Source: Promethearchaeota archaeon (GTDB lineage Archaea > Asgardarchaeota > Lokiarchaeia > Sigyniarchaeales > SOKP01). Taken from it: a stretch of 64,000 nucleotides of DNA. Position 1 is the stretch's first letter. Each line of letters opens with the position of its first letter. Below are positions 1-64,000 of this stretch, piece after piece. The notes under the pieces are model-generated. The model ran no database searches. It was not told where the DNA came from and was given only the letters and a program-made list of their open reading frames with translations. The stretch spans positions 52,161 to 116,160 of the forward strand of contig RDOA01000006.1 in NCBI GenBank assembly GCA_011364925.1, read 5' to 3'. The position numbers and the translations under genes were made by a program.

Positions 1-1
1 A

Positions 2-58
2 GATATGAGAGATTTATATATTAATCCAATAAAGTGGTTACGGCAGCAACCATATTAA
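2..58 (+). CDS. pheS: 3' end of phenylalanine--tRNA ligase alpha subunit (partial)
   Basis: Frame 2 reads DMRDLYINPIKWLRQQPY*, resembling the PheS C-terminus (DIR.L...D..WL), immediately upstream of pheT. Confidence 0.65.
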   Translation, partial: DMRDLYINPIKWLRQQPY

Positions 59-61
59 ATT

Positions 62-68
62 GAGGTGA
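62..68 (+). promoter_or_regulatory. Shine-Dalgarno site (GAGGTGA) for pheT
   Basis: GAGGTGA lies 7 nt upstream of ATA-CCA-ACC (M-P-T) at 76. Confidence 0.7.
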
Positions 69-75
69 AAATATA

Positions 76-1752
76 ATACCAACCCTTGAATTAAAAATTG
101 ATAGGTTAGAAAGATTAGTTGGAAAGAATCTAAATATAGATGAGTTAGAATACGACTTGCAATGGATTGGATTAGATCTAGAGGATATTAATAGAGAAGA
201 ACAGACGATTAAAATTGAATATAATCCTAATAGACCAGATTTCTCATCACCAGAGGGAATAGCAAGGGCTTTGCAGGGTTATTATGAAGTTAAATTAGGT
301 GTTCCAACATTTGACATACAACTAGGTGAAGTCGTACTTAATGTAGATCCTAGTGTTAAAAAAGTAAGACCATATATAGTATGCGGGATCATCCGTAATA
401 TAGATTTAGACGAAGAAGAAGTTGCTACTCTAATGAATATCCAAGAACACCTTCACTGGGCTGTTGGAAGGGACAGAAAAAAGGTCGCAATTGGTGTACA
501 TGATTTAGATAAGGTCAAACCGCCCTATAGGTATACTGCTGTAAAACCAGATTCAGTGAGTTTTACTCCTTTACATGGAGATGGATATCCAATGAATTTA
601 GAAGAGATTCTACTCCTTCATGATAAAGGTATAGAATATGCTCACATTTTAGAGGGAAAAGAGGTGTACCCCATCATTTTTGATGATAATAACGAAGTGC
701 TATCCTTTCCACCAGTTATTAACGGAGTTCTTACAACTGTTACTGATGAAACTAAAAATTTGTTCTTAGATTTGACCGGGACTGATTTTAATGCAGTGAA
801 TCTTGCATTAAACATTTTGTCCACTACTTTATCAGACATGGGGGCTAAAATCGAAAGTGTTACAGTAAATTATGAAGGAGAAAAAGAGATCGTAACTCCT
901 AATTTAGATTCTACTAAGTGGCAAGTTGAGATTGACTTTATAAATAGTTACCTTGGTTTAAAGTTAACTCCATCTGATATGATAAAGTGCTTTCAGAAAG
1001 TTCGGATCGATGCTAAAGAATCTAAGAGAAAAGGCTTTTTGGACATATATATACCTGCTTTTCGTGGAGATATTATGCATCCCGTCGATCTAACTGAGGA
1101 AGTTGCCATTGGATACGGTTATTTTAATATTCCAAAAACAATCAGAGAGGGATGTATAGGAGAATACCATCCAGTTCAAGTCTTTTCGGACAAAATACGA
1201 ACAATTATGATTGGAGCAGGTTATCTAGAAGTTATTAATTTCATTTTATCTAGCTCTGAAAAACAATATACTTTAATGAGCCAAAAATTCAACGAATCAA
1301 AGCTGATTCAGATTGCAAATCCAGTTTCAAAAGAATATAATACAACTAGAACAACAATTTTACCTAATTTAATGGATACAATACGTTTTAATAGGTCCGA
1401 AGAAAAACCAATTAGGATTTTTGAAGTTGGAGATGTTGTAGTTCTAGCGCCTAAAGAAGAAACTGGAGCTAAGCGCGAAATTCACCTTTCAGCAGTATCT
1501 TATCATGAGGACGCGGACTTTACTGAAATTAGATCAACTTTAGATTTTATTATGACTGCGCTCGGATTATATAATGAATTTGAGGTAAAAGTTGGGAGTA
1601 ATCTTAGCTATATTAATGGACGTTATGGCGATATTTATTTTAAAGGCACCAAGATTGGAGAAATCGGAGAAATCAATCCAGAGGTTCTGTTAAATTTTAA
1701 ATTAGAATTTCCAGTTGCGGCATTAGAATTAAATTTAGAAAAAGTTCTGTAA
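76..1752 (+). CDS. pheT: Phenylalanine--tRNA ligase beta subunit, archaeal/eukaryotic type (probable ATA start)
   Basis: PNRPD, GRDRKKVAIGVHD, RGDIMHPVDLTEEVAIGYGY and NPVSKEY motifs. The frame stays open upstream of the called TTG (157) to an MPTLE-like N-terminus at 76. Confidence 0.95.
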   Translation: MPTLELKIDRLERLVGKNLNIDELEYDLQWIGLDLEDINREEQTIKIEYNPNRPDFSSPEGIARALQGYYEVKLGVPTFDIQLGEVVLNVDPSVKKVRPYIVCGIIRNIDLDEEEVATLMNIQEHLHWAVGRDRKKVAIGVHDLDKVKPPYRYTAVKPDSVSFTPLHGDGYPMNLEEILLLHDKGIEYAHILEGKEVYPIIFDDNNEVLSFPPVINGVLTTVTDETKNLFLDLTGTDFNAVNLALNILSTTLSDMGAKIESVTVNYEGEKEIVTPNLDSTKWQVEIDFINSYLGLKLTPSDMIKCFQKVRIDAKESKRKGFLDIYIPAFRGDIMHPVDLTEEVAIGYGYFNIPKTIREGCIGEYHPVQVFSDKIRTIMIGAGYLEVINFILSSSEKQYTLMSQKFNESKLIQIANPVSKEYNTTRTTILPNLMDTIRFNRSEEKPIRIFEVGDVVVLAPKEETGAKREIHLSAVSYHEDADFTEIRSTLDFIMTALGLYNEFEVKVGSNLSYINGRYGDIYFKGTKIGEIGEINPEVLLNFKLEFPVAALELNLEKVL

Positions 1753-1792
1753 CATTTTCAGAATAGTTTAAAAAAATCATATTGGGAGTAAA

Positions 1793-2893
1793 ATGAGCGA
1801 AGAAGAAAAAGTAATTAAAGAATTGGAAGAGTTAAGAAAGAATATTGATGACATTGATGATACTATTGTTGATCTTCTTAATAAAAGAGCTAATGCGGTG
1901 ATTAAAATTGGAAATCTCAAGAAATCTTTGAATTTAGAAATTTTTCAACCAGCAAGAGAAGAAGAGATAAAGAACAGGCTGGTTAATAAGTCAACTATTT
2001 TCAAAAAAAGTAGTATCGAGGCAATTTGGAAAGAAATAATTAGTGCAAGCAAATTGATTCAAGGAACTATTACAAAAGTAGGGTTTCTTGGTCCTAATGG
2101 CACTTTCACACATCAAGCGGCTCTTGATTACTTTGCTAAGGCGGGAACTCAATTTGTTCCCTTTGATTCAATGCAAGAAATCTTCGATAATATAGATAAA
2201 AAAACACTTGACTTTGGGATTGTTCCTATTGAGAATAGTCTTCAGGGAACAGTACGAGAAACTCTAGATTTGCTAATCGAAAATGATTTATTTATTTATG
2301 GTGAAATTGAGGTAAGAGTGATCCAAAATTTAATTTCGTTAAAGGCTACAGAAATATCGGATATCAAACATATTTTTTCTCACCCTCAAGCTTTTGCACA
2401 GACAAGAATTTGGTTAAAATCAAATTTGCCAACAGCTAAAATTATAGAGGTACACTCAACTGCTGAAGCTGTTCGTAGAGTTAGAAAGTTGGAGGATAAA
2501 TCTTATGCGGCTATTGGGACTGAATTTGCTGCTGAAATTTATGAGTTAAAAATTTTAAGCTCAAATATCGAGGACGAGAAGTCTAATTATACGAGATTCT
2601 TAATAATATCTAAAAATGAAAATCCATTGAAAACCGAACATATGAAAACATCGATTGTTTTTGTTACAAAACATATCCCTGGAGCTCTATATTGGGTATT
2701 AAAAATATTCTCTGATGCAGATATAAATTTATCAAAAATAGAATCGAGACCACGTAGAAAAGGAAAATGGGAATATATCTTCTTCATGGATTTTGAAGCC
2801 GATAAAGATAATCCTAAAGCGGTAAAAGCCCTTGAGCTAATGAAAGCAAATGTGATTTGGCATAAAGTTCTTGGATCTTTCCCTATTAAATAA
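1793..2893 (+). CDS. pheA: Chorismate mutase / prephenate dehydratase (P-protein)
   Basis: N-terminal AroQ domain (LRKNIDDIDD...R), then FLGPNGTF, VPIENS, SHPQA, NYTRF and ACT-domain IESRP. Confidence 0.95.
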   Translation: MSEEEKVIKELEELRKNIDDIDDTIVDLLNKRANAVIKIGNLKKSLNLEIFQPAREEEIKNRLVNKSTIFKKSSIEAIWKEIISASKLIQGTITKVGFLGPNGTFTHQAALDYFAKAGTQFVPFDSMQEIFDNIDKKTLDFGIVPIENSLQGTVRETLDLLIENDLFIYGEIEVRVIQNLISLKATEISDIKHIFSHPQAFAQTRIWLKSNLPTAKIIEVHSTAEAVRRVRKLEDKSYAAIGTEFAAEIYELKILSSNIEDEKSNYTRFLIISKNENPLKTEHMKTSIVFVTKHIPGALYWVLKIFSDADINLSKIESRPRRKGKWEYIFFMDFEADKDNPKAVKALELMKANVIWHKVLGSFPIK

Positions 2894-3035
2894 AGTATAT
2901 TGATATAATTTTCTTAAAATGTTCATTATGCTTCTTTAGTATTATTTATTCGTGTTCTTTTTTAATAATTTAATATTATAAATAATATTCTTTTTTTTAA
3001 AAAAGTAGAATTTATAACAATCTGGTTTTGCTTGA

Positions 3036-3764
3036 ATGGAAGGAAATTTAAGGATTAACGGAAGAAAATTTGACGAGATTCGAAAAACTACTTTTGAGCG
3101 AAATTTTCTGAAATACCCTGAGGGTTCAGTTTTGGTTACTCAAGGAAGTACAAAAGTTATCGTAACAGCTTCGGTTATGGAGAATGTTCCTAGATTTTTA
3201 CAAGATACAGGGACTGGATGGATTACTGCCGAATATAATATGCTACCTAGAGCAACTTTATCACGAAATCCAAGAGAAAGAGAAAGATCAGGTATAAAAG
3301 GAAGAACTTACGAAATTCAACGCCTAATTGGTAGGAGCATGAGAGCCGCTTTCAACTATGAAAAACTCGGTGAACGAACAATTAAAGTGGATTGCGATGT
3401 TATACAAGCAGATGGGGGAACTAGATGTGCATCTATCACCGGTGCTTTTATTGCTGTTTTTGATGCTATCAATTACCTTTACAACCAACAGAGAATTTAC
3501 GATTTTCCTGATTATAAGGTTACTGCTGCTATATCTCTTGGAATTAAAAATAATAAAGTAATTTTAGATTTAGATTACGAAGAAGATTCTAAAGTAGATG
3601 TTGATTTCAACTTAGTCGCCAATGAAGATTTGGAATTGATCGAAATTCAAGGAACCGCGGAAGGAGCACCATTTAACAAGGAAAAACTCAATGAAATAAT
3701 AACAGTCGGCGAGAAAGGCGTACTGGAACTCATTAACCTCCAAAAACAGGTTTTAAATTTATAG
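3036..3764 (+). CDS. rph: Ribonuclease PH, bacterial type
   Basis: GWITAEYNMLPRAT, GRTYEIQRLIGRS, DCDVIQADGGTRCASITGA, LDLDYEEDS and EIQGTAEG are bacterial Rph signatures. Confidence 0.9.
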   Translation: MEGNLRINGRKFDEIRKTTFERNFLKYPEGSVLVTQGSTKVIVTASVMENVPRFLQDTGTGWITAEYNMLPRATLSRNPRERERSGIKGRTYEIQRLIGRSMRAAFNYEKLGERTIKVDCDVIQADGGTRCASITGAFIAVFDAINYLYNQQRIYDFPDYKVTAAISLGIKNNKVILDLDYEEDSKVDVDFNLVANEDLELIEIQGTAEGAPFNKEKLNEIITVGEKGVLELINLQKQVLNL

Positions 3765-3775
3765 GTAAAAAAAAC

Positions 3776-4366
3776 TTATTGTTTTTCTAATGACGCTCCA
3801 CATAAAGTACAATACTTAGCATTAATTTTTACCTGACTATAACAATAGGGACATATTTTAAATTGATCGCTTCCAGATGGTTGAATTTCATCAGTTCGGG
3901 CTTTTATAGGAGTCTTTGGGGTTCTTCTTCTAATAAGAATGAAAATCGTCATAGTTATCAATACAGCTATTCCGATTCCAATACTCGTTAGCAGTATTGG
4001 GATTAAGTTAGGAGGTTCGGGCGGTAGTGGAGGGATATACAAAACAACTACTATTGATTTTTCTATTTCTATGTTACCAACAGCATCAATTGATTGATAT
4101 GTAATCATATAAACACCTGAATCATAACCTGATAGAGTAAAGGCTCCTGTATATGAAATCCAAGAAGAGTCGTCGATTTTATATAGAGTGGTTGATACGC
4201 CTGATTCAGAGTTATCTGTCGCTATTAATGAGAATAGGGTTGAAGCATTTACTTCATTAATTCCACTGTAAGGTACAAAACTTATCGATGTTACCGATGC
4301 ATTTAGGTCTCTTAAGATATAGCTTGGGTTAACTGAAAATATAATAAAAAGAGTAGATGCTTTCAA
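3776..4366 (-). CDS. Small single-pass membrane protein: Ig-like/OmpL47-type beta domain, Pro linker, TM helix, cytoplasmic zinc ribbon (possibly N-terminally truncated)
   Basis: ATD..SGV..T.YKID..W..Y...Y.SID.VGN.E pattern, PPLPPEPP, hydrophobic helix followed by RRR, CPYC...CTLC. Confidence 0.65.
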   Translation of the reverse strand: MKASTLFIIFSVNPSYILRDLNASVTSISFVPYSGINEVNASTLFSLIATDNSESGVSTTLYKIDDSSWISYTGAFTLSGYDSGVYMITYQSIDAVGNIEIEKSIVVVLYIPPLPPEPPNLIPILLTSIGIGIAVLITMTIFILIRRRTPKTPIKARTDEIQPSGSDQFKICPYCYSQVKINAKYCTLCGASLEKQ

Positions 4367-4377
4367 AAGGGAATAAC

Positions 4378-5529
4378 TTAATGTGCTTCAATTCCAAGCA
4401 TTTCCGGATGTCTTTGGAAGTAATTGACTCCTTCCTTAATGATGTCAAGGATAGATCTTACAGGTCTCCATCCTGTTTCTTTGACAATCTTGTCGTTCCT
4501 GCCAATTAACAAGGGAACTTCACTAGGTCGCATACGTTGAGGATCGACAAACACATCTGCATCAATTTTATAAATACTTTTCGCTAATTTTACATAATCA
4601 GCTATAGTTATTCCCTTCCCAGAACTGATATTAAAAGGTTCACCAAATTTCTTTTTCTCGCTAAGTATTATATAAGCATTAACAGTATCTTTGACATGGG
4701 TAAAATCTCTGATAGAATTTGGATTTCCTATCACGATTTTATCCCGCTTTTTATTTAAAATCTCTACAATTTGTCTATGAACCACACTTGTTACAAATTG
4801 AATCCCTCTTCTAGGTCCTTCGTGATTAAATCCACGAGTTATAATGCTAGGAACTCCGTAAGAATTATGATATAACCACGCTATTTGTTCGGTTGCGCAT
4901 TTAGATATCCCGTAAACACTTCTAGGTCTAAAAGGATTCCTTTTTAAATCTTCAGTTACGGGAACTTCGTTCGGATCTACTAATCCATATTGTTCGCTAC
5001 TACAAGCCACTTGAACGCTATCCAAATCAGCATCATATCTACGTGCAGCTTCAAACAGTTTGATTGTACCAATAATATTATTACTTGTTACTCTTGCGGG
5101 CTCTCGAAAAGATGTAGGAACGAATGATTCTGCTGCGAGGTGAAAGACTGCATTGGGTTGGATATCTGCAAAAATTTCGTAGGTTCTCTCTGCACTAGTT
5201 ATGTCAGCTTCATGGAGTTCAATTTTCCCTCGTAAATGTTCAATATTTTCGTGCATAGGGACAGCATGTCTACGTATTGTTCCATGAATTTCGCATCCTA
5301 AATCTAGTAATTGTTCGGCTAAAAAGCTACCTGCAAATCCACTAATGCCCGTGATTAATACTCGTTTGTCTTTCCAATAATTCTCGTTTGGTAATGTAGT
5401 TGTTCGATTTTTAAAATCTTCCAAATAATCGTCTATTTTTTCTGGGTTGATTATAAAGCCCTGTTTTTCAAGTTCGAGAACTCTGGGATTTATTTCAAGT
5501 ACTTTATCAATTGGAATTAAATCATCCAT
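4378..5529 (-). CDS. gmd: GDP-mannose 4,6-dehydratase-family SDR
   Basis: TGISGFAG, HLAAESFV, SSEQYG, YGISK, FNHEGPRRG..FVT. Confidence 0.75.
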   Translation of the reverse strand: MDDLIPIDKVLEINPRVLELEKQGFIINPEKIDDYLEDFKNRTTTLPNENYWKDKRVLITGISGFAGSFLAEQLLDLGCEIHGTIRRHAVPMHENIEHLRGKIELHEADITSAERTYEIFADIQPNAVFHLAAESFVPTSFREPARVTSNNIIGTIKLFEAARRYDADLDSVQVACSSEQYGLVDPNEVPVTEDLKRNPFRPRSVYGISKCATEQIAWLYHNSYGVPSIITRGFNHEGPRRGIQFVTSVVHRQIVEILNKKRDKIVIGNPNSIRDFTHVKDTVNAYIILSEKKKFGEPFNISSGKGITIADYVKLAKSIYKIDADVFVDPQRMRPSEVPLLIGRNDKIVKETGWRPVRSILDIIKEGVNYFQRHPEMLGIEAH

Positions 5530-5630
5530 ATTGTTACAAATTAAAATTAGAATATAAATTAACTTAATTATTAAAAAAAAAGCTGAGTTTTAATAGAAAA
5601 TGAGAATACATTTAAGAGATAGTCATATAA

Positions 5631-7088
5631 TTATAATTTGACTTTCTTAAAGTCTACTTGTCCTATTGCTTTAGATATTTTGGAGAGTTCAGTCGTTAAT
5701 GTTACTTCTTTTAGATGTGATTTCCGGATATTCCTTAATTGCGTTAACTGAGGGTTTTCTTCGTTAAATAAGTTAATTTTTTCTTCAGGGTCAGATTTAA
5801 GATCAAATAAAAGCTCCGCATTATTTTGCTCATTATAAATATATTTCAATTGGTTTTTCCTAATAGAAATAAGTTGAAATCCATTTTTACTATTACGTTT
5901 CATTAACCCATCTTTTTGATATGTCTCCGAAATTACACAATCATCTCTTTCTAAAAAACCACCTTCTAATAATGGTAATAGACTTGAACCCTGAAATGAA
6001 TCTGGTATGGGGATACCAAAGTAATCAAGTATTGTAGGAGCAATATCAATTAACTGAACTGTGTTGTTGACTCTCCTTACCAGAGTATTCTTACCGATAT
6101 CAACAATAAACAAAGGTATTCTTAATAATTCATCATATACAATCCCTTGATGGAAAAATTTGTCATGTTCGAAAAATGCTTCACCATGATCAGAGGTAAC
6201 AATAACCAGACAGTTTTTTTGGTATTTTTGGCTCAAAATTTTAAAGAGATAACTTAAGTATGAATCAATATAATTTATCTCTCCATCGTAGAGAATTTTT
6301 AACTTCTCTAACACATCTTTAGAAATACGATGTTTATGAGGATTTCGATAAATGTTGTTATTTAGGAAGTTCCTTTCCTGATTGCTTATATCAACATGAC
6401 TTATCTGAAGAACATTTTTTGAAGGTGGATTGAATGGACTATGAACATCCATAAAATGTGCCCATAAAAACAAGGATTCAGTATGATTTTTAAGAAAAGG
6501 TAAAACTTTATTCGTAATATAAGGAGCATTATATGCGATTGGCGCGAAGGGTAAAAGAATGTCTGTAAGAAATGGTAGTTTATTCCGCAAGAAATTTTTG
6601 AGTTTATTAAAACCTCTTAATCCATAAATCAGTCTCCTAAAAATTTTTTGATAATTCAATATCTTTTTAATGAAGTGAAGTAAATTTGAAGTTTTTTCCT
6701 CATTATCTGGCTTATTCGGATGTTCTTTGAATCTTTCACCATCAAGAAAGACATCAAACCCCCTATGATAATTAAAAAATTTACTTAAATTGGGGTTACT
6801 GTGTATTCCGTAAGTAAAAATACCACTTTCTTTCAGAATTTGAGGAAAGGTTAATTTCTGGGACGGTAAAGGGCTAAATCCTCCATTTATAAGAGGCAAC
6901 ATGGAGGTAAAAATTGATGAAAAAGCAGAAGGTGTTTCTGGTCCATTGGTAAATGCGTTAGAAAAGCTTGTACCATTTTTTACGAACTTTTCTAAATTTG
7001 GTGCCGTATTTCGATGATAACCATATGACTTCAAATGATCTGGCCTTAAAGCATCAATGGTTACTAGAATTACACATTTTTGCACCAT
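5631..7088 (-). CDS. Sulfatase-like AlkP-superfamily enzyme (Thr nucleophile, cytoplasmic)
   Basis: TIDALR, NGPETPSAF, HFMDVH, SDHGE, QLIDIAPT, ELLFDLKSDPEE. No C/S-x-P-x-R motif and no signal peptide. Confidence 0.85.
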   Translation of the reverse strand: MVQKCVILVTIDALRPDHLKSYGYHRNTAPNLEKFVKNGTSFSNAFTNGPETPSAFSSIFTSMLPLINGGFSPLPSQKLTFPQILKESGIFTYGIHSNPNLSKFFNYHRGFDVFLDGERFKEHPNKPDNEEKTSNLLHFIKKILNYQKIFRRLIYGLRGFNKLKNFLRNKLPFLTDILLPFAPIAYNAPYITNKVLPFLKNHTESLFLWAHFMDVHSPFNPPSKNVLQISHVDISNQERNFLNNNIYRNPHKHRISKDVLEKLKILYDGEINYIDSYLSYLFKILSQKYQKNCLVIVTSDHGEAFFEHDKFFHQGIVYDELLRIPLFIVDIGKNTLVRRVNNTVQLIDIAPTILDYFGIPIPDSFQGSSLLPLLEGGFLERDDCVISETYQKDGLMKRNSKNGFQLISIRKNQLKYIYNEQNNAELLFDLKSDPEEKINLFNEENPQLTQLRNIRKSHLKEVTLTTELSKISKAIGQVDFKKVKL

Positions 7089-7182
7089 TCTTTTTTCACT
7101 ATAATAATATAAGAATAGGATTTTAAATAAAATTTTGAAACTTCCCTATGAGAATGCATTATTTGCGCTTTTTTAATTCAAT

Positions 7183-8490
7183 TTAAGTTTTAAATAAATC
7201 TATTGGATCCTTCTCCATATAATAGGGTTTTTCTAGTTTAAATAATTTAAGAATAGTTGGTGCAATTTCTTGATAATGTAGTAGTGGGATTGTCCCCTTT
7301 TTAATGTCTTTTCCATAAGCTATGAACATCCCTTTATTCGTATGACTAAATGTTTCTGTTTTCCTTTTAATAAAGTAAGAGGATTCTGTGGTGAAAAGAT
7401 ATTTATCATCAAGAATCACTACTAAATCAGGAAATCCATTTACATTAAATTCGATTACTTTTTCAATATATTTATCTCTTTCGAGGGTCTCCTTAATTAA
7501 TTGTTTCTTCTTTCTCTCCTCACCAATTAAAAATATCGCGCCTACATTTGATGTAAGCTTTTGAATAAAAGAACGGGGTTTATCCTTATCTAAATGTTGA
7601 AGTGCTCTTTGTTTTTTAAGTTCCGAGTCTCTCTTCTTCGAGATAGCCAATCTATTATATAATTTTTTGGTAAAATCAACCCTCATAATAGGACGTATAT
7701 AATCATAAAGTTTTATAACAAGACTATTTACCTTCAGCTCCCTAGCTTTATTTATGTAAAGTAACCTCTTTTTCTCAAGGAACCGGGGAAAGTGAATAAC
7801 CTTTTTATAAAATTTTAGACCATGGTCACTAAAAATTACAATATTGTCAATAGATTTATTATCAATTAATTCTCCGATAAATTTATCAATTTGTTTATAT
7901 CCAATATTAATGTAAGTATTTACTATCCTTTCGCTACCAAAAACTCGATGAGAAATAGCGTCTGGCACTCGAATAACAAAGGTAAGTAAATTAAAATCCT
8001 CATTTAATTTTTCTAGAAACAGATTTTTCTTGATTTTAAAGGCTTTGAATATCTCTTTTAGCGTTCTACCTTCTATTATCCAATTTTTTTTGTAAATTTG
8101 TTCAAGATTTTTTGGAAATGACGAGAATAAAGGAGATAATATTCCTGCGATCATTTGTCCGTTAATTTCCCAGGCAGGGTATGTTCCAGGGACATTTAAA
8201 GCAAAAATTCGAAGAGCTTTTATTGAAAATATTGATTTATCCCTCCATACATTTGAATTAAAAACACCTTTAATAGGATGGATAAAAGTAAGATAACCTA
8301 GGTTTTCTGGATTTATTCCCGTAAACAAACAAGGCCATGAAGGAATTGTTGTGTGTGGAGTAGTAACTTCTAATTTTGAGGAAAATCCATTTTCAATTAA
8401 ATATTTAAGATTAGGTACTTCATTATTTTCAAGCAAATTTTGAAAACTCTCAAAACAACCTCCATCTATACCGATAATAACATTTTTAAT
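7183..8490 (-). CDS. AlkP-superfamily (type I phosphodiesterase/NPP-like) enzyme (probable ATT start)
   Basis: The frame extends upstream of the called TTG to (I/M)KNVIIGIDGG, which carries the metal-binding Asp. Also TIPSW, PDAISH, SDHG, SH...G.FIAYG, EIAPTIL. Confidence 0.85.
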   Translation of the reverse strand: MKNVIIGIDGGCFESFQNLLENNEVPNLKYLIENGFSSKLEVTTPHTTIPSWPCLFTGINPENLGYLTFIHPIKGVFNSNVWRDKSIFSIKALRIFALNVPGTYPAWEINGQMIAGILSPLFSSFPKNLEQIYKKNWIIEGRTLKEIFKAFKIKKNLFLEKLNEDFNLLTFVIRVPDAISHRVFGSERIVNTYINIGYKQIDKFIGELIDNKSIDNIVIFSDHGLKFYKKVIHFPRFLEKKRLLYINKARELKVNSLVIKLYDYIRPIMRVDFTKKLYNRLAISKKRDSELKKQRALQHLDKDKPRSFIQKLTSNVGAIFLIGEERKKKQLIKETLERDKYIEKVIEFNVNGFPDLVVILDDKYLFTTESSYFIKRKTETFSHTNKGMFIAYGKDIKKGTIPLLHYQEIAPTILKLFKLEKPYYMEKDPIDLFKT

Positions 8491-8809
8491 TAGAGAACAC
8501 CAAACCTTGAACTATTATTAATTCTTTTATAATTTAAAAGTAAAGTGACATAAAAAAATTTTGAATGAGGGTTTTTAATGAGTAAAAGTATTTTTACTAA
8601 TCAAATCTACTTCGATCTAAATTCTCTTTTGAGATTTTTTAGCTTAAAACATACTAATCATAATTTTATGATTTTTGAGAAAAAATAAGAATCAGTTGCT
8701 GTTGTATTAGTTCTAATTTCTATGATGTAAGATTTTTCTAAAATTTTAAATTATCTTTGAGATTGTTTTAATATAATTTTAATGTGTAATTTATTTCGAA
8801 ATTGAAAAG

Positions 8810-9985
8810 ATGCTAAATCTTCTTATATTTACCCCTTTAGCCTTTGAAAATGGAAGAGGTGGAGAAATCTCTGCTATGGAATTAGCTGTAGGTTTAGATC
8901 GATATTACAATATTACTTTACTTGATACAAATATAGTGATAGGTGACGAAATATTAACAAAGAATTTAATAAAAAATAAGTTAAAAGGGTTAAAAAGAAT
9001 TGGAAGAATCAAATTTGCAGTATTAAGATTTTTCGACAAAGTATTTACATTTCCGTATCCTTGGGAAATTGTCAGGCTCTATAAAATAATTAAAAAGAAT
9101 GATATTATTTATACATCAGCTTTAACAATTAAAACAAATTTATTGTTAATATTTTTTAAGTTGTTACATAGAAAGGGTAAATTCATAATAGGCCATAGAA
9201 AACCTCTCTATAGTGGAAGAGTTTTTTCCTTATATAATCTCAAGTATCGAATTTCAATTTTAGTATTTTCTCTCTTTAAGAAGAGACTTTATCATCACAC
9301 AATTTCGAATCACGCTAGAGATTTTCTGAAAACATTTTTTCCCTCAGATAAGGTAAAGCATATTACTCACGGTGTTGATTTAATAAATTTTTCACAGGGA
9401 AAAGCCGTTAAAAAACAAACCGAAGTATTAAAATTTATCTATGTAGGATATCTTGATGATGTTCATAAAGGAATAGGTGTTTTATTAGATGCAATAGAGG
9501 AAGTACTCCAAAATAACCAAGACTACAAGATACTCTTCGAATTCTGTGGTACAGGGCCTTTAAAACCAAAGATTGAAGAATTACAAACAAAGTTTCCAAC
9601 TTTTGTAATATACCATGGATATATAAGTAATAATCTCATCCATGAATATTATCAAAATTGCGATGTTTTCCTTCTTACGTCTCGAAGAGAACCGTTTGGA
9701 AGAGTATTAGTTGAAGCAATGGCAGCAGGCTTATTAATAGTAAGTAGCAAAACAATAGGCTCAATAGAGATTTTAAAAGGAAAGGATTTTGGATTTTTCA
9801 TACAAAAACTTACACCTAAGGGAATTTCAGATAAAATTATCGAAGTCTATGATTTATGGTGTAATCAAAAATCGAAATTTAGAGAACTTCAGCAAGAATC
9901 CAGGGATTACGCCTTCCAATTTTATTCAGTTGATGTAGAAGTCCAAATGTTTAAAAATTTAATTGAAAATTTACAAGATAATTAA
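8810..9985 (+). CDS. Glycosyltransferase family 4
   Basis: GGE N-terminal loop, YVG...KG, EPFGRVLVEAMAAG (ExFG...E). Confidence 0.9.
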   Translation: MLNLLIFTPLAFENGRGGEISAMELAVGLDRYYNITLLDTNIVIGDEILTKNLIKNKLKGLKRIGRIKFAVLRFFDKVFTFPYPWEIVRLYKIIKKNDIIYTSALTIKTNLLLIFFKLLHRKGKFIIGHRKPLYSGRVFSLYNLKYRISILVFSLFKKRLYHHTISNHARDFLKTFFPSDKVKHITHGVDLINFSQGKAVKKQTEVLKFIYVGYLDDVHKGIGVLLDAIEEVLQNNQDYKILFEFCGTGPLKPKIEELQTKFPTFVIYHGYISNNLIHEYYQNCDVFLLTSRREPFGRVLVEAMAAGLLIVSSKTIGSIEILKGKDFGFFIQKLTPKGISDKIIEVYDLWCNQKSKFRELQQESRDYAFQFYSVDVEVQMFKNLIENLQDN

Positions 9986-10069
9986 CGATTAAGTTTAATT
10001 AAGAAAGTTTTTTAGATATATTAAATACATCCTAGTTATATTTTACTGATTATTACAATTTAAACTTAG

Positions 10070-11179
10070 ATGTCGAGATTCAAATTAAAAAGTGTTTTAT
10101 TTATAGGGAATTATGATGAAGAATACTCCCGTAATGCGATTTTTATAAAAGGTTTAAGAAAAAACAAGATTATAGTTCATGAATTTAACATTAAATCTTA
10201 TAATATAATAAAGAATGGTTTAATCTGTCTAAAGAATTTCAAAAGATTGAATTCTATGAATTATGATTTAATCTTATTGCACGCACCTAACAACATTCAG
10301 GTTTTATTCGCGAAACTTCTCTCAAAAATTAAACAAATACCTCTAGTTCACGATATCTACATATCAAAACTCCAAACTTTTTATTATGATAGAGATTTGG
10401 TTGGTAAAACAAAAATGCCTAGGATATTTTATAAATTCTTTTATTATCTACAAGATTTTTTTGAATGTGCTATATCAGATCACATTATACTTGATACTTA
10501 TTCTCACATTCAATATTTTAATCATAAATATAATATTCGGTTGGTGAAGTTTAGCAGAGTCTTTATTGGTGCTCAAGAAGATAACTTTTTTCCAAGAAAA
10601 AAAACTACTATTCAAGACGACAAATTTTTAATAGGATTTTGGGGAACATTCATACCCTTACAAGGAATTAAATACATAATAGAAGCTGCTAAAATATTGG
10701 AGAATGATATTAAAGTACGATTTATCCTAATTGGAGATGGTCAAACATTCAAAATTTCAAAATTATTAGCAGAAAAGCTACAATTGAAGAATATCGTATT
10801 TAAGGGTTTCATACCATTAAGGGAGTTGCCAGAACACATTTCAAGCTTTGATATTGGTTTAGGTATTTTTGGAGATACTCCTAAAACAGTTCAAGTTATC
10901 CCAAATAAAGTTTTTGAGGGTAACGCAATGAAGCTGCCAATGATTTCTTGCGATAGTAGTGCAATTCGTGAACTGTTTACTCACGAAAAAGATATATTTT
11001 TATGTAAGCGAGCAAATTCGGAATCGATTGCGAACGCGATCTTAACAATGAAAAATAATGATGATTTAAGAGAAAAAATAAAGAAGAATGCTTATGATAT
11101 CTTTACTAAATTTTGTTCAATCAATGCATTAGCTTTTAGATTAATAGAAATACTAGAGAAGATCTTGAATCAATATTAG
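10070..11179 (+). CDS. Glycosyltransferase family 4
   Basis: FWGTFIPLQG, DIGLGIFG, PNKVFE GT-B motifs. Confidence 0.85.
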   Translation: MSRFKLKSVLFIGNYDEEYSRNAIFIKGLRKNKIIVHEFNIKSYNIIKNGLICLKNFKRLNSMNYDLILLHAPNNIQVLFAKLLSKIKQIPLVHDIYISKLQTFYYDRDLVGKTKMPRIFYKFFYYLQDFFECAISDHIILDTYSHIQYFNHKYNIRLVKFSRVFIGAQEDNFFPRKKTTIQDDKFLIGFWGTFIPLQGIKYIIEAAKILENDIKVRFILIGDGQTFKISKLLAEKLQLKNIVFKGFIPLRELPEHISSFDIGLGIFGDTPKTVQVIPNKVFEGNAMKLPMISCDSSAIRELFTHEKDIFLCKRANSESIANAILTMKNNDDLREKIKKNAYDIFTKFCSINALAFRLIEILEKILNQY

Positions 11180-11200
11180 TCTTAGCAATAATTTTATGGA

Positions 11201-11971
11201 CTATCTTTTTTTCTTTTTAATATAACCGATTCCTGCCCATTGCTGATCCCAATCTTCTACAATTTCTAAATACTCATAATCTTCTTTAATTTCGTTCCAT
11301 AATTTATTGACATTAACATCCTGATCGCCCGGATGAACAACAATATCATGAAAACCAACAATTCCTTGCTCGTTAAGTAAAGATTTATACATTTCGAAAT
11401 CCTTTTTAACTCCTCTATATGTATGATCACCATCAAGAAAGAGAAGATCGACTTTTTTATCTTTTAATAAGTTCTGGACCTTTTTTAGAGTGAACTTTGA
11501 ATGTGAATCAGCGCGAATTAAAAATATCTTCTGATTTTTGGAAACAAAGCTTTTATAGAGAGGAACTCTGTATTTAGGATACCCCCCACCAAATTTTGCC
11601 CTTGGTAAATCAATACTTATAATAATGGCATCATTTGTAGCAATTCTTGAAAGCAAGAATAATGTACCTCCTTTCATAGTGCCAATTTCTACAATAACAT
11701 GTAGTTTTTGTGGTTTTAGCAATTCTAGTAGTTGTATAATTTCTGATGTCTTTTGCTTTGGCTTAATCAATCCTTCGTATGTTTTATATGTAAAATCTAC
11801 TAAGCTTTTTATTGAATAATTTTTAGTTAAGCGCTTGATTTTATATCTCAGCATGTGAACATAAACAAATTTTTTGAATCTTTGAAAGAGGCTTGAGATT
11901 AGATATAGTATTCCTTCTCCTTCGATTATTTCTACTACTAGTTTTTTGAAATTATTTAAAAAAGTTCTCAT
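11201..11971 (-). CDS. Class I SAM-dependent methyltransferase (Methyltransf_24-like, probable glycan O-methyltransferase)
   Basis: VEIGT..GGT, SID, LFLDGDHTY, GFHDI. Confidence 0.85.
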   Translation of the reverse strand: MRTFLNNFKKLVVEIIEGEGILYLISSLFQRFKKFVYVHMLRYKIKRLTKNYSIKSLVDFTYKTYEGLIKPKQKTSEIIQLLELLKPQKLHVIVEIGTMKGGTLFLLSRIATNDAIIISIDLPRAKFGGGYPKYRVPLYKSFVSKNQKIFLIRADSHSKFTLKKVQNLLKDKKVDLLFLDGDHTYRGVKKDFEMYKSLLNEQGIVGFHDIVVHPGDQDVNVNKLWNEIKEDYEYLEIVEDWDQQWAGIGYIKKKKR

Positions 11972-12004
11972 TTTAAGCTAAAAAGCAGATTTTGTTTGAT
12001 TCTA

Positions 12005-13135
12005 TTATTTTAATAACCCTTTATTCTTCAATTCCTTTAATGCAAGTGAAGATTTATCTTCAATTTTACCTTCTTGAAGCCTTACCCATTGTATCAATTC
12101 CTTCATTCCATCATCGAAAGAATATTCAGGATTGAAACCTAATTTTGAAGAGATTTTAGAGATATCAGAAACACAATGACGGATATCACCTGGACGGAAT
12201 TGATTAGTTATTATTGGTTTAATTTGAGGATTTATATATTCAGCGAGTTTCTTAGCAACATTTAGTATACTGATTGGTTTACCCGCTCCCACATTAAATA
12301 TTTCGTTTTTTGCTAATGGTTTCTCCATTGATAATAGAAAGGATTGACAGATATCATTAATATGAATAAAATCTCTTGTTTGTTCTCCATCTTCAAAAAT
12401 AGTCGGAGGATTTCCACATAATAAACTACTTGAAAATATAGCACAAACTCCTGTGTAGGGATTAGATAATGACTGGCGACTTCCATAAACATTAAATAAT
12501 CTTAGGGCTGTTGTATTAATTCCATAGGTTTCTCCAACTAGTAGTGACATCTTTTCTTGTTCTTTTTTGGTTAATGCGTAAATTGACGTACAATCTTGAG
12601 GTTTATTTTCATCGGTAGGAATAGGTTTGGCTTTTTTTCCACATATAGGACAATTCATTTCCCAATCTCCTCTTTCTAGTTGAGGAGTCTTTCTAAGTTC
12701 AGGATTAACCTCTCCGCAATCTTCACAGAGATAAGCACCTTCACCATATGTAGACATAGAAGAGGCAACAATAACTTTTCTTACATCATTAGGTTTATTT
12801 ACCAATAAATCTAACAATCTAGCTGTTCCTAAAACATTAATATCAACGTACTTATCAATTTGATACATTGATTGCCCAACTCCGACCATAGCAGCCAAAT
12901 TCACAATTACTTCTATATCTTCTAAGCTTTTTAATAGCTCTTTTTGATTTCTTATATCGTCTTTGATAAATTTTATATTTTCTGAAAGATATGGAGGAGG
13001 GGTTGATATATTTCCATGAACTTGAGATTCCAATGAATCATAAACAGTTACAACATGATTTTTTTCAAGAAGTTTGTCAACGAGATGACTTCCAATAAAT
13101 CCTGCCCCGCCAATCACTAAAATCTCTTTTGACAT
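12005..13135 (-). CDS. NAD-dependent nucleotide-sugar epimerase/dehydratase with zinc-ribbon insertion
   Basis: GGAGFIG, SSMSTYG, CEDC...CPIC insert, YALTK, NPYTGV. Confidence 0.85.
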   Translation of the reverse strand: MSKEILVIGGAGFIGSHLVDKLLEKNHVVTVYDSLESQVHGNISTPPPYLSENIKFIKDDIRNQKELLKSLEDIEVIVNLAAMVGVGQSMYQIDKYVDINVLGTARLLDLLVNKPNDVRKVIVASSMSTYGEGAYLCEDCGEVNPELRKTPQLERGDWEMNCPICGKKAKPIPTDENKPQDCTSIYALTKKEQEKMSLLVGETYGINTTALRLFNVYGSRQSLSNPYTGVCAIFSSSLLCGNPPTIFEDGEQTRDFIHINDICQSFLLSMEKPLAKNEIFNVGAGKPISILNVAKKLAEYINPQIKPIITNQFRPGDIRHCVSDISKISSKLGFNPEYSFDDGMKELIQWVRLQEGKIEDKSSLALKELKNKGLLK

Positions 13136-13236
13136 TAGTTTCACTTGAAGAATTTTTAGTATAGAATGGGAAAAAAAATTTATTAAGCTAAATTAGTTTT
13201 TCGAAAATGGATTTACTCAACATTAATATTTAATGA

Positions 13237-14445
13237 CTATATTAGGTTTTTTCTCTTTTTATATTTCTTTCTAAAAAAAAATACTTCAAAAAATGCAACA
13301 ATTCGAATTAAAACATCTAAATAGGTATAGAAAATTAATTTTATAAAGAAGATAAATGACAAATTTACCTTTTGATCTTTATTAGCGGTCTTATTGTAGA
13401 AAATACATTTTCTAATTCGTGATAAATATTGAGATTCAAAAAAAATCAAGCCAAAAAGAAATAAATAGATATTTACTAATATCAAAAAAGGAGAAATTAG
13501 AATATAGATTGAAATTACTGATAATAAGATGAATTTTAAAATACTAAATTTCTTCTTAGCTCTAAGCATAGTGCTTAGAGAGTTATCAATCCAGCGAATA
13601 TTTTGCGTTATTGACTCTGTGACTTTTGATGGATAATTAAGAGTTTCAGCTCTCTTCTCTAATAATTGTCTAACCTTGAATTTTTTGGTTTTAAAAAGAT
13701 TGCCTATAGCTCTATTATCATCACCTAACATACCCTCTGGAATTTTTCTTCCAATCTCTTCTAATACCTTATTAGAAAAACACAGGTTTGCGCCAATAAC
13801 ATCCATTTCGTTAGGTCTAAATTTTTTTCTAAATGCAGTATTACGGTTTAAAAATAAATATTTCACCAAATCACTATTTAATAAGGAATAATGAGGAAAA
13901 AATCCACCAACTAAAACATCATATTGTAGATTTACGATGTAATATACCATTGAAATAACAATATCATCACTAAGGAGGGTACCAACATCAATTATATATA
14001 TTAAACCTTCTGAAACATAATCTAGTGCATCATTTATAGCAGCGTTCTTTCCTCTTCCCTTTTTCTGGCGAATTATTATGAAATTTGTATAGTTGTTAAA
14101 TGAGTCAGCAATATCTTCTGTTTCCTTTGACCCTCCCGCATTAACAATCACTTTAATTTTTGGATAAGAAAGATTTTTAATCGCTAGTAAACTACTTCTT
14201 AAAATTTCTCCCTCTTTCCAAGCAGGAACAATTATATTAACTGTGGGTGTCTGCTTTAAATCATTGAAAGTTATATCGATTCGTTTGATATTTTTTATAG
14301 GTTTGATGTAAGAGCGGTCTCTTATTGAGAGCAAAATAATATGTATGAAAATTACCAGTAATGCAACTATTATAATGAAAACATTAGAGAAAATCAAATC
14401 TAATGTTAAATCAATAATCGGAAGAAAGTTTTGTACGAAATTCAT
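13237..14445 (-). CDS. Membrane GT2 glycosyltransferase, synthase-like
   Basis: N-terminal TM, IVPAWKE, GKNAAIN, GDD, QNIRW (QxxRW), C-terminal TMs. The DxD motif is degenerate (DVG). Confidence 0.8.
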   Translation of the reverse strand: MNFVQNFLPIIDLTLDLIFSNVFIIIVALLVIFIHIILLSIRDRSYIKPIKNIKRIDITFNDLKQTPTVNIIVPAWKEGEILRSSLLAIKNLSYPKIKVIVNAGGSKETEDIADSFNNYTNFIIIRQKKGRGKNAAINDALDYVSEGLIYIIDVGTLLSDDIVISMVYYIVNLQYDVLVGGFFPHYSLLNSDLVKYLFLNRNTAFRKKFRPNEMDVIGANLCFSNKVLEEIGRKIPEGMLGDDNRAIGNLFKTKKFKVRQLLEKRAETLNYPSKVTESITQNIRWIDNSLSTMLRAKKKFSILKFILLSVISIYILISPFLILVNIYLFLFGLIFFESQYLSRIRKCIFYNKTANKDQKVNLSFIFFIKLIFYTYLDVLIRIVAFFEVFFFRKKYKKRKNLI

Positions 14446-14702
14446 GGAATTTTCCTTGAAATCTATTTTTATTGCTCAAAGTACACTAATCTTATTAATA
14501 ATTTTAATTTAATCAATTAGTATATTAATCCTATTAATCAGTAATTTTTTCTTGAAACAATAAATTGAACTACCAAGAAATATGTTAAAAAAATTGATGG
14601 AATCCATTTAGAAAGTGAAATTAATATAAAAAAGAGTTTTTAAATCATAAAAGATTGTTTAAAATTAATTGATAAATTCAAATAAGGAATTTGCGATATT
14701 TC

Positions 14703-15347
14703 ATGAAAGTTTTAGCTATAGGAGTTCATCCGGACGATGTAGAATTCGGCATGGGGGCAACTTTATCCAAACACATATCTCTTGGACATGAAGTACATGT
14801 AATAGTTTTAACGGATGGCGCAAGAGATGAATTAGGAAATTATACGAAGTCTAATGAGAGACGCCAAGAATCTATTAATGCTTTAAAGATTTTAGGTTAT
14901 GATAATGAAATTATATTCTTGAATTTACCAAAAGTTACCCGTGATCAATCAACAATTCGGATTTTAGAAGAAAAAATTGATCTCTATAAACCAGATCGTA
15001 TATATACTCACTCAAGAAATGATCGTCATCAAGATCATAGAAATTGTTGTTATGCGGTATTGAGTGCTGGAAGATATATTAATGAAATTCTATTATTTGA
15101 AGTTTATTCAGTTTTTCCAGAATTTGTTCCAAATTATATAATTAATATCTCGAAAGATTTGTTAGATTTGAAAATAAAGGCAAATTGTCAATTTAAAAGT
15201 CAATTTAAGATGGAATTAATTACAAAAATGCTTGAAGGATTGGCAATAAAAAATAGTTTTCAAAATTATGCACTTAAAACTGAAGAAATTCGATACTCAG
15301 AAGGTTTTGAGATTGCTAAAATTGTTAAAAACAACGATCAAGTCTAA
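14703..15347 (+). CDS. PIG-L/LmbE family N-deacetylase
   Basis: HPDDVE, RRQES, HQDH motifs. ATG at 14703 (MKVLAIG). Confidence 0.9.
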   Translation: MKVLAIGVHPDDVEFGMGATLSKHISLGHEVHVIVLTDGARDELGNYTKSNERRQESINALKILGYDNEIIFLNLPKVTRDQSTIRILEEKIDLYKPDRIYTHSRNDRHQDHRNCCYAVLSAGRYINEILLFEVYSVFPEFVPNYIINISKDLLDLKIKANCQFKSQFKMELITKMLEGLAIKNSFQNYALKTEEIRYSEGFEIAKIVKNNDQV

Positions 15348-15372
15348 TTTGGAGAATTAACAGTTTATAGAA

Positions 15373-16362
15373 ATGGTAGATTGGAAAATTAGGAATTTTT
15401 GTAAGGATGATATTGACCATTTTTTGGATTGGAGAAAACTAGTTGCTCGAAGAGTAAAAACTAAAGAATATTTTTATTGGGAATACTTTAACGGACCATG
15501 GGGGCCAGCTGACACAACTATCGCAGATCATAATGGTATGATAGTTGGTCAATATTCAACATTACCTTATGAAGTATACTACTTTGGCGAAAAGATGAAA
15601 GCATCATTGAGTTTTGACACTGGAACACATCCAGACTACAGAAGACAGGGTATATTTAAAACGATAGGGACCTATCATTTTGAAGAACAAGGAAAAAAAG
15701 GATATAATTTCTCTACTGGATTTCCAAATGAAAATTTTTGGCCAGGAGGAAAAAAATTCAATTGGCACGCTCTATGTCCTATTCCCTTATTAGAAAATAA
15801 CCTTGCTTCAGAATTAAAAACCATAAAGAATACTCAGTTTGAAATTATTGAGATTGAAAGATTTGGTAAAGAATTTGAAGGATTTAGTGATAACTATAAA
15901 GATACTATTCCCATATACTTAAATCGAACGATAAAATATTTAAATTGGAGATATGTTGAAAAACCAAGTTTAGAAAATCCACGACATAAATATAATTATC
16001 AAAAATATAAAATATCTGATAAAAAAGGAGAAATTATATCTTATATAGTTACTAAGCTATATACTGAAAAGAATCAATCATTCCTCCACTTAGTTGATTT
16101 TCTTGCACCTAATGAAAAACAAATCTACACAACAATTCTCAATTTCTTAGGAAATATTGCCAGGTCTCAATTTATTAATACTATTTCATTATTCTTAAAT
16201 CAATATCATCCATTTAGTCAATTTCTTAAGAGTTTTGGCTTTCAATATGTCGATACAAATCGAGTATATATTGTACGGTTAAATAATGATGCATTAGATA
16301 AGGATGTATTGGAGAATGAAAAGAATCATTTTTTCACAATGGGTGATTCTGATGTTATTTAA
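15373..16362 (+). CDS. GNAT family N-acyltransferase
   Basis: THPDYRRQGIF acetyl-CoA motif, GFPN, YLNWRY, C-terminal GDSD. Confidence 0.85.
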   Translation: MVDWKIRNFCKDDIDHFLDWRKLVARRVKTKEYFYWEYFNGPWGPADTTIADHNGMIVGQYSTLPYEVYYFGEKMKASLSFDTGTHPDYRRQGIFKTIGTYHFEEQGKKGYNFSTGFPNENFWPGGKKFNWHALCPIPLLENNLASELKTIKNTQFEIIEIERFGKEFEGFSDNYKDTIPIYLNRTIKYLNWRYVEKPSLENPRHKYNYQKYKISDKKGEIISYIVTKLYTEKNQSFLHLVDFLAPNEKQIYTTILNFLGNIARSQFINTISLFLNQYHPFSQFLKSFGFQYVDTNRVYIVRLNNDALDKDVLENEKNHFFTMGDSDVI

Positions 16363-16500
16363 GATTATACTCAATTTAATCAAATCTACAATCAAGCTAT
16401 TAATCCCAAATTATTGAATATTTTCATATATGCGTATAAGAACACATTTTTATAATTATCTAAAAATTTATTTTAAATCACTGTATTTAGATTTTAAATC

Positions 16501-18153
16501 ATGGAAGAAGAACAAAATAAAATTAATAAAGGTATAAATAAAGAATACAAAATACTTGCAAAAAATTCGATTTTCTCAATTATTAATACTTATAGTTCAT
16601 TCATTTTTTCAATAATAACTTCATATCTTATTGCGAGGTTAATCACCTCTAATATCTGGAGTTATTTAATTTTATCAACCTCATATATCACTATTTTTTC
16701 TTTGATTCTAACATTTTTACCACCAAGTTTAGATCAGACTTTCAATTATTACGTACCAAAATTTAGAGCTTTGAAGCAGTTTAATATGCTAAAATCATTT
16801 GTTCAACAATCTATTCTTCTAAGATTAATTTTTGTGTTAACAACTTTCGTTATAAGTATTGGTATTTTCATTTTTTTCTCAGATCTTTTTAAAATTAATT
16901 TAGGTATCTATTACCCTATCTTATTACTATTATCCCCCTTACTTATAATCGATGGATTAGGTAAAATCTTAATAGCTTTGGAGCGAGCATTCAATCTATT
17001 TAATGTGGCACTCTACTTAATGATTATTAGATATGTTTTGAATATTGGAGCCCTACTTTTTTTAACATTCTACATTAATACTATTCAACTAAGTTATATT
17101 GCTCTTACTAATTTATTCTCAAGTTTAGTCCCATTTTTAATAAATTGTATAATTATCTTTGTAATAATTAAATATAAACTTAAGAAGTCTGAAGAGGAGA
17201 GAATTTCATTTAAAACAACTTTTAAACATTTATATAGTTATGGATCTCATCTAAGCGTAAAGAGTATTATTGATGGATTAATTAAAGAATTATACGTACA
17301 AGTTATTCGTTTTTTTGAAACGCCTGACTTTGTTACAGGTTATAACATTGCTTACAATTACAAATCTGTATCTGGGCAAATTATTCAATCCATGCCAGAT
17401 CCTTTAACAATATCTTTATCCGAATTAGTAACAAAACAAAAATATGAGGAAACTAAGAAAGTTGTTAACACACTTTATGTTTTTTTAGTTTTTGTAATCT
17501 TATTTATAAGCGGTATTTTAATTCATTTAACGGATATTTTCCTATTTCTCGTTTATGGTATACCATATTTAAAATACTCACTATTAGTTAAATTATCGGT
17601 AATATCTATATTGTTCAATGTAATAAACATATTTTTTCAATCTTTATTAAGAGCTACAAATAAAGTTAAATTCGTAATTCCAAACTCATTATTAACCACA
17701 GCGATAACTTTTTCTCTTTATTTAATGGGGTTAGTTTTTTTTAATATTAACGCTGCTGTATTGGGGATATTCATTGGAAGTGTTATTAACTTCTTTATTT
17801 TAGTATATTTCACTTTTAAACTCTTGAAAATAAAAATCAATCTTAAAAAAATTCTACCTCAATATTTAATATTCTTTATTTCTATAGGGATTTCTGTACT
17901 ATTAGACATAATTATATTAGGAGATGTCAATGCATTTATTCTTGGAGTAGTTCATTTATCTTATTTCAAAAATTTTGACTTTTTGGCTCTATTAGTATTT
18001 CTAGTCCTGTATTTATTACTAAATATCGTATTGAAAATTTTCACTGTTACCGATGTCGAAATGGTTGAAGCATTTTTCACCAAGAAAACCTTTACTAACA
18101 AAATAATTTTAAAAGGCACAAAATTATTAAAAAAGTTCATTAAAAAAAATTAA
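16501..18153 (+). CDS. Oligosaccharide flippase (MOP/Wzx-like)
   Basis: Many TM helices, LAKNS...IARL start, paralog of 37351..39009. Confidence 0.8.
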   Translation: MEEEQNKINKGINKEYKILAKNSIFSIINTYSSFIFSIITSYLIARLITSNIWSYLILSTSYITIFSLILTFLPPSLDQTFNYYVPKFRALKQFNMLKSFVQQSILLRLIFVLTTFVISIGIFIFFSDLFKINLGIYYPILLLLSPLLIIDGLGKILIALERAFNLFNVALYLMIIRYVLNIGALLFLTFYINTIQLSYIALTNLFSSLVPFLINCIIIFVIIKYKLKKSEEERISFKTTFKHLYSYGSHLSVKSIIDGLIKELYVQVIRFFETPDFVTGYNIAYNYKSVSGQIIQSMPDPLTISLSELVTKQKYEETKKVVNTLYVFLVFVILFISGILIHLTDIFLFLVYGIPYLKYSLLVKLSVISILFNVINIFFQSLLRATNKVKFVIPNSLLTTAITFSLYLMGLVFFNINAAVLGIFIGSVINFFILVYFTFKLLKIKINLKKILPQYLIFFISIGISVLLDIIILGDVNAFILGVVHLSYFKNFDFLALLVFLVLYLLLNIVLKIFTVTDVEMVEAFFTKKTFTNKIILKGTKLLKKFIKKN

Positions 18154-18244
18154 GTAAAAATATGAGACTAAAAGAAAAGAAAATTCTCAAAATTTTCAAA
18201 TGCAATACAATATAGCGTCTTGAAATTTAAATGGAAAAAGAAAA

Positions 18245-18997
18245 ATGGTTATCGATAATACAGCAATTATAATACAGGCAAGAATGGAATCAACGAGATT
18301 AAGAGGAAAAGTTCTAAAAAACATCTATCGAAATAAAACAATTTTAGATTTGCTTATAGAACACTTAAAAATATTAGATCAGAGGATAATTATTGCTACA
18401 ACCACGAATAAATCAGACGTTAAAATTATCGAAACTGCAAAAAAACATGATTTAGAATGGTTTCGAGGAGATGAACAAAATGTTTTAAAAAGGTATATTG
18501 ATTGTGCAACTGAATACGACATTTCAAAAATAGTTAGAATAACATCTGATAATATTTTTGTTCAACCAGCATTAATAAAACCTTTAATTGATAATAAGAA
18601 TCAAACATTAGATTATATTTCGTATAAAATTGGAGATATAAACGTTGTATTAGCGCACTGGGGTCTGTTTGGTGAATTTGTCACTTTAAGTGCTCTAAAA
18701 AAAGTCCAAATTTCTTCAAAAGCAAAAATGGATTTAGAACACGTAACTTACTATATTTATAATCATGAAGGTGAATTTACCTACGAATATTGGGATGTTC
18801 CTCAAGAATTGAATAGATTAGACATTAGATTGACTATTGATACATTAGAAGATTTTAATATTTGTAAAGAAATTGTAAATTATTTACAGAAAAATAACTT
18901 AGATTGGCATTATAATAATATTTTAGAATACATTGATAGCAACCTAGCTTTAAGGAATAAAATAAAAAGAAATATAGAACGGATTAGAAAGATTTAA
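18245..18997 (+). CDS. spsF: Nonulosonate cytidylyltransferase (SpsF-like)
   Basis: IIQARMESTRLRGKVL, FRGDEQNVLKRY, RITSD, EHVT, RLTIDT.ED. Confidence 0.85.
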   Translation: MVIDNTAIIIQARMESTRLRGKVLKNIYRNKTILDLLIEHLKILDQRIIIATTTNKSDVKIIETAKKHDLEWFRGDEQNVLKRYIDCATEYDISKIVRITSDNIFVQPALIKPLIDNKNQTLDYISYKIGDINVVLAHWGLFGEFVTLSALKKVQISSKAKMDLEHVTYYIYNHEGEFTYEYWDVPQELNRLDIRLTIDTLEDFNICKEIVNYLQKNNLDWHYNNILEYIDSNLALRNKIKRNIERIRKI

Positions 18998-19008
18998 TTG
19001 TTGGTTTA

Positions 19009-20031
19009 ATGTTGCAAAAATTGAAAATATTAATTCGTGTTGATGGATACAACGAAATAGGTTTAGGTCACATTTATAGATCCATTACTTTAGCTAATAG
19101 ATTGAATGAACATGACATACTTTTTGTCTCTATAGAAGAGTATAAATTGGGCATTAAATTAATCGAAAAAAATAATTTTGATTTAAAGACTATCAAAAAT
19201 GATAAAGAATTATTTAATATTATCACAGAATTCAAGCCTACGATAATTATCAATGACATTTTAGACACTAAAAAAAAATACATAGAGGATTTAAAAAAAC
19301 TGAAGCTCTTTGTAGTTAATTTTGAAGATCTTGGAGATGGATCCAAATTAGCAGATTTATTAATAAATGCTCTCTATGAAGAAAGGAGGTCTAAAACAAC
19401 TCACTATTGGGGTAAGGATTACTACATATTGAGAGAAGAGTTTCTTAAGATAGAACACAAATATATCCAAAAAGATATTAAAAATATTTTAATAACTTAT
19501 GGGGGAACTGACCCTAATAACTATACTAAACGAATTTTAAACATTCTTAATGAATTGAAATTAAATAAAGTTAAAATAAATGTAATTCTTGGATTAGGAT
19601 ACAAAGATCCGCATGAATTAATTGATGTTGTAAAAAATCTAGATCTAGATGTTACCATAAAGCAAAATATTAAAAATATAAGTACGTATATGAGTGAAGC
19701 TGACATTGCTTTTACTTCCGCGGGAAGGACGGTTTACGAACTAGCTTCCATAGGCATACCAACAATCGTTTTAGCTCAAAATAAAAGAGAGAATTTGCAT
19801 GTTTTTGCAAAAAAAAGTAATGGTTTTATAAATTTAGGTTTGGGTTATAATTGTTCTGATCAAAATATTAAAGAAACGCTACTTAGGTTGATTAACGATT
19901 TCGAATTGAGAAAGAAATTCAATTATTTGATGTTAAAAAATGATTTAAAGTCTGGTGTAAATAATGTTCTTAACGCAATTTTAACAAATTACAAAAATTA
20001 CAAAAATAGTGAAGTAAATGAAAAAATTTGA
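19009..20031 (+). CDS. NDP-sugar hydrolase, PseG/SpsG family
   Basis: RVDG...IGLGH..R, YGGTDP, SAGRTVYE, QN..E. Lies between spsF and neuB. Confidence 0.85.
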   Translation: MLQKLKILIRVDGYNEIGLGHIYRSITLANRLNEHDILFVSIEEYKLGIKLIEKNNFDLKTIKNDKELFNIITEFKPTIIINDILDTKKKYIEDLKKLKLFVVNFEDLGDGSKLADLLINALYEERRSKTTHYWGKDYYILREEFLKIEHKYIQKDIKNILITYGGTDPNNYTKRILNILNELKLNKVKINVILGLGYKDPHELIDVVKNLDLDVTIKQNIKNISTYMSEADIAFTSAGRTVYELASIGIPTIVLAQNKRENLHVFAKKSNGFINLGLGYNCSDQNIKETLLRLINDFELRKKFNYLMLKNDLKSGVNNVLNAILTNYKNYKNSEVNEKI

Positions 20032-21094
20032 AGACATAATTGAAAAGGATGATGTTTTAATCATAGCTGAATTAGGAGTAAACTATTATGATATAGCAAT
20101 TCAAAAAGACATATCTCCAATGGAAGCTGCAAAATTAATGATTGATGAAGCAAAAAAAAATGGAGCTGATGCTGTAAAATTTCAGTCATATAAAGCAGAA
20201 GATTTAGCCTCAAAAAATGCTGCTGCTTATTGGGATTTAGAAAAGGAGCCATCTACATCGCAACTAGAACTATTTAAGAAGTTTGATAAATTTGGAAAAG
20301 AAGAATACATAGAAATATTTGAATATTGTAAATTTAAAAATATTATATTTTTATCAACTCCTTTCGATTATAAAGCTGTAGATTATTTAAACGATTTAGT
20401 TCCGGTATTTAAAATATCCTCATCGGATATAACTAATATTCCGTTTATCAGATATATCTCTAGTAAAGGTAAACCAATTATTTTGTCTACTGGAGCTGCA
20501 ACGCTTAATGAAATTGAAGAAGCTGTGAGAGCAATAAGATCTATTGGAGATAACCAAATCTACTTCATGCATTGCATCCTAGATTACCCTACTAAATATA
20601 AAGATATTAATCTCAACATGATAAAAACATTAAGAAAATTATTTCCAGATAATATAATCGGTTTTTCAGATCATACCAGACCAGATGAATTCATGTTAGT
20701 ACCTGTAATCGCCTTCGCTTATGGAGCAAGAATTATTGAAAAACATTTCACACTTGATAAAACTATAGTTGGTAATGATCACTACCATGCTATGGACCAA
20801 AACGATTTAAAAAAATTAAGAGAAAATATAAGTTTCGTTAAGTTGATAAGTGGACAATTTGAAATAGAACCTTTAGAATGTGAAAAAATTTCAAGACAGC
20901 AGGCAAGACGAAGCCTTGTAGCGGCTATTGACATATCGAAGGGAGAAATTATAACTCTAGATATGCTAACTTTTAAAAGACCAGGAATTGGAATATCACC
21001 AGCAATGATAGATTCTGTTATTGGTGGAATAGCTTTAGTGGATATAAAAGAAGATGATATACTTACTAGTGAAAAAATTAAATTTAAGGAATAG
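20018..21094 (+). CDS. neuB: Nonulosonic acid synthase (NeuB/SpsE/PseI family)
   Basis: IIAELGVN, AVKFQ, STPFD, KISS, HC..DYP, SDHT, EKHFT, C-terminal SAF domain (RRSL...KRPG.GI). Confidence 0.9.
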   Translation: MKKFEDIIEKDDVLIIAELGVNYYDIAIQKDISPMEAAKLMIDEAKKNGADAVKFQSYKAEDLASKNAAAYWDLEKEPSTSQLELFKKFDKFGKEEYIEIFEYCKFKNIIFLSTPFDYKAVDYLNDLVPVFKISSSDITNIPFIRYISSKGKPIILSTGAATLNEIEEAVRAIRSIGDNQIYFMHCILDYPTKYKDINLNMIKTLRKLFPDNIIGFSDHTRPDEFMLVPVIAFAYGARIIEKHFTLDKTIVGNDHYHAMDQNDLKKLRENISFVKLISGQFEIEPLECEKISRQQARRSLVAAIDISKGEIITLDMLTFKRPGIGISPAMIDSVIGGIALVDIKEDDILTSEKIKFKE

Positions 21095-21160
21095 AAAATT
21101 TTAATCATGATTGCTTAAGAGTAAATGCTATAAGATTGCTTTACAGATGGTCAAATCTGA

Positions 21161-23023
21161 TCATACTATTCCTTTTATAAATTCAATAATTTCCTGAACT
21201 GGAGGATGTTCCGGATCATAGAAAAGAAAATTTTTGGCGTATTCTTTTAGCTTTATTGTATAATTTCTGGCTAGGTTTTCATTTGAAGATAAATCCTTTA
21301 TTTTATCTAATAAAATCTCTTGATCATAAACAATATATAGGAATTTTTCATCCAAAAATGAATATTTACTTGTCTCTCTAAAGGTTTTATTTATAAAATC
21401 AAGGCAAATCACTGGTGTTCCTACTAACATAGATTCTAAAATAGTTGTTGATTTTTGGGATATTAAGAGATTTGAAGATTTAATTATATCTAAAATCCTT
21501 ACATCCTTGACTATTATTGGATTGATACCTAGGTTTGAACAAATTTTTTTATGAATATAACCATCTTCTCGAGGATGGAGCTTGATAAGAAAATTTTGTT
21601 CTAAATTCAATTGTTTTAGAGATTTTGCGACTACGCTGATTATTTTTTCATTTGACTCGTCATCAATAGGATTTGTCGTTAAAAGGATTGTGAACTTCTC
21701 TTTATTAAATTCGTATTTTCTTCCATCAAACATGTCGCGAACTTCTGACAATTCAATAAATTTATTCTTATGAAAATATTCATATCGAGGGATTCCTGTA
21801 ACTTTTATATTTTGTTCATTTACTCCTTTTTGAATATAATACTTTTTATCTGATTCTCCTCCTAATATGTAATATTTAACATCGTTTTTAGTAACCATTT
21901 CCTCAATGATAGGAATAGCCGCGTGAGGTATGAATAAAGTTGGTATTTCTTTCAATTTACAATAGCTTGTGATTAATTTCATAGTACCCATAAAATCATT
22001 AGCAATAACCACCATTTTTGGAGGATTCTTTTTTATGAACTGTAAGAAATTTAATAATACGTTATAGGTCCTTATTAAATCTATCATATGCCCTTTTAAG
22101 TAGTATATTTTTAACAAATTCTTTAGATTTAATGATTGATATTCTAAATTTTTCGTTATTTTATTTTTATAGCGTTTAAGTAATATCCTATTCTGAATAA
22201 TGCATTTGATAATAGTATTTAGATTTTTTATCGAAGTAGAAATATCACTTTTATACCTAATAGAATTGAATAGTTTATCAGACTTTAGAATATTATGAAT
22301 TGGTAAAATGCTTTTTATTTGGTTTTCTGAGTTAGCAAAAAAAATCAAATTCTTTGTATTATTTTGTTTGGCTTTATTATTCTTCCGGTGTTTCTTGAAT
22401 AAAATCTTTTTAAGAAATAAACCCAAAGTTGTTAAAAAAAATTGTAGCGTACTCACATTACTTAAGAAATTGTTACTTATTAAAGGAAAACTATCTTTGA
22501 ACCATTTAATGTTCATCTTTATTTTTTTGAAGAAAATTAGTGAATTCTTATTTATATTAAGTAAGAAAATTTCATCATATTCTCTCTCTTGAAGAATTTT
22601 TTTGATTAATTCGAATTTTCCAAAAAATTCATTGAGAAATAAAGAAAGTTCAAACTCAAATGCTTTGGCTAAGAAAATCCCTTTAAAAGAGTAAATTTGT
22701 GAGGATAATAAATTTTGATACAAGGTTCTTAGTGTTTGCTTAGTTTTTTGTATCACACTGCCTTTGATATCTCTAAAAATTAGGCGATCAATATCAACTC
22801 TAAATTTTGGTAAGGATTCGGTACATATCTCTGACTGAACATTTAAAACTTCATTTCTTTCTGTAATAACAGTAATGTCTACAGTTTTTAAATATTTTTT
22901 CTGGATATAAGAAATAGTAAAATCCAATTTTGAAGAATTGTAATAATTTAGGAATTTCTTTATTATTGTTGGCAGATGTTCACTTTTATAGTTGAAAAAG
23001 TTGTATAAAATCAATACCTTCAT
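21161..23023 (-). CDS. GT-B-fold protein, candidate nonulosonate (sialyl-type) transferase
   Basis: PHA, VTGIPRYE, IKLHPRE and STTILE...G.PV resemble capsule/CDP-glycerol/sialyl-type GT-B transferases. Adjacent to neuB. Confidence 0.55.
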   Translation of the reverse strand: MKVLILYNFFNYKSEHLPTIIKKFLNYYNSSKLDFTISYIQKKYLKTVDITVITERNEVLNVQSEICTESLPKFRVDIDRLIFRDIKGSVIQKTKQTLRTLYQNLLSSQIYSFKGIFLAKAFEFELSLFLNEFFGKFELIKKILQEREYDEIFLLNINKNSLIFFKKIKMNIKWFKDSFPLISNNFLSNVSTLQFFLTTLGLFLKKILFKKHRKNNKAKQNNTKNLIFFANSENQIKSILPIHNILKSDKLFNSIRYKSDISTSIKNLNTIIKCIIQNRILLKRYKNKITKNLEYQSLNLKNLLKIYYLKGHMIDLIRTYNVLLNFLQFIKKNPPKMVVIANDFMGTMKLITSYCKLKEIPTLFIPHAAIPIIEEMVTKNDVKYYILGGESDKKYYIQKGVNEQNIKVTGIPRYEYFHKNKFIELSEVRDMFDGRKYEFNKEKFTILLTTNPIDDESNEKIISVVAKSLKQLNLEQNFLIKLHPREDGYIHKKICSNLGINPIIVKDVRILDIIKSSNLLISQKSTTILESMLVGTPVICLDFINKTFRETSKYSFLDEKFLYIVYDQEILLDKIKDLSSNENLARNYTIKLKEYAKNFLFYDPEHPPVQEIIEFIKGIV

Positions 23024-23218
23024 TCTGTATTTAAGATAATCTATGCTTTATTAAATTCTTTAATAAATCAAACAAATTAACTTTACGACTTGAAATAAAA
23101 ATCGTCTATTTAGTACGATCTTTATATGTATTTAGAAAAAAATTTTAATTTCCTACAATAACCTTATAATAACATTTAATAAATAATTGAAAATTCCGAG
23201 AAATGGGGTTGATTAGAG

Positions 23219-23752
23219 GTGAAAAAAAAAAGATTCCGAAACTTTAGGATCATTAGAAATTCAATTTTGAATTTTATTGATCCTGAATTTGCACTTAAAC
23301 GAAATTTAAAAATCATCGCATCTTATAAGTCAAAACCAAAAATACGACCATTTTCAAATACTATTCTTAATAAAAATACACATTTAGGGAAGAATTGTAA
23401 TTTTAACGGTTGTCAAATTCAAGGTGATGGAAAAGTAGTGATTGGTGACAACTTTCACTCGGGAGAAGAAATTATTTTCATTACTAGGAGTCATAATTAT
23501 GAAGGAAATGCAATCCCTTATAAGGGTTATGTACACAAAGATATAATCGTTGAGGATAATGTCTGGATTGGGACGCGGGTAACCATTCTTCCAGGCGTTA
23601 CAATAGGAGAAGGAGCGATAATTCAAGCGGGGAGCGTAGTTGTTCACGATATACCAAAATACGGAATTGCTGGAGGACATCCAGCAAAAGTTTTTAAATA
23701 TAGAGATAAAGAGCATTACGAAAGACTCAAAAAAGAAGGGAAATTCCATTAG
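23219..23752 (+). CDS. Hexapeptide-repeat (LbH) acyltransferase
   Basis: VEDNVWIGTRVTILPGVTIGEGAII.AGSVV..D.P...GG.PAK. Confidence 0.9.
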   Translation: MKKKRFRNFRIIRNSILNFIDPEFALKRNLKIIASYKSKPKIRPFSNTILNKNTHLGKNCNFNGCQIQGDGKVVIGDNFHSGEEIIFITRSHNYEGNAIPYKGYVHKDIIVEDNVWIGTRVTILPGVTIGEGAIIQAGSVVVHDIPKYGIAGGHPAKVFKYRDKEHYERLKKEGKFH

Positions 23753-23862
23753 AAAAATTTTTAAAAATTTTTAAAAAGCATCTTCTTCTGAAGTCCTATT
23801 TGAAGTTTACCAACTTTAAATATATAGGTAAACATAAAAAGAAGAGTTTTTTAATTATGTAT

Positions 23863-23886
23863 AATGAAATATAATTATATTTCATT
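23863..23886. promoter_or_regulatory. Perfect 24-bp palindrome, candidate operator of the RHH-sat-AlkP-cysC operon
   Basis: AATGAAATATAA|TTATATTTCATT, flanked by ATGTAT (23857-62) and ATACAT (23890-95), 41 nt before the RHH ATG. Confidence 0.55.
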
Positions 23887-23927
23887 TGTATACATTAACA
23901 AAATTATTGAAATGGTTTGAAATTAAA

Positions 23928-24167
23928 ATGTCTGAAGACGAACACAAGGTTGAATATACAACTGTTTCTATCCCTAAACCCTTAGCGGATAAAGTAAAGG
24001 AGCGAATGAAAGGAACAGGCTTTTCATCTGTATCAAGTTATGTTACATATGTACTTAGGCAGGTATTATCCTCAATAGAGCAAGATGAAAAATCAAAACA
24101 AGCGTTTACTAAAGATGAGGAGGATAAAGTCAAACAACGCCTACGAGATTTAGGTTATATCGATTAA
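23928..24167 (+). CDS. CopG/ribbon-helix-helix protein with C-terminal RLxxLGY tail
   Basis: YTTVSIPKPLADKVKE...GFSSVSSYVTYVLR RHH pattern, ending EEDKVKQRLRDLGYID. ATG at 23928. Confidence 0.85.
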   Translation: MSEDEHKVEYTTVSIPKPLADKVKERMKGTGFSSVSSYVTYVLRQVLSSIEQDEKSKQAFTKDEEDKVKQRLRDLGYID

Positions 24168-24199
24168 AACTAATAATAAATGAAAATGTTGATGGAAAA

Positions 24200-25348
24200 A
24201 TGATACATCCACATGGTGGTACATTAATTAATAAGAACTTGCCTGAGATTGAGAAACAAAAAATTTTAGGTGAAAAAGACGAATTTGTGAAAATTCCTAT
24301 AGATTCTGAAACCAAGAAAGTGATAAAGAGTATTGCGTTTGGAATATTTAGCCCGTTAGAAGGATTTATGAATGAAAATGATACTCTGAATGTTCTTGAC
24401 CATATGTATCTAGAAAGTAACATCGCATGGCCTTTTCCCATTGTTTTAGATATTTCAAAGGAGGAGTCCCAAAGGATAAATATCGATGACCATGTAATTT
24501 TAACAAGCATTTCAGATGGACCAATAGCTTTACTCAAAGTAGAAGATATTTACGATTATAATAAAAAGATCTTTGCTGAGAAAGTTTATGGAACAAATGA
24601 TATTAACCATCCCGGAGTTGCAAAGCTATTTAGCCAAAAAGAGAAACTAATTGGTGGTGAGATATTTCTTATCAACGAATTTCCTGCGCAATTTCCAGAA
24701 TTGGACTTAAAACCTATAGAAACGAGAGTTCTTTTTAAAACAAGAGGTTGGGATAAAGTTGTTGCCTTTCAAACAAGAAATCCACCGCATTTAGGTCATG
24801 AATACATTCAAAAGGCAGGATTAACTTTCGTTGACGGTCTTTTTATAAATCCTGTGATAGGAAAAAAGAAAACGGGAGATTTTCGTGATGAGGTAATAAT
24901 TAATGCTTACAAAGCCTTAATTGAAAATTATTACCCTCAAAATCGAGTAGTATTAAGCACATTTGAAACAGAAATGAGATACGCTGGACCAAAAGAGGCA
25001 ATTTTTCATGCAATCGCTCGTAAAAATTTTGGATGTGATCACATAATAATTGGACGAGATCATGCTGGTGTTGGCAATTACTACGGTCCCTACGATGCTC
25101 ATAAAATTTTCGAGAATTTCCCAGATTTAGGAATCGAACCTTTATTTTTTAGATCGTTTTCATATTGTTCTAAATGTAACTCAATAGTAAACGATAAAAT
25201 TTGCCCCCATTCTGCAGATCTTCATAAATTTTTCAGTGGATCTCAAATTAGAGATACTTTATTATCTGGTAAACAACCACAATCAGATGTTATGAGACCT
25301 GAAATAGCAAATATTATTCTAAATTATAAAAATCCATTTTGTGAGTAA
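24200..25348 (+). CDS. sat: Sulfate adenylyltransferase
   Basis: PHGG, FSPLEGFM, FQTRNPPHLGHE, MRYAGPKEA, GRDHAGVG, Zn motif CSKC...CPH, MRPE. Confidence 0.97.
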   Translation: MIHPHGGTLINKNLPEIEKQKILGEKDEFVKIPIDSETKKVIKSIAFGIFSPLEGFMNENDTLNVLDHMYLESNIAWPFPIVLDISKEESQRINIDDHVILTSISDGPIALLKVEDIYDYNKKIFAEKVYGTNDINHPGVAKLFSQKEKLIGGEIFLINEFPAQFPELDLKPIETRVLFKTRGWDKVVAFQTRNPPHLGHEYIQKAGLTFVDGLFINPVIGKKKTGDFRDEVIINAYKALIENYYPQNRVVLSTFETEMRYAGPKEAIFHAIARKNFGCDHIIIGRDHAGVGNYYGPYDAHKIFENFPDLGIEPLFFRSFSYCSKCNSIVNDKICPHSADLHKFFSGSQIRDTLLSGKQPQSDVMRPEIANIILNYKNPFCE

Positions 25349-25357
25349 AGTATTACC

Positions 25358-26743
25358 TTGACACAGAAGAAGAGAGTCTTAGTAATTGGATTGGATTGTG
25401 CTACACCTAAGACCTTATTTGAAGATTTCATAGAACATTGTCCTAATATTAGAAATCTCATGGATAATGGTGTTTATGGAAAATTACGGAGTTCAGATCC
25501 ACCCATCACTGTTCCTGCTTGGATGATAATGTCAACGGGTCGCAATGCAGGAGAACTTGGACTCTATGGATTTCGGCACAGGAAGGGTAATTCTTATTCA
25601 GATTTTTGGGTCGCTAATTCTCAAAGCGTAAAAGAACTTAAGATATGGGATATTATTGCCAAGAAGGGTTTAAAATCTATAATTGTCGGTGTCCCTCCTA
25701 CTTTTCCAGCTCAGCCGATCAATGGAAATCTTATTACAGGTTTTATTACACCTGACACCCTTTCACAATTTACATTCCCTCCTGAGTTAAAAGAAGAAAT
25801 ACTTCATGTCGTTAAAGACTACGAGTTTGATGTAAAGTTTAGAACAGATAACAAGGAACAACTTCTGATTGATCTATATAAACTTACAAGGAAACATTTT
25901 GAAGTAGTGAAATATTTAATAATGAATAAGGAATGGGATTATTGTCAATTTGTCATCATCGGTTTAGATCGATTTCACCACGCATTTTGGAAATATTACG
26001 ATAAGAGTCATCACAAATACGAACCAGGGAACATCTTTGAAAGTGCTATGAAAAAGTTCTATAATTTCCTCGACAATCAAATTGGGGACCTGCTTAAACT
26101 CTTGAACAAAAATGATGTAGTTATTATTGCCTCAGATCACGGCGCAAAAGCGATGAAAGGTTGTTTATGCGTAAATATGGCTTTAGAACAACTTGGATTG
26201 CTGAAATTCAAAGAAAAACCTACTGCTAAAACAAGATTAGAAGACGCAGAGATTGACTGGAAGAATACTTATGCTTGGGGTTGGGGCGGTTATTATGCAA
26301 GAGTATTTTTAAATGTAAAAGGTAGGGAGTCAACGGGAATAATTGAACCAGAAGAATATGAAAAATGGAGAGAGAAATTAATAGCTTTATTGAAACAAAT
26401 CACTGATGATAAAGGAGAACCAATGGATACTAAGATTTATAAACCAGAAGATTTATATCAAATTGTGCGTGGAGATGCTCCAGATCTTATGGTATACTTC
26501 GATGATTTAAATTGGAGGTCTGCTGGGACTGTTGGATATGAATCAATGTATCTCGATGAAAATGATACTGGTCCAGATGATGCTGTACACGATTATTATG
26601 GAATATTTGTAATTTCTTCTTTAAATCGAAAAATTGGCAAAGATTTAGAAGTGAAAAGTATTTTAGACATAACTCCTACAATATTAAATATCTTGGGGAT
26701 AGAAATTCCGGAAGATCTAAAAGGAACGATTATAGAATTTTAA
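25358..26743 (+). CDS. AlkP-superfamily (type I phosphodiesterase-like) enzyme within the sat-cysC operon
   Basis: IGLDCA, PPITVPAW, DRFHH, SDHG, GPDDAVH, DITPTIL. No signal peptide. Confidence 0.9.
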   Translation: MTQKKRVLVIGLDCATPKTLFEDFIEHCPNIRNLMDNGVYGKLRSSDPPITVPAWMIMSTGRNAGELGLYGFRHRKGNSYSDFWVANSQSVKELKIWDIIAKKGLKSIIVGVPPTFPAQPINGNLITGFITPDTLSQFTFPPELKEEILHVVKDYEFDVKFRTDNKEQLLIDLYKLTRKHFEVVKYLIMNKEWDYCQFVIIGLDRFHHAFWKYYDKSHHKYEPGNIFESAMKKFYNFLDNQIGDLLKLLNKNDVVIIASDHGAKAMKGCLCVNMALEQLGLLKFKEKPTAKTRLEDAEIDWKNTYAWGWGGYYARVFLNVKGRESTGIIEPEEYEKWREKLIALLKQITDDKGEPMDTKIYKPEDLYQIVRGDAPDLMVYFDDLNWRSAGTVGYESMYLDENDTGPDDAVHDYYGIFVISSLNRKIGKDLEVKSILDITPTILNILGIEIPEDLKGTIIEF

Positions 26744-26769
26744 GAAAAAAAATGTAAATAAGGATAAAT

Positions 26770-27303
26770 ATGGAGCATAAAGGATTCACATTATGGTTTA
26801 CAGGGCTTGCCTGTTCGGGAAAATCTGTTTTAGCTAATGTCGTAGCCGAAGATCTTAAAAAACGAGGGATGAAAGTTGAACGTCTTGATGGAGATATTGT
26901 AAGAAAAGGTTTAACGCGAGATTTAGGATTCTCAGACGAGGATAGAAGAATGAATATTGAAAGAGTTACATTTGTGGCAAAATTGTTGACTAGAAACGGA
27001 GTAGCAGTTTTAGCTTCTTTTATATCTCCTTTTAACGATATTAGGGCTTACTCTCGTAAAGAGATTGGAACTTATATTTTAGTGTATGTAAAATGTCCCA
27101 TCGAAGTATGTGAACAAAGAGATATAAAGGGGATGTACGCAAAAGCCAGAGCTGGCGAAATCAAGCAGTTTACAGGTATTGATTCACCGTTTGAGGAACC
27201 AAATAAGGCTGATATTGTTGTAGAAACTGATAAGCAAACGATTGAAGAGAGCAAGAAAGTAATTTTAGATGCCTTGAGTGAGATGGGATATTTACCAGAT
27301 TAA
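26770..27303 (+). CDS. cysC: Adenylyl-sulfate kinase
   Basis: WFTGLACSGKS, LDGD.VR, DLGFS..DR..N, ISP, RD.KG.Y..AR.G.I..FTGIDSPFEEP. Confidence 0.97.
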   Translation: MEHKGFTLWFTGLACSGKSVLANVVAEDLKKRGMKVERLDGDIVRKGLTRDLGFSDEDRRMNIERVTFVAKLLTRNGVAVLASFISPFNDIRAYSRKEIGTYILVYVKCPIEVCEQRDIKGMYAKARAGEIKQFTGIDSPFEEPNKADIVVETDKQTIEESKKVILDALSEMGYLPD

Positions 27304-27454
27304 AATTAAAAACGAATTAAAGAATTCTTAAGAAATTTTTCTTTTTTCTATATTAATGCGATTCATCGAATTTAAACATAAAATTTTTTCAAGTATGTTA
27401 AATTTATATTTTTATTGAGTTTAACATTAATATTTTAAATCTAAAGTTTTTAAG

Positions 27455-28816
27455 ATGCCTACCAATATTGTTGTAATTGGAATGGGATACGTAGGTATTC
27501 CGATGGCTGTTCTTTTAGCTGATGTAGATGATTTTTATGTCACCGGTATTCAGCGAAGATCACAAAGGTCAGGTTGGAAGATTGATTGGCTCAATCAAGG
27601 TAAAAATCCTTACGAAGGAGAAGAACCAGGATTGGATGAATTAATCGAGAGAGTAGTAAAAAGTGGAAAATTCAAAGTTACTGATAAATACGATGATGTT
27701 CGTGATGCGGATTACATTTTAATCGATGTTCAAACACCAGTTGATGATGAAAAAATCCCTAGATATGCCTCTTTGCTTGATGTTTCTCAAAAAATTGCCA
27801 AACATATGAAAAAAGGTGTCACTATAATACTAGAGTCTACTGTAGCACCAGGAACAACAGACAATGTTGTACAATCTATATTAGAAGAAAATCGTGGATT
27901 TAAGAGAGGTCTCGACTTTTTTTTGGTGTTTTCGTTCGAGAGAGTAATGCCCGGTAAACTAATTGAATATATCACAGATTTTCCTCGAGTAATAGGAGGA
28001 GGCTGTCAAGAAGCTAATGATAAAGCTAAATTCTTATATGGAAAGGTTGTTAAAAAAGAATTACAAGTAACAGACACATTAACTGCTGAATTGACGAAAT
28101 GCATAGAAAATGCTTATAGAGACGTTAATATTGCATTTGCGAACGAAATGGCCTTATTATGCGAGGATTTCAATAGGAATGTATTCGAAATTATTAATTT
28201 GATAAATTATCGCCATGACAGAATGATGCATTTTCCCGGTTCGGGTGTAGGAGGTCATTGTCTAACAAAAGATCCTTGGCTTTTACTCTATGGGTTTAAT
28301 AAATACACTGAGAGATTGAACGAAGCAAAAATTAAAATTATTCCTGATGCGAGAAAGATTAATGATTTCATGCCTTATCATATGATTGAATTAATGGAAA
28401 ATGTATTTAGAGACTCTCATAGATTAGTAGATAACATAAAGGTGGCACTTCTAGGCGTCTCCTATAAAGCAAATACAGATGATACACGAAATACTCCAAC
28501 TGAAAATATCGTAAAAGTCCTTAGAAGTAGATATCATTCCCATAATATTGAATATATCGCTCACGATCCTTTTGTACACGAAAGAGATTACAAACTTACT
28601 AAACTTACAAATGACTTCAATGAAGCGATTACTAACGCAGATGTTTTGATGTTTACAACAAATCATTCTGAATATTATGATATTGATCTTGACGATTTAA
28701 AGAAGAAAGTGAGAACGCCAATAATTATTGATGGAAGAAACATTTTTGAAAAGAAATTGGTTGAAGGAAAGGGCTTTACTTATCGCAAAGTTGGAGAAGG
28801 TTCAAAAAATCACTAG
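27455..28816 (+). CDS. NDP-sugar 6-dehydrogenase (WecC/WbpA family)
   Basis: GMGYVG, ESTV.PGTT, ERV.PG, ENAYRDVNIAFANE, GVGGHC..KDP, YK...DD.R. Confidence 0.92.
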   Translation: MPTNIVVIGMGYVGIPMAVLLADVDDFYVTGIQRRSQRSGWKIDWLNQGKNPYEGEEPGLDELIERVVKSGKFKVTDKYDDVRDADYILIDVQTPVDDEKIPRYASLLDVSQKIAKHMKKGVTIILESTVAPGTTDNVVQSILEENRGFKRGLDFFLVFSFERVMPGKLIEYITDFPRVIGGGCQEANDKAKFLYGKVVKKELQVTDTLTAELTKCIENAYRDVNIAFANEMALLCEDFNRNVFEIINLINYRHDRMMHFPGSGVGGHCLTKDPWLLLYGFNKYTERLNEAKIKIIPDARKINDFMPYHMIELMENVFRDSHRLVDNIKVALLGVSYKANTDDTRNTPTENIVKVLRSRYHSHNIEYIAHDPFVHERDYKLTKLTNDFNEAITNADVLMFTTNHSEYYDIDLDDLKKKVRTPIIIDGRNIFEKKLVEGKGFTYRKVGEGSKNH

Positions 28817-28841
28817 GAGCCTTAGGTGAAAAAATTAAATT

Positions 28842-29873
28842 ATGGAAAATATTTTAATCACTGGTTCTAATGGATTTCTCGGTTCTCATTTAATTGATTA
28901 TTTAATTGACAAGAAATTTATTATTTGCGGTTTAGATCGCCCATCTGCATCTTTTAGAAATCTTGAGCATTATATGGTTGCAAACATAAAAAAGGAGAAA
29001 TTTCTCGGTAAAAAAATTAAAATCAAGAGTAATAAAGAAAATTTATTCTTTTTGGAATGCGATGTTACTAATGCACTGCTGATAGATGAGATCATTTTCG
29101 AATTGACACCTAAATATATATTTCATCTTGGTGCTCAGCCCTATATCCTTCCATCATGGGAAAATCCAGCAAAAACAATTGAAATTAATGTGATAGGTAC
29201 AATTAACATCTTTGAATCAATTAAAAGACATAAGATCCCTTCGAGAGTTATATTAGCATGCAGTGCTGCAGAGTTTGGGACGACTACTAGGGTCGGGCGC
29301 CCATTAAAAGAAGATGACGCTTTATTAGCACTCCATCCTTATGGGATAAGCAAGATTGCGGCTGAACTACTTTCACGACAATATTATATTAATTTTGGGG
29401 TCGAATCAATTAATTTACGGTTTTTCAATTTAACGGGAACAAGGCGAACTAACGATGCTCCTTCTGACTTTATAAGAAAGATCGCTCAAATAGAATTAGG
29501 TTTAAAAACACCACCTTTAGAAGTAGGAAATTTACTTCCGTATCGAGATCTGTTAGATATCGGAGATGCCATAAATGCAGTTTGGTTAGCTGCTACAAAG
29601 GGAACACCAGGAGAGACCTATCATATATGTTCAGGTGAAAAAATTCAAATTAAGGAACTGTTAGATATTTCGCTTAGTTTTTCCGAGAAGAACATTGAGG
29701 TTCTTGAAAACGCTCCTCATATAGTAAGAAAATCTGATGAGGATATCGTTATAGGTGATAACTCTAAAATTAAATCCGAATTAGGGTGGAAACCAAAGAT
29801 TCCTATAAATCAAACTCTTAAGGAGATGTTTGATTATTGGATAAAATTTTATCAGAAAAATCAAGATATGTAA
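28842..29873 (+). CDS. GDP-sugar SDR, Rmd-like reductase / Gmd family
   Basis: TGSNGFLG, HLGAQ...SW, SAAEFG, PYGISK, VGNL...RD. Confidence 0.7.
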   Translation: MENILITGSNGFLGSHLIDYLIDKKFIICGLDRPSASFRNLEHYMVANIKKEKFLGKKIKIKSNKENLFFLECDVTNALLIDEIIFELTPKYIFHLGAQPYILPSWENPAKTIEINVIGTINIFESIKRHKIPSRVILACSAAEFGTTTRVGRPLKEDDALLALHPYGISKIAAELLSRQYYINFGVESINLRFFNLTGTRRTNDAPSDFIRKIAQIELGLKTPPLEVGNLLPYRDLLDIGDAINAVWLAATKGTPGETYHICSGEKIQIKELLDISLSFSEKNIEVLENAPHIVRKSDEDIVIGDNSKIKSELGWKPKIPINQTLKEMFDYWIKFYQKNQDM

Positions 29874-29890
29874 AAAAGTTTTTAGATTAT

Positions 29891-32800
29891 TTAATCTTCT
29901 GCTCTGGTAAAACTAAATGTTATCGTTTTTATATTTTCCTTACTTAAATTAGCATTACAGTGAGGGCATTTTACTTCTTTAGTTTTTTTCAGTTTAGCTA
30001 AAATATTCTCTTTTAAGGTCGCCAAACATTCTTGGTTGGGGCAAACATACAGTTTTCCATATACATAATCTTTTTCTTCATTCAATTCACTTATGACAAT
30101 ATCTAATTTCTTAGCAGTAACTTTCTCTGATATCGCATCCTTATTCTGGCTAAGAAAACCAGCTAAAGATTTATCTGTTGTACCTAAAGATAATGCTATT
30201 TCTTCTCCTACTTTATAATTGTTATTTTTTCGAGAAAATTGAATGTGTCTGATTAGATCACTAGTTATTCTTTCTGCCAAAAGCTCTTGATCCAGTGTTA
30301 TATCAAGATATATGTTTGCGTATTTTGATTCTGCTTTTAATAAACTCCCTTCTTCCTCAAATGATTTAGCAATTTCAAGATCTTTTACATTTGCCATTTG
30401 TTTTATAATGTCTGGGAACAAAATCTCAGGCATTCCTTCTTTTGGTTCAATTATAATTCTTTTGTTAGGCCAACGTAATCTTATTTTGTTTTCGTCTTTT
30501 ATCGCTCTTACACTCTCTATTAAATCTCTGGTAAAGTCCATTTGTTGTTCCAAATCTAAATCAATCTGATCTTCCTCATAAACAGGCCAATTCTGCAAAT
30601 GGATACTCTGATGATACTCTAAACCCAATAATTTTGCGTTTGATTGGAACATCTTCAAATATATCTCTTCTGTTAACATAGGATTCACTGGAGCTAAGAT
30701 AAGTAAAAATTGGAATAATACCTTAAATAACACAGCCATAATCTGTTCTTTTTGAGGATCGTCTGAATAAATATCCAATTTTTCTCGATTCAACATTATA
30801 TACCATCGACTTACATCATTTACAATAAAATCTCTTAACTCTCCCGTGATCCAAGGTAATTCATACTTATCGGCAAGCTCAGTGACTTTCTTGATGATGG
30901 AATGGGTCCGAGATAGCATCCATTTATCAAGCTTACTTATTCTATTGATATCGTATTTCGATTTTGAGGGATCAAACTCTGCCAATTGAAATTTCTCATT
31001 TGCATATACATAAACATTCCATATGGTATTTAAAATTTTAAATGTATCTGCATATTCCTTTACGCTGAAATTAAAATCTCTTCCTGGTTGGGTTGCACCA
31101 ATTGAATAAAATCTAAAGGTCTCCACTCCCTTGATTTGTGAATATGATTTCTTCTTTTGGAGCTCTTGTATAGTCCCATCAATTATATCCTCAGGATTAA
31201 TTGAACCACCTTTGGATTTACTCATTTTTTGTTTATCACGTAAAACCCATCCATGCATATAGCATGCATGATAATTTTTTCTGTTTGAAGAGAGCATCGC
31301 ACTACTTAAGAGCGCGTTGAACCAACCCCGAATTTGGTCTTTTCCTTCTATGATAAAATCCGCGGGAATCCAAGATTCAAAGTTACTTTCTCCGTCGTAA
31401 GTTTCTTGTGAAGCCCATATCACAGAACCAGAATCTAACCATACATCGGAAATATCGGGGATTCTTTTTTTTGTTCCTCTATTACATTTTTCACATTTCC
31501 AAGTAACTTTGTCAATCCATGGCCGATGCAAGTCATCTGGACATTGACCAGAGATTCTTTTTAATTCCATTGCAGATCCGATTACAGTCACATCTTTACA
31601 TTCTTCATTGTCACAAATCCAAATGCTTAAAGGTATTCCCCAGAATCGTTGTCGTGAGAGACACCAATCTTTTAAAGTGGTTAACCAACTTTTAAACCAC
31701 CTACTTCCTGCCCAATCAGGTATCCAATAGATTTCCTCATTCTTTTTAAGTAAATCATCTTTGAGATCCTCCGTTTTAAAAAACCATTGATTGCTTGCAC
31801 GATATACTAATTTAGAATCACAGCGCCAACAATGGGCATACTCATGTTCTATTTCACTAGTTAGGATTAATGTGCCTTTTTTTTTTAGCAATTCTAGTAT
31901 CTCATTATTTGCATCGAATACAAATTGACCTTCGAATTTACCTGCTTCTTTAGTATAAATTCCTCTAATATTAACAGGATTGAAAACTGGTATGCCATTG
32001 GCAACTCCTACTTCAAAATCTTCGGGACCATGCCCGGGAGCGCTATGTACTAAGCCTACGCCTTCAGATACAGAAACATACTCCTCAGAAAGAATTATTG
32101 TATGTACCTTATTGCTTTCTTTTTCAAGTTCTTTTTGATATGGAACTTCTTCCGCGAGTGGATGAATATATTTCATGCCTTCAAGTTCCTCTCCAACAAT
32201 ATCTTCCACGATTTTGTATTTATATCCTAACTCTCCAGAGATTAAATGAGTAATTGCTGCTTTCGCTAAGATCCAATACTCATTTAAATCCTCTATTTTT
32301 ACTTTGGCATACTCTGCAATCGGATTAGCCATGATTGCTTCATTTGCTACTAAGGTCCACGGGGTAGTTGTCCAAATAATAAAATATGTGTCTTCCATGT
32401 CAGCAGATTTGAACTTTACAAATAGACTGGTATCCACAATATTCTTATAATCATGCTCATGTTTCGCAAGTGCGGTAGCGCATCGAGGACAGCAGTTTAA
32501 AGGTCGATAAAATTGATAAAGTAATCCTTTCTCCCAACTCTTTTTTAAAGTCCACCATATTCCTTCAATGTAACTATTGCGAAAAGTTATGTAGGGATTA
32601 TCCCAATCCCAAAATGAACAGCCAAGCCGCTTAAATTGATTATTCATAATTTCGAGATTTTTAAGAGCAAATTCCTTACAGTCCTTGATAAATTTATCCA
32701 CACCATAGTCGTAAATTTCTTGTTTATTGGCAATTCCTAATTCTTTTTCCATTTGAACTTCTATAGGTAATCCGTGTGTATCATACCCAGGAGTGTCGGT

Positions 32801-33043
32801 TACCCGAAATCCCCTCATTCTTTTGTATTTGATTAGAAAATCTTTTAAAATTTTATTCCACGCGGTCCCTAAATGAATTTCACCAGTTGTATAGGGAGGT
32901 CCATCGATAAACCTCCATACTTCTTTATCTTTTTCTTTTTCTCTGATCAAGGAGTAAATGTTTTCTTTCTCCCATAGATCTAAAATTTTCTCTTCTAACT
33001 TTCGTAAATCTAAGCGTTTATTTAATGTTTCCAAGTAGATCAT
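29891..33043 (-). CDS. ileS: Isoleucine--tRNA ligase, archaeal type
   Basis: DGPPY, HLGT (HIGH), GYDTHGLP, WTTTPWT, SRQRFWG, EGKDQIRGWF, KMSKS. Confidence 0.97.
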   Translation of the reverse strand: MIYLETLNKRLDLRKLEEKILDLWEKENIYSLIREKEKDKEVWRFIDGPPYTTGEIHLGTAWNKILKDFLIKYKRMRGFRVTDTPGYDTHGLPIEVQMEKELGIANKQEIYDYGVDKFIKDCKEFALKNLEIMNNQFKRLGCSFWDWDNPYITFRNSYIEGIWWTLKKSWEKGLLYQFYRPLNCCPRCATALAKHEHDYKNIVDTSLFVKFKSADMEDTYFIIWTTTPWTLVANEAIMANPIAEYAKVKIEDLNEYWILAKAAITHLISGELGYKYKIVEDIVGEELEGMKYIHPLAEEVPYQKELEKESNKVHTIILSEEYVSVSEGVGLVHSAPGHGPEDFEVGVANGIPVFNPVNIRGIYTKEAGKFEGQFVFDANNEILELLKKKGTLILTSEIEHEYAHCWRCDSKLVYRASNQWFFKTEDLKDDLLKKNEEIYWIPDWAGSRWFKSWLTTLKDWCLSRQRFWGIPLSIWICDNEECKDVTVIGSAMELKRISGQCPDDLHRPWIDKVTWKCEKCNRGTKKRIPDISDVWLDSGSVIWASQETYDGESNFESWIPADFIIEGKDQIRGWFNALLSSAMLSSNRKNYHACYMHGWVLRDKQKMSKSKGGSINPEDIIDGTIQELQKKKSYSQIKGVETFRFYSIGATQPGRDFNFSVKEYADTFKILNTIWNVYVYANEKFQLAEFDPSKSKYDINRISKLDKWMLSRTHSIIKKVTELADKYELPWITGELRDFIVNDVSRWYIMLNREKLDIYSDDPQKEQIMAVLFKVLFQFLLILAPVNPMLTEEIYLKMFQSNAKLLGLEYHQSIHLQNWPVYEEDQIDLDLEQQMDFTRDLIESVRAIKDENKIRLRWPNKRIIIEPKEGMPEILFPDIIKQMANVKDLEIAKSFEEEGSLLKAESKYANIYLDITLDQELLAERITSDLIRHIQFSRKNNNYKVGEEIALSLGTTDKSLAGFLSQNKDAISEKVTAKKLDIVISELNEEKDYVYGKLYVCPNQECLATLKENILAKLKKTKEVKCPHCNANLSKENIKTITFSFTRAED

Positions 33044-33173
33044 CTTGTAAAAAATGTGATTGTTAATGATAAGTTAAAAAGCTAAAAAAATTTTTCCAAT
33101 TCTTACAAAGAGAGAGATCTTTAAGTCTGAAAAATGATATATTTTTTGATGAAATTGATGAATTCCCATAATA

Positions 33174-34940
33174 TTAATTTGGCATTAAATCTGGAGGAGG
33201 TGTCTTAAGGCAGAAACCACATTTCCCAAATGATTTTATAGTTTGCTCCCAGCAGTGTTTATGATAACTTCGTTCGCAATAAGGACAATCTGTATGACAT
33301 GTTTCCTCCTCTGATCCTGCTATCTTTAAGCTACAAGTCGGACAACCAATTTTATGGCATATAACGCAAGAAACTACTGACACTTCAAAGATTTTTTTGG
33401 ATATTGCATTAAAAAGGTCTACTAAATAACTAAAAGGAGACCAATCGTCAAAGAAGGATTTAAAAGAAGATTGGAGATCTTGCTTAATCTTTTCATGCGA
33501 TTCTAATTCAAATTCATTAGTGATTTTAATGGAAGGAACAGTCATGGGGTAATCCACTGGTAGATCAATTTGAAATTGGAATATTAAATCTTGTGTTTTC
33601 ATCTTACCTTTCATGTCCACATTCAATATTGAAGTTGATGGATTGTATTCGATCTTCTTATAGTGTTCCTTTAATAGTTCAATTTCAAAGTTAATACGTG
33701 AATTTTTATCTACTAACCACGCAAGTTCTCTGACAATTTCAACGGGTTCCGATTCGCCTTCTGTCCAATTTTTATAAGATTTCAGTTCGGTTAAAGGAGT
33801 CCTAATGATTTCTTGTAAATGGGAAGACAAATTGACTTCTGGGGGTTTAGGATAGGATTCAAGGTTCACATCTAAAAGATATTCTTTAAATCCGTACGTT
33901 ACTAAATGAACTTTTAATTTTGTCATATCATCAGTAACTAAATCACATTGATATTCACCATGGATCTTCTTTGATTCTTGTTCAATATCCTTTATGAAGA
34001 ATAATTTGCCTTCGAGTTCGTGTAGTATATCAACTATATGGGAAGGGTTATTGGGATTCCAAGCTCTTAATACTTCCAAATTTTGATATACATCACCAAT
34101 CAGTTTACGAGCTTCTTCTGGAACATTTATTAAAGGTTGAGAGGGGAAATTTGTAAAATTAATATTGATTATGAATGTTTTCGTAAGTGTAATTGTTATA
34201 TAAATATTTAAATCTCCCCTTTCTTGAGAATTTTGATCGTACGCATATTCCTGTTGAATTAATCCAATTTCTGTGTTTAAAGCTACGCTAGTATTTGAAT
34301 GATCTGCATAGAGTTCCGGTTCGGTTAACTCTGGGGTTTCTTTAGATATATTTTCATTTATTTTAAGAACATCATTTTGTTTTGAAGTCTCGCTCGAATC
34401 CTTTTCATAAGACAAATCTTCAGAGTTCTCAGTAGGAGTTACAAATTGCTCGTACTCAAAATCAGGAGGATACGCACTTAAATCAGGCGTAATATATTTT
34501 ACTTCCTCAGGTTCTTTTTCTAACAATTCTCCATCGCGTTTTGTTGTTTCTAAAGGTTCTTCGACAAGTCGATCGTTGTGCTCAATACGATCTTCCAAAA
34601 TCGTGGTTACCTGCTGATCTATGTCCCTTTCTGAAACATTTAGAGCTTGAAGGATTTTCACTTTTAGTTCTTGAAGTATTTCTAAGACAGATGAATTCTC
34701 AGACCAATCATTTTCTGCTTTTAAATGAATATCGCCTAATAATTCCTTGAATTCTTTATGATAAATTAATTTTGGAGGAGTATCAGGAAAATCTTCAGTG
34801 AATTTGATTTCTAGTTCGTACTTTGCGTCAGGTGTCTCATAAACATATCCAAATAGATGTTCAATATTACCTGAAACCATCCAAAATGAGAACTTCGCAG
34901 CGATTTTCTGAGCTTCCTTTAAAATTCTTTGTTTATCCAT
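33174..34940 (-). CDS. Protein with four E2-like (UBC/UEV/RWD) folds and a C-terminal C4HC3 RING-variant domain; candidate FANCL-like E3 ligase
   Basis: Four [FY]PxxP...W..(S)...L..L repeats, an acidic linker after the first, then CVIC..CPTC..CPYC..HKHC..CGFC. Confidence 0.7.
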   Translation of the reverse strand: MDKQRILKEAQKIAAKFSFWMVSGNIEHLFGYVYETPDAKYELEIKFTEDFPDTPPKLIYHKEFKELLGDIHLKAENDWSENSSVLEILQELKVKILQALNVSERDIDQQVTTILEDRIEHNDRLVEEPLETTKRDGELLEKEPEEVKYITPDLSAYPPDFEYEQFVTPTENSEDLSYEKDSSETSKQNDVLKINENISKETPELTEPELYADHSNTSVALNTEIGLIQQEYAYDQNSQERGDLNIYITITLTKTFIININFTNFPSQPLINVPEEARKLIGDVYQNLEVLRAWNPNNPSHIVDILHELEGKLFFIKDIEQESKKIHGEYQCDLVTDDMTKLKVHLVTYGFKEYLLDVNLESYPKPPEVNLSSHLQEIIRTPLTELKSYKNWTEGESEPVEIVRELAWLVDKNSRINFEIELLKEHYKKIEYNPSTSILNVDMKGKMKTQDLIFQFQIDLPVDYPMTVPSIKITNEFELESHEKIKQDLQSSFKSFFDDWSPFSYLVDLFNAISKKIFEVSVVSCVICHKIGCPTCSLKIAGSEEETCHTDCPYCERSYHKHCWEQTIKSFGKCGFCLKTPPPDLMPN

Positions 34941-35206
34941 CTCGTTTCTTTTATTAAAGTTATTATTCTCTTATAGTAAAACATTAAACTATGCTCTTAA
35001 AAATATTCGCAATAATTACGAAATTCTACATTATTATTATTAATAAAAGCCCAAAAATATATAGAGCAGATTATTTCAAATAAGTATAAAAAGAGAAAAA
35101 TTATTGAAAAATGGAATGGGAAAACAGCAGAAAGAATTCTAGCAATATTAAAAAAAGAATTAATTCTTTAAAACAAATTAAATAAGAAAGGAATTGTGAC
35201 TTGATT

Positions 35207-36181
35207 ATGGACTTTAAAGAAAAAAGAATTCTTATAACTGGCGCAGCAGGATTCATTGGAAGCAATTTAACGGATGATTTGTTAGAAAAAGGTGCTGTAG
35301 TTATTGGTATAGACAATTTATTTAATGGAAGATTAGAGAACCTAAGTGGAGCTTTTAAAAATAGTAATTTCGAATTTCATAAAGGTGATGTTAGAGATTT
35401 AAATTTTTTACTCGATGTTTTCAAAGATGTCGACATAGTTTATCATTTCGCAGCATTTTCGAGTGTCCCTCTTTCCATAGAAATGCCCGCAAATTGTAAC
35501 GATGTCAACGTGAATGGTGTTTTAAATGTATTGAACGCAGCAAGGAAAGAAAATGTAGATAAAATAATCTATTCTTCCAGCTCATCTGTATATGGTGATA
35601 TCTTAGCTCTCCCCGTAAGAGAAGACATGCCTAGAGTACCAATCTCACCATATGGTGCTTCAAAACTCGCATGTGAAGCTTATATGCACGCGTTTCATCA
35701 TGTTTACGGATTAAAAACGATTTCCCTGCGATATTTTAACGTTTTTGGGCCAAGACAAAAAGATTCTCCTTATAGTGGAGTTATTGCCATCTGGTTAGGA
35801 AACATACTTAGAAACGAAGACTTAACGATTAACGGAGACGGAACAATCTCAAGAGATTATACTTATATTAAAGATGTTATTCAAGCTAATTTATTAGCTG
35901 CAGAATACGATACGGGTGGTGAAATCTTCAATATTGGGGCAGAATCTCCAATTTCCTTAACAGATTTGGCTAATTTAATGTTAAAATTAACTAGTAAAAG
36001 TAATTTAAAGATTTATTATTCAGACCCCAGACCAGGCGATATTATTCATAGTTACGCAGACATTACAGCAGCTAAGCAAAAGTTACAATTTGATCCTAAA
36101 TACAATCAAGAGCAAGGATTATTAGATTACTTTAAATGGTATAATTTCACTTATAAAACAAACTTAAAAATATCGCCATAA
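35207..36181 (+). CDS. NDP-sugar 4-epimerase, WbpP-like SDR
   Basis: TGAAGFIG, SVPLS, SSSSVYG, PISPYGASK, RYFNVFGPRQ..SPYSGVI. Confidence 0.88.
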   Translation: MDFKEKRILITGAAGFIGSNLTDDLLEKGAVVIGIDNLFNGRLENLSGAFKNSNFEFHKGDVRDLNFLLDVFKDVDIVYHFAAFSSVPLSIEMPANCNDVNVNGVLNVLNAARKENVDKIIYSSSSSVYGDILALPVREDMPRVPISPYGASKLACEAYMHAFHHVYGLKTISLRYFNVFGPRQKDSPYSGVIAIWLGNILRNEDLTINGDGTISRDYTYIKDVIQANLLAAEYDTGGEIFNIGAESPISLTDLANLMLKLTSKSNLKIYYSDPRPGDIIHSYADITAAKQKLQFDPKYNQEQGLLDYFKWYNFTYKTNLKISP

Positions 36182-36241
36182 TAACAATTCTCGTGGAATT
36201 AATTTGGGAGGAGTATTAATAAAATTATTTTAAAAGCCTTT

Positions 36242-37138
36242 TTAAACTGATCTTAGAAATTTCATTAAACTAGTTACTACTTTTATTTTAAATGGGAGAG
36301 TTTCTAATACTTTATCAGCGAAATCAGAATATTTTCTTAAAAATTTGATAAATTTGTATAATTTAAGTTTATAATATTCTAACTTTATATCCCGTTTCTT
36401 TAAATTGGGGATATCTGTATTTAATCTTCTTAGATAGGCTTTACATCTCGCTAAATAATACTGATACAAAGCAGCATATTCATTTTTTCCTTGAGAAACT
36501 CCTTGTTCATTTTTCCGATAATAATACAACGGTTTGTTTATGAATTTGAAATTCGTCACTTCTTCTAATTTATATATAATATCTCGATCGACAGCAGCTT
36601 TTAATTTTGGATCATAACCAGAGGTATTTTGATATACTTTACGTAAAAATGTTCTAAACATTGAGATTTTATAATTAAAAATACTTGTTTTGGGGGGGAT
36701 AATTTCTCCAACTCTTTTATCAATTTTACAATTTTTCAGTTCGGAATCACACCTATACATTGATGTGTAAATAAAACCACAATCAGGGTTGTCTTTATAC
36801 GCATTTACTATTACTTCAAGAGTTTCCTCATGAATTTTATCATCAGCATCAAGAACACCTATAATATCATTTTGACAGTTGTCCGCACCCATTTTCTTCG
36901 AATATCCAACTCCGAAGTTTTCTTTTAAAGCAATTAATTTAATTCTTTTGTCTTTTAGAAATGACTTAATCACTTTCACAGAGTCATCAGTTGATCCATC
37001 ATCTACTATCACTAATTCCCAGTTTTGGTATGTTTGTGAAATTATACTATTTATAGCTGTCCCTATAAATCTTTCATTATTATAATTCGCAATAAAAACC
37101 GAAAAAGAATAATCTTTAGGTGTTTTATGACTGCTCAT
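36242..37138 (-). CDS. Glycosyltransferase family 2
   Basis: YNNE, VDDGSTD, LDADD, AVD, YYYR. Confidence 0.9.
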   Translation of the reverse strand: MSSHKTPKDYSFSVFIANYNNERFIGTAINSIISQTYQNWELVIVDDGSTDDSVKVIKSFLKDKRIKLIALKENFGVGYSKKMGADNCQNDIIGVLDADDKIHEETLEVIVNAYKDNPDCGFIYTSMYRCDSELKNCKIDKRVGEIIPPKTSIFNYKISMFRTFLRKVYQNTSGYDPKLKAAVDRDIIYKLEEVTNFKFINKPLYYYRKNEQGVSQGKNEYAALYQYYLARCKAYLRRLNTDIPNLKKRDIKLEYYKLKLYKFIKFLRKYSDFADKVLETLPFKIKVVTSLMKFLRSV

Positions 37139-37350
37139 TTATGATATTATATTATGAATTTAGTTTAATAATTTTTATTCAATTTTGGTGAATAATTCAT
37201 AACAGAAACTTAAAAGTTTCAATTACCAGTTTGAATGATGAAAAATGCTAAGTAAGAAGAGGACATCTAAGAAATCGCTAAGTAACCAAAAGATTAAATA
37301 GGATTTATGCTTTAAACCCTTAAATTTAAGAATTTGAACATCCTCAACCT

Positions 37351-39009
37351 ATGCCAGAAGAAACTAGGAAGGAAGAGCCAATGGGGAATCAAGACATCCC
37401 AAAAGAATATGGTTCCTTAGTTAAAAATTCGTTTTTTTCCTTTTTAAATACATATGGAACATTTATATTCTCAATTATCAGTTCCTTTCTTTTGGCTAGG
37501 TTAATTGGTGATGCATCATGGAGCTATTTTGTTTTGGGATTATCGTATATTCAAATAGTTTCCCTAATAATAAGATTCCTTCCACCTAGTTTGAACAATA
37601 CTCTGCAATATTATATTCCAAGATTTTACTCCTTAAGCGAGAATAATAGGTTAAGGAGTTTTATTTTGAGGGCAATTTATATTAAAGTCATCTTTCTTAT
37701 TCCGATCTTTATTATCTCAATTCTAATTTTTACATTATTTGCTAACATTTTCTTAATAAACTTACCAGAAGCAAATCGTAATCTTGTATTTTTATTATCC
37801 CCATTAATCGTAATTACAAATTTACAAGTTATTTTGAATTCAATAAATATCGGATTTAATAGATTTAAAACGGTTTTCATCACTTTTTTAACTCAATATT
37901 TAATCTATATAGCGTTTCTCCTCTACTTTTTCATCTTTTTTCATTATATCGCTTTGGAGGTTCTTGCATTGGTTTATGTATTTTCTACATTAATCCCATT
38001 TTTAATGAATATTCTCATTATTACGAGAACTGTATATAAGATTAAAATCTCGAGAAAAAGTAACACATCGTTAAAGCAGGATTTCCGAGAAATGGTAAGA
38101 TATGGCGGCCTTGCAAGAACAGCAACATTTTTTACAGAAATTTGGGCAGAACTTCAGGTTCAATCAATAGGAGTCTTTAGACCAGAAAGTGTTTTAGGTT
38201 TTAAAATATCGAGAGATTTACTTTCTGTATCCGTAAACGCTTCAACTGCAATAGCAAATCCGTTAACGGTCTCTTTCACTAGTTTTATTGCAAAAGAAAA
38301 AAAAGAGAATATCACCATGGCTTATAACCTTATAATTAAATATCTAGTTTTTTTTATGGAAATACTGACGGGTCTATTGTTTTTTTTTGCTGATTTTTTT
38401 ATCATCTTAATATATGGTGAATCGAGACTCATCTATTCTGATATTGTAAAATTATACCTATTTACATTTATATTTCTAATTGTATCGAGTCCTATTGTTT
38501 CCTTATTATTGGCTGAAAATAAAGGAAAGTCTTTAGTACTAGTCAAATTTATCGGTTTTTTACTACAATTTCCTTTGTTTTTGATTTTACTGATTTTTTT
38601 AAATCTTTATTACGCGATTTTTGGAATTATAGTTAGTAATTTATTATTTAGTGTTTTATATTTGTATGTAACTATTAAAATTGGAAATATTAAGCTAAAT
38701 ATAAAAAAAATTGGCTTACAGTATTTAATATTTTTCTTTTCTTTGGGGCTAACCCTTATTTTAGATTACTTTCTCTTAGATAACTTGAATAAATTGGTTC
38801 TACTAAGTTTAAACCTTAAATTCTTTAGCTCTCTAAATATATTCAGTATACTTGTCTTTTTACTTGTTTTTATGTTTTTAGTAATACAATTTCGAGTTCT
38901 AACAGTTGGAGATATCAATAACCTTCAATCTTTTCTTTCTAAAAAAAGCTTAATGCATAAAATCACCAATAGGATACTAAATTTATCAAAAAGAATTCTA
39001 AAAGATTAA
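37351..39009 (+). CDS. Oligosaccharide flippase (MOP/Wzx-like)
   Basis: Multi-TM protein, LVKNS...LARL, FLPPSL shared with 16501..18153. Confidence 0.8.
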   Translation: MPEETRKEEPMGNQDIPKEYGSLVKNSFFSFLNTYGTFIFSIISSFLLARLIGDASWSYFVLGLSYIQIVSLIIRFLPPSLNNTLQYYIPRFYSLSENNRLRSFILRAIYIKVIFLIPIFIISILIFTLFANIFLINLPEANRNLVFLLSPLIVITNLQVILNSINIGFNRFKTVFITFLTQYLIYIAFLLYFFIFFHYIALEVLALVYVFSTLIPFLMNILIITRTVYKIKISRKSNTSLKQDFREMVRYGGLARTATFFTEIWAELQVQSIGVFRPESVLGFKISRDLLSVSVNASTAIANPLTVSFTSFIAKEKKENITMAYNLIIKYLVFFMEILTGLLFFFADFFIILIYGESRLIYSDIVKLYLFTFIFLIVSSPIVSLLLAENKGKSLVLVKFIGFLLQFPLFLILLIFLNLYYAIFGIIVSNLLFSVLYLYVTIKIGNIKLNIKKIGLQYLIFFFSLGLTLILDYFLLDNLNKLVLLSLNLKFFSSLNIFSILVFLLVFMFLVIQFRVLTVGDINNLQSFLSKKSLMHKITNRILNLSKRILKD

Positions 39010-39024
39010 GAAAATTTTAAGAAT

Positions 39025-41544
39025 TTAATCGAAGAGATTGAATGGGGAAATTTGCCGTATTATCTCTCTCATTTTCGTTTCAATTTTATCAGATTCTTTC
39101 TTATAATTAAGATTTAATAGGTTAACCTTTTGAATGACTGCTTCTAAAGAAGGGTTTTCTCGAATATCAAAATAATATTGTAATTGTCCAAATTGGGTTA
39201 ATAAGTCAAAATATTTAGCAGCCCAACCTATAACAACAGTAGGAACGCCATTCTTGTAAGCTTGAATTACTGAATGATATCTTGAAGTAATTAAAAAGTC
39301 AAATTGTTTTGTAACATTTTCTAATTCAATCGAATTTAATTCCTCGACTACAACTTCTACATTCGCATTATTTAGGAATTTATCCTTCAAACTTTTACAG
39401 TAAGCTAAATCTTCATAAGAGTTATATAGAATGTAGACGTTTTTACCTGATTTTAATAAAGTCTGGATGATCGTATAGTACATAGAATCTATGAATTCCC
39501 TATTAGTTCTCGCTAAAACTCTCGCATTAGGAACTACTCCAACCGAATTTTGCTCGATGTTAACCTTTTTCAGTTCAAAATTTTTAGTTATAATATTGGA
39601 AATGTCTTCAAATTTATGAAGTAATACTATATCGTGGCTTATTTTAATATTTTCGTGTGTAAACCTTCTAACACTTCTATAACTATCTTTTTCTCTACAA
39701 TAAATCACTTTTGGGTATCCTAAGTACCACTTTAAAAGAGGATAAAGAAAAATTCTTTCTCTCAATCTGAAATCAAAAGGTCCAATAGCTTGAGGAAATA
39801 TGTAATATGGGATAGAAAATTGTTTAGCCAGAATTATATTGATCAAAAATGGGATCCAAACATATTCCCGGATATCGGAAGACAGCGCAAATCCACTTAA
39901 ATCAATAATAATTGATTTTTTTAAAATGGCTGTCGCTTTTGATCTGAAATTATTAATAAATGAGCTGCTAGAGAGATAATTAAATGGAAATCCCAAAACG
40001 ATAAATTTCTCATTAGTCGTCCAAGGGATTAATTCAATTTTAAAATACTTTCTTTTATCGTTAAATAAATCTTGATAACTATTAGTAAAATTAAAAAAAT
40101 TATAGTGATCTTGCCGTTTTTTGATTTGATCTAATGCGATCAATGTCATTGCTTGAGAACCTTCGTTGAAAAATTTGCCACCAATTATTACAATATTATT
40201 TCTTTTAATTTCGCTAGATTTTATTCTTCTTTTACTTATGAGAAATCCTTTTAATAAAATTAAGGGAGGTAAAATGAATTTACCAGTTTGGTTAATAATT
40301 ACTAATAAAAGTTTCCTAATGCTTTGTAAGTATTCTGTTTTTATTAATTCGTATTTAATTTTTCTTTTTCTATAAATTTCGCCCCATTTAACATACTTTT
40401 GCAATTTCTCTAACTTTTCTTTATCTGAGAGGTTAATTTGATATTCTTCCCCCATTTTTGGGATTAATCCCTTTTCTTTTACTAATACTTTAGAAAAGAT
40501 GAATTGTTCTTTTTCATTTTGTATATTTTGGGACTCCCAGATCTGTTCTATAGGTTCATTTTCAAGATTAAATAAGTAAGAGTATTTCTCAAAAATCATT
40601 TTTCCTTTTTCTGTTCGAATTAAGATATTTGATGTACCTTTTACACCTTGTTTTTTTTTAATGTAACAATCGGCAAATACTATATCAGCGTTAGAATTTG
40701 CTTTATCGAAACAAAACAAACATCTGTTTAATCCAAAATATTTTTTTAAATTTGTTCTGATAGTTTTATCTAATATCAATTTTCTTCCAGAGTTAAAAAT
40801 TATTTTTGAGTTCCCTGGCCAACCATATTTCTCTTTTGTCCGATAGATATATTCTTTTATTATTTCTCTATGCTTAGAATAAATATCCTGCATAAAATGT
40901 AAATAATTGAAATTTAGTGTTGACGAACAAAAAAGTCCCAGAAATAAAATATTATTTGCATCAATTTTGTTCGATGTAATGAATTTCTTTATCCCAGATA
41001 ACTGACACGGAGTTCCGATTATTATTACTTTATCTTTAGAATTTTCATTTAATTTTTTAATAACATTAAAAACTGATGCTGGCAGGTACTTGGATTTAGC
41101 AGATTTAACGATTTTAGGGATTTCGTTGGTTTCTTCTAATCTTACGGGTGAATTTTCAAAAAAGTTAAAATCTAATATAAAAACGCTCTTATATTCATTA
41201 GTTCGTATTAGTTCTTTTATAAGAGTTGTAATTACTCCACCACTGGTGGAGTTAAATCGCAATTTTTTATCTTTAGTATAAGCAGTATAGCTTTCTATAA
41301 TGTTACCTTTGATGATCATATCGATACTTTTCTCTTTTCTAATTTTTTGAGGAATGAGATCAATACCAGGACAATTATCAAGGCATTTTAGGCACTTTAT
41401 GCACTTTTCCTCATCTATTTTGGGTTGAAATATACCTTGTGAAAATTCCATCGATATAGCTTCTTCTGGGCACACAGCAAGACAAATTTCACAAGAAACG
41501 CAGAGATCTAGATTACGGGTCTTTAAAACAGTAGATTCATTCAT
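39025..41544 (-). CDS. Fusion of 2x[4Fe-4S] ferredoxin/FrhB-family domain and polysaccharide pyruvyltransferase-family domain
   Basis: CVSCEIC..VCP, CIKCLKC..NCP, STSGG, GTPCQ, GLFC, then NEG..AM, PQAIGPF, CRE..S, TSRYH. Probable ATG at 41544. Confidence 0.85.
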   Translation of the reverse strand: MNESTVLKTRNLDLCVSCEICLAVCPEEAISMEFSQGIFQPKIDEEKCIKCLKCLDNCPGIDLIPQKIRKEKSIDMIIKGNIIESYTAYTKDKKLRFNSTSGGVITTLIKELIRTNEYKSVFILDFNFFENSPVRLEETNEIPKIVKSAKSKYLPASVFNVIKKLNENSKDKVIIIGTPCQLSGIKKFITSNKIDANNILFLGLFCSSTLNFNYLHFMQDIYSKHREIIKEYIYRTKEKYGWPGNSKIIFNSGRKLILDKTIRTNLKKYFGLNRCLFCFDKANSNADIVFADCYIKKKQGVKGTSNILIRTEKGKMIFEKYSYLFNLENEPIEQIWESQNIQNEKEQFIFSKVLVKEKGLIPKMGEEYQINLSDKEKLEKLQKYVKWGEIYRKRKIKYELIKTEYLQSIRKLLLVIINQTGKFILPPLILLKGFLISKRRIKSSEIKRNNIVIIGGKFFNEGSQAMTLIALDQIKKRQDHYNFFNFTNSYQDLFNDKRKYFKIELIPWTTNEKFIVLGFPFNYLSSSSFINNFRSKATAILKKSIIIDLSGFALSSDIREYVWIPFLINIILAKQFSIPYYIFPQAIGPFDFRLRERIFLYPLLKWYLGYPKVIYCREKDSYRSVRRFTHENIKISHDIVLLHKFEDISNIITKNFELKKVNIEQNSVGVVPNARVLARTNREFIDSMYYTIIQTLLKSGKNVYILYNSYEDLAYCKSLKDKFLNNANVEVVVEELNSIELENVTKQFDFLITSRYHSVIQAYKNGVPTVVIGWAAKYFDLLTQFGQLQYYFDIRENPSLEAVIQKVNLLNLNYKKESDKIETKMREIIRQISPFNLFD

Positions 41545-41788
41545 TGTACTTTTAAATAAAAATTTTACCTCATAGCGATTCTTATTATAGAGAGGTTCTT
41601 CCAAATCTATATTTTGCAAAAGGTATTAAAAAATAAAAACCTTATTTGAAAGCCAAGCTCAATCTAAATAGAAGGAGAATAAATTTTTGAATTATAGGAT
41701 TTAATAAAATAGCGATTAATTATAAGGGAATTAAGTATTTTTTAATCATAGAATATTTTAAAAACCATACATAAAAAGAAGGTTAATC

Positions 41789-42502
41789 ATGAGAGCAATT
41801 ATACTCGCTGGTGGTAAGGGTACGAGATTAAAACCATACACTTATTCTTTGCCAAAACCACTTATGCCAATTGGTGGCGAAATGCCAATTTTAGAGATAA
41901 TTTTAAAACAGTTAAAAGAGCATGGTTTCAATCATATAACAATGGCAGTAAACTATATGGCTAAAATTATTAAAGCATTCTTTGGAGATGGCAGCGATTG
42001 GGGTTTAAAAATAGATTATTCCTTGGAGAAGAAACCGTTGAGCACGATTGGTCCACTAACGGTTATTGATGATTTACCCGAAAATTTCTTAGTAATGAAT
42101 GGAGATATTTTATCTGATATAAATTATCAGGATTTCTTCAATTGGCATTTGGAAGAAGATAACGAAGTCACTGTCGCTACATTTAAACGCAGTTCAAAAA
42201 TTGATTTCGGGGTTCTTAAATATAAAGAAAATCAAGAAATCTTTGAATTCATAGAAAAACCCGAATATAATTTTGATGTTAGTATGGGAATCTATGCAAT
42301 AAAAAGAAGCGTCATCGAAAGTTTACCTAAAAATGAGAAATATGGTTTTGATGAGCTTATGATTGATGGAATTAAAAAAAGATTAAGGATAAAAGCGTAC
42401 CCTCACACTTCATACTGGCTAGATATTGGTCGTAGTGACGATTATGAAGTAGCAAATAAAGATTATGTAAAAAAAAAAGATAAATTCCTAAATTCTCTCT
42501 AA
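41789..42502 (+). CDS. Sugar-1-phosphate nucleotidyltransferase
   Basis: ILAGGKGTRLKPYT..LPKPL, VMNGD, EKP, WLDIGR. Confidence 0.92.
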   Translation: MRAIILAGGKGTRLKPYTYSLPKPLMPIGGEMPILEIILKQLKEHGFNHITMAVNYMAKIIKAFFGDGSDWGLKIDYSLEKKPLSTIGPLTVIDDLPENFLVMNGDILSDINYQDFFNWHLEEDNEVTVATFKRSSKIDFGVLKYKENQEIFEFIEKPEYNFDVSMGIYAIKRSVIESLPKNEKYGFDELMIDGIKKRLRIKAYPHTSYWLDIGRSDDYEVANKDYVKKKDKFLNSL

Positions 42503-42578
42503 AAATCTCTAATATACATATTTAAATTAAGATTAATTCATTATATTATTCTATTTCGAAGAGTTACACTTGTTTAAA

Positions 42579-43574
42579 ATGAATTTAGAAAATAAACGAG
42601 TTTTGGTTACAGGCTCTGACGGTTTTATTGGAAGCCATTTAGTTGAGAGACTTTTAAAAGAAAATTGTAACGTTCGAGCGTTTGTATATTATAATTCTTT
42701 TAACAGTTGGGGTTGGTTAGACACTCTTAGTAAAGAGCAATTGGATCTAATCGAAGTTTTTCCTGGAGATATCAGAGACCCATACGCCGTTCGAGAAGCT
42801 GTTAAGGATGTAGACATTATTTGTCATTTAGCAGCTCTTATTGGAATCCCCTATTCTTATATTGCTCCAGAAAGCTATATCGACACTAACGTGAAAGGTA
42901 CATTAAACATAATTCAAGCAGCTAAGGATTTCAACACGGAGAAAATCATTATTACATCAACTTCTGAAACTTATGGTTCAGCGCTTACAATTCCCATTAC
43001 GGAGGAACACCCATTTCAACCCCAATCGCCATATTCTGCCTCAAAAATCGCTGCAGATCATATTGCTATGAGTTTTTATTATAGTTTCGAACTACCAATA
43101 TCAATTATTAGACCTTTTAATACTTATGGACCGCGGCAATCCGCAAGGGCAATTATTCCCACAATAATTACACAAATTCTAATGAAAAACGAAAAAATAG
43201 AATTAGGAAACTTATATCCTACAAGAGATTTAACATTTGTTCTCGATCTCTGTGAAGCGTATATAAAATTGTGTCAAACAAGTGGAATTGAAGGGCAAAC
43301 GATCAATATTGGAAATTCAAAGGAGATATCAATTCAGGATTTAGCAAACAAAATTAAAGGATTAATGAATTCAAATATCGAAATTGAATCCTCTAATAAC
43401 AGGCTACGACCAGAATCAAGTGAGGTTAATAGATTGTGCGCAGATACTAAAAAGGCTTTTGATTTACTCAATTGGAAACCTAAGGTTTCCTTAACTGAAG
43501 GATTAAAAGCTACTATCAAATGGTTTAGCGAAGAACATAATTTGAAGAAGTACAAATTAATATATAATGTCTGA
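42579..43574 (+). CDS. NDP-HexNAc 4,6-dehydratase, LegB-like
   Basis: TGSDGFIG, YNSFNSWGWLD, HLAALIGIPYSY.AP..Y, TSTSETYG, QSPYSASK, RLRP..SEV.RL. Confidence 0.8.
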   Translation: MNLENKRVLVTGSDGFIGSHLVERLLKENCNVRAFVYYNSFNSWGWLDTLSKEQLDLIEVFPGDIRDPYAVREAVKDVDIICHLAALIGIPYSYIAPESYIDTNVKGTLNIIQAAKDFNTEKIIITSTSETYGSALTIPITEEHPFQPQSPYSASKIAADHIAMSFYYSFELPISIIRPFNTYGPRQSARAIIPTIITQILMKNEKIELGNLYPTRDLTFVLDLCEAYIKLCQTSGIEGQTINIGNSKEISIQDLANKIKGLMNSNIEIESSNNRLRPESSEVNRLCADTKKAFDLLNWKPKVSLTEGLKATIKWFSEEHNLKKYKLIYNV

Positions 43575-43692
43575 TCTCTAAAGCTAGACTATAGACTGAT
43601 GAAAGTTTTAAATTTTAACATTCTATTTACTGAGACCGTATTTAATTGATTGATAAATTTTATCAGAAGCATTTAATTTAAGTAATTCAATA

Positions 43693-45024
43693 ATGCAAAA
43701 ATTAATCTTCTTAGCCTTAGATGGATTAAGTTGGAATATGATCGAAGAATTAATTGCTAATAAGCAATTAACTAATATTAAAGCCTTAATCGACTCAGGC
43801 TCTTCAGCACTTTTAAAAGCTGAGGGTTTTTTAAGCTCTCCAAAAATTTTTTGTTCAATCTTCACTGGTAAAAAAGTGGAAAAGCATGGGATTAGGGATT
43901 TTTACTCGAAAGAAGAAGATTTATGTTCTGAGCAGATTTGGGATATCTTAAACCAAGATGGAATTAAAGTTGGTCTGTATAGACCGTTGAGTGTTTGGTC
44001 TGCTAGAGATTTAGGTGGATTCTGTATACCTAATCCTTTACTATTAGAAAAAGAAACATTTCCTCAAAATTTAAGCTTCATTGGAGAACTTGACAAAAAA
44101 GCTCGATCAGAAAAGTATTCTCTCGCTTTTTTATTAAAATTTTTCTGGAAACTCGTAAAATTTGGCTTTCCATTAGGTGAGTTAAGTAAAATTATTAAAA
44201 GAGGTGTTTTATTGTTTTTTAAAAAAGGATTGGAAGAAAGAATGCACCTCTTAAAAGAAATAGAACTAATTATTCATACAAATTTATATTACAAGTTATT
44301 AAAAAAATATTCTTTACAGTTTACTGTATTTTTTGATTACTCGTTTGATACACTAGGTCATATTTATTGGAGGAAGAAAGGCGAAAAATCGAAGTATTCA
44401 AATATTATACCAAAAACATATAGAATTGTTGATAAGTTTGTAGGAAAAGTAATAAGATACGCAAATGAAAACAAATTTCACTTGATTATTTGCTCCGATC
44501 ACGGTTTTGAAAAAATAGAAAAGAATAATCAAAAAAATTACCGCGCTATTAACATATTAAACCTATTAAGAGAATTAGGGTTTTATTACGATGTATACGG
44601 AATTTATATGACTGAAAGCGTTGTATTTCGTTTACGACCAGATTCGTCTGGTTCGTTTAAAGATTTCGAGAGAGCGTTAAGCATAGTAAAATGTGATGGT
44701 AAAAATCTCTTTATTATAAAATCTTATGAAAAGAAACTTATCGTAAAAATTAACGATATTTTTGGAGATAATGAAAATTTAAAGGTTGAGTTACCGAATA
44801 ATAAAACAGTTGTTTTAGGATCCATAATTGATTTTAATCCTGGACACACTGGCACTCATTCTGAGGATAATGGTGTCTTCATAATTAATGGTCCACAGGT
44901 AAAGAAAGGTATAAAAATTAATGAAATAACTCCATACGATATTACACCTACTATCCTAAAGCTTTATGGAAAAGAAGTGCCTATTGACATTGATGGAAGA
45001 GTATTAGAAGAGGTTTTTAAATAA
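43693..45024 (+). CDS. AlkP-superfamily enzyme (probable Ser nucleophile, cytoplasmic)
   Basis: LALDGL, LSSPKIFCSIFTG, DTLGH, SDHGF, GTH, DITPTIL, DGRVL. Confidence 0.85.
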   Translation: MQKLIFLALDGLSWNMIEELIANKQLTNIKALIDSGSSALLKAEGFLSSPKIFCSIFTGKKVEKHGIRDFYSKEEDLCSEQIWDILNQDGIKVGLYRPLSVWSARDLGGFCIPNPLLLEKETFPQNLSFIGELDKKARSEKYSLAFLLKFFWKLVKFGFPLGELSKIIKRGVLLFFKKGLEERMHLLKEIELIIHTNLYYKLLKKYSLQFTVFFDYSFDTLGHIYWRKKGEKSKYSNIIPKTYRIVDKFVGKVIRYANENKFHLIICSDHGFEKIEKNNQKNYRAINILNLLRELGFYYDVYGIYMTESVVFRLRPDSSGSFKDFERALSIVKCDGKNLFIIKSYEKKLIVKINDIFGDNENLKVELPNNKTVVLGSIIDFNPGHTGTHSEDNGVFIINGPQVKKGIKINEITPYDITPTILKLYGKEVPIDIDGRVLEEVFK

Positions 45025-45034
45025 CTAATAAAAA

Positions 45035-46315
45035 TTATTCGAATATTCTATAAATTGGTCTAGTTCTTCCATCAGTTTGCTTATTCACTAATTCAAAATT
45101 ATTTAAACAGGAGTTACTGATGATAAAGTTTACAAATTGCTCATTATTAAAATTAATATAAGCATTTTTCATAATTGCTTCACGGGGATCATGCGGCTGA
45201 AAATACATAGTATGAACTTTAATTCGGTTTAAAAAATCAATCAATTTTTCGTATAATTCCTTCTCTCGTAAAAAATGATGAAATATATTAAAGGCAAGTA
45301 TGACATCAAACTCCAGTTTTTCTCTTAAATCAAAAATTGATTTATTTATTATTTTAAATGTTTTACCCTCAATATCTCTTAGTTTTTTCATGAAATGGAC
45401 ATTGCTTGGTCTAATTTCAACGGCATAGCAGTCAAATCCTAAATCTTCGAACTTATGGCAGAAATAACCTAAGTTTGCTCCAATATCTAATAGAGATCCC
45501 GGTTCAATTGTAAGATTTTCTCTAATAATTAGAAAACGCTCGTCAGTATAAGATGATTTGAAACTTAAGTCAGGATGAATTAACGGTTGATATAGCTCTC
45601 CGTGAATTGATTGAAATTTTAAAAATTCAGTGCTAAAACTTTTCCATTGCGGGTGCCTTATAACAACTTCAACATCAACATTATCAATCTCTAATAGCAT
45701 TAAGATAGCAATTACAAACAGACCACTAATTAGAACGTACTTTCCAGACTTATTGATTCCAACTTTCACTCTTTCAATATTGTTCAATAATTCAGGATTA
45801 TGGAACCCTTGATCTAATTGATCTAATAGTCTTTTAAATTCAAATTCATTGGAACAATCCCCAACTCGTTGATTGTTTGATAATTTCTTAACTAAACGAC
45901 TATATTCTTGTATTTCATGCCAATTTTCTTTATCAACGAAATGTTTCTTAAGTAAAATGTATTCGTCTTTTTTAGTGATATCTCCTACAATTTCAGCTTT
46001 TTCCCAATCCTTATCGTTTTTTTCTAAATTTGTCATTACACTATCTGATTGGTTTAGAATATATCTCAATCTATTAATCTTGACGTCGTATTTATTGATT
46101 TGGACTTTCTTTAAATCGAAATCCTTATTTTCAATAATCAGTTCAATATACCAAAATTTATCGTATATTTTGTAAATGTAATCCTTAAATTTAGGAACTA
46201 TTTCAAAAATCCTCCACGCATAAAATCTATAAATAGTATCTTTAAGTCCTGGGGCATATGTAAGAAGTTTCCACGCAAAATTGATAAGTTTTGATTTAAG
46301 TTTTGAAATAACCAT
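45035..46315 (-). CDS. Class I SAM methyltransferase with N-terminal degenerate ParB/Srx-like region
   Basis: C-terminal LDIGANLGYF, FNIFHHF. The middle VGINKSG...V.V.VVIRHPQW resembles ParB-like domains. Confidence 0.7.
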   Translation of the reverse strand: MVISKLKSKLINFAWKLLTYAPGLKDTIYRFYAWRIFEIVPKFKDYIYKIYDKFWYIELIIENKDFDLKKVQINKYDVKINRLRYILNQSDSVMTNLEKNDKDWEKAEIVGDITKKDEYILLKKHFVDKENWHEIQEYSRLVKKLSNNQRVGDCSNEFEFKRLLDQLDQGFHNPELLNNIERVKVGINKSGKYVLISGLFVIAILMLLEIDNVDVEVVIRHPQWKSFSTEFLKFQSIHGELYQPLIHPDLSFKSSYTDERFLIIRENLTIEPGSLLDIGANLGYFCHKFEDLGFDCYAVEIRPSNVHFMKKLRDIEGKTFKIINKSIFDLREKLEFDVILAFNIFHHFLREKELYEKLIDFLNRIKVHTMYFQPHDPREAIMKNAYINFNNEQFVNFIISNSCLNNFELVNKQTDGRTRPIYRIFE

Positions 46316-46426
46316 TTTATAATTTTTTACCTTTTGATTGAATTGTCATTAAATTTTTTACTTTCTGTACTTTCATGATCCTATAAAAGAAAGAGATAAT
46401 TTGGAGAGCTCGACATTTTAATTTAG

Positions 46427-47620
46427 TTGTTGATAGTTTTGAAAAGAAAGGAAAAATTAAAAATATTATATCTTTTACAGTTTTTCGTTCCTGCATGGCG
46501 ATTTGGGGGAGTTGTTCAGTTAGCATACAATATAGCAAAAGGAATGGCTCAAAAAGGGCACAAAGTTACAGTATATTCTACAGATGCGTTTGAACCTGGT
46601 CGCAGGATAGAAGAAAAAAGAGACGTAATCGACGGGATTGAAGTTTTTTATTTTAAAAATGTCAATAATTATTTAGCTTCAAAACATCGAATAGTCCAAC
46701 CTAAATCGCTAAAAAAACAATTAAAAAAACACCTAAAAGATTATGACATTATTCACATTTTAGATATCTATTCTATATCAACCCTTTGGGCATATAAACA
46801 ATCTAAAAAATGGAAAGTTCCATTGTTTCTTACAACAAGTGGTGTTTTATCAAATTATTCTCAAAAAACCAAGAAGTATATTAAAAAACTGTTTAATTTT
46901 CAATTAAAAAAAGTGTTAGTCAATGCTGGAGCGGTTATTGTTCAAACCGAATCCGAAAAAAAAGACTGTCAAAAATTCAATATTAAAAATATTAATCTTA
47001 TTAAACCAGGGATTAATCTTAGTGAATTTGATAGTTTACCACCAAGAAATACATTTAGAAAAAAATATAATTTAAAATCGGATGATGTCTGTGTCCTTTT
47101 TCTTGGTAGAATTGAAGAGGTTAAGGGTGTAAGATATTTAATTGAAGCTATGACCGACATTAAAAATACTAAGATATTTTTATTTATTGTGGGATCAGAA
47201 AATGAATTTTTAAATCAATTGCTAAAAAACGTTGAAGATCTTGATGTTAGAAATAAAATAATTGTCACTGGATGGGTCACTGAGGAAGAAAAGTTTGAAG
47301 CGTATATGGGTGCTGATATCTATTGTTTACCATCCATATATGATTGTGCTCCGATTAGTATTCTTGAAGCATGTGCTTGTGGATTACCAATAATTACAAC
47401 TACCTCCAATGGGCTTTTTGAAATAGCCAGAGAAGGTGCAGGTTTAGTTATTAATCCAAATGATAGCAAAACTTTAAGAGAAGCTATATTAGAGTTAGCT
47501 AATAATGAAGATACAAGGAAGAGTTTAGGAAGTAAGAGTAGAGAGATCATTCTAGAAGATTACGATTGGAATGACAAACTAAACGAATTGGAACAGCTTT
47601 ATTATTCTAAATTGGATTAA
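46427..47620 (+). CDS. Glycosyltransferase family 4 (start uncertain)
   Basis: FGG, GHKV.V..TD, FLGRI...KG, PS..D..PISILEA.A.G.P. Confidence 0.9.
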   Translation: MLIVLKRKEKLKILYLLQFFVPAWRFGGVVQLAYNIAKGMAQKGHKVTVYSTDAFEPGRRIEEKRDVIDGIEVFYFKNVNNYLASKHRIVQPKSLKKQLKKHLKDYDIIHILDIYSISTLWAYKQSKKWKVPLFLTTSGVLSNYSQKTKKYIKKLFNFQLKKVLVNAGAVIVQTESEKKDCQKFNIKNINLIKPGINLSEFDSLPPRNTFRKKYNLKSDDVCVLFLGRIEEVKGVRYLIEAMTDIKNTKIFLFIVGSENEFLNQLLKNVEDLDVRNKIIVTGWVTEEEKFEAYMGADIYCLPSIYDCAPISILEACACGLPIITTTSNGLFEIAREGAGLVINPNDSKTLREAILELANNEDTRKSLGSKSREIILEDYDWNDKLNELEQLYYSKLD

Positions 47621-47643
47621 TTCAGAGAAGTGTGCCTTAGTTC

Positions 47644-48852
47644 TCATCTCTTCTCTCTTATTAATTTTAATATGATTTCTTTTAATCGATTTAAGATAAT
47701 TGGCCAAACATATTGTTTTTTGATTAGATTAAAACCTTGTAAGCCGATACTGGTTAATTTATCTTTTTTTCCTACTAATTCGCCAATTTTTTTTATTAAA
47801 TCATTTTGATTCCTCGCAAAAATGACTCCATTATTTTCTCCTATCTCTTTTACCACATTTGGTAAGCTATTTGACAATACAGGTTTTTTCATAGCCATAT
47901 ATTCCATTATTTTTACAGGCGTGATATCTTTTGTAACATTATTAAGAGCAAAACTCATGAGGCAAAGGTCTGAAAGTTCAATATATTCTGTAACTTCAAA
48001 AAAAGGAACTTTACCAGTCATAAATACCCATGCAGCGTCTATTTCCTTGATATAATTTAGTAAATCTTTATAAATTCCTCCATCGCCTACAATTAAAAAT
48101 TTAAGATTTAAGTTTCCACTCTTTACATCGGAATTATAATGATCTATTATCTGTTTTAGACCTGCAAAGTCATACAAGTAACCCATATAGAGAATTACAA
48201 AATCATTTTTTTTAACATCAAGTTCAGATCGAAGGGTGCTAAGTCTTTCAGGATTTACAATTGTATTTTCAAGTGAAATCCCGTTTAAAAGAGTTGTAAC
48301 TTTTTTCGGTGCCACGCCTTCGCTTAAAACATATCGATTGAGAAAATCTGTAACAACTACCACATGATCTGAATTTTTAAATAAAAATCGCGAAATCAGT
48401 TTAGCGAAATATTGAGCGTAAGAAATTGGAACGAGTGTGTGTAAAAGGTCAATATAGTAAAAGATATAGGGAATTCTAAAAATTTTTGCCAGTATTAATC
48501 CAATTAAACCGTTCGTAATTGAAAATCCAATAATTGTTTCAGGGCGATTTTTCCTAATATATTTTAATAGTTCGAAGAAGGTTGTTATAAGTGAAGAGAA
48601 TCTTCTTAAAAAAGGAACCTGAATATGGGCAGGTCTAATGATTGTAACTTTTGAATCCATTACAGCTTTATGAATGTTCTTATAAATTTGTTTTTTTATG
48701 ATTAGAGACCCTAACCGTAAAATTTTATCTATATCATAATCAAATACGGTTATCTGAAAATTATCGTTCGTGGATAATCGTTCAAATATGTGATGCTGTG
48801 TATGCGGTCCTCGAGTTAACCAATCAGTTTCCTGTAATCCAAGTAATTTCAT
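47644..48852 (-). CDS. Glycosyltransferase family 4
   Basis: NG, YMG.L..F.G, VGDG, PVKIMEYMAM.KPV. Confidence 0.88.
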   Translation of the reverse strand: MKLLGLQETDWLTRGPHTQHHIFERLSTNDNFQITVFDYDIDKILRLGSLIIKKQIYKNIHKAVMDSKVTIIRPAHIQVPFLRRFSSLITTFFELLKYIRKNRPETIIGFSITNGLIGLILAKIFRIPYIFYYIDLLHTLVPISYAQYFAKLISRFLFKNSDHVVVVTDFLNRYVLSEGVAPKKVTTLLNGISLENTIVNPERLSTLRSELDVKKNDFVILYMGYLYDFAGLKQIIDHYNSDVKSGNLNLKFLIVGDGGIYKDLLNYIKEIDAAWVFMTGKVPFFEVTEYIELSDLCLMSFALNNVTKDITPVKIMEYMAMKKPVLSNSLPNVVKEIGENNGVIFARNQNDLIKKIGELVGKKDKLTSIGLQGFNLIKKQYVWPIILNRLKEIILKLIREKR

Positions 48853-49103
48853 ACCTTGATCGAATCAAAATAATGTGTTACTTTATTAAAAAAATGCAAT
48901 TTATTTAAAAGTATATACGGTTATCCCAAATCGCAAATAAAATCCGATTGACTACGATGAGATTAAAAACCTAAAATTACTAGAGTCAGATAAACCTAAA
49001 TTCCATTAATTTTAATTTTTAGGATTATTTAATTGAACTAAGTAGCGGTAAAAAATTAACTTGAGACTAAATTATTATTAAGATTTATTAAAGGAGATAA
49101 AAA

Positions 49104-50492
49104 ATGACGCCTAATGTGTTAATTACAGGTGGCCTTGGATATATTGGTAGTGTTCTATACGAGATTCTACAAGAAGAGGGCTGGAATGTAGAGATTTTAG
49201 ATAATCATCTCTACAAAGAACTTAAACCTACTAATCCCTTTATAGATGTAGACATAAGAGACAAGGATACCTTAAAGAAGCATATACAAAATTACGATGT
49301 TATAATTAATTTAGCAGCAGTTGTTGGAGATCCCGCCTGTTTGATTGATACAAATCTAGCTATAGATATAAATTGCATTGGAACTAGATATATTGCTGAA
49401 CTTTGCAACAAATACAATAAGAAAATAGTTCATATTAGCACATGCAGTATTTATGGAAGTGAACCTAATGTCATTGTAAAAGAAGAAGACGAAGGCTTTC
49501 CAATTGATTTTTATGGACAAACAAAATATACTCAAGAGCGTATAGTGAGAGATATATGCCACGATAACTTTTGTGTTTTACGATTAGGTACAGCATACGG
49601 TTTAAGTCCTAGAATGAGATACGATTTAGTTGTAAACACTTTTGCCGCAAGAGCGATTAAATTCAATAAAATCACAGTTTTTGGTGGAAAACAGGAAAGA
49701 CCTTTCGTTCACATAAGAGATATTTCAAGAGCAATAGTTCATGTAATTAAAAATGACTTAACAGGAGTTTATAATGTAAGAGGCGAAAATCTAAGCCTTT
49801 TGAAATTGAGTGAAATTGTAAAAGAGATTACAAGTTGTCAAGTTGAGATAAACACAAATATAACCGACAATAGGAGTTATATGGTTGATAGCACTAAATT
49901 ACTCAGCACTGGTTTCGAGTTTAAGTATCATATAGCTGATGCAATAGAAGAAATTAAAAATTCTCCAACGGCTTTAGAGATGCACAAGGGAATATATTCT
50001 AATATGAAGCTAGCTGAAAGGATTAGAATAGATAGGACTATTGGAATGAAGGATTTGCAAATTATTCCTGGAGGAATCGCTGTTGATGATCGAGGGAGTC
50101 TGTCTTTTGCTAATGACTTCAATTTCTATGGTGTGAAAAGATTTTATCAAGTTCAAAATTTTTCGACTTCGACAATTCGAGCATTTCATGGGCATTTAAA
50201 AGAAGCTAAATATGTATTTGTAGCAAAGGGATCCGCGATTGTAGCAGCTGTAAAACTAGACAATATTAAGTCTCCTTCTAAAAATCAAAAAGTTAATCGA
50301 TTTATCCTCTCTGATAAAAATCCGCAAGTATTACTTATCCCTCCAAAATACGCAAATGGCTTCAAGCCATTAGAAGAAGACACTCGAATTCTATTCTTTT
50401 CAACTAGTTCTTTAGAAGAAAGTAAGGGTGACGATTATCGCTTCCCTGTTGATTATTGGGGTAACGAAGTCTGGCAGGTAGAAAATCGCTAA
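49104..50492 (+). CDS. Fusion of nucleotide-sugar SDR and RmlC-like cupin (epimerase)
   Basis: GGLGYIG, STCSIYG, YGQTK, then DDRG, IRAFHGH..E.K, IPP..ANGF. Confidence 0.85.
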   Translation: MTPNVLITGGLGYIGSVLYEILQEEGWNVEILDNHLYKELKPTNPFIDVDIRDKDTLKKHIQNYDVIINLAAVVGDPACLIDTNLAIDINCIGTRYIAELCNKYNKKIVHISTCSIYGSEPNVIVKEEDEGFPIDFYGQTKYTQERIVRDICHDNFCVLRLGTAYGLSPRMRYDLVVNTFAARAIKFNKITVFGGKQERPFVHIRDISRAIVHVIKNDLTGVYNVRGENLSLLKLSEIVKEITSCQVEINTNITDNRSYMVDSTKLLSTGFEFKYHIADAIEEIKNSPTALEMHKGIYSNMKLAERIRIDRTIGMKDLQIIPGGIAVDDRGSLSFANDFNFYGVKRFYQVQNFSTSTIRAFHGHLKEAKYVFVAKGSAIVAAVKLDNIKSPSKNQKVNRFILSDKNPQVLLIPPKYANGFKPLEEDTRILFFSTSSLEESKGDDYRFPVDYWGNEVWQVENR

Positions 50493-50520
50493 CTTCAAAT
50501 TATTAGGATGGTGGTAAACC

Positions 50521-51402
50521 ATTAATGTGTTAATTCTCGGTGTCAGTGGAATGCTAGGTTCTATGGTATTTGATTATTTATCAAATAATACCGATTTTAA
50601 AGTCTATGGGACTGTTAGAAATCCGGAATACCAAGAAAAGAATGTAATCTTGTTTGATGCGAACGACACTTCACAGTTAGAGAAGAGAGAATTCCTTGAA
50701 TTGAAGCCAGATTACATTATAAATTGTATCGGAATCACCAAACCCTTCTCGAGAGATGACGATCCAGAAGGTGTTAAAAGAGCTATAACTATAAACTCAG
50801 AATTCCCTTGGAAACTGTCAGAATATACAAAAAAATACAATATTAGGATTATTCAGATTGGCACAGATTGTGTATACTCAGGTAAAAAAGGTTTATATAC
50901 TGAATCTGATAAACACGATCCACTAGATGTATATGGGAAATCTAAAAGTCTAGGTGAAGTGTTTGATGGTTCTGTATTGATTATTAGATGCTCTATAATT
51001 GGCCCAGAGTTAAAGAAAAACAAATCTTTTTTATTAGAGTGGTTTCTAAATCAACCTCAAGGAGGAACAATAAGCGGATATGAACACCACTTATGGAACG
51101 GAATCACTACCCTTCAATTTGCAAAATTATGTGAGAAAATAATAAGATCGAATAGTTACAATGATTTAATAAAAAAATCTTTTGTTCATCATTACACGCC
51201 GAATAATATCGTAAATAAGTACGAATTAATGAACATTTTTAACGAAATTTTCCAAAAAGAATTGAATATAAATAAATTGAATATACCAGAAGAAAAGGTG
51301 GACCGTACTCTCTCATCTGAATACGATCTACTCGACGCCTTTTCTGAGAAGATAGATATTAAGACCGCGATTAAAGAATTGCAAGAATATATGAGTAAAT
51401 AG
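50521..51402 (+). CDS. RmlD-like NDP-4-keto-sugar reductase (ATT or GTG start)
   Basis: ILG.SGMLG, INCIG, TDCVYSG, YGKSK..GE, R.SIIG.E, W.G.TT. Confidence 0.85.
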   Translation: MNVLILGVSGMLGSMVFDYLSNNTDFKVYGTVRNPEYQEKNVILFDANDTSQLEKREFLELKPDYIINCIGITKPFSRDDDPEGVKRAITINSEFPWKLSEYTKKYNIRIIQIGTDCVYSGKKGLYTESDKHDPLDVYGKSKSLGEVFDGSVLIIRCSIIGPELKKNKSFLLEWFLNQPQGGTISGYEHHLWNGITTLQFAKLCEKIIRSNSYNDLIKKSFVHHYTPNNIVNKYELMNIFNEIFQKELNINKLNIPEEKVDRTLSSEYDLLDAFSEKIDIKTAIKELQEYMSK

Positions 51403-51432
51403 GTTTTAGTACAATCTTAATCAGGATTTACT

Positions 51433-52503
51433 TTATCTTGAATATTTTGTTGAGAAGTTTAAAGAATTTCCAATCAAGATATTACATATTTTATCAGCAA
51501 TATTTTTGCCATAGTGAGATACTGGCTCAATTTGATGAGTTAAAGAATATTCTGCAGCGTTGAGCATTTGATCTATATCCATACCAGTTAGGGCGTTTAC
51601 ACCAAGCTCGATTAGATCGATTCTTTCAGTGCTTTCTCTTAAAGTTATACAGGGGGTCCCTAGAATCGCGCATTCCTCTACAACGGTTCCGCTATCAGTT
51701 AAGACTAATTTAGCTTCCTTTTCCATGCCTAGAAACTCTAGAAATCCTTGAGGTGGGATTGTATTAACACCTTCGGGAAATGAAAAACCATACTTTTCCA
51801 TCATGTTTTTTGTTTTGGGCATCAGAATGAATTTGATCTCAATGTTTGATTTTTCATATAATCTTCCTAAAAATGCTAAAATTTTTTCCAAGTTTTCTTT
51901 AATTTCTGTATTTTCTGCTCTATGACAAGTAACTAAATAAAAAGGTGATTTTTGTTGAAATGAAGTCTCTACAGCGTTAACTACTTCAATTATAGGATTG
52001 CCAACAACCCAGCACCTACGTGGATCAATGCCTTCTTTTACTAAATTTTCTCTATGTTCTGGTAAATAACAAATATTCATATCAGCCAAATGATCGATTA
52101 TTACGCGGTTTTTTTCTTCTGGCATTCTCCAATTTTTGCTTCTCATTCCTGCTTCAATGTGAATTAAAGGAATATTTAATTTGGAAGTAGCCAGAGAAAA
52201 CCCTAAACTACTATTGTTATCTCCTAATACAATTACAAAATAAGGATCATTTTCGAGTAATGTTTTTTCGAATTCTATCATTAATTTAGCTACTTGTGTT
52301 GCATGAGTTCCACTTTTTACATCGAGGTTATAATCGGGAGGTCTTACTTCTAATTGGTCATAGAATATTTTATTTAAATTGTAGTCATAATGTTGACCAC
52401 TATCAACTATGATGTTAATAAAATGGTTATCAAGTTTCTTAATAATTTGCGAAAGACGGATAATATCTGGTCTAATCCCAATACAGGTAATAATTTTTTT
52501 CAT
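51433..52503 (-). CDS. UDP-HexNAc 2-epimerase, non-hydrolysing (WecB/CapG-FnlC family)
   Basis: GIRPDIIRLS, GQHYD, LGD, H.EAG.RS, PEE.NR, HRAEN, TDSGTV.EE. Confidence 0.9.
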   Translation of the reverse strand: MKKIITCIGIRPDIIRLSQIIKKLDNHFINIIVDSGQHYDYNLNKIFYDQLEVRPPDYNLDVKSGTHATQVAKLMIEFEKTLLENDPYFVIVLGDNNSSLGFSLATSKLNIPLIHIEAGMRSKNWRMPEEKNRVIIDHLADMNICYLPEHRENLVKEGIDPRRCWVVGNPIIEVVNAVETSFQQKSPFYLVTCHRAENTEIKENLEKILAFLGRLYEKSNIEIKFILMPKTKNMMEKYGFSFPEGVNTIPPQGFLEFLGMEKEAKLVLTDSGTVVEECAILGTPCITLRESTERIDLIELGVNALTGMDIDQMLNAAEYSLTHQIEPVSHYGKNIADKICNILIGNSLNFSTKYSR

Positions 52504-52574
52504 TATTAACTTTAAAGAATTATTTTATTTATTTTTGATTTGTCTTGTTTTTCAATAAAAATAGTTGCGATTCA

Positions 52575-53441
52575 TTACCACAAGAAACCTTTTATTGTTT
52601 TTCTTTTTCTCTTCACATTAAATTTAAACTTTATAAGATAATAAATTAGAAGACTAGCAAGAATATTAAGCGTTAAAGTAAATAATTTTATTTTAGAATA
52701 ACCATATTCACGATCATATACCTTAATTGGACATTCAAGAACCTGATGTTGCGATATTTTAGCTTGAAGAATTTTTTCGGTACAGAACGCATACCCTAAA
52801 AATTTAGCTTCACTAAAGACGGGAATTAATTCTTTGGTAAAAGCGCGAAAACCGTTCTGATTATTCATAACTTTTATCCCAAAAAAGACTCGAAAGAATT
52901 TTTCAACAAATACTTCACCAAGTCTTGTAGTAATCGGTAGACGATAATGATAAGTTCCTAAATATCTTGAACCGATTGTATAATCCGCTTTTCCTTCAAA
53001 TATTGGCTTGATTAACCGAAATATATCTTTAGGGCTGTGCTGTCCATCAGTATCCATGCTTACAATTACATCTCCAGTTGCGTATTGCATTCCTGTTAGA
53101 ATAGCGTTGCCATATCCTCTATTTTCTAGATGATGTATAATTTTAAACTCCTTATAATTCTTTACTTTATGAATTTCTTTAAGGCTATTATCGGTAGAAT
53201 TATCATCGATAATAATAATCTCAATTAATTTACTTTTAGGTAACGCCTCCAAAATTGACCTTATAGTATTTTCTTCATTATACATTGGTAATATTATCGA
53301 TAATAAGATTGATTTTTCGTCTTTTTTAAAGGACTCTAAGAAATTATGCAATTCCCGATAATCAGAAGCAGATGTGGATTTTTTAGCATTAATCTTATTC
53401 ATTGAAGCCATATCTGGTTTCACACGATTTAAAAGCTTCAA
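52575..53441 (-). CDS. Dolichol-phosphate glycosyltransferase (DPM1-like GT2), tandem paralog 1
   Basis: PMYNEE, DDNSTD, NRGYG, MDTDGQH, GSRY, NQNGFRAF. Confidence 0.88.
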   Translation of the reverse strand: MKLLNRVKPDMASMNKINAKKSTSASDYRELHNFLESFKKDEKSILLSIILPMYNEENTIRSILEALPKSKLIEIIIIDDNSTDNSLKEIHKVKNYKEFKIIHHLENRGYGNAILTGMQYATGDVIVSMDTDGQHSPKDIFRLIKPIFEGKADYTIGSRYLGTYHYRLPITTRLGEVFVEKFFRVFFGIKVMNNQNGFRAFTKELIPVFSEAKFLGYAFCTEKILQAKISQHQVLECPIKVYDREYGYSKIKLFTLTLNILASLLIYYLIKFKFNVKRKRKTIKGFLW

Positions 53442-53680
53442 GATAAGACCCTAAGAACTATTAATTTGAAAGATAATACAAATTCCAATAGGTATGAGTT
53501 AGTAAAGAAATGGGATAATCTAATTTAAATTTAATCGTATCGCAAGTGTTTAGGAGAATTATCCTACTAGCTTTTTCCATAAATCTTTTACTAATTAGTA
53601 TACTTTCCTATATAAGAGATTAATGAATACTATATTTCTTTTAGCATTAAAATATTTTGAAAAATGCTTCATTTGAAGCT

Positions 53681-54652
53681 TCAAAATACAGGTTGCGAAG
53701 TGCGTTCGATAAAAAATACAGGGTTAACTTTATCGATATCAATAGTATATTTTAAATGTGCGTAGATTTTATTTCTCTTCACTGACTTTTTAGAGATTTT
53801 TAATTGTCCGGTAGTTAATCTCTTAAAAATGGTAATATTTAGCTTCACTAATAAGTATTGCAAAATACAGGAAAAAAGATTGATAGTTAATGTAGTTAAT
53901 ATTATGTTTGAAGTGCCATATTTTCTATCGTATACTTTTATAGGACATTCTTTTATTCTAAGACCATTCAGTGTAGCTCTTATTATTTGTTCTGTACAAA
54001 AGGCATATCCTTCATATTTGAAATCATTAAAAATTGGGATTATCTTTCTATTGAATGCTCTAAAACCATTTTGGTTGTTCATAATCTTTCTCCCAAAAAA
54101 AATTTGGATCAATTTTTCAATAAGGAGTTCTCCGAGTCTAGTCGAAACAGGTAATTCATAGAAATATGATCCTAAATATCTTGAGCCAATTGTATAATCA
54201 GCTTCATCATCAAATATGGGTTTTATCATTTCGTAAATGTCATACGGGCTATGTTGACCATCAGAATCCATTGTAACGAGTACTTTACCTTGTGCTTCAT
54301 GTATCCCTGTAACAACTGCTGCTCCGTATCCTTTATTTTTTTTATGTTTAATGACTTTTATTTTGTTATCTATATTTACCTTATGTATTTCTTGTAAACT
54401 ATTGTCTGTGGAATGGTCATCAACCACAATCGTCTCTATTATGTCTCCTTTAGGTAAATTTCCTAAAACTTTACCTATGGTATGTTCTTCGTTATACATC
54501 GGTATAATGATTGATAATAAAACCTCATTATCTTGAGTTTTGAACTGATTAATATAATCGTACATTTCACTAAATGGATTATCCCTTAAACTACTTTCTT
54601 TTACTTGTTTACGATGGACTGATGCGTTTTTTACAGATTCTAAAGCTTTCAA
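53681..54652 (-). CDS. Dolichol-phosphate glycosyltransferase (DPM1-like GT2), tandem paralog 2
   Basis: PMYNEE, DDHSTD, NKGYG, MDSDGQH, GSRY, NQNGFRAF. Confidence 0.88.
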   Translation of the reverse strand: MKALESVKNASVHRKQVKESSLRDNPFSEMYDYINQFKTQDNEVLLSIIIPMYNEEHTIGKVLGNLPKGDIIETIVVDDHSTDNSLQEIHKVNIDNKIKVIKHKKNKGYGAAVVTGIHEAQGKVLVTMDSDGQHSPYDIYEMIKPIFDDEADYTIGSRYLGSYFYELPVSTRLGELLIEKLIQIFFGRKIMNNQNGFRAFNRKIIPIFNDFKYEGYAFCTEQIIRATLNGLRIKECPIKVYDRKYGTSNIILTTLTINLFSCILQYLLVKLNITIFKRLTTGQLKISKKSVKRNKIYAHLKYTIDIDKVNPVFFIERTSQPVF

Positions 54653-54781
54653 AAACGATTTCCTTACAATTTATTGTCTGAATTTAATTTTTTTTTTTGA
54701 ACGGTAATATTCTCTAAATTACTAATCAAAAATATAAAGTTATTTCAAGTAAGAAATAAGAAAATTCTTATATTAAAGAGT

Positions 54782-55741
54782 TCAGCAAGAAAGCAACCAT
54801 TCAAATTGGTTTTCTAAACCTAGTTCAATAGACACTTTTGGTTTGAAATTGAGGATTTTCTTCGCTTTTGATATATCTGAATGAGTAACATCAACATCTC
54901 CCTTTTGACGATCTATATACCGAACCTTCTTTTCTGCTTTCGCCACCTCATACATTTTACTAACAAGGTCATTAACTGAAATGGGATTTGATCCTCCAAT
55001 GTTAAATGTTTCACCACATGATTTATCGTTCTCCCCAGCTAATATTAATCCATTAATGATGTCTGATATATATGTAAAATCTCTTTTTTGATTCCCATCA
55101 CCATATATTAATATTTCTTTGTTTTGCAGCATTAGTGAAAAGAATTTTCTTATAGCCATATCAGGACGACTTCGAGGACCATAAACCGTGTAGAATCTCA
55201 ATGAAGCGACGGGAAGATTGTATTCATTGAAATACATATTAGCGTAATGTTCACCACATAATTTCGAAACCGCATATGGTGAGATTGGGTTCTTGGGATG
55301 CTCTTCATCAACGGGAGTGTAAATTGGATTACCATATACTGCTGAGGAAGAGGCATAAATAATTTTTTTAATTGAGGAAGATTTTAATGCGTATTCAAAC
55401 AAGTTAACAGACCCTACAATATTGTTATAAGTCACTTCTGCAGCATTTTCGATTGAATATCTTACGCCAGCTTGAGCCGCTAAATGAAATATATAATCAA
55501 TGTCTTGATTTATTTCGTCAAAAGTTGACAATTCAACTAGATCTGCTTTAAATAACTCGTATTCTTGGTTTTGCTGGTAATTGCGTAAAATTTGTTGTAA
55601 TTGTTCTTCCTTTCCTTGATAGTAATCATTAAAATTATCAATTAGAATTAAAAAATTACTGTTCTTCAAAAGTAGTTCTGTTAAATTTGACCCAATAAAA
55701 CCCGCTGCACCAGTAATCATGATACTTTTATTCTTAATCAT
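54782..55741 (-). CDS. NDP-sugar epimerase, UDP-glucuronate 4-epimerase-like
   Basis: TGAAGFIG, DNFNDYY, HLAAQAGVRYS, PISPYAVSK, RFYTVYGPR.RPDMA. Probable ATG at 55741. Confidence 0.85.
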   Translation of the reverse strand: MIKNKSIMITGAAGFIGSNLTELLLKNSNFLILIDNFNDYYQGKEEQLQQILRNYQQNQEYELFKADLVELSTFDEINQDIDYIFHLAAQAGVRYSIENAAEVTYNNIVGSVNLFEYALKSSSIKKIIYASSSAVYGNPIYTPVDEEHPKNPISPYAVSKLCGEHYANMYFNEYNLPVASLRFYTVYGPRSRPDMAIRKFFSLMLQNKEILIYGDGNQKRDFTYISDIINGLILAGENDKSCGETFNIGGSNPISVNDLVSKMYEVAKAEKKVRYIDRQKGDVDVTHSDISKAKKILNFKPKVSIELGLENQFEWLLSC

Positions 55742-55853
55742 ATTGTTATGAAAAATGATATTTATAAGAATTTTTCTTATTTTCTCGCAGTTTAGAGTAT
55801 GATTTATAACCTTGAAAAGATTAACCTTTTGTTTGATGGAGAATGAATAATTT

Positions 55854-58145
55854 ATGTTTATGTCCAATCTAAAATTAAAAACAGTAAAATTGATTTTTCA
55901 TATACGTAATAATGTTCGTTTCTATTTCTTCATTATTTCATTTATTTCTATAGTGCTATTATTTTTGAAATTAATGAATGTCGAGGCTATTTTTAACTTA
56001 GACACAAAACCGTTATTAAATGTTCCCCTACAATTTTTATGGGTATCTTCTTCAATATTCATCTTGCTGTTCTTGCCATCTTATCCCATCTTTTTTACAA
56101 TCTATAAGAGCGTAAGATTCAATGTATTGGAAAAGTTAAGCCTTATTATAGTTTTAAATTTGAGTTTCTATATTGTGATAGGTTATTTTGGAAATGGGTT
56201 TGGTTTTGCTATAACTGGTATGTATTTTTTTATAGTACTAGTAGCTGTGTATTTCTCGCTTGAAACTACACTATTGATTCATAATATATGGAAAAAAGGT
56301 AAAGACGCTTTAAAATTTAATACATTTCCAAACGAATTTTGGGAGAATTATGATGAGTTTTCATTTATTACTTATCTAAAGAAAAAAATTTCTTGGAGCG
56401 GGTTGTTATTGATTGTATTTACGATTTTATTGATAATCGCATTATTAACAAGCGTGGAAATTTTTGGAGGAACCGATCCATGGTATCATATATTTATAAT
56501 TAAAGTGATAACAACTGCTCACTCTTTACCCCTTAATGAATATTTTGGCGCTATGGGTTTTCATATAATTTTTGCTGTATTGCATTTCTTTTCAGGTATA
56601 GATTTCATAATTATGCCAAATTGTTCTTTATTTTTCACTATTCCAATAACTGCTTTAATCGTTTATAACATTTTGAGAAGGATCTTCTCAAATAAATCGT
56701 TAGCGATTTTTGGAGTTTTCATTTTGCAAATCTCAAGTCTAGGTTATCTTAATTTAACTTTTCAATTCTGGCCTTCAAGCCTTGTATTTATTCAAGGGTT
56801 AACAATTTTTTTTCTATTATATGTCCGCTTAAAAAATTTTATTACAAAAAGTGAGCCTACTTGGAATATTATTTTAAAAGGTTTGCCATTTACTTACTTT
56901 TATGCGGCTTTTACATTTATTGCATTATATCTATCTCACTCTCTAATTGCTTTGATATTCCTTATCTCTTTCGCATGGATTTATATAATTTACCTAGTTA
57001 GGAATTTAATCAGAGGTTTCGATTTTGTTTTAGTGACAATTCTGATAGTAATATTTTTTATATTCTACATTTCCAATGTAAGTACTGGCCATCTAGCGGT
57101 ATTTGGATTCTTGTTCAATTTACCTTGGTATTATATGTTATTCGGGGTAATTCTAATAACTGTGATTGGAGGTCTTATAATTTTTTATTTGCGCGCTCAA
57201 ATTACTTTTGAAGGTGGGAAGTTTAATTTAATCCTACTTGGTAAAAAATTTAAATTCTATACAACCATAGAGAAGTTGATCATTCCGCTTGTATTGATAA
57301 TAACATTAGTGTTCATCGCCATTTTCTTTATTGCAAATATCTTATGGTTAAATTTGGATTTAATGTCAATTTTTTCGGGATTTGAACTCGTTATATTCGT
57401 TATATTAGCTATTTGGGGTTTAGTTGTATTTCAGAATAAACCGAAAGGAAAACCTTTATATTTGTGGTTATTAGCATTTATTTTTCTTGTTTTACTAGGC
57501 TTTATCTCCGATTTATTAAGAGGAGATCTTAGCTTCTTCTCGAGAATATTTTATATTAGTTCTCCAATTTTAGCAACTGGAATCGTATCTTATCTATACA
57601 AAATAATTAAAATGGGAAAGATAAACTTAAGGCATGTTAAAGCGTTTTTTATTATATTGATGTGCTATTCCCCCACGGTTACATATTTAGAACTTTATTC
57701 ATCTATAAACTTTTTTAGTATCGATAATTCGGAACTATCAGCAGTACATTGGTATCTGGACAACTCAGATGAGAAAAATACTCTAGTTTTAGAATTTGGA
57801 TGGAATACTGTATTCGGTTTTTATGATTATCCATATGGAGATAAAAATAGTTCAATCCCCCTTACATACACGCAGAATTATCTGACCTTCAATAATATGC
57901 TTATTAATCCTGATAATCATATCGATGAAGAGGGGAATAATGTATTACAGAACATAAAGAAGCGTTATAAAACTGACGTATTCATTTTACTTACTAAACA
58001 TTTCCTCTCAGTGGATGAAATGCAATTCTACGGAGGATTAACAGAAAAGCAATATGAATCGTATTATTCCCTGACTTATTTGAATAGGATTTTTTCAGTT
58101 AAAAGTGAGAATGGGAATAGTCTACCATATTATTGGGTTATTTAA
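55854..58145 (+). CDS. Large polytopic membrane protein, probable GT-C-fold glycosyltransferase
   Basis: Many TM segments, GTDPWYH after an early TM, C-terminal soluble domain (E.SAV.W). Confidence 0.55.
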   Translation: MFMSNLKLKTVKLIFHIRNNVRFYFFIISFISIVLLFLKLMNVEAIFNLDTKPLLNVPLQFLWVSSSIFILLFLPSYPIFFTIYKSVRFNVLEKLSLIIVLNLSFYIVIGYFGNGFGFAITGMYFFIVLVAVYFSLETTLLIHNIWKKGKDALKFNTFPNEFWENYDEFSFITYLKKKISWSGLLLIVFTILLIIALLTSVEIFGGTDPWYHIFIIKVITTAHSLPLNEYFGAMGFHIIFAVLHFFSGIDFIIMPNCSLFFTIPITALIVYNILRRIFSNKSLAIFGVFILQISSLGYLNLTFQFWPSSLVFIQGLTIFFLLYVRLKNFITKSEPTWNIILKGLPFTYFYAAFTFIALYLSHSLIALIFLISFAWIYIIYLVRNLIRGFDFVLVTILIVIFFIFYISNVSTGHLAVFGFLFNLPWYYMLFGVILITVIGGLIIFYLRAQITFEGGKFNLILLGKKFKFYTTIEKLIIPLVLIITLVFIAIFFIANILWLNLDLMSIFSGFELVIFVILAIWGLVVFQNKPKGKPLYLWLLAFIFLVLLGFISDLLRGDLSFFSRIFYISSPILATGIVSYLYKIIKMGKINLRHVKAFFIILMCYSPTVTYLELYSSINFFSIDNSELSAVHWYLDNSDEKNTLVLEFGWNTVFGFYDYPYGDKNSSIPLTYTQNYLTFNNMLINPDNHIDEEGNNVLQNIKKRYKTDVFILLTKHFLSVDEMQFYGGLTEKQYESYYSLTYLNRIFSVKSENGNSLPYYWVI

Positions 58146-58926
58146 AAACATCATAATTACCAGGGAAGATGTCATCGATTTTATTGCTTAAAATTTTTTT
58201 TTTGTCACCTTCGATCTTAAATATCTTCGGTAAATTGCCTACTTGACCTATTTTGTTATCTCGAGAAATTAATGCTCCTGAAACTCCGTCAATAGTTTCA
58301 GCAACGTCTAACGCGTTTTTTATAGATTTTTCTACATCATATCCCCGAACTAAGTTTGCTATTCTTGTCGCGGCGCAATCAGCTAAAGTGGCTGTATTTG
58401 CAAATATAGTCACCGCATCTGCTTGACCCAAGCTGATTGCATGCCCTATTGTAGCCGAACTTGTTCCAATTCCAATAGGACAATCTTTTTTTTCAATCAG
58501 GAATCCAATATTTAAATTAAGTTCGTTTAATCCAGCAAATAGTGCGATCTTCATTTCTTTTTCCGAATCCACTGCAATTTCACCACCATTTTCAACTAAA
58601 GCAATTTTTGCTGGAATAAAATCTGGTCCGTTTCCTTTTTTCATAGCATTTAACATAAGATCAGCTAAGGCACCTGCTATAGCAGCCATTGGACCAACAT
58701 CACATTTAACTGATGCTTCGCTCATTAAATTTAGAACTTCAAATTCCGTTTTAATTTTGATGGGAGTAAAAGAAGTAAGGAAATTATTGTTTTCTGCTAT
58801 ATACTTCTCTAATATCAAACGATTATTAACTAAACTTTCTTTTGCTTTTAGAATAGCAGCTTTCGATTCTGAAATTAAAGTAACATTAGATTCCTTTTCT
58901 AGTAAATGATATTTATATATTTTCAT
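58138..58926 (-). CDS. UPF0280 (ApbE-like) family protein
   Basis: VGPMAAIAGA, VENGGEIA, TSSAT.GH..S.G.ADAVT, ADCAAT...N. Confidence 0.9.
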   Translation of the reverse strand: MKIYKYHLLEKESNVTLISESKAAILKAKESLVNNRLILEKYIAENNNFLTSFTPIKIKTEFEVLNLMSEASVKCDVGPMAAIAGALADLMLNAMKKGNGPDFIPAKIALVENGGEIAVDSEKEMKIALFAGLNELNLNIGFLIEKKDCPIGIGTSSATIGHAISLGQADAVTIFANTATLADCAATRIANLVRGYDVEKSIKNALDVAETIDGVSGALISRDNKIGQVGNLPKIFKIEGDKKKILSNKIDDIFPGNYDVFK

Positions 58927-59008
58927 TTAGACTTTAATGCGACTGTTATTTAATTAAATATATATAAATTAGATTTTATTAATTATTCAAAATTTTATTA
59001 CTCATATT

Positions 59009-59497
59009 ATGAAGCAAATAAACTACGATGATATCATCGCACAATTGAAAAGTGAGCTAAATTCTGAATGTGCGATTGCAAATATATATGGAATTGTCTT
59101 AGCATCCAATATAAAAGAATTTTCTAAAGGAAAAATAATTCCCGATAAAATACTTTCTCTTATTGGAAGTTCTAAAGATATTGCTGAAGAGTTAAATCTG
59201 AATAAAATTAATTCATTTGCTTTAGAAGCTCACGAGTTTAATTATTTATTTACTTTTGGTGGAGAATTAATATTAATCTCTAAGTTAAGTTTAAACATGA
59301 ATTTAGCGAAATATATGCCTTCTATTTCAGTCTTTTTAAAAAAATTAAGCGAAAAGCACAAAAAACAAGAAATTAACGAGTTTTCAATTTTTGATTTTTC
59401 AAAAGAGATTCAAAAAATTAAAGAGACTTTTCAGACCAAGAAGGGTAAAGACGATAAATATTCTATAATTAAAGATCTTGTCAAATACATTGCGTGA
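59009..59497 (+). CDS. Roadblock/LAMTOR-like domain protein
   Basis: Helix, CAIAN.YG.VLAS, helix (IAEELNL), beta strands, helix pattern. Directly upstream of a GTPase gene. Confidence 0.6.
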   Translation: MKQINYDDIIAQLKSELNSECAIANIYGIVLASNIKEFSKGKIIPDKILSLIGSSKDIAEELNLNKINSFALEAHEFNYLFTFGGELILISKLSLNMNLAKYMPSISVFLKKLSEKHKKQEINEFSIFDFSKEIQKIKETFQTKKGKDDKYSIIKDLVKYIA

Positions 59498-59529
59498 TAA
59501 TGAAATTAGGGTAAATTAGGTGAAATAAT

Positions 59530-61587
59530 ATATTAAGACAAGTTTACATCTACAAGGAAGGTAAATTACTTTATTATCGACATTTTGGAAAAGCTCTTAA
59601 AAAAGCAGTCTTCGAGTCTTTAGTTGGAGATTTAATGAAAGATGCTTTTTCTAAAAGTGGAACTCAAGTAGAATACCACGATTATTACAAATATAGAATC
59701 TCCTATATTACAGAAAAAGAACTGGATTTGATGTTTTTATTTGTAACTGGATTGACAGATAATTTTGACAATATTAAGAAAGAATTAATAAAGTGTAAAA
59801 AAGAGTTCTTGAATCTATTTGAAGATATTCTCCAACATAAGTTTGACGCTAAAACTTTTGAGATTTTTGATACTACTATTGACTCAATTCATAGAAATTT
59901 GAGACCTAAAATCTCCCTAGTAGGCTTTTCTGGCGTTGGAAAAACCACGATAACCCGTTTGATTAAAGCTGAAGAAATCCCAGTGGAACATATTCCTACT
60001 ATTACAGGAGATATAGCTACGATTAAAATTGGAAAATTGCACTTTCATTTATGGGATTTTGCAGGACAAGAGCAATTCAGTTATTTATGGAACAATTTTA
60101 TCAAGGGAAGTGATGCGGTCCTATTAATTACTGATTCAAGCTTAGAAAATGTTGAAAAGAGTAAATTTTTCTTGGAACTTATTAAAGAACAAGCTGCACA
60201 AGCTCATACCTCAGTTATTGGAAACAAGCAAGATCTTGATAACGCTATGAAACCTGAACAAATTGAAAAGATCTTAGGCTTAAAAACATATTCTATGATA
60301 GCAAAAGATCAAGGAAACCGGGATAAGATGATAACAATTATTGCTGATATATTAGAGATGAGTGCAGAAGTTTCACCTCTATTGCAACCGCTTTTAGAAC
60401 GAGATACGTACACTGAAAAAGCAGTAAAAGCATTGGAAGACGCAAAATTTGAAGAAGCAGTAGCCTATTTTGAAAAGATTAGTGACTTATGTATAGAATT
60501 AGGAGATGATTCTCTTGGAAAAGAATTCGATGAGAAGGCTCAAAAAATAAAAAAAATGCTCCAACAAGCAAGTAAATCCCAAGAGATCTTAGTTAAGGAA
60601 CCTATAACTATTGAATCTGAAAATGAAATACAACAAACTAAACCAAAAGCAGAACAGCCTTCACCGAAAACAGAACCATCTCCACTAAAGGCAGAAATTC
60701 AATCACCGAAAGCAGAATCTACAATACCAACAAAAATACCTCCTAAAATTAAGGAACCTAAGATATCTGAGCCCTCAAAAGTCAGCGGTTTTGTAAAAAC
60801 AAAAGCTCCTACTGTTGTTCCTCCACCAGCTAGCCCTCCTCAAAAAAAAATCGAAGAAAAAGCAGAGGAACCCGCAGTTGAACAACCAGATTCAGAGGAA
60901 ATAGTTGTTGCTCCACCACAACCGACAGAGATTAAGCAATCGGAAGTTCAAAATGAAGTAAAATCGTCTAAACCCGAGATTATGATAAAGTCTAAAAATC
61001 AGCAAGCAGATATAGGATTAAATTTAAATCCCGAAGATTTTATGGTCAAACAACGCCCTAAAACCGTAACAACTGTGCCTATAGATGCGAAGAACAAGTT
61101 AAAAACTTCTCCATTTGCCCATGTATCAAATCCAGTGGAACCTAAAGCACCCATTCCAATTTCCTCTCCAGAAAATCTAAAATCAAAACCTCTTTCTGGT
61201 TTCGTACCACCTAGTGAGAGTGAAAAACCAATAGCGCAACCCAAACCAGACATACCGAAGCCAGAAAAGAGTGAAACTGCAAATAAATTTGCTAAGGATT
61301 CAACTGCTTCAATTTTACCTCCGAAATCACAAAAAGCAGAACCTCACCCTTTACCAATCCCAACGGAAACTGTTACTATACACCAAAGAGCTGAATTAGA
61401 AAAATATTTAATTGATTTAAGAATAAAAAAGGCTAATCTTACTAAAATGTCATTAGATTATGATATGCAAGAACTTACGGGTGAAATAACACCAGAAGAA
61501 CTTGAGACTAAGAAACAGAAATTAAGAATTATTGAAAGTTCTATTGAACAGCAAATCAAGGATCTGGAGAAACTTTTAGGGAGTTAA
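59530..61587 (+). CDS. Longin-like domain + Arf-like small GTPase + helical hairpin + Pro-rich linker + C-terminal coiled coil (probable ATA start)
   Basis: Extended N-terminus (M)LRQVYIYKEGKLLYYRHFG; GFSGVGKTT, PTI, WDFAGQ, NKQD; long P/E/K/S-rich region. Confidence 0.8.
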   Translation: MLRQVYIYKEGKLLYYRHFGKALKKAVFESLVGDLMKDAFSKSGTQVEYHDYYKYRISYITEKELDLMFLFVTGLTDNFDNIKKELIKCKKEFLNLFEDILQHKFDAKTFEIFDTTIDSIHRNLRPKISLVGFSGVGKTTITRLIKAEEIPVEHIPTITGDIATIKIGKLHFHLWDFAGQEQFSYLWNNFIKGSDAVLLITDSSLENVEKSKFFLELIKEQAAQAHTSVIGNKQDLDNAMKPEQIEKILGLKTYSMIAKDQGNRDKMITIIADILEMSAEVSPLLQPLLERDTYTEKAVKALEDAKFEEAVAYFEKISDLCIELGDDSLGKEFDEKAQKIKKMLQQASKSQEILVKEPITIESENEIQQTKPKAEQPSPKTEPSPLKAEIQSPKAESTIPTKIPPKIKEPKISEPSKVSGFVKTKAPTVVPPPASPPQKKIEEKAEEPAVEQPDSEEIVVAPPQPTEIKQSEVQNEVKSSKPEIMIKSKNQQADIGLNLNPEDFMVKQRPKTVTTVPIDAKNKLKTSPFAHVSNPVEPKAPIPISSPENLKSKPLSGFVPPSESEKPIAQPKPDIPKPEKSETANKFAKDSTASILPPKSQKAEPHPLPIPTETVTIHQRAELEKYLIDLRIKKANLTKMSLDYDMQELTGEITPEELETKKQKLRIIESSIEQQIKDLEKLLGS
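60643..60720 (+). repeat. Degenerate 21-nt (7-aa) tandem coding repeat
   Basis: PKAEQPS-PKTEPSP-LKAEIQS-PKAES; TCACCGAAA recurs 42 nt apart. Confidence 0.6.
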
Positions 61588-61720
61588 AAAATTTACTCCG
61601 ATTTATAAAAACCAAATATAATTTAAAATAATTATTTGTATTCTTATAAAAAGATTTTTTTTGTATTTTTACTTAAAAAAGTTAAGTCTCCTTAAGAAAT
61701 TTTGTATACAGGTGTATTTT

Positions 61721-63184
61721 TTGACTCCAATTGTAATCATGAAATTTGGTGGAAGTTGTTTAATAGATAAGAGTGCTTTTAATAGAATCCTTGAGATCAT
61801 AAAGATCTATAAAAATGAAAAAAAAATTATTGTCACCTCTGCATTTAATGGCATAACAGATTTACTGCTAAATACTGCGCGTAATGTCAATAATCCTAAT
61901 GTTCTGGACGATAATATGGCAGTTTTAGAAAACAAGCATTTTAATACTATAGAACAAATCTTTGATGAGGATTCAGAACCTTTTCTAAAAGCAAAAATCT
62001 GGGTTGATAAAAAACTAAGCGAATTAGAAGACACATTTGCTGATATTAAAGAATTTGGATTAGAACCATATTATCAAGATTATGTCTTAAGTTTTGGGGA
62101 AATTCTATCGACATATATCTTAAACCAATATCTCATAAGTAAAGAGCTGGATTCTGTATACATTCCTGCAAATAAACTTATCATCACAAACGATGAGTTT
62201 AACAACGCATACCCATTCTATGAATTTACAAACCAAAGAGTCCAGGAGTTATTGATCCCAATGCTTGAAAATCCTCAAAAAGATACAATAATCTGTATAA
62301 CGGGATTTATTGGAAGGAATAAAATTGGGTATACCACCACATTAGGAAGAGGTGGCTCCGATTACTCTGCCACTATTTTAGCTCATTCTATCTATGAAAC
62401 AGCAGAAGATAAAAATATTAAAGTTATTTTATGGAAAGATGTGGATGGATTAATGGCGATTAATCCGAAATACATTCCTAAATCAACTCTGATTAGGAGT
62501 TTAGATTACAAAGAGGCAAAGCATATAGCTAATTTTGGAGCAAAAATTCTCCACCCAAAATGTCTTGAAGCAATTGAGAAATTAAAAATTCCAATTGAAC
62601 TAAGAAATTTTAGTAATCCATTAGAAAAAATTGAATTCACTGAAATTTCTGAACATACAGACAAAAACGAGATCAAGGGGATTTCTACGGTAGAAGACGC
62701 TGTGATAATAACTATTGTTTCAGGAAGTTTAGTCGATGTTCCAGGTGTTTTAGCAAAAATATTTAAAGTTATGAGCAAAAATAAAATAAGTGTTTCTTTA
62801 GTAGCTCAAAGTGCTTCTGAAATAAGTACATCGTTTATCGTAAAAGAAGATGAATCCAAGAGAGCTGTGGAGGCACTTTATAATTCAGGATATTTTTCTG
62901 ATTTTTTTGAGATTAAATCTGAACAAGTCGCCATTATCAATATTACTGGATTTAAAATATTAGAGAACTCCACTAAAGTTAAGATATTTCAAGCCTTAGA
63001 AAAGAAAGATATTCATGTAAAAGCATTAACACAAAGTACTGAAGAATTAAATCTCTCATTGGTTGTTAGTAGAAGAGATGTAATTAATGCTATTGCCATA
63101 TTTCACGATGACTTATGTGAAGATTTTGAACATAAGTTGAATAATAATAACAAGATGGAACTTTGTAGGAGTAATACAAATTAG
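61721..63184 (+). CDS. lysC: Aspartate kinase
   Basis: MKFGGS, VTSA..G.TD, TTLGRGGSDYSA, DVDG...NP, FGAKILHP, two ACT domains. TTG start after GGTG. Confidence 0.95.
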   Translation: MTPIVIMKFGGSCLIDKSAFNRILEIIKIYKNEKKIIVTSAFNGITDLLLNTARNVNNPNVLDDNMAVLENKHFNTIEQIFDEDSEPFLKAKIWVDKKLSELEDTFADIKEFGLEPYYQDYVLSFGEILSTYILNQYLISKELDSVYIPANKLIITNDEFNNAYPFYEFTNQRVQELLIPMLENPQKDTIICITGFIGRNKIGYTTTLGRGGSDYSATILAHSIYETAEDKNIKVILWKDVDGLMAINPKYIPKSTLIRSLDYKEAKHIANFGAKILHPKCLEAIEKLKIPIELRNFSNPLEKIEFTEISEHTDKNEIKGISTVEDAVIITIVSGSLVDVPGVLAKIFKVMSKNKISVSLVAQSASEISTSFIVKEDESKRAVEALYNSGYFSDFFEIKSEQVAIINITGFKILENSTKVKIFQALEKKDIHVKALTQSTEELNLSLVVSRRDVINAIAIFHDDLCEDFEHKLNNNNKMELCRSNTN

Positions 63185-63202
63185 AAAAATTTAGATTAAA
63201 AT

Positions 63203-63730
63203 TTACTGACTCCTTGATTCAACTATTCTACGAGTGAGTTCAGTAAAAGCATCATCAACATTTATCCCTGTTTTAGCAGATGTTTCTATATAAATACTAC
63301 CTTCCCTTTCGGCAAAAGTTCTTGCTTCTTCTCGATCAATTACTTCTCCTACATCTTCGAGGAGATCTACTTTATTACCAATTAGAACAAACGGAATGTT
63401 TTCATTACTGAACTGTCGAATTTCAGTGAGCCATTTCCTTGTTTCTAGATAGGTCTGCTCCCGAGTTAGGTCGAAAACCAATAAGGCGCCAGCCGCACCT
63501 TTATAAAAAGTCGATCTTATGAACTCAAACCTTTGTTGCCCTCCAATATCCCATATTGAAAGCGTTGCAACCTCTCCGGGTTTAAACTCCACATCTTTGG
63601 TGAGGATGTCTACTCCGACCGTTAACTTGTAATTCGCAGCAAATCGGTTTTTGATAAACCTCTGAACGAGACTCGTCTTTCCAACAGCGGCGGCTCCCGT
63701 AAGTAAAACTTTTAACTTAAAACTTGACAT
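63203..63730 (-). CDS. Rab-like small GTPase
   Basis: GAAAVGKT, TVGVD, IWDIGGQQRF, FYKGA, LVFDLT, GNKVD, ETSAKTG. No C-terminal Cys motif. Confidence 0.92.
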   Translation of the reverse strand: MSSFKLKVLLTGAAAVGKTSLVQRFIKNRFAANYKLTVGVDILTKDVEFKPGEVATLSIWDIGGQQRFEFIRSTFYKGAAGALLVFDLTREQTYLETRKWLTEIRQFSNENIPFVLIGNKVDLLEDVGEVIDREEARTFAEREGSIYIETSAKTGINVDDAFTELTRRIVESRSQ

Positions 63731-64000
63731 AGAAGACCTCTACCTTGAATAATGTTCTATTACTTTTAAAAATTTCAATATTGAAAGATATTATCTTTAT
63801 TATTAAATTCTATTTATTTATTTCTTTTTAAAATTTAAATACCGTTTCGATTAAAAATTTAATATATTTATCTTTTAAATACTTTTATACTCTTTTTCAA
63901 TAATGAATTATAAAATTTTAGAGTATTCTGTTATTTTCTTTAAATTCTATAAGAAGTTCTGTTTCAAAATGCTGTATAATAGCTAATTTACCTTTTTAAC

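Follow-up and report, generated by a model that had tools for sequence, protein, structure and literature searches.

A PAPS-making operon in an Asgard glycan locus suggests a possible tyrosine-tail relay for glycan sulfation

A PAPS-making operon among glycan genes

ATP sulfurylase (Sat) and APS kinase (CysC) together make PAPS, and an operon encoding both inside a glycan locus raises the question of what the PAPS is used for. We analysed a window of 64,000 nucleotides from a Promethearchaeota (Asgard) genome. Most of it is a surface-glycan biosynthesis region (4378–58145; GT2, GT4, flippase-like genes, NDP-sugar enzymes, NeuB), in which a tRNA synthetase gene and one or more unrelated genes are interspersed. 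Both the operon and the further AlkP-superfamily genes of the window have glycosyltransferases, a flippase-family gene, NeuB, a cytidylyltransferase and NDP-sugar enzymes around them. The operon consists of four genes on the plus strand, namely RHH (23928–24167; CopG/RHH-like, 79 residues from its ATG, ending in an acidic helix-RLxxLGY tail), sat (24200–25348), a core AlkP gene (25358–26743; COG3379-type, PF01663, NPP fold) and cysC (26770–27303). Sat and CysC were assigned with TIGR00339 (373.7 bits) and TIGR00455 (233.6 bits), both above cut-off, and each is present in a single copy in the genome. A sequence-only reading had described four co-oriented genes at 23863–27303 with gaps of 9–32 nt. 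The gaps are indeed 32 nt (RHH/sat), 9 nt (sat/AlkP) and 26 nt (AlkP/cysC), and the extent and the end at 27303 agree; however, RHH starts at the ATG at 23928, 65 nt past 23863.

Among 80 related loci, sat was found beside the AlkP gene in 75, RHH in 72 and cysC in 69, and many of the loci short of one of these genes are cut at contig ends. This recurrence argues that the layout is not due to chance. Fusions are also known from related loci, in the forms sat-core, core-sat and cysC-core-tail. In seven of the 80 loci a DHH (pAp phosphatase) gene lies between sat and the core, which suggests that PAP is released and that the core is not needed for its removal; we rejected the core as a pAp phosphatase because DHH and the core occur together in one operon. 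The window has no DHH gene, and the three in this genome are all unlinked to the operon. A promoter scan of the window with a bacterial-type model gave 22 sites against 17.1 ± 3.8 expected.

Profile searches of the window detected no P-loop sulfotransferase (PF13469/PF00685), PAPS reductase or sulfite reductase. Across the genome (a 100% complete MAG in 112 contigs), neither PF01507 (PAPS/APS reductase, cysH) nor PF01077 (sulfite reductase) gave a match, while these profiles were positive in 14 of 14 and 11 of 14 control genomes, respectively. Assimilatory sulfate reduction was therefore rejected as the use of the PAPS, and the earlier view that PAPS has no reductive sink holds genome-wide. 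The companion claim that a sulfotransferase is missing is true of the window but not of the genome, where one classical sulfotransferase is encoded on another contig (C27). This enzyme can consume PAPS, which counts against the relay proposed below. PF03567 and PF09037 had no match in the genome, yet the control genomes gave none either.

The core AlkP and the RLxxLGY tail

The core AlkP has a complete two-metal site and no tail. Its active-site residues (D13, T51, D204, H208, D260, H261 and H411) are invariant in 41 homologues. A PDB sequence search with the core gave no match; with its structural model (mean pLDDT 79.5) the top matches of both Foldseek and VIA-align were ENPP/NPP structures. 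The core and Xac NPP (7mw8) have the same fold (Z 23.7, rmsd 4.2, 334 residues aligned) and all seven active-site positions in common. In contrast to NPP/ENPP proteins, to which it is 14–18% identical, the core is cytoplasmic, tied to PAPS synthesis and replaceable by a sulfotransferase. NPPs attack the alpha-phosphorus and not sulfur, and the full NPP site counts against sulfuryl transfer by the core. We propose the core as a PAPS-dependent loader. Its identity is 65–84% across Promethearchaeota and 49–56% to bacteria and other archaea. This is far too high for an enzyme acting on variable glycans, as the sat-linked AlkP had first been read, and makes one fixed acceptor more likely.

Three further AlkP genes lie among the glycosyltransferases, as the sequence-only reading had stated. 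The first encodes a sulfatase-like PF00884 protein (5631–7088, minus strand) in which Thr52 stands where a formylglycine Cys would be and CxPxR is missing, and is a candidate acceptor-side sulfotransferase. The other two, also candidate acceptor-side enzymes, are PF01663 paralogues, one with a Thr nucleophile (7183–8490, minus strand) and one with Ser at the nucleophile position (43693–45024, plus strand). For the 7183 gene the first standard start is at 8436, and the inferred ATT start at 8490 is needed to include the first metal-binding Asp. The nucleophile position in the four window AlkPs is thus Thr, Thr, Thr and Ser, and the Arg of C/S-x-P-x-R is missing; we rejected all four as formylglycine sulfatases because they have no such motif. 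Three proteins with the formylglycine sulfatase motif are encoded elsewhere in the genome. None of the four AlkPs has a TM-helix-like hydrophobic stretch (maximum 19-residue Kyte-Doolittle mean 1.3).

The tail of RHH (residues F60–D79; 24105–24164, plus strand) had been missed when RHH was taken for a mere regulator, and it appears to be the key part of the system. Within it L72, L75, G76 and Y77 (Tyr77 codon 24156–24158) are invariant. It is the only acidic RLxxLGY tail in the genome, and none of the four window AlkPs carries one. RHH has 739 homologues, of which the best 120 are 86–97% identical, and its DNA-binding-type domain is as conserved as the tail. In other loci the tail belongs to Sat (L078), to CysC (L087) or, in the absence of RHH, to a DUF2061 protein (L080), and it is also found in cis on other AlkPs, including some core orthologues. 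Judged from these sequences, the tail is mobile between proteins. A literature search, with subscription journals mostly outside its coverage, returned nothing on the tail or on a tyrosine-sulfate relay.

A complex model of the RHH tail with the core scored 0.81, and the best of three controls scored 0.02. Of 80 solved pairs 58 attained the score mark, as did 2 of 110 mismatched pairs, counts that are rough here since our own alignments and zinc were used. Contact agreement between runs was at least 70% and partner pLDDT at least 71. The predicted interface takes in core residues 50–52, and Tyr77 contacts F72/R73. The tail is thus predicted to dock at the Thr51 active site of the core, at the level of contacts and not of chemistry. 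Its presence in cis on some core orthologues may indicate that it is just a lid.

A small sulfotransferase in the place of the core

We found that a P-loop sulfotransferase of 195 residues fills the slot of the core in operons of the form RHH-sat-DHH-X-cysC (G009, G020, G509). Of 398 Asgard genomes, 22 encode this small enzyme, and all 22 are without a core orthologue; in ten of the genomes its gene is unlinked to the operon. It is not encoded in the Promethearchaeota genome studied here, nor was it found among the genomes searched from 151 of another archaeal phylum. A Sat tree built by a quick method needs four switches between core and sulfotransferase, at least two of them forced by strong branches. 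Both loaders occur together in one bacterial locus (L087) and in 1 of 23 non-Asgard core genomes, and the exclusivity is not universal. A P-loop sulfotransferase in place of the sat-linked AlkP is what would be predicted if that AlkP replaces a classical sulfotransferase, as had been proposed. The swap in other Asgard archaea supports this proposal, whereas the classical enzyme on C27 does not.

The tail stays where the core is lost. Fifteen of the 22 genomes with the small sulfotransferase retain a tailed RHH; in ten of the fifteen the operon reads RHH-sat-cysC and the tail is intact. The tail is nearly unchanged in at least 13 operons without the core. In G068 and G302 the tail directly adjoins the small P-loop enzyme. 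All core-less RHH-sat-cysC operons sit in genomes with the small sulfotransferase, and we therefore rejected these operons as evidence against a link between tail and core. Three genomes have a tailed RHH and neither loader, with the relevant genes at contig ends. Among 72 longer homologues of the small sulfotransferase, 65 contain AlkP sequence or are fused to it, and in 56 the AlkP domain is directly followed by L..L..LGY. Bacterial single chains join AlkP, tail and small sulfotransferase, AlkP-tail-TPR-sulfotransferase fusions among them.

Tyrosylprotein sulfotransferases (TPSTs) sulfate Tyr in acidic peptides. The model of the small sulfotransferase was closest to TPST1, TPST2 and tick TPST (Z 13.1–13.3, rmsd 3.0–3.3; 16–18% identity to TPST1/2). 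A non-protein sulfotransferase scored almost as high (Z 12.3), and a likeness to TPSTs is expected for PF13469 members.

A possible sulfuryl relay and its alternatives

We tentatively propose, at somewhat less than an even chance, a two-step sulfuryl relay that leads from PAPS to the tail tyrosine and on through the acceptor AlkPs to the surface glycan. Its catalytic steps we infer throughout. By the families assigned here, Sat and CysC would supply the PAPS. The core would bind the RLxxLGY tail of RHH in trans at its active site and move the sulfuryl group, probably via Thr51, onto the invariant Tyr77, with release of PAP. The Tyr77 sulfate, an aryl sulfate, would then be the donor for the tail-less AlkPs 5631, 7183 and 43693, which would use their own Thr or Ser to pass it to sugar hydroxyls of lipid-linked glycans, as is supposed for Agl30 and Agl31. 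In other lineages loading of the tail would fall to the small TPST-like enzyme. Dimerisation of the carrier is the probable role of the RHH domain, which may also regulate the operon. In eukaryotes, tyrosine sulfate is an end product and not a donor. A broader form of the proposal appears possible but a little more doubtful: many prokaryotic proteins annotated as sulfatases or phosphodiesterases would form a large class of glycan sulfotransferases whose immediate donor is protein-borne sulfotyrosine, with an RLxxLGY carrier loaded from PAPS by an NPP-fold or a small TPST-like enzyme. The tyrosine-tail relay would be a so far undescribed route of glycan sulfation; AlkP-fold glycan sulfation as a concept (PMC11980604) and the operon itself (PMC8268124) are already published.

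Close to the sequence-only reading, and in our judgement rather unlikely, is the view that the core itself sulfates one fixed acceptor from PAPS, be it a small molecule, a nucleotide sugar or a glycan, and that the unmodified tail is a lid or activator completing AlkP sites in cis or in trans. Replacement in the same slot by a P-loop enzyme and mutual exclusion fit any common sulfation step, many AlkPs, Agl30/31 and some cores among them, carry the tail in cis, and the docking in the complex model says nothing of chemistry. Moreover, Agl30/31 still work when C-terminally tagged (PMC11980604). However, a lid for the core sits poorly with a tail that is nearly unchanged in core-less operons, adjoins the small P-loop enzyme and is built into the TPR-containing fusions. 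Other AlkPs would go on needing a tail that is purely a lid, yet this leaves unexplained why the displacing enzyme travels with the tail.

The complete two-metal site and NPP fold would also suit a housekeeping hydrolase acting on PPi or on APS, PAPS or PAP, in an operon that here has no DHH pAp phosphatase. RHH would then be just a regulator and the C27 sulfotransferase, whose family lies near cysC in some relatives, would use the PAPS. We regard this as improbable, since a P-loop sulfotransferase replaces the core but cannot stand in for a hydrolase, DHH and the core coexist in one operon, and two membrane pyrophosphatase motifs, the three DHH proteins and one inositol-monophosphatase/CysQ-family protein are found elsewhere in the genome. 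In addition, 15 of 33 sampled core-bearing Asgard genomes are without PF13469 or PF00685 (three of the 15 also without PF01507), and genomes of the same genus in which cysC was not found also encode the C27-type enzyme. Very unlikely, finally, is that a modification of the tail, sulfation or NPP-type adenylylation, is a regulatory mark by which the core reports the PAPS level to an RHH repressor, glycan sulfation being separate. The fusion of the tail to an equally conserved DNA-binding-type domain agrees with such a mark, and the predicted docking and TPST-like replacement fit a protein-modifying enzyme. Against it, DUF2061, Sat, CysC and AlkP proteins without a DNA-binding domain bear the tail too, some core-less genomes keep the tail although their RHH part has diverged, and no clear conserved operator was evident in the AT-rich regions upstream.

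A similar cluster (pych_17520–17560; CopG-sat-DHH-NPP-cysC) is described for "sulfate assimilation" in Pyrococcus yayanosii and relatives (PMC8268124). Its DHH protein is a biochemically proven pAp phosphatase, PPi hydrolysis is guessed for its NPP gene, and no sulfotransferase or sulfite reductase was found in P. yayanosii. CopG/RHH, Sat, type I phosphodiesterase and APS kinase genes are adjacent and co-oriented in our window as well; the gene classes and their order are the same, and by family and order the core would correspond to PYCH_17550. The Promethearchaeota operon differs in having no DHH and in its setting, a glycan locus that encodes three further AlkPs. In the passages of PMC8268124 consulted here, neither the tail nor displacement is brought up.

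In Halobacterium salinarum, the sulfatase-like AlkP-superfamily proteins Agl30 and Agl31, encoded in a glycosylation cluster, are needed for sulfation of dolichol-linked glycans; donor and mechanism are not given and PAPS is not mentioned (PMC11980604). This genetic precedent, together with the lack of a reductive PAPS sink, supports the earlier claim that AlkPs sulfate lipid-linked glycans, but the concept is not new and the C27 enzyme can use PAPS. Translation of the published cloning primers gave the ends of Agl30 and Agl31 as HLEDLGYL and LEELGYT (PMC11980604); a primer scan of metagenomes for the Agl30 gene found no contig. Agl30/31 carry the LGY tail in cis, whereas the window AlkPs have none, the tail is on a separate RHH and the PAPS operon is adjacent. 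The 5631 protein, a PF00884 AlkP encoded among glycosyltransferases, is like Agl30/31 in being a sulfatase-like member of the superfamily within a glycosylation cluster, and it shares 32% identity with a haloarchaeal "sulfatase" that has the tail and is encoded in a glycan locus. Haloferax volcanii, which sulfates glycans by means of Agl30/31, served as a control genome in which neither APS kinase nor PF13469 matched, which suggests that haloarchaea need another donor or loader. Agl7 is also needed for sulfation in this species (PMC3892788). A study of the Asgard glycoproteome mentions a sulfated sugar just for Sulfolobales (PMC11284389).

The tail would join two puzzles, a Pyrococcus-type operon that makes PAPS without a known consumer and haloarchaeal AlkP "sulfotransferases" without a known donor or mechanism. 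If Tyr77 is sulfated, thousands of annotated sulfatases and phosphodiesterases (3,918 clusters match the core profile at E <= 1e-30) would be biosynthetic. Sulfated surfaces would then be predictable from genomes, sulfuryl transfer by an NPP site would be established, and sulfated glycans, as well as tyrosine sulfation by TPST-like enzymes, would be indicated in Asgard archaea.

DltX is a tyrosine-peptide acyl relay of the MBOAT-SGNH type. PatA/PatB is likewise an MBOAT-SGNH acyl relay by a tyrosine peptide (PMC12148441). Neither is homologous to the RHH tail, and both move acyl rather than sulfuryl groups and act across the membrane. The likeness is one of analogy: a cell-envelope polymer is decorated with a group that an invariant Tyr, placed in a short C-terminal motif, carries from one active site to another.

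A published cluster and its genome setting

The sequence-only reading had placed a PAPS-making operon here, and we found its four genes as described: a small RHH-like protein of 79 aa (RHH, 23928-24167), Sat, a PF01663 AlkP-superfamily protein of 461 aa (the core enzyme, 25358-26743, +) and CysC, separated by gaps of 32, 9 and 26 nt. By family assignment the operon is shown to encode PAPS synthesis. Three further AlkP-superfamily genes (5631, 7183 and 43693) lie amid glycosyltransferases, flippase-like genes and NDP-sugar enzymes.

That reading had proposed that AlkP-type enzymes sulfate glycans and so replace classical sulfotransferases. The names of homologues put the host among the Promethearchaeota (Asgard archaea). 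The genome (112 contigs, 100% complete by markers) has one copy each of sat and cysC. No match to PF01507 or PF01077 was found in it, as the proposal expected, but it does contain one classical sulfotransferase, on another contig, C27. Thus PAPS has no reductive sink and one conventional possible consumer, and the proposal is supported in part. By inspection, the C27 sulfotransferase (L003:9061-10197) adjoins glycosyltransferase-like genes and several radical-SAM-like ones, and similar proteins are present in same-genus genomes where cysC was not found.

The operon belongs to a cluster already in the literature, described together with a DHH gene in Pyrococcus yayanosii and other archaea (PMC8268124). 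According to that report, pAp phosphatase activity is proven for the DHH protein, PPi degradation by the phosphodiesterase is only a guess, and the authors found neither a sulfotransferase nor a sulfite reductase for P. yayanosii. In Halobacterium salinarum, deletion and heterologous expression demonstrate that the AlkP-superfamily proteins Agl30 and Agl31 are needed to sulfate the dolichol-linked N-glycan, in a study that nowhere mentions PAPS (PMC11980604); Haloferax Agl7 has a similar role (PMC3892788). There is thus precedent for the earlier proposal: both the operon itself and AlkP-type sulfation had been described before. The operon's enzymes resemble Agl30 and Agl31 in their working and are candidate members of that group.

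The core enzyme and a tyrosine tail

The NPP two-metal site of the core enzyme is complete, with Thr51, and invariant across 41 homologues; NPP/ENPP structures are the best matches of its model. Identity is 65-84% across Promethearchaeota and 49-56% to copies of Bathyarchaeia, Nitrososphaeria, Aminicenantia and Omnitrophota, a level of conservation that would suit one constant pair of substrates better than glycans that vary. The core gene lies beside sat in 75, RHH in 72 and cysC in 69 of 80 loci, with DHH between sat and core in 7; 44 of the loci exceed 15 kb, and 37 of these contain glycan genes. Fusions occur as sat-core, core-sat and cysC-core. Fifteen of 33 sampled Asgard core genomes, one of them a closed chromosome, had no PF13469 or PF00685 sulfotransferase, and three of these had no PF01507 either.

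At its C-terminus RHH has an acidic helix and then RLxxLGY (residues F60-D79, the tail), in which L72, L75, G76 and Y77 are invariant. This is the sole such tail in the genome, and all four AlkPs of the window lack it. Elsewhere many AlkP enzymes end in it, haloarchaeal glycan-locus proteins among them; published cloning primers reveal that Agl30 and Agl31 do so too (PMC11980604). The tail also switches carrier, to a DUF2061 protein where RHH is absent, to Sat, to CysC or to the core in cis.

Several genomes have two or three tailed RHH paralogues around one operon (L189 in G018, L134 in G059, L136 in G107). The CysC C-terminus (27280-27303, and in related loci) has a short L..MGYL that resembles the tail end, with neither acidic helix nor Arg. 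Among Asgard AlkP paralogues without the tail, a basic C-terminal helix (E..I..I..L) is frequent and resembles the tail minus GY (L058:5620-7212, L140:13704-17280, L006:2053-3411).

We predicted the complex of RHH residues 47-79 with the core. The score was 0.81, and the best of three controls gave 0.02; 58 of 80 solved and 2 of 110 mismatched pairs had passed the docking mark, rates that apply only roughly here. Runs shared at least 70% of contacts, with partner pLDDT of at least 71. The predicted interface on the core (residues 50-52, 71-73, 309-312, 389-391 and 402-404) takes in the nucleophile along with the loops that are invariant in the family; Tyr77 contacts F72 and R73. This predicted complex supports tail binding at the core active site.

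Exchange of the core for a small sulfotransferase

Among 121 Asgard genomes, 34 cases paired the tailed RHH with the core; the tailed RHH was also present in operons that lack the core. G009, G020 and G509 read RHH-sat-DHH-X-cysC; the slot X, which the core takes in G037 and others, is filled there by a P-loop sulfotransferase of 195 aa. A family profile found this small enzyme in 22 of 398 Asgard genomes. A core orthologue is absent from all 22, whose top matches are partial paralogues at no more than 212 bits compared with 448-914 for orthologues, and 15 have the tailed RHH. Ten, from the host's own family, keep the order RHH-sat-cysC and a nearly unaltered tail; two others have the small enzyme flanked by a sulfatase-like gene without a tail and by a tailed RHH. 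A quick Sat tree requires four switches between core and small enzyme, of which strong branch support makes at least two unavoidable. Exclusion is not absolute, since both occur together in locus L087 and in 1 of 23 non-Asgard core genomes.

The model of the small enzyme is nearest to tyrosylprotein sulfotransferases (Z 13.1-13.3); a non-protein sulfotransferase is almost level (12.3). In bacteria the enzyme is usually part of an AlkP-tail-TPR-sulfotransferase fusion: AlkP sequence was matched by 65 of 72 longer homologues, and in 56 L..L..LGY directly follows the AlkP domain. Genomics shows that core and P-loop sulfotransferase can take each other's place, with the tail present alongside both. 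In the literature searched we found no trans-acting tail, predicted docking or replacement of the core by a TPST-like enzyme.

Two Bacteroidota-type fusions (L164:9838-12640, L165:9871-12604) lie outside glycan loci; a 48-60 aa ORF overlaps each start and a type IX secretion cargo gene comes next. At L182:9683-10443 the small sulfotransferase precedes an RHH truncated before the tail, in a genome (G101) with many other sulfotransferases.

With all readings combined, the core is likely to transfer sulfuryl groups. We tentatively favor a relay in which the core, or the small enzyme, would move sulfate from PAPS to the tyrosine of the tail; the tail-less AlkP paralogues would then receive this aryl sulfate and pass it via their Thr or Ser to glycans. 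PatA/PatB, for which an acyl relay through a tyrosine peptide has been shown, follow the same logic, by analogy only (PMC12148441). The main rival, that the core is a sulfotransferase for a fixed acceptor and the tail an unmodified lid, strikes us as rather unlikely. A core hydrolase would agree with the NPP site, yet it cannot account for replacement by a sulfotransferase, and the genome holds other routes for PPi and PAP; we consider it improbable. Less probable again is a purely regulatory modification of RHH. One problem is Haloferax, which supports Agl30/31 activity but as a control genome gave no match to APS kinase or PF13469; its donor and loader must therefore differ.

Other genes of the window

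In the AlkP gene at 7183-8490 (-) the first standard start, TTG at 8436, excludes the first metal-binding Asp, and an in-frame ATT at 8490 restores it. This suggests, from sequence, a non-canonical start. Cytidylyltransferase, GT28-C protein and NeuB-SAF genes (18245-21094, +) point to nonulosonic acid synthesis in an Asgard archaeon. The glycan locus includes an 864-aa fusion of ferredoxin, FrhB-type and polysaccharide pyruvyl transferase domains (39025-41619, -); a second fusion joins an NAD-dependent epimerase to a dTDP-sugar 3,5-epimerase domain (49104-50492, +). By inspection, an isoleucyl-tRNA synthetase-like gene (29891-33043, -) interrupts the locus, and a gene of this kind is close to the operon in 16 related loci. 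Inspection also identified a roadblock-like protein (59009-59497, +) and a Rab-like small GTPase (63203-63730, -), which we take to be typical Asgard eukaryotic-signature genes.

Follow-up and report, generated by a model that had tools for sequence, protein, structure and literature searches.

A 79-residue RHH protein at the head of a sulfate-activation cassette in a Lokiarchaeial (Promethearchaeota) genome ends in a conserved C-terminal module, here called the LGY tail, which in other archaea and bacteria is also found on enzymes of the sulfate pathway. In our preferred reading, to which we attach a probability of roughly 45%, the RHH protein is the autoregulator of its cassette and the tail docks a sulfuryl-handling enzyme, most probably the tail-less AlkP enzyme of the same operon, with feedback on transcription. 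The analysis shows the fold of the protein, the conservation of its tail, the range of tail carriers, the synteny of their genes and the complementary distribution of tailed AlkP and tailed RHH proteins; binding of DNA at the upstream palindrome, docking on the AlkP enzyme and the coupling to regulation are inferred.

The DNA analysed here (the window) is a stretch of 64,000 nucleotides from a genome of 3.9 Mb and 33% GC. Its features are collected in Table 1.

Table 1. Coordinates of the features discussed in the text, in positions of the window.
Feature	Position	Strand	Basis
PF00884 sulfatase, tail-less	5631..7088	-	Pfam
PF01663 protein, tail-less	7183..8436	-	Pfam
AT-rich 24-bp palindrome upstream of the RHH gene, candidate operator	23863..23886 (region 23857-23895)	.	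sequence
Gene of the 79-aa RHH protein with LGY tail	23928..24167	+	ORF and translation, homologues
RHH core, residues 9-58: strand TTVSIP, helix 17-27, helix 35-58	23952..24101	+	AF2 model, Foldseek
LGY tail module, residues 60-79, FTKDEEDKVKQRLRDLGYID	24105..24164	+	conservation; common to AlkP, sulfatase and CysC ends
Tyr77 codon	24156..24158	+	sequence, conservation
sat (ATP sulfurylase), tail-less	24200..25348	+	PF01747 and PUA_2
Operon NPP-type AlkP enzyme, 461 aa, tail-less, candidate tail receptor	25358..26743	+	PF01663, E 1e-44
cysC (APS kinase)	26770..27303	+	PF01583; native tail-like end ...ALSEMGYLPD
PF01663 protein, tail-less	43693..45024	+	Pfam

The small RHH protein

The gene is correctly taken to begin with the ATG at 23928, since almost all of the best 120 of 740 homologues, which come from Asgard metagenomes and share at least 86% identity with the protein, are also 79 residues long. 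Homologues are labelled as CopG/Arc-MetJ type by several sources, and the family comprises 837 clusters at 50% identity. An AF2 model built from 101 homologues (mean pLDDT 85; >90 across residues 11-50) contains a short N-terminal segment, helices at residues 17-27 and 35-58, and a separate tail helix at residues 62-74. As modelled, the protein has the N-terminal beta-strand and the two helices of the RHH superfamily. The top Foldseek rows were almost all RHH proteins (NikR, Arc, ParD, MazE-mt1, CopA, and omega), with an rmsd of 1.1-1.4 A over ~41 residues and weak E values (0.5-6) for this very small fold. Profile searches gave faint signals of the same kind: the only NCBIfam match was a NikR subfamily at E 0.019, far below the cut-off of that model, and a PDB profile search returned NikR at E 0.04, while none of the Pfam RHH models matched at E<=0.01. 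No membrane-type hydrophobic segment is visible in the 79-residue sequence.

Several longer members of the family were also recorded. P0245, P0265, P0310, and P0321 (185-214 aa) carry an extra N-terminal RHH (RHH_1, DUF7557 or RHH_10) ahead of the unit formed by RHH and tail, and P0296 (107 aa) carries two tails in tandem. A search for longer proteins with the tail region returned 10 candidates, with one chimeric-looking match.

Sequence, conservation, and position of the tail

The translation ends in EEDKVKQRLRDLGYID (in a longer view, ...AFTKDEEDKVKQRLRDLGYID), and the ORF bears out the description in the earlier note of a small 79-residue RHH protein with an LGY tail. The tail is laid out as an aromatic residue followed by Ser/Thr, an acidic run, the amphipathic helix 62-74, and a cap formed by Gly76 and Tyr77. 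Tyr77 is the third residue from the C-terminus (position -3), and among family members the tyrosine is followed by one, two or more residues that vary.

The tail is invariant across the best 120 of 740 homologues. Of 150 cluster representatives, whose identity to the query is only ~40-60%, 131 have retained [LMV]GY among their final nine residues; the remaining 19 are mostly truncated or frameshifted calls, and none of the 150 has Phe, Trp or His at the Tyr position. The Gly-Tyr pair is thus effectively invariant, which answers the question raised by the earlier note of whether the tyrosine is conserved. L72, L75, G76, and Y77 are the best-conserved columns of the whole protein in our family alignment (A1), which was pre-selected for a GY end, so that the count of 131/150 is the unbiased figure. 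An Arg and a Lys are also conserved beside the invariant Tyr. That the residue is strictly Tyr and never Phe hints at a role of the hydroxyl beyond packing.

When all ORFs of the 3.9-Mb genome were scored with an HMM of the tail, the RHH protein reached 39.9 bits and the next-best ORF 8.3 bits. The tail is therefore far above chance, and the RHH protein is the sole carrier of a canonical tail in this genome, so that whatever protein it pairs with has to lack the tail. A second small RHH-like ORF of the same genome lies outside the window (G000 contig C54:14479-14691, + strand) and ends in ...NEFENLRLLGYFDE. It scores 4.8 bits with the tail HMM and is probably an unrelated RHH protein with a similar helix cap.

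Tail carriers across archaea and bacteria

We scanned one genome per prokaryotic species with a DNA pattern encoding [DE]3-x-[VIM]-x2-R-L-[RK]-x-L-G-Y-[LIM], for which ~10 matches are expected by chance at uniform composition. The scan returned at least 120 loci from many archaeal and bacterial phyla; in the titled subset (n=80), 34 loci are archaeal and 46 bacterial. Bathyarchaeia, Halobacteria, Thermococcus, Thermoplasmata, ANME-1, and DPANN are represented among the archaeal loci, and Planctomycetota, Chloroflexota, Acidobacteriota, Aminicenantes, Omnitrophota, and Patescibacteria among the bacterial ones. The motif lies 0-4 residues ahead of the stop codon in 118/120 matches listed, and the tail is a strictly C-terminal module.

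Carriers were typed by clustering all ORFs of the at least 120 tail loci and by a Pfam scan. Among the loci listed, 88 tailed proteins are small RHH proteins. APS kinases (PF01583) follow with 16 tailed proteins out of 39, the full LGY tail being added after the native ...LGYLP end of CysC. About 16-17 PF01663 enzymes and 6 of the 17 PF00884 sulfatases listed are tailed, as are a few DUF2061 membrane proteins and singletons. CysD (PF01507) in these loci has a native end, ...MMQKLRALGYM, that is related to the tail. None of the 45 sat proteins is tailed. Some operons encode two or three tailed proteins, such as a tailed RHH protein with a tailed CysC, or two tailed RHH proteins with CysD.

The neighbours of the tail in the at least 120 loci include sat, AlkP, CysC, CysD/CysN, sulfatases, a sodium:sulfate symporter, and DHH phosphoesterase, together with classical sulfotransferases, glycosyltransferases, sugar-nucleotide enzymes, and epimerases. 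An AlkP, sulfatase, sat or CysD gene lies within ~4 kb in 68 of the 78 tailed-RHH loci among the matches listed, where the gene directly downstream of the tailed RHH is sat in 31 cases, AlkP in 7, a 273-aa family in 7, CysD in 4, and a sulfotransferase in 3. The tail marks a neighbourhood of sulfate activation and sulfation. This association was not built into the search, because the tail peptide alone was the query.

Some further ORFs with tail-like ends were noted. Two small membrane proteins of one ORF cluster, encoded at L039:6371-6625 (-) and L145:1209-1508 (+), end in ...KKLRDLGYI and ...QLREMGYID, respectively; the representative of their cluster (L115:3230-3490, - strand) is a DUF2061 protein (PF09834), and both genes adjoin cysD/cysN or cysC. 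A 31-codon ORF at L132:3231-3326 (-) encodes little beyond a tail (...EEEDKVKKRLRSLGYLD) in a locus with sulfatase-family and AlkP-family genes, and is overlapped in another frame by a 69-aa ORF; it may represent a tail gene of its own or else a gene broken by a frameshift.

PDB searches found no solved protein with the tail, no Pfam family or NCBIfam model for it was found, and literature searches with motif strings and the operon found no paper that describes it. The tail looks like an undescribed tag of the sulfate pathway.

AlkP-superfamily enzymes with and without the tail

The window encodes three PF01663 proteins and one PF00884 protein, and the tail is present on 0/4. The earlier note had read these four endings from the sequence as free of the motif, and the translations agree with it; its statement that many AlkP/sulfatase proteins carry such a tail was also sound, as real tailed sequences of both PF01663 and PF00884 exist. 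In a search of 301 Asgard genomes with the RHH protein, tail-only matches appeared at the C-termini of long ORFs. Tailed AlkP-type ORFs among these end in ...EEDEVIERLRDLGYLD, ...EDIEKIKKRLRNLGYLD, and ...EEEEIKDRLRDLGYID; the Pfam scan covered the two complete ones, both of them PF01663 proteins, and the third is a 156-aa fragment at a contig end.

Tailed AlkP enzymes and tailed RHH proteins have a complementary distribution. Among the matches listed, the tail is found on none of the operon-type AlkP enzymes beside a tailed RHH protein (0/45 loci), and the about 16-17 tailed AlkP relatives have no tailed RHH protein within ~4 kb. The Asgard orthologues of the operon AlkP (~461 aa) are likewise tail-less (0/120). 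Compared with the four AlkP-type proteins of the window, the tailed enzymes are nearest to the operon enzyme at 25358 (24-32% identity). Such a distribution, fused in some genomes and separate in others, is what action of the tail in trans on the enzyme would predict. The proposal of the earlier note that the tail is supplied in trans is thus strengthened by the portability of the module and by the complementarity of AlkP and RHH. A narrower version, in which the tail is a missing part specific to AlkP enzymes, did not stand: the tail occurs on CysC, a related end is found on CysD, and some tailed RHH genes lie directly upstream of classical sulfotransferase genes without any AlkP nearby.

An AF2 model of a tailed Asgard AlkP (pLDDT 88, pTM 0.89) shows a linker with pLDDT <50 that is followed by a tail helix at residues 556-568 with pLDDT ~93. 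A low-confidence linker with a confidently placed helix is the look expected of a tethered, docked peptide, as far as the model goes. In the isolated RHH model, the tail reaches a pLDDT of 78-85 with no partner present, therefore high confidence alone is no proof of docking. Residues 9-537 of the model of the tailed AlkP align with ENPP1 and Xac NPP (Z 29), and the tail (residues 556-573) falls outside this aligned core. The NPP catalytic core with its Thr nucleophile and metal ligands is present, and the PPIT.PAW and SDHG motifs are conserved.

With regard to the other AlkP-type genes of the window, orthologues of the sulfatase at 5631 were found in 4/5 cassette-positive and 0/5 cassette-negative genomes of the same genus, and orthologues of the PF01663 protein at 7183 in 2/5 and 0/5, respectively, in what is a small sample of related genomes. 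A need for PAPS explains this co-occurrence as well as a need for the tail does, and the pattern fits a PAPS-dependent role of both proteins in the glycan locus. Orthologues of the enzyme at 43693 (62-68% identity) are present in 2/5 genomes of the genus that have no RHH cassette, both of them near-complete. Therefore, the 43693 enzyme does not need the tail. APS kinase is present in 4/5 genomes with a stand-alone tailed AlkP compared with 11/14 controls, the family being a common one.

The sulfate-activation cassette and its upstream element

The operon of the window consists of four co-oriented genes with short gaps (the RHH gene, sat, AlkP, and cysC), and no P-loop sulfotransferase was found in it by Pfam. 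In Asgard loci, sat is the next gene after the RHH gene in 30/30 cases. The same RHH-sat-AlkP-cysC order is found in Thermococcus, Aminicenantes, Armatimonadetes, and others, and RHH-cysD-cysN is an alternative conserved order of the cassette. The RHH protein occurs in 91/301 Asgard genomes and an orthologue of the operon AlkP in 70/301. As the earlier note had anticipated for tail-less AlkP genes and RHH-fused tails, the two go together: 67 of the 70 AlkP-positive genomes also have the RHH protein, and in most of them the two genes share a contig and are no more than a few kb apart. In the window's own genus, the cassette is present in only about a third of the genomes. The RHH protein and the operon AlkP are co-inherited as a patchy cassette in Asgard archaea, and the cassette is horizontally widespread.

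Two observations concern the enzymes of the cassette. In a Roseiflexaceae MAG, an 889-aa ORF (L099:3919-6588, - strand) matches both sat and an NPP-type AlkP and is a natural fusion, which is therefore an argument for joint action of sat and AlkP. The end of the cysC gene of the window (27250-27303, ...KKVILDALSEMGYLPD) encodes a native helix and cap that share the I/V-x3-L-x2-[LM]-G-Y-L spacing with the tail, a tail-like end (...ALSEMGYLPD) that the earlier note had missed.

Upstream of the RHH gene, 15/30 Asgard loci have a ATTAAATATAAT-type motif at a distance of 30-55 nt from the start codon, compared with 1.5-5% of composition-matched genome windows, which corresponds to an enrichment of ~10-30 times over background. 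Judged from its sequence, this AT-rich element is likely to be the operator.

Possible roles of the tail

The RHH fold, the first position in the operon, and the conserved AT-rich motif point to a regulator and not to a stoichiometric carrier. In our preferred reading, the RHH protein at the head of the RHH-sat-NPP-type AlkP-cysC cassette most likely autoregulates it and would bind DNA at the upstream palindrome. Its last 20 residues would act as a portable module, composed of a flexible acidic linker, an amphipathic helix, and the Gly-Tyr cap, through which the protein docks on a pathway enzyme that handles sulfuryl groups. As the receptor, the tail-less AlkP encoded two genes downstream, whose stand-alone relatives are tailed themselves, would be the best candidate. 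Binding of the tail to the enzyme may couple enzyme abundance, occupancy or ligand state to repression of the operon, with Tyr77 as a presumed key residue of the interface; covalent chemistry would not be required. Against this reading, some tailed RHH genes lie directly before a classical sulfotransferase or the 273-aa protein in a locus without AlkP, and there are operons with two or three tailed proteins.

Those multi-tail operons (RHH with CysC; two RHH with CysD) would be more readily accommodated if the tail were a self-association helix, which, like the C-terminal helix of the Mnt repressor, joins RHH dimers into tetramers that bind the operator cooperatively, and which forms homo-oligomers or tail-tail hetero-complexes on enzymes. 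The amphipathic helix with its C-cap behind a flexible linker and the tandem tails on some proteins (P0296) are in line with this. However, a generic helix would neither remain nearly identical over unrelated carriers and phyla nor be restricted to sulfate-pathway proteins; tail-tail hetero-complexes are impossible in the present genome with its one tailed protein, and the complementarity of AlkP and RHH is left unexplained, so that we consider self-association unlikely. It is also conceivable that the tail directs the proteins bearing it to one shared receptor encoded elsewhere, such as a scaffold, a membrane site, a chaperone or a protease (the tail then being a degron). When several enzymes of one pathway end in an amphipathic helix, this is a typical sign of cargo or encapsulation peptides, and DUF2061 membrane proteins in tail loci end in the tail too. 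Yet no conserved shell, scaffold or protease gene was found among the neighbour families of the at least 120 loci, and the motif spans archaea and bacteria, whose proteolytic and targeting machineries differ; we regard such addressing as distinctly unlikely.

A sensor of small molecules or ions seems to us quite improbable. Here, the basic face of the tail (K-x-R-L-R) and the Tyr would bind sulfate, APS, PAPS or PAP, as a co-repressor site on the regulator and as an allosteric lid on the enzymes. Co-repressors are known for RHH regulators such as MetJ and NikR, NikR is among the nearest structural matches of our model, an Arg and a Lys are conserved beside the invariant Tyr, and the tail is confined to the pathway; nonetheless, a lone helix of 13 residues is too small for a specific pocket, and we know of no precedent for a sensor of this type. 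The idea that Tyr77 is covalently modified (sulfated, adenylylated or phosphorylated) by an AlkP-fold enzyme or a sulfotransferase and thereafter swings to other AlkP enzymes as a carrier of sulfate, or else senses the PAPS level and switches the regulator, goes back in part to the earlier note. It could account for the invariance of Gly-Tyr, with no Phe in about 130 diverged clusters, and for the flexible linker ahead of the tail. All of the carriers and neighbours deal with sulfuryl groups (sat, CysD, CysC, NPP, sulfatase, sulfotransferase, sulfate symporter), the operon has no P-loop sulfotransferase, the 5631 sulfatase tracks the cassette in the genus (4/5 vs 0/5), and the homologous PAPS reductases have a mobile C-terminal tail with a catalytic Cys. 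On the other hand, a carrier fused to a DNA-binding RHH protein with an operator-like motif upstream would be odd; the tail is also found on CysC, which makes PAPS, and CysD natively ends in a related peptide. Moreover, AlkP 43693 occurs in relatives without the RHH protein, the Tyr is not C-terminal and the residues beyond it vary, and Haloarcula, a genome with a tailed AlkP, has no clear APS kinase. We judge covalent modification very improbable. The same low expectation applies to its most specific form, in which APS or PAPS would be the source of a sulfuryl or nucleotidyl group that the NPP-fold enzyme of the cassette places on Tyr77; the tail would then either donate sulfate to the sulfatase and NPP-like enzymes in the glycan locus, which have no tail, or report the PAPS level directly and so switch the repressor. 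With respect to the claims of the earlier note, we hold to a link between the tail and an enzyme and regard a role as sulfate carrier as less likely.

Several known motifs and systems were considered and rejected. The tail resembles by eye the ESCRT-III MIM1, a ligand of the MIT domain ((D/E)xxLxxRLxxL(K/R)), but it sits on sulfate-pathway proteins and 46/80 titled loci are bacterial. The HbYX motif of proteasome activators does not fit the invariant Gly before the Tyr and the varying distance to the C-terminus. A peptidoglycan-binding domain was suggested merely by a sub-threshold likeness to the first helix of PG_binding_2. An RHH type II antitoxin with an adjacent toxin was dismissed as well; the downstream genes are sat, PF01663, and cysC, and there is no toxin among them.

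Significance and comparison with known systems

Cassettes that make PAPS and contain an embedded NPP-fold enzyme are present in many archaea and bacteria. The shift of an invariant Gly-Tyr module of 20 residues between the regulator of the operon and the enzymes of the pathway points to a physical link between them. If the tail docks the regulator on the enzyme, a metabolic enzyme would be coupled to the transcription of its own operon via an antitoxin-like architecture; if the tyrosine is modified, new sulfation chemistry would be at hand. The finding also bears on glycan sulfation in Asgard archaea.

DltX, a membrane microprotein of the D-alanylation of teichoic acid, works with an MBOAT protein and has a carrier Tyr as its terminal residue. 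Both DltX and the RHH protein are small proteins whose C-terminal Tyr matters; unlike DltX, the RHH protein is soluble, has an RHH fold, carries its Tyr third from the end, and has no MBOAT partner.

The gene cluster of the cassette has already been described at the level of annotation (Jin et al. 2021, PMC8268124). In Pyrococcus yayanosii, PYCH_17520-17560 encode a putative copG transcription factor, ATP sulfurylase, DHH pApase, type I phosphodiesterase/nucleotide pyrophosphatase, and APS kinase, and this sulfate-assimilation cluster was also reported for Eury- and Crenarchaeota (PMC8268124). As given there, the P. yayanosii cluster and the operon of the window have the same copG-sat-NPP-cysC order on one strand, and differ in that only the former has a DHH pApase gene, placed between sat and NPP. 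In the passages of that paper on copG and the gene cluster, the removal of PPi by the NPP and regulation by copG are speculation only, and no mention of the tail was found (PMC8268124).

A relative of the tail is seen in the CysD chain of the CysD-CysN ATP sulfurylase of P. syringae (PDB 1ZUN), which ends in ...EEKKRQGY and one further residue; the archaeal-type CysD proteins with the ...MMQKLRALGYM end come from archaeal and a few bacterial MAGs. In CysD, the peptide belongs to the enzyme itself, whereas the tail of the window is on a separate DNA-binding protein, in a sat operon without CysD or CysN.

The RHH type II antitoxins (ParD, RelB, CcdA, MazE-mt1) are alike in having an N-terminal RHH, the first place in the operon, and a flexible C-terminal peptide that, presumably in the present case too, binds a protein encoded downstream in the operon; the structures nearest to our RHH model include ParD and MazE-mt1. 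They differ in that the downstream genes here encode metabolic enzymes and not a toxin, and that the tail of the window is nearly invariant over phyla and is also fused to enzymes, which antitoxin tails are not. By analogy with these antitoxins, the cassette may represent the design of an RHH protein with a partner-binding tail, attached here to a widespread and poorly understood sulfation cassette.
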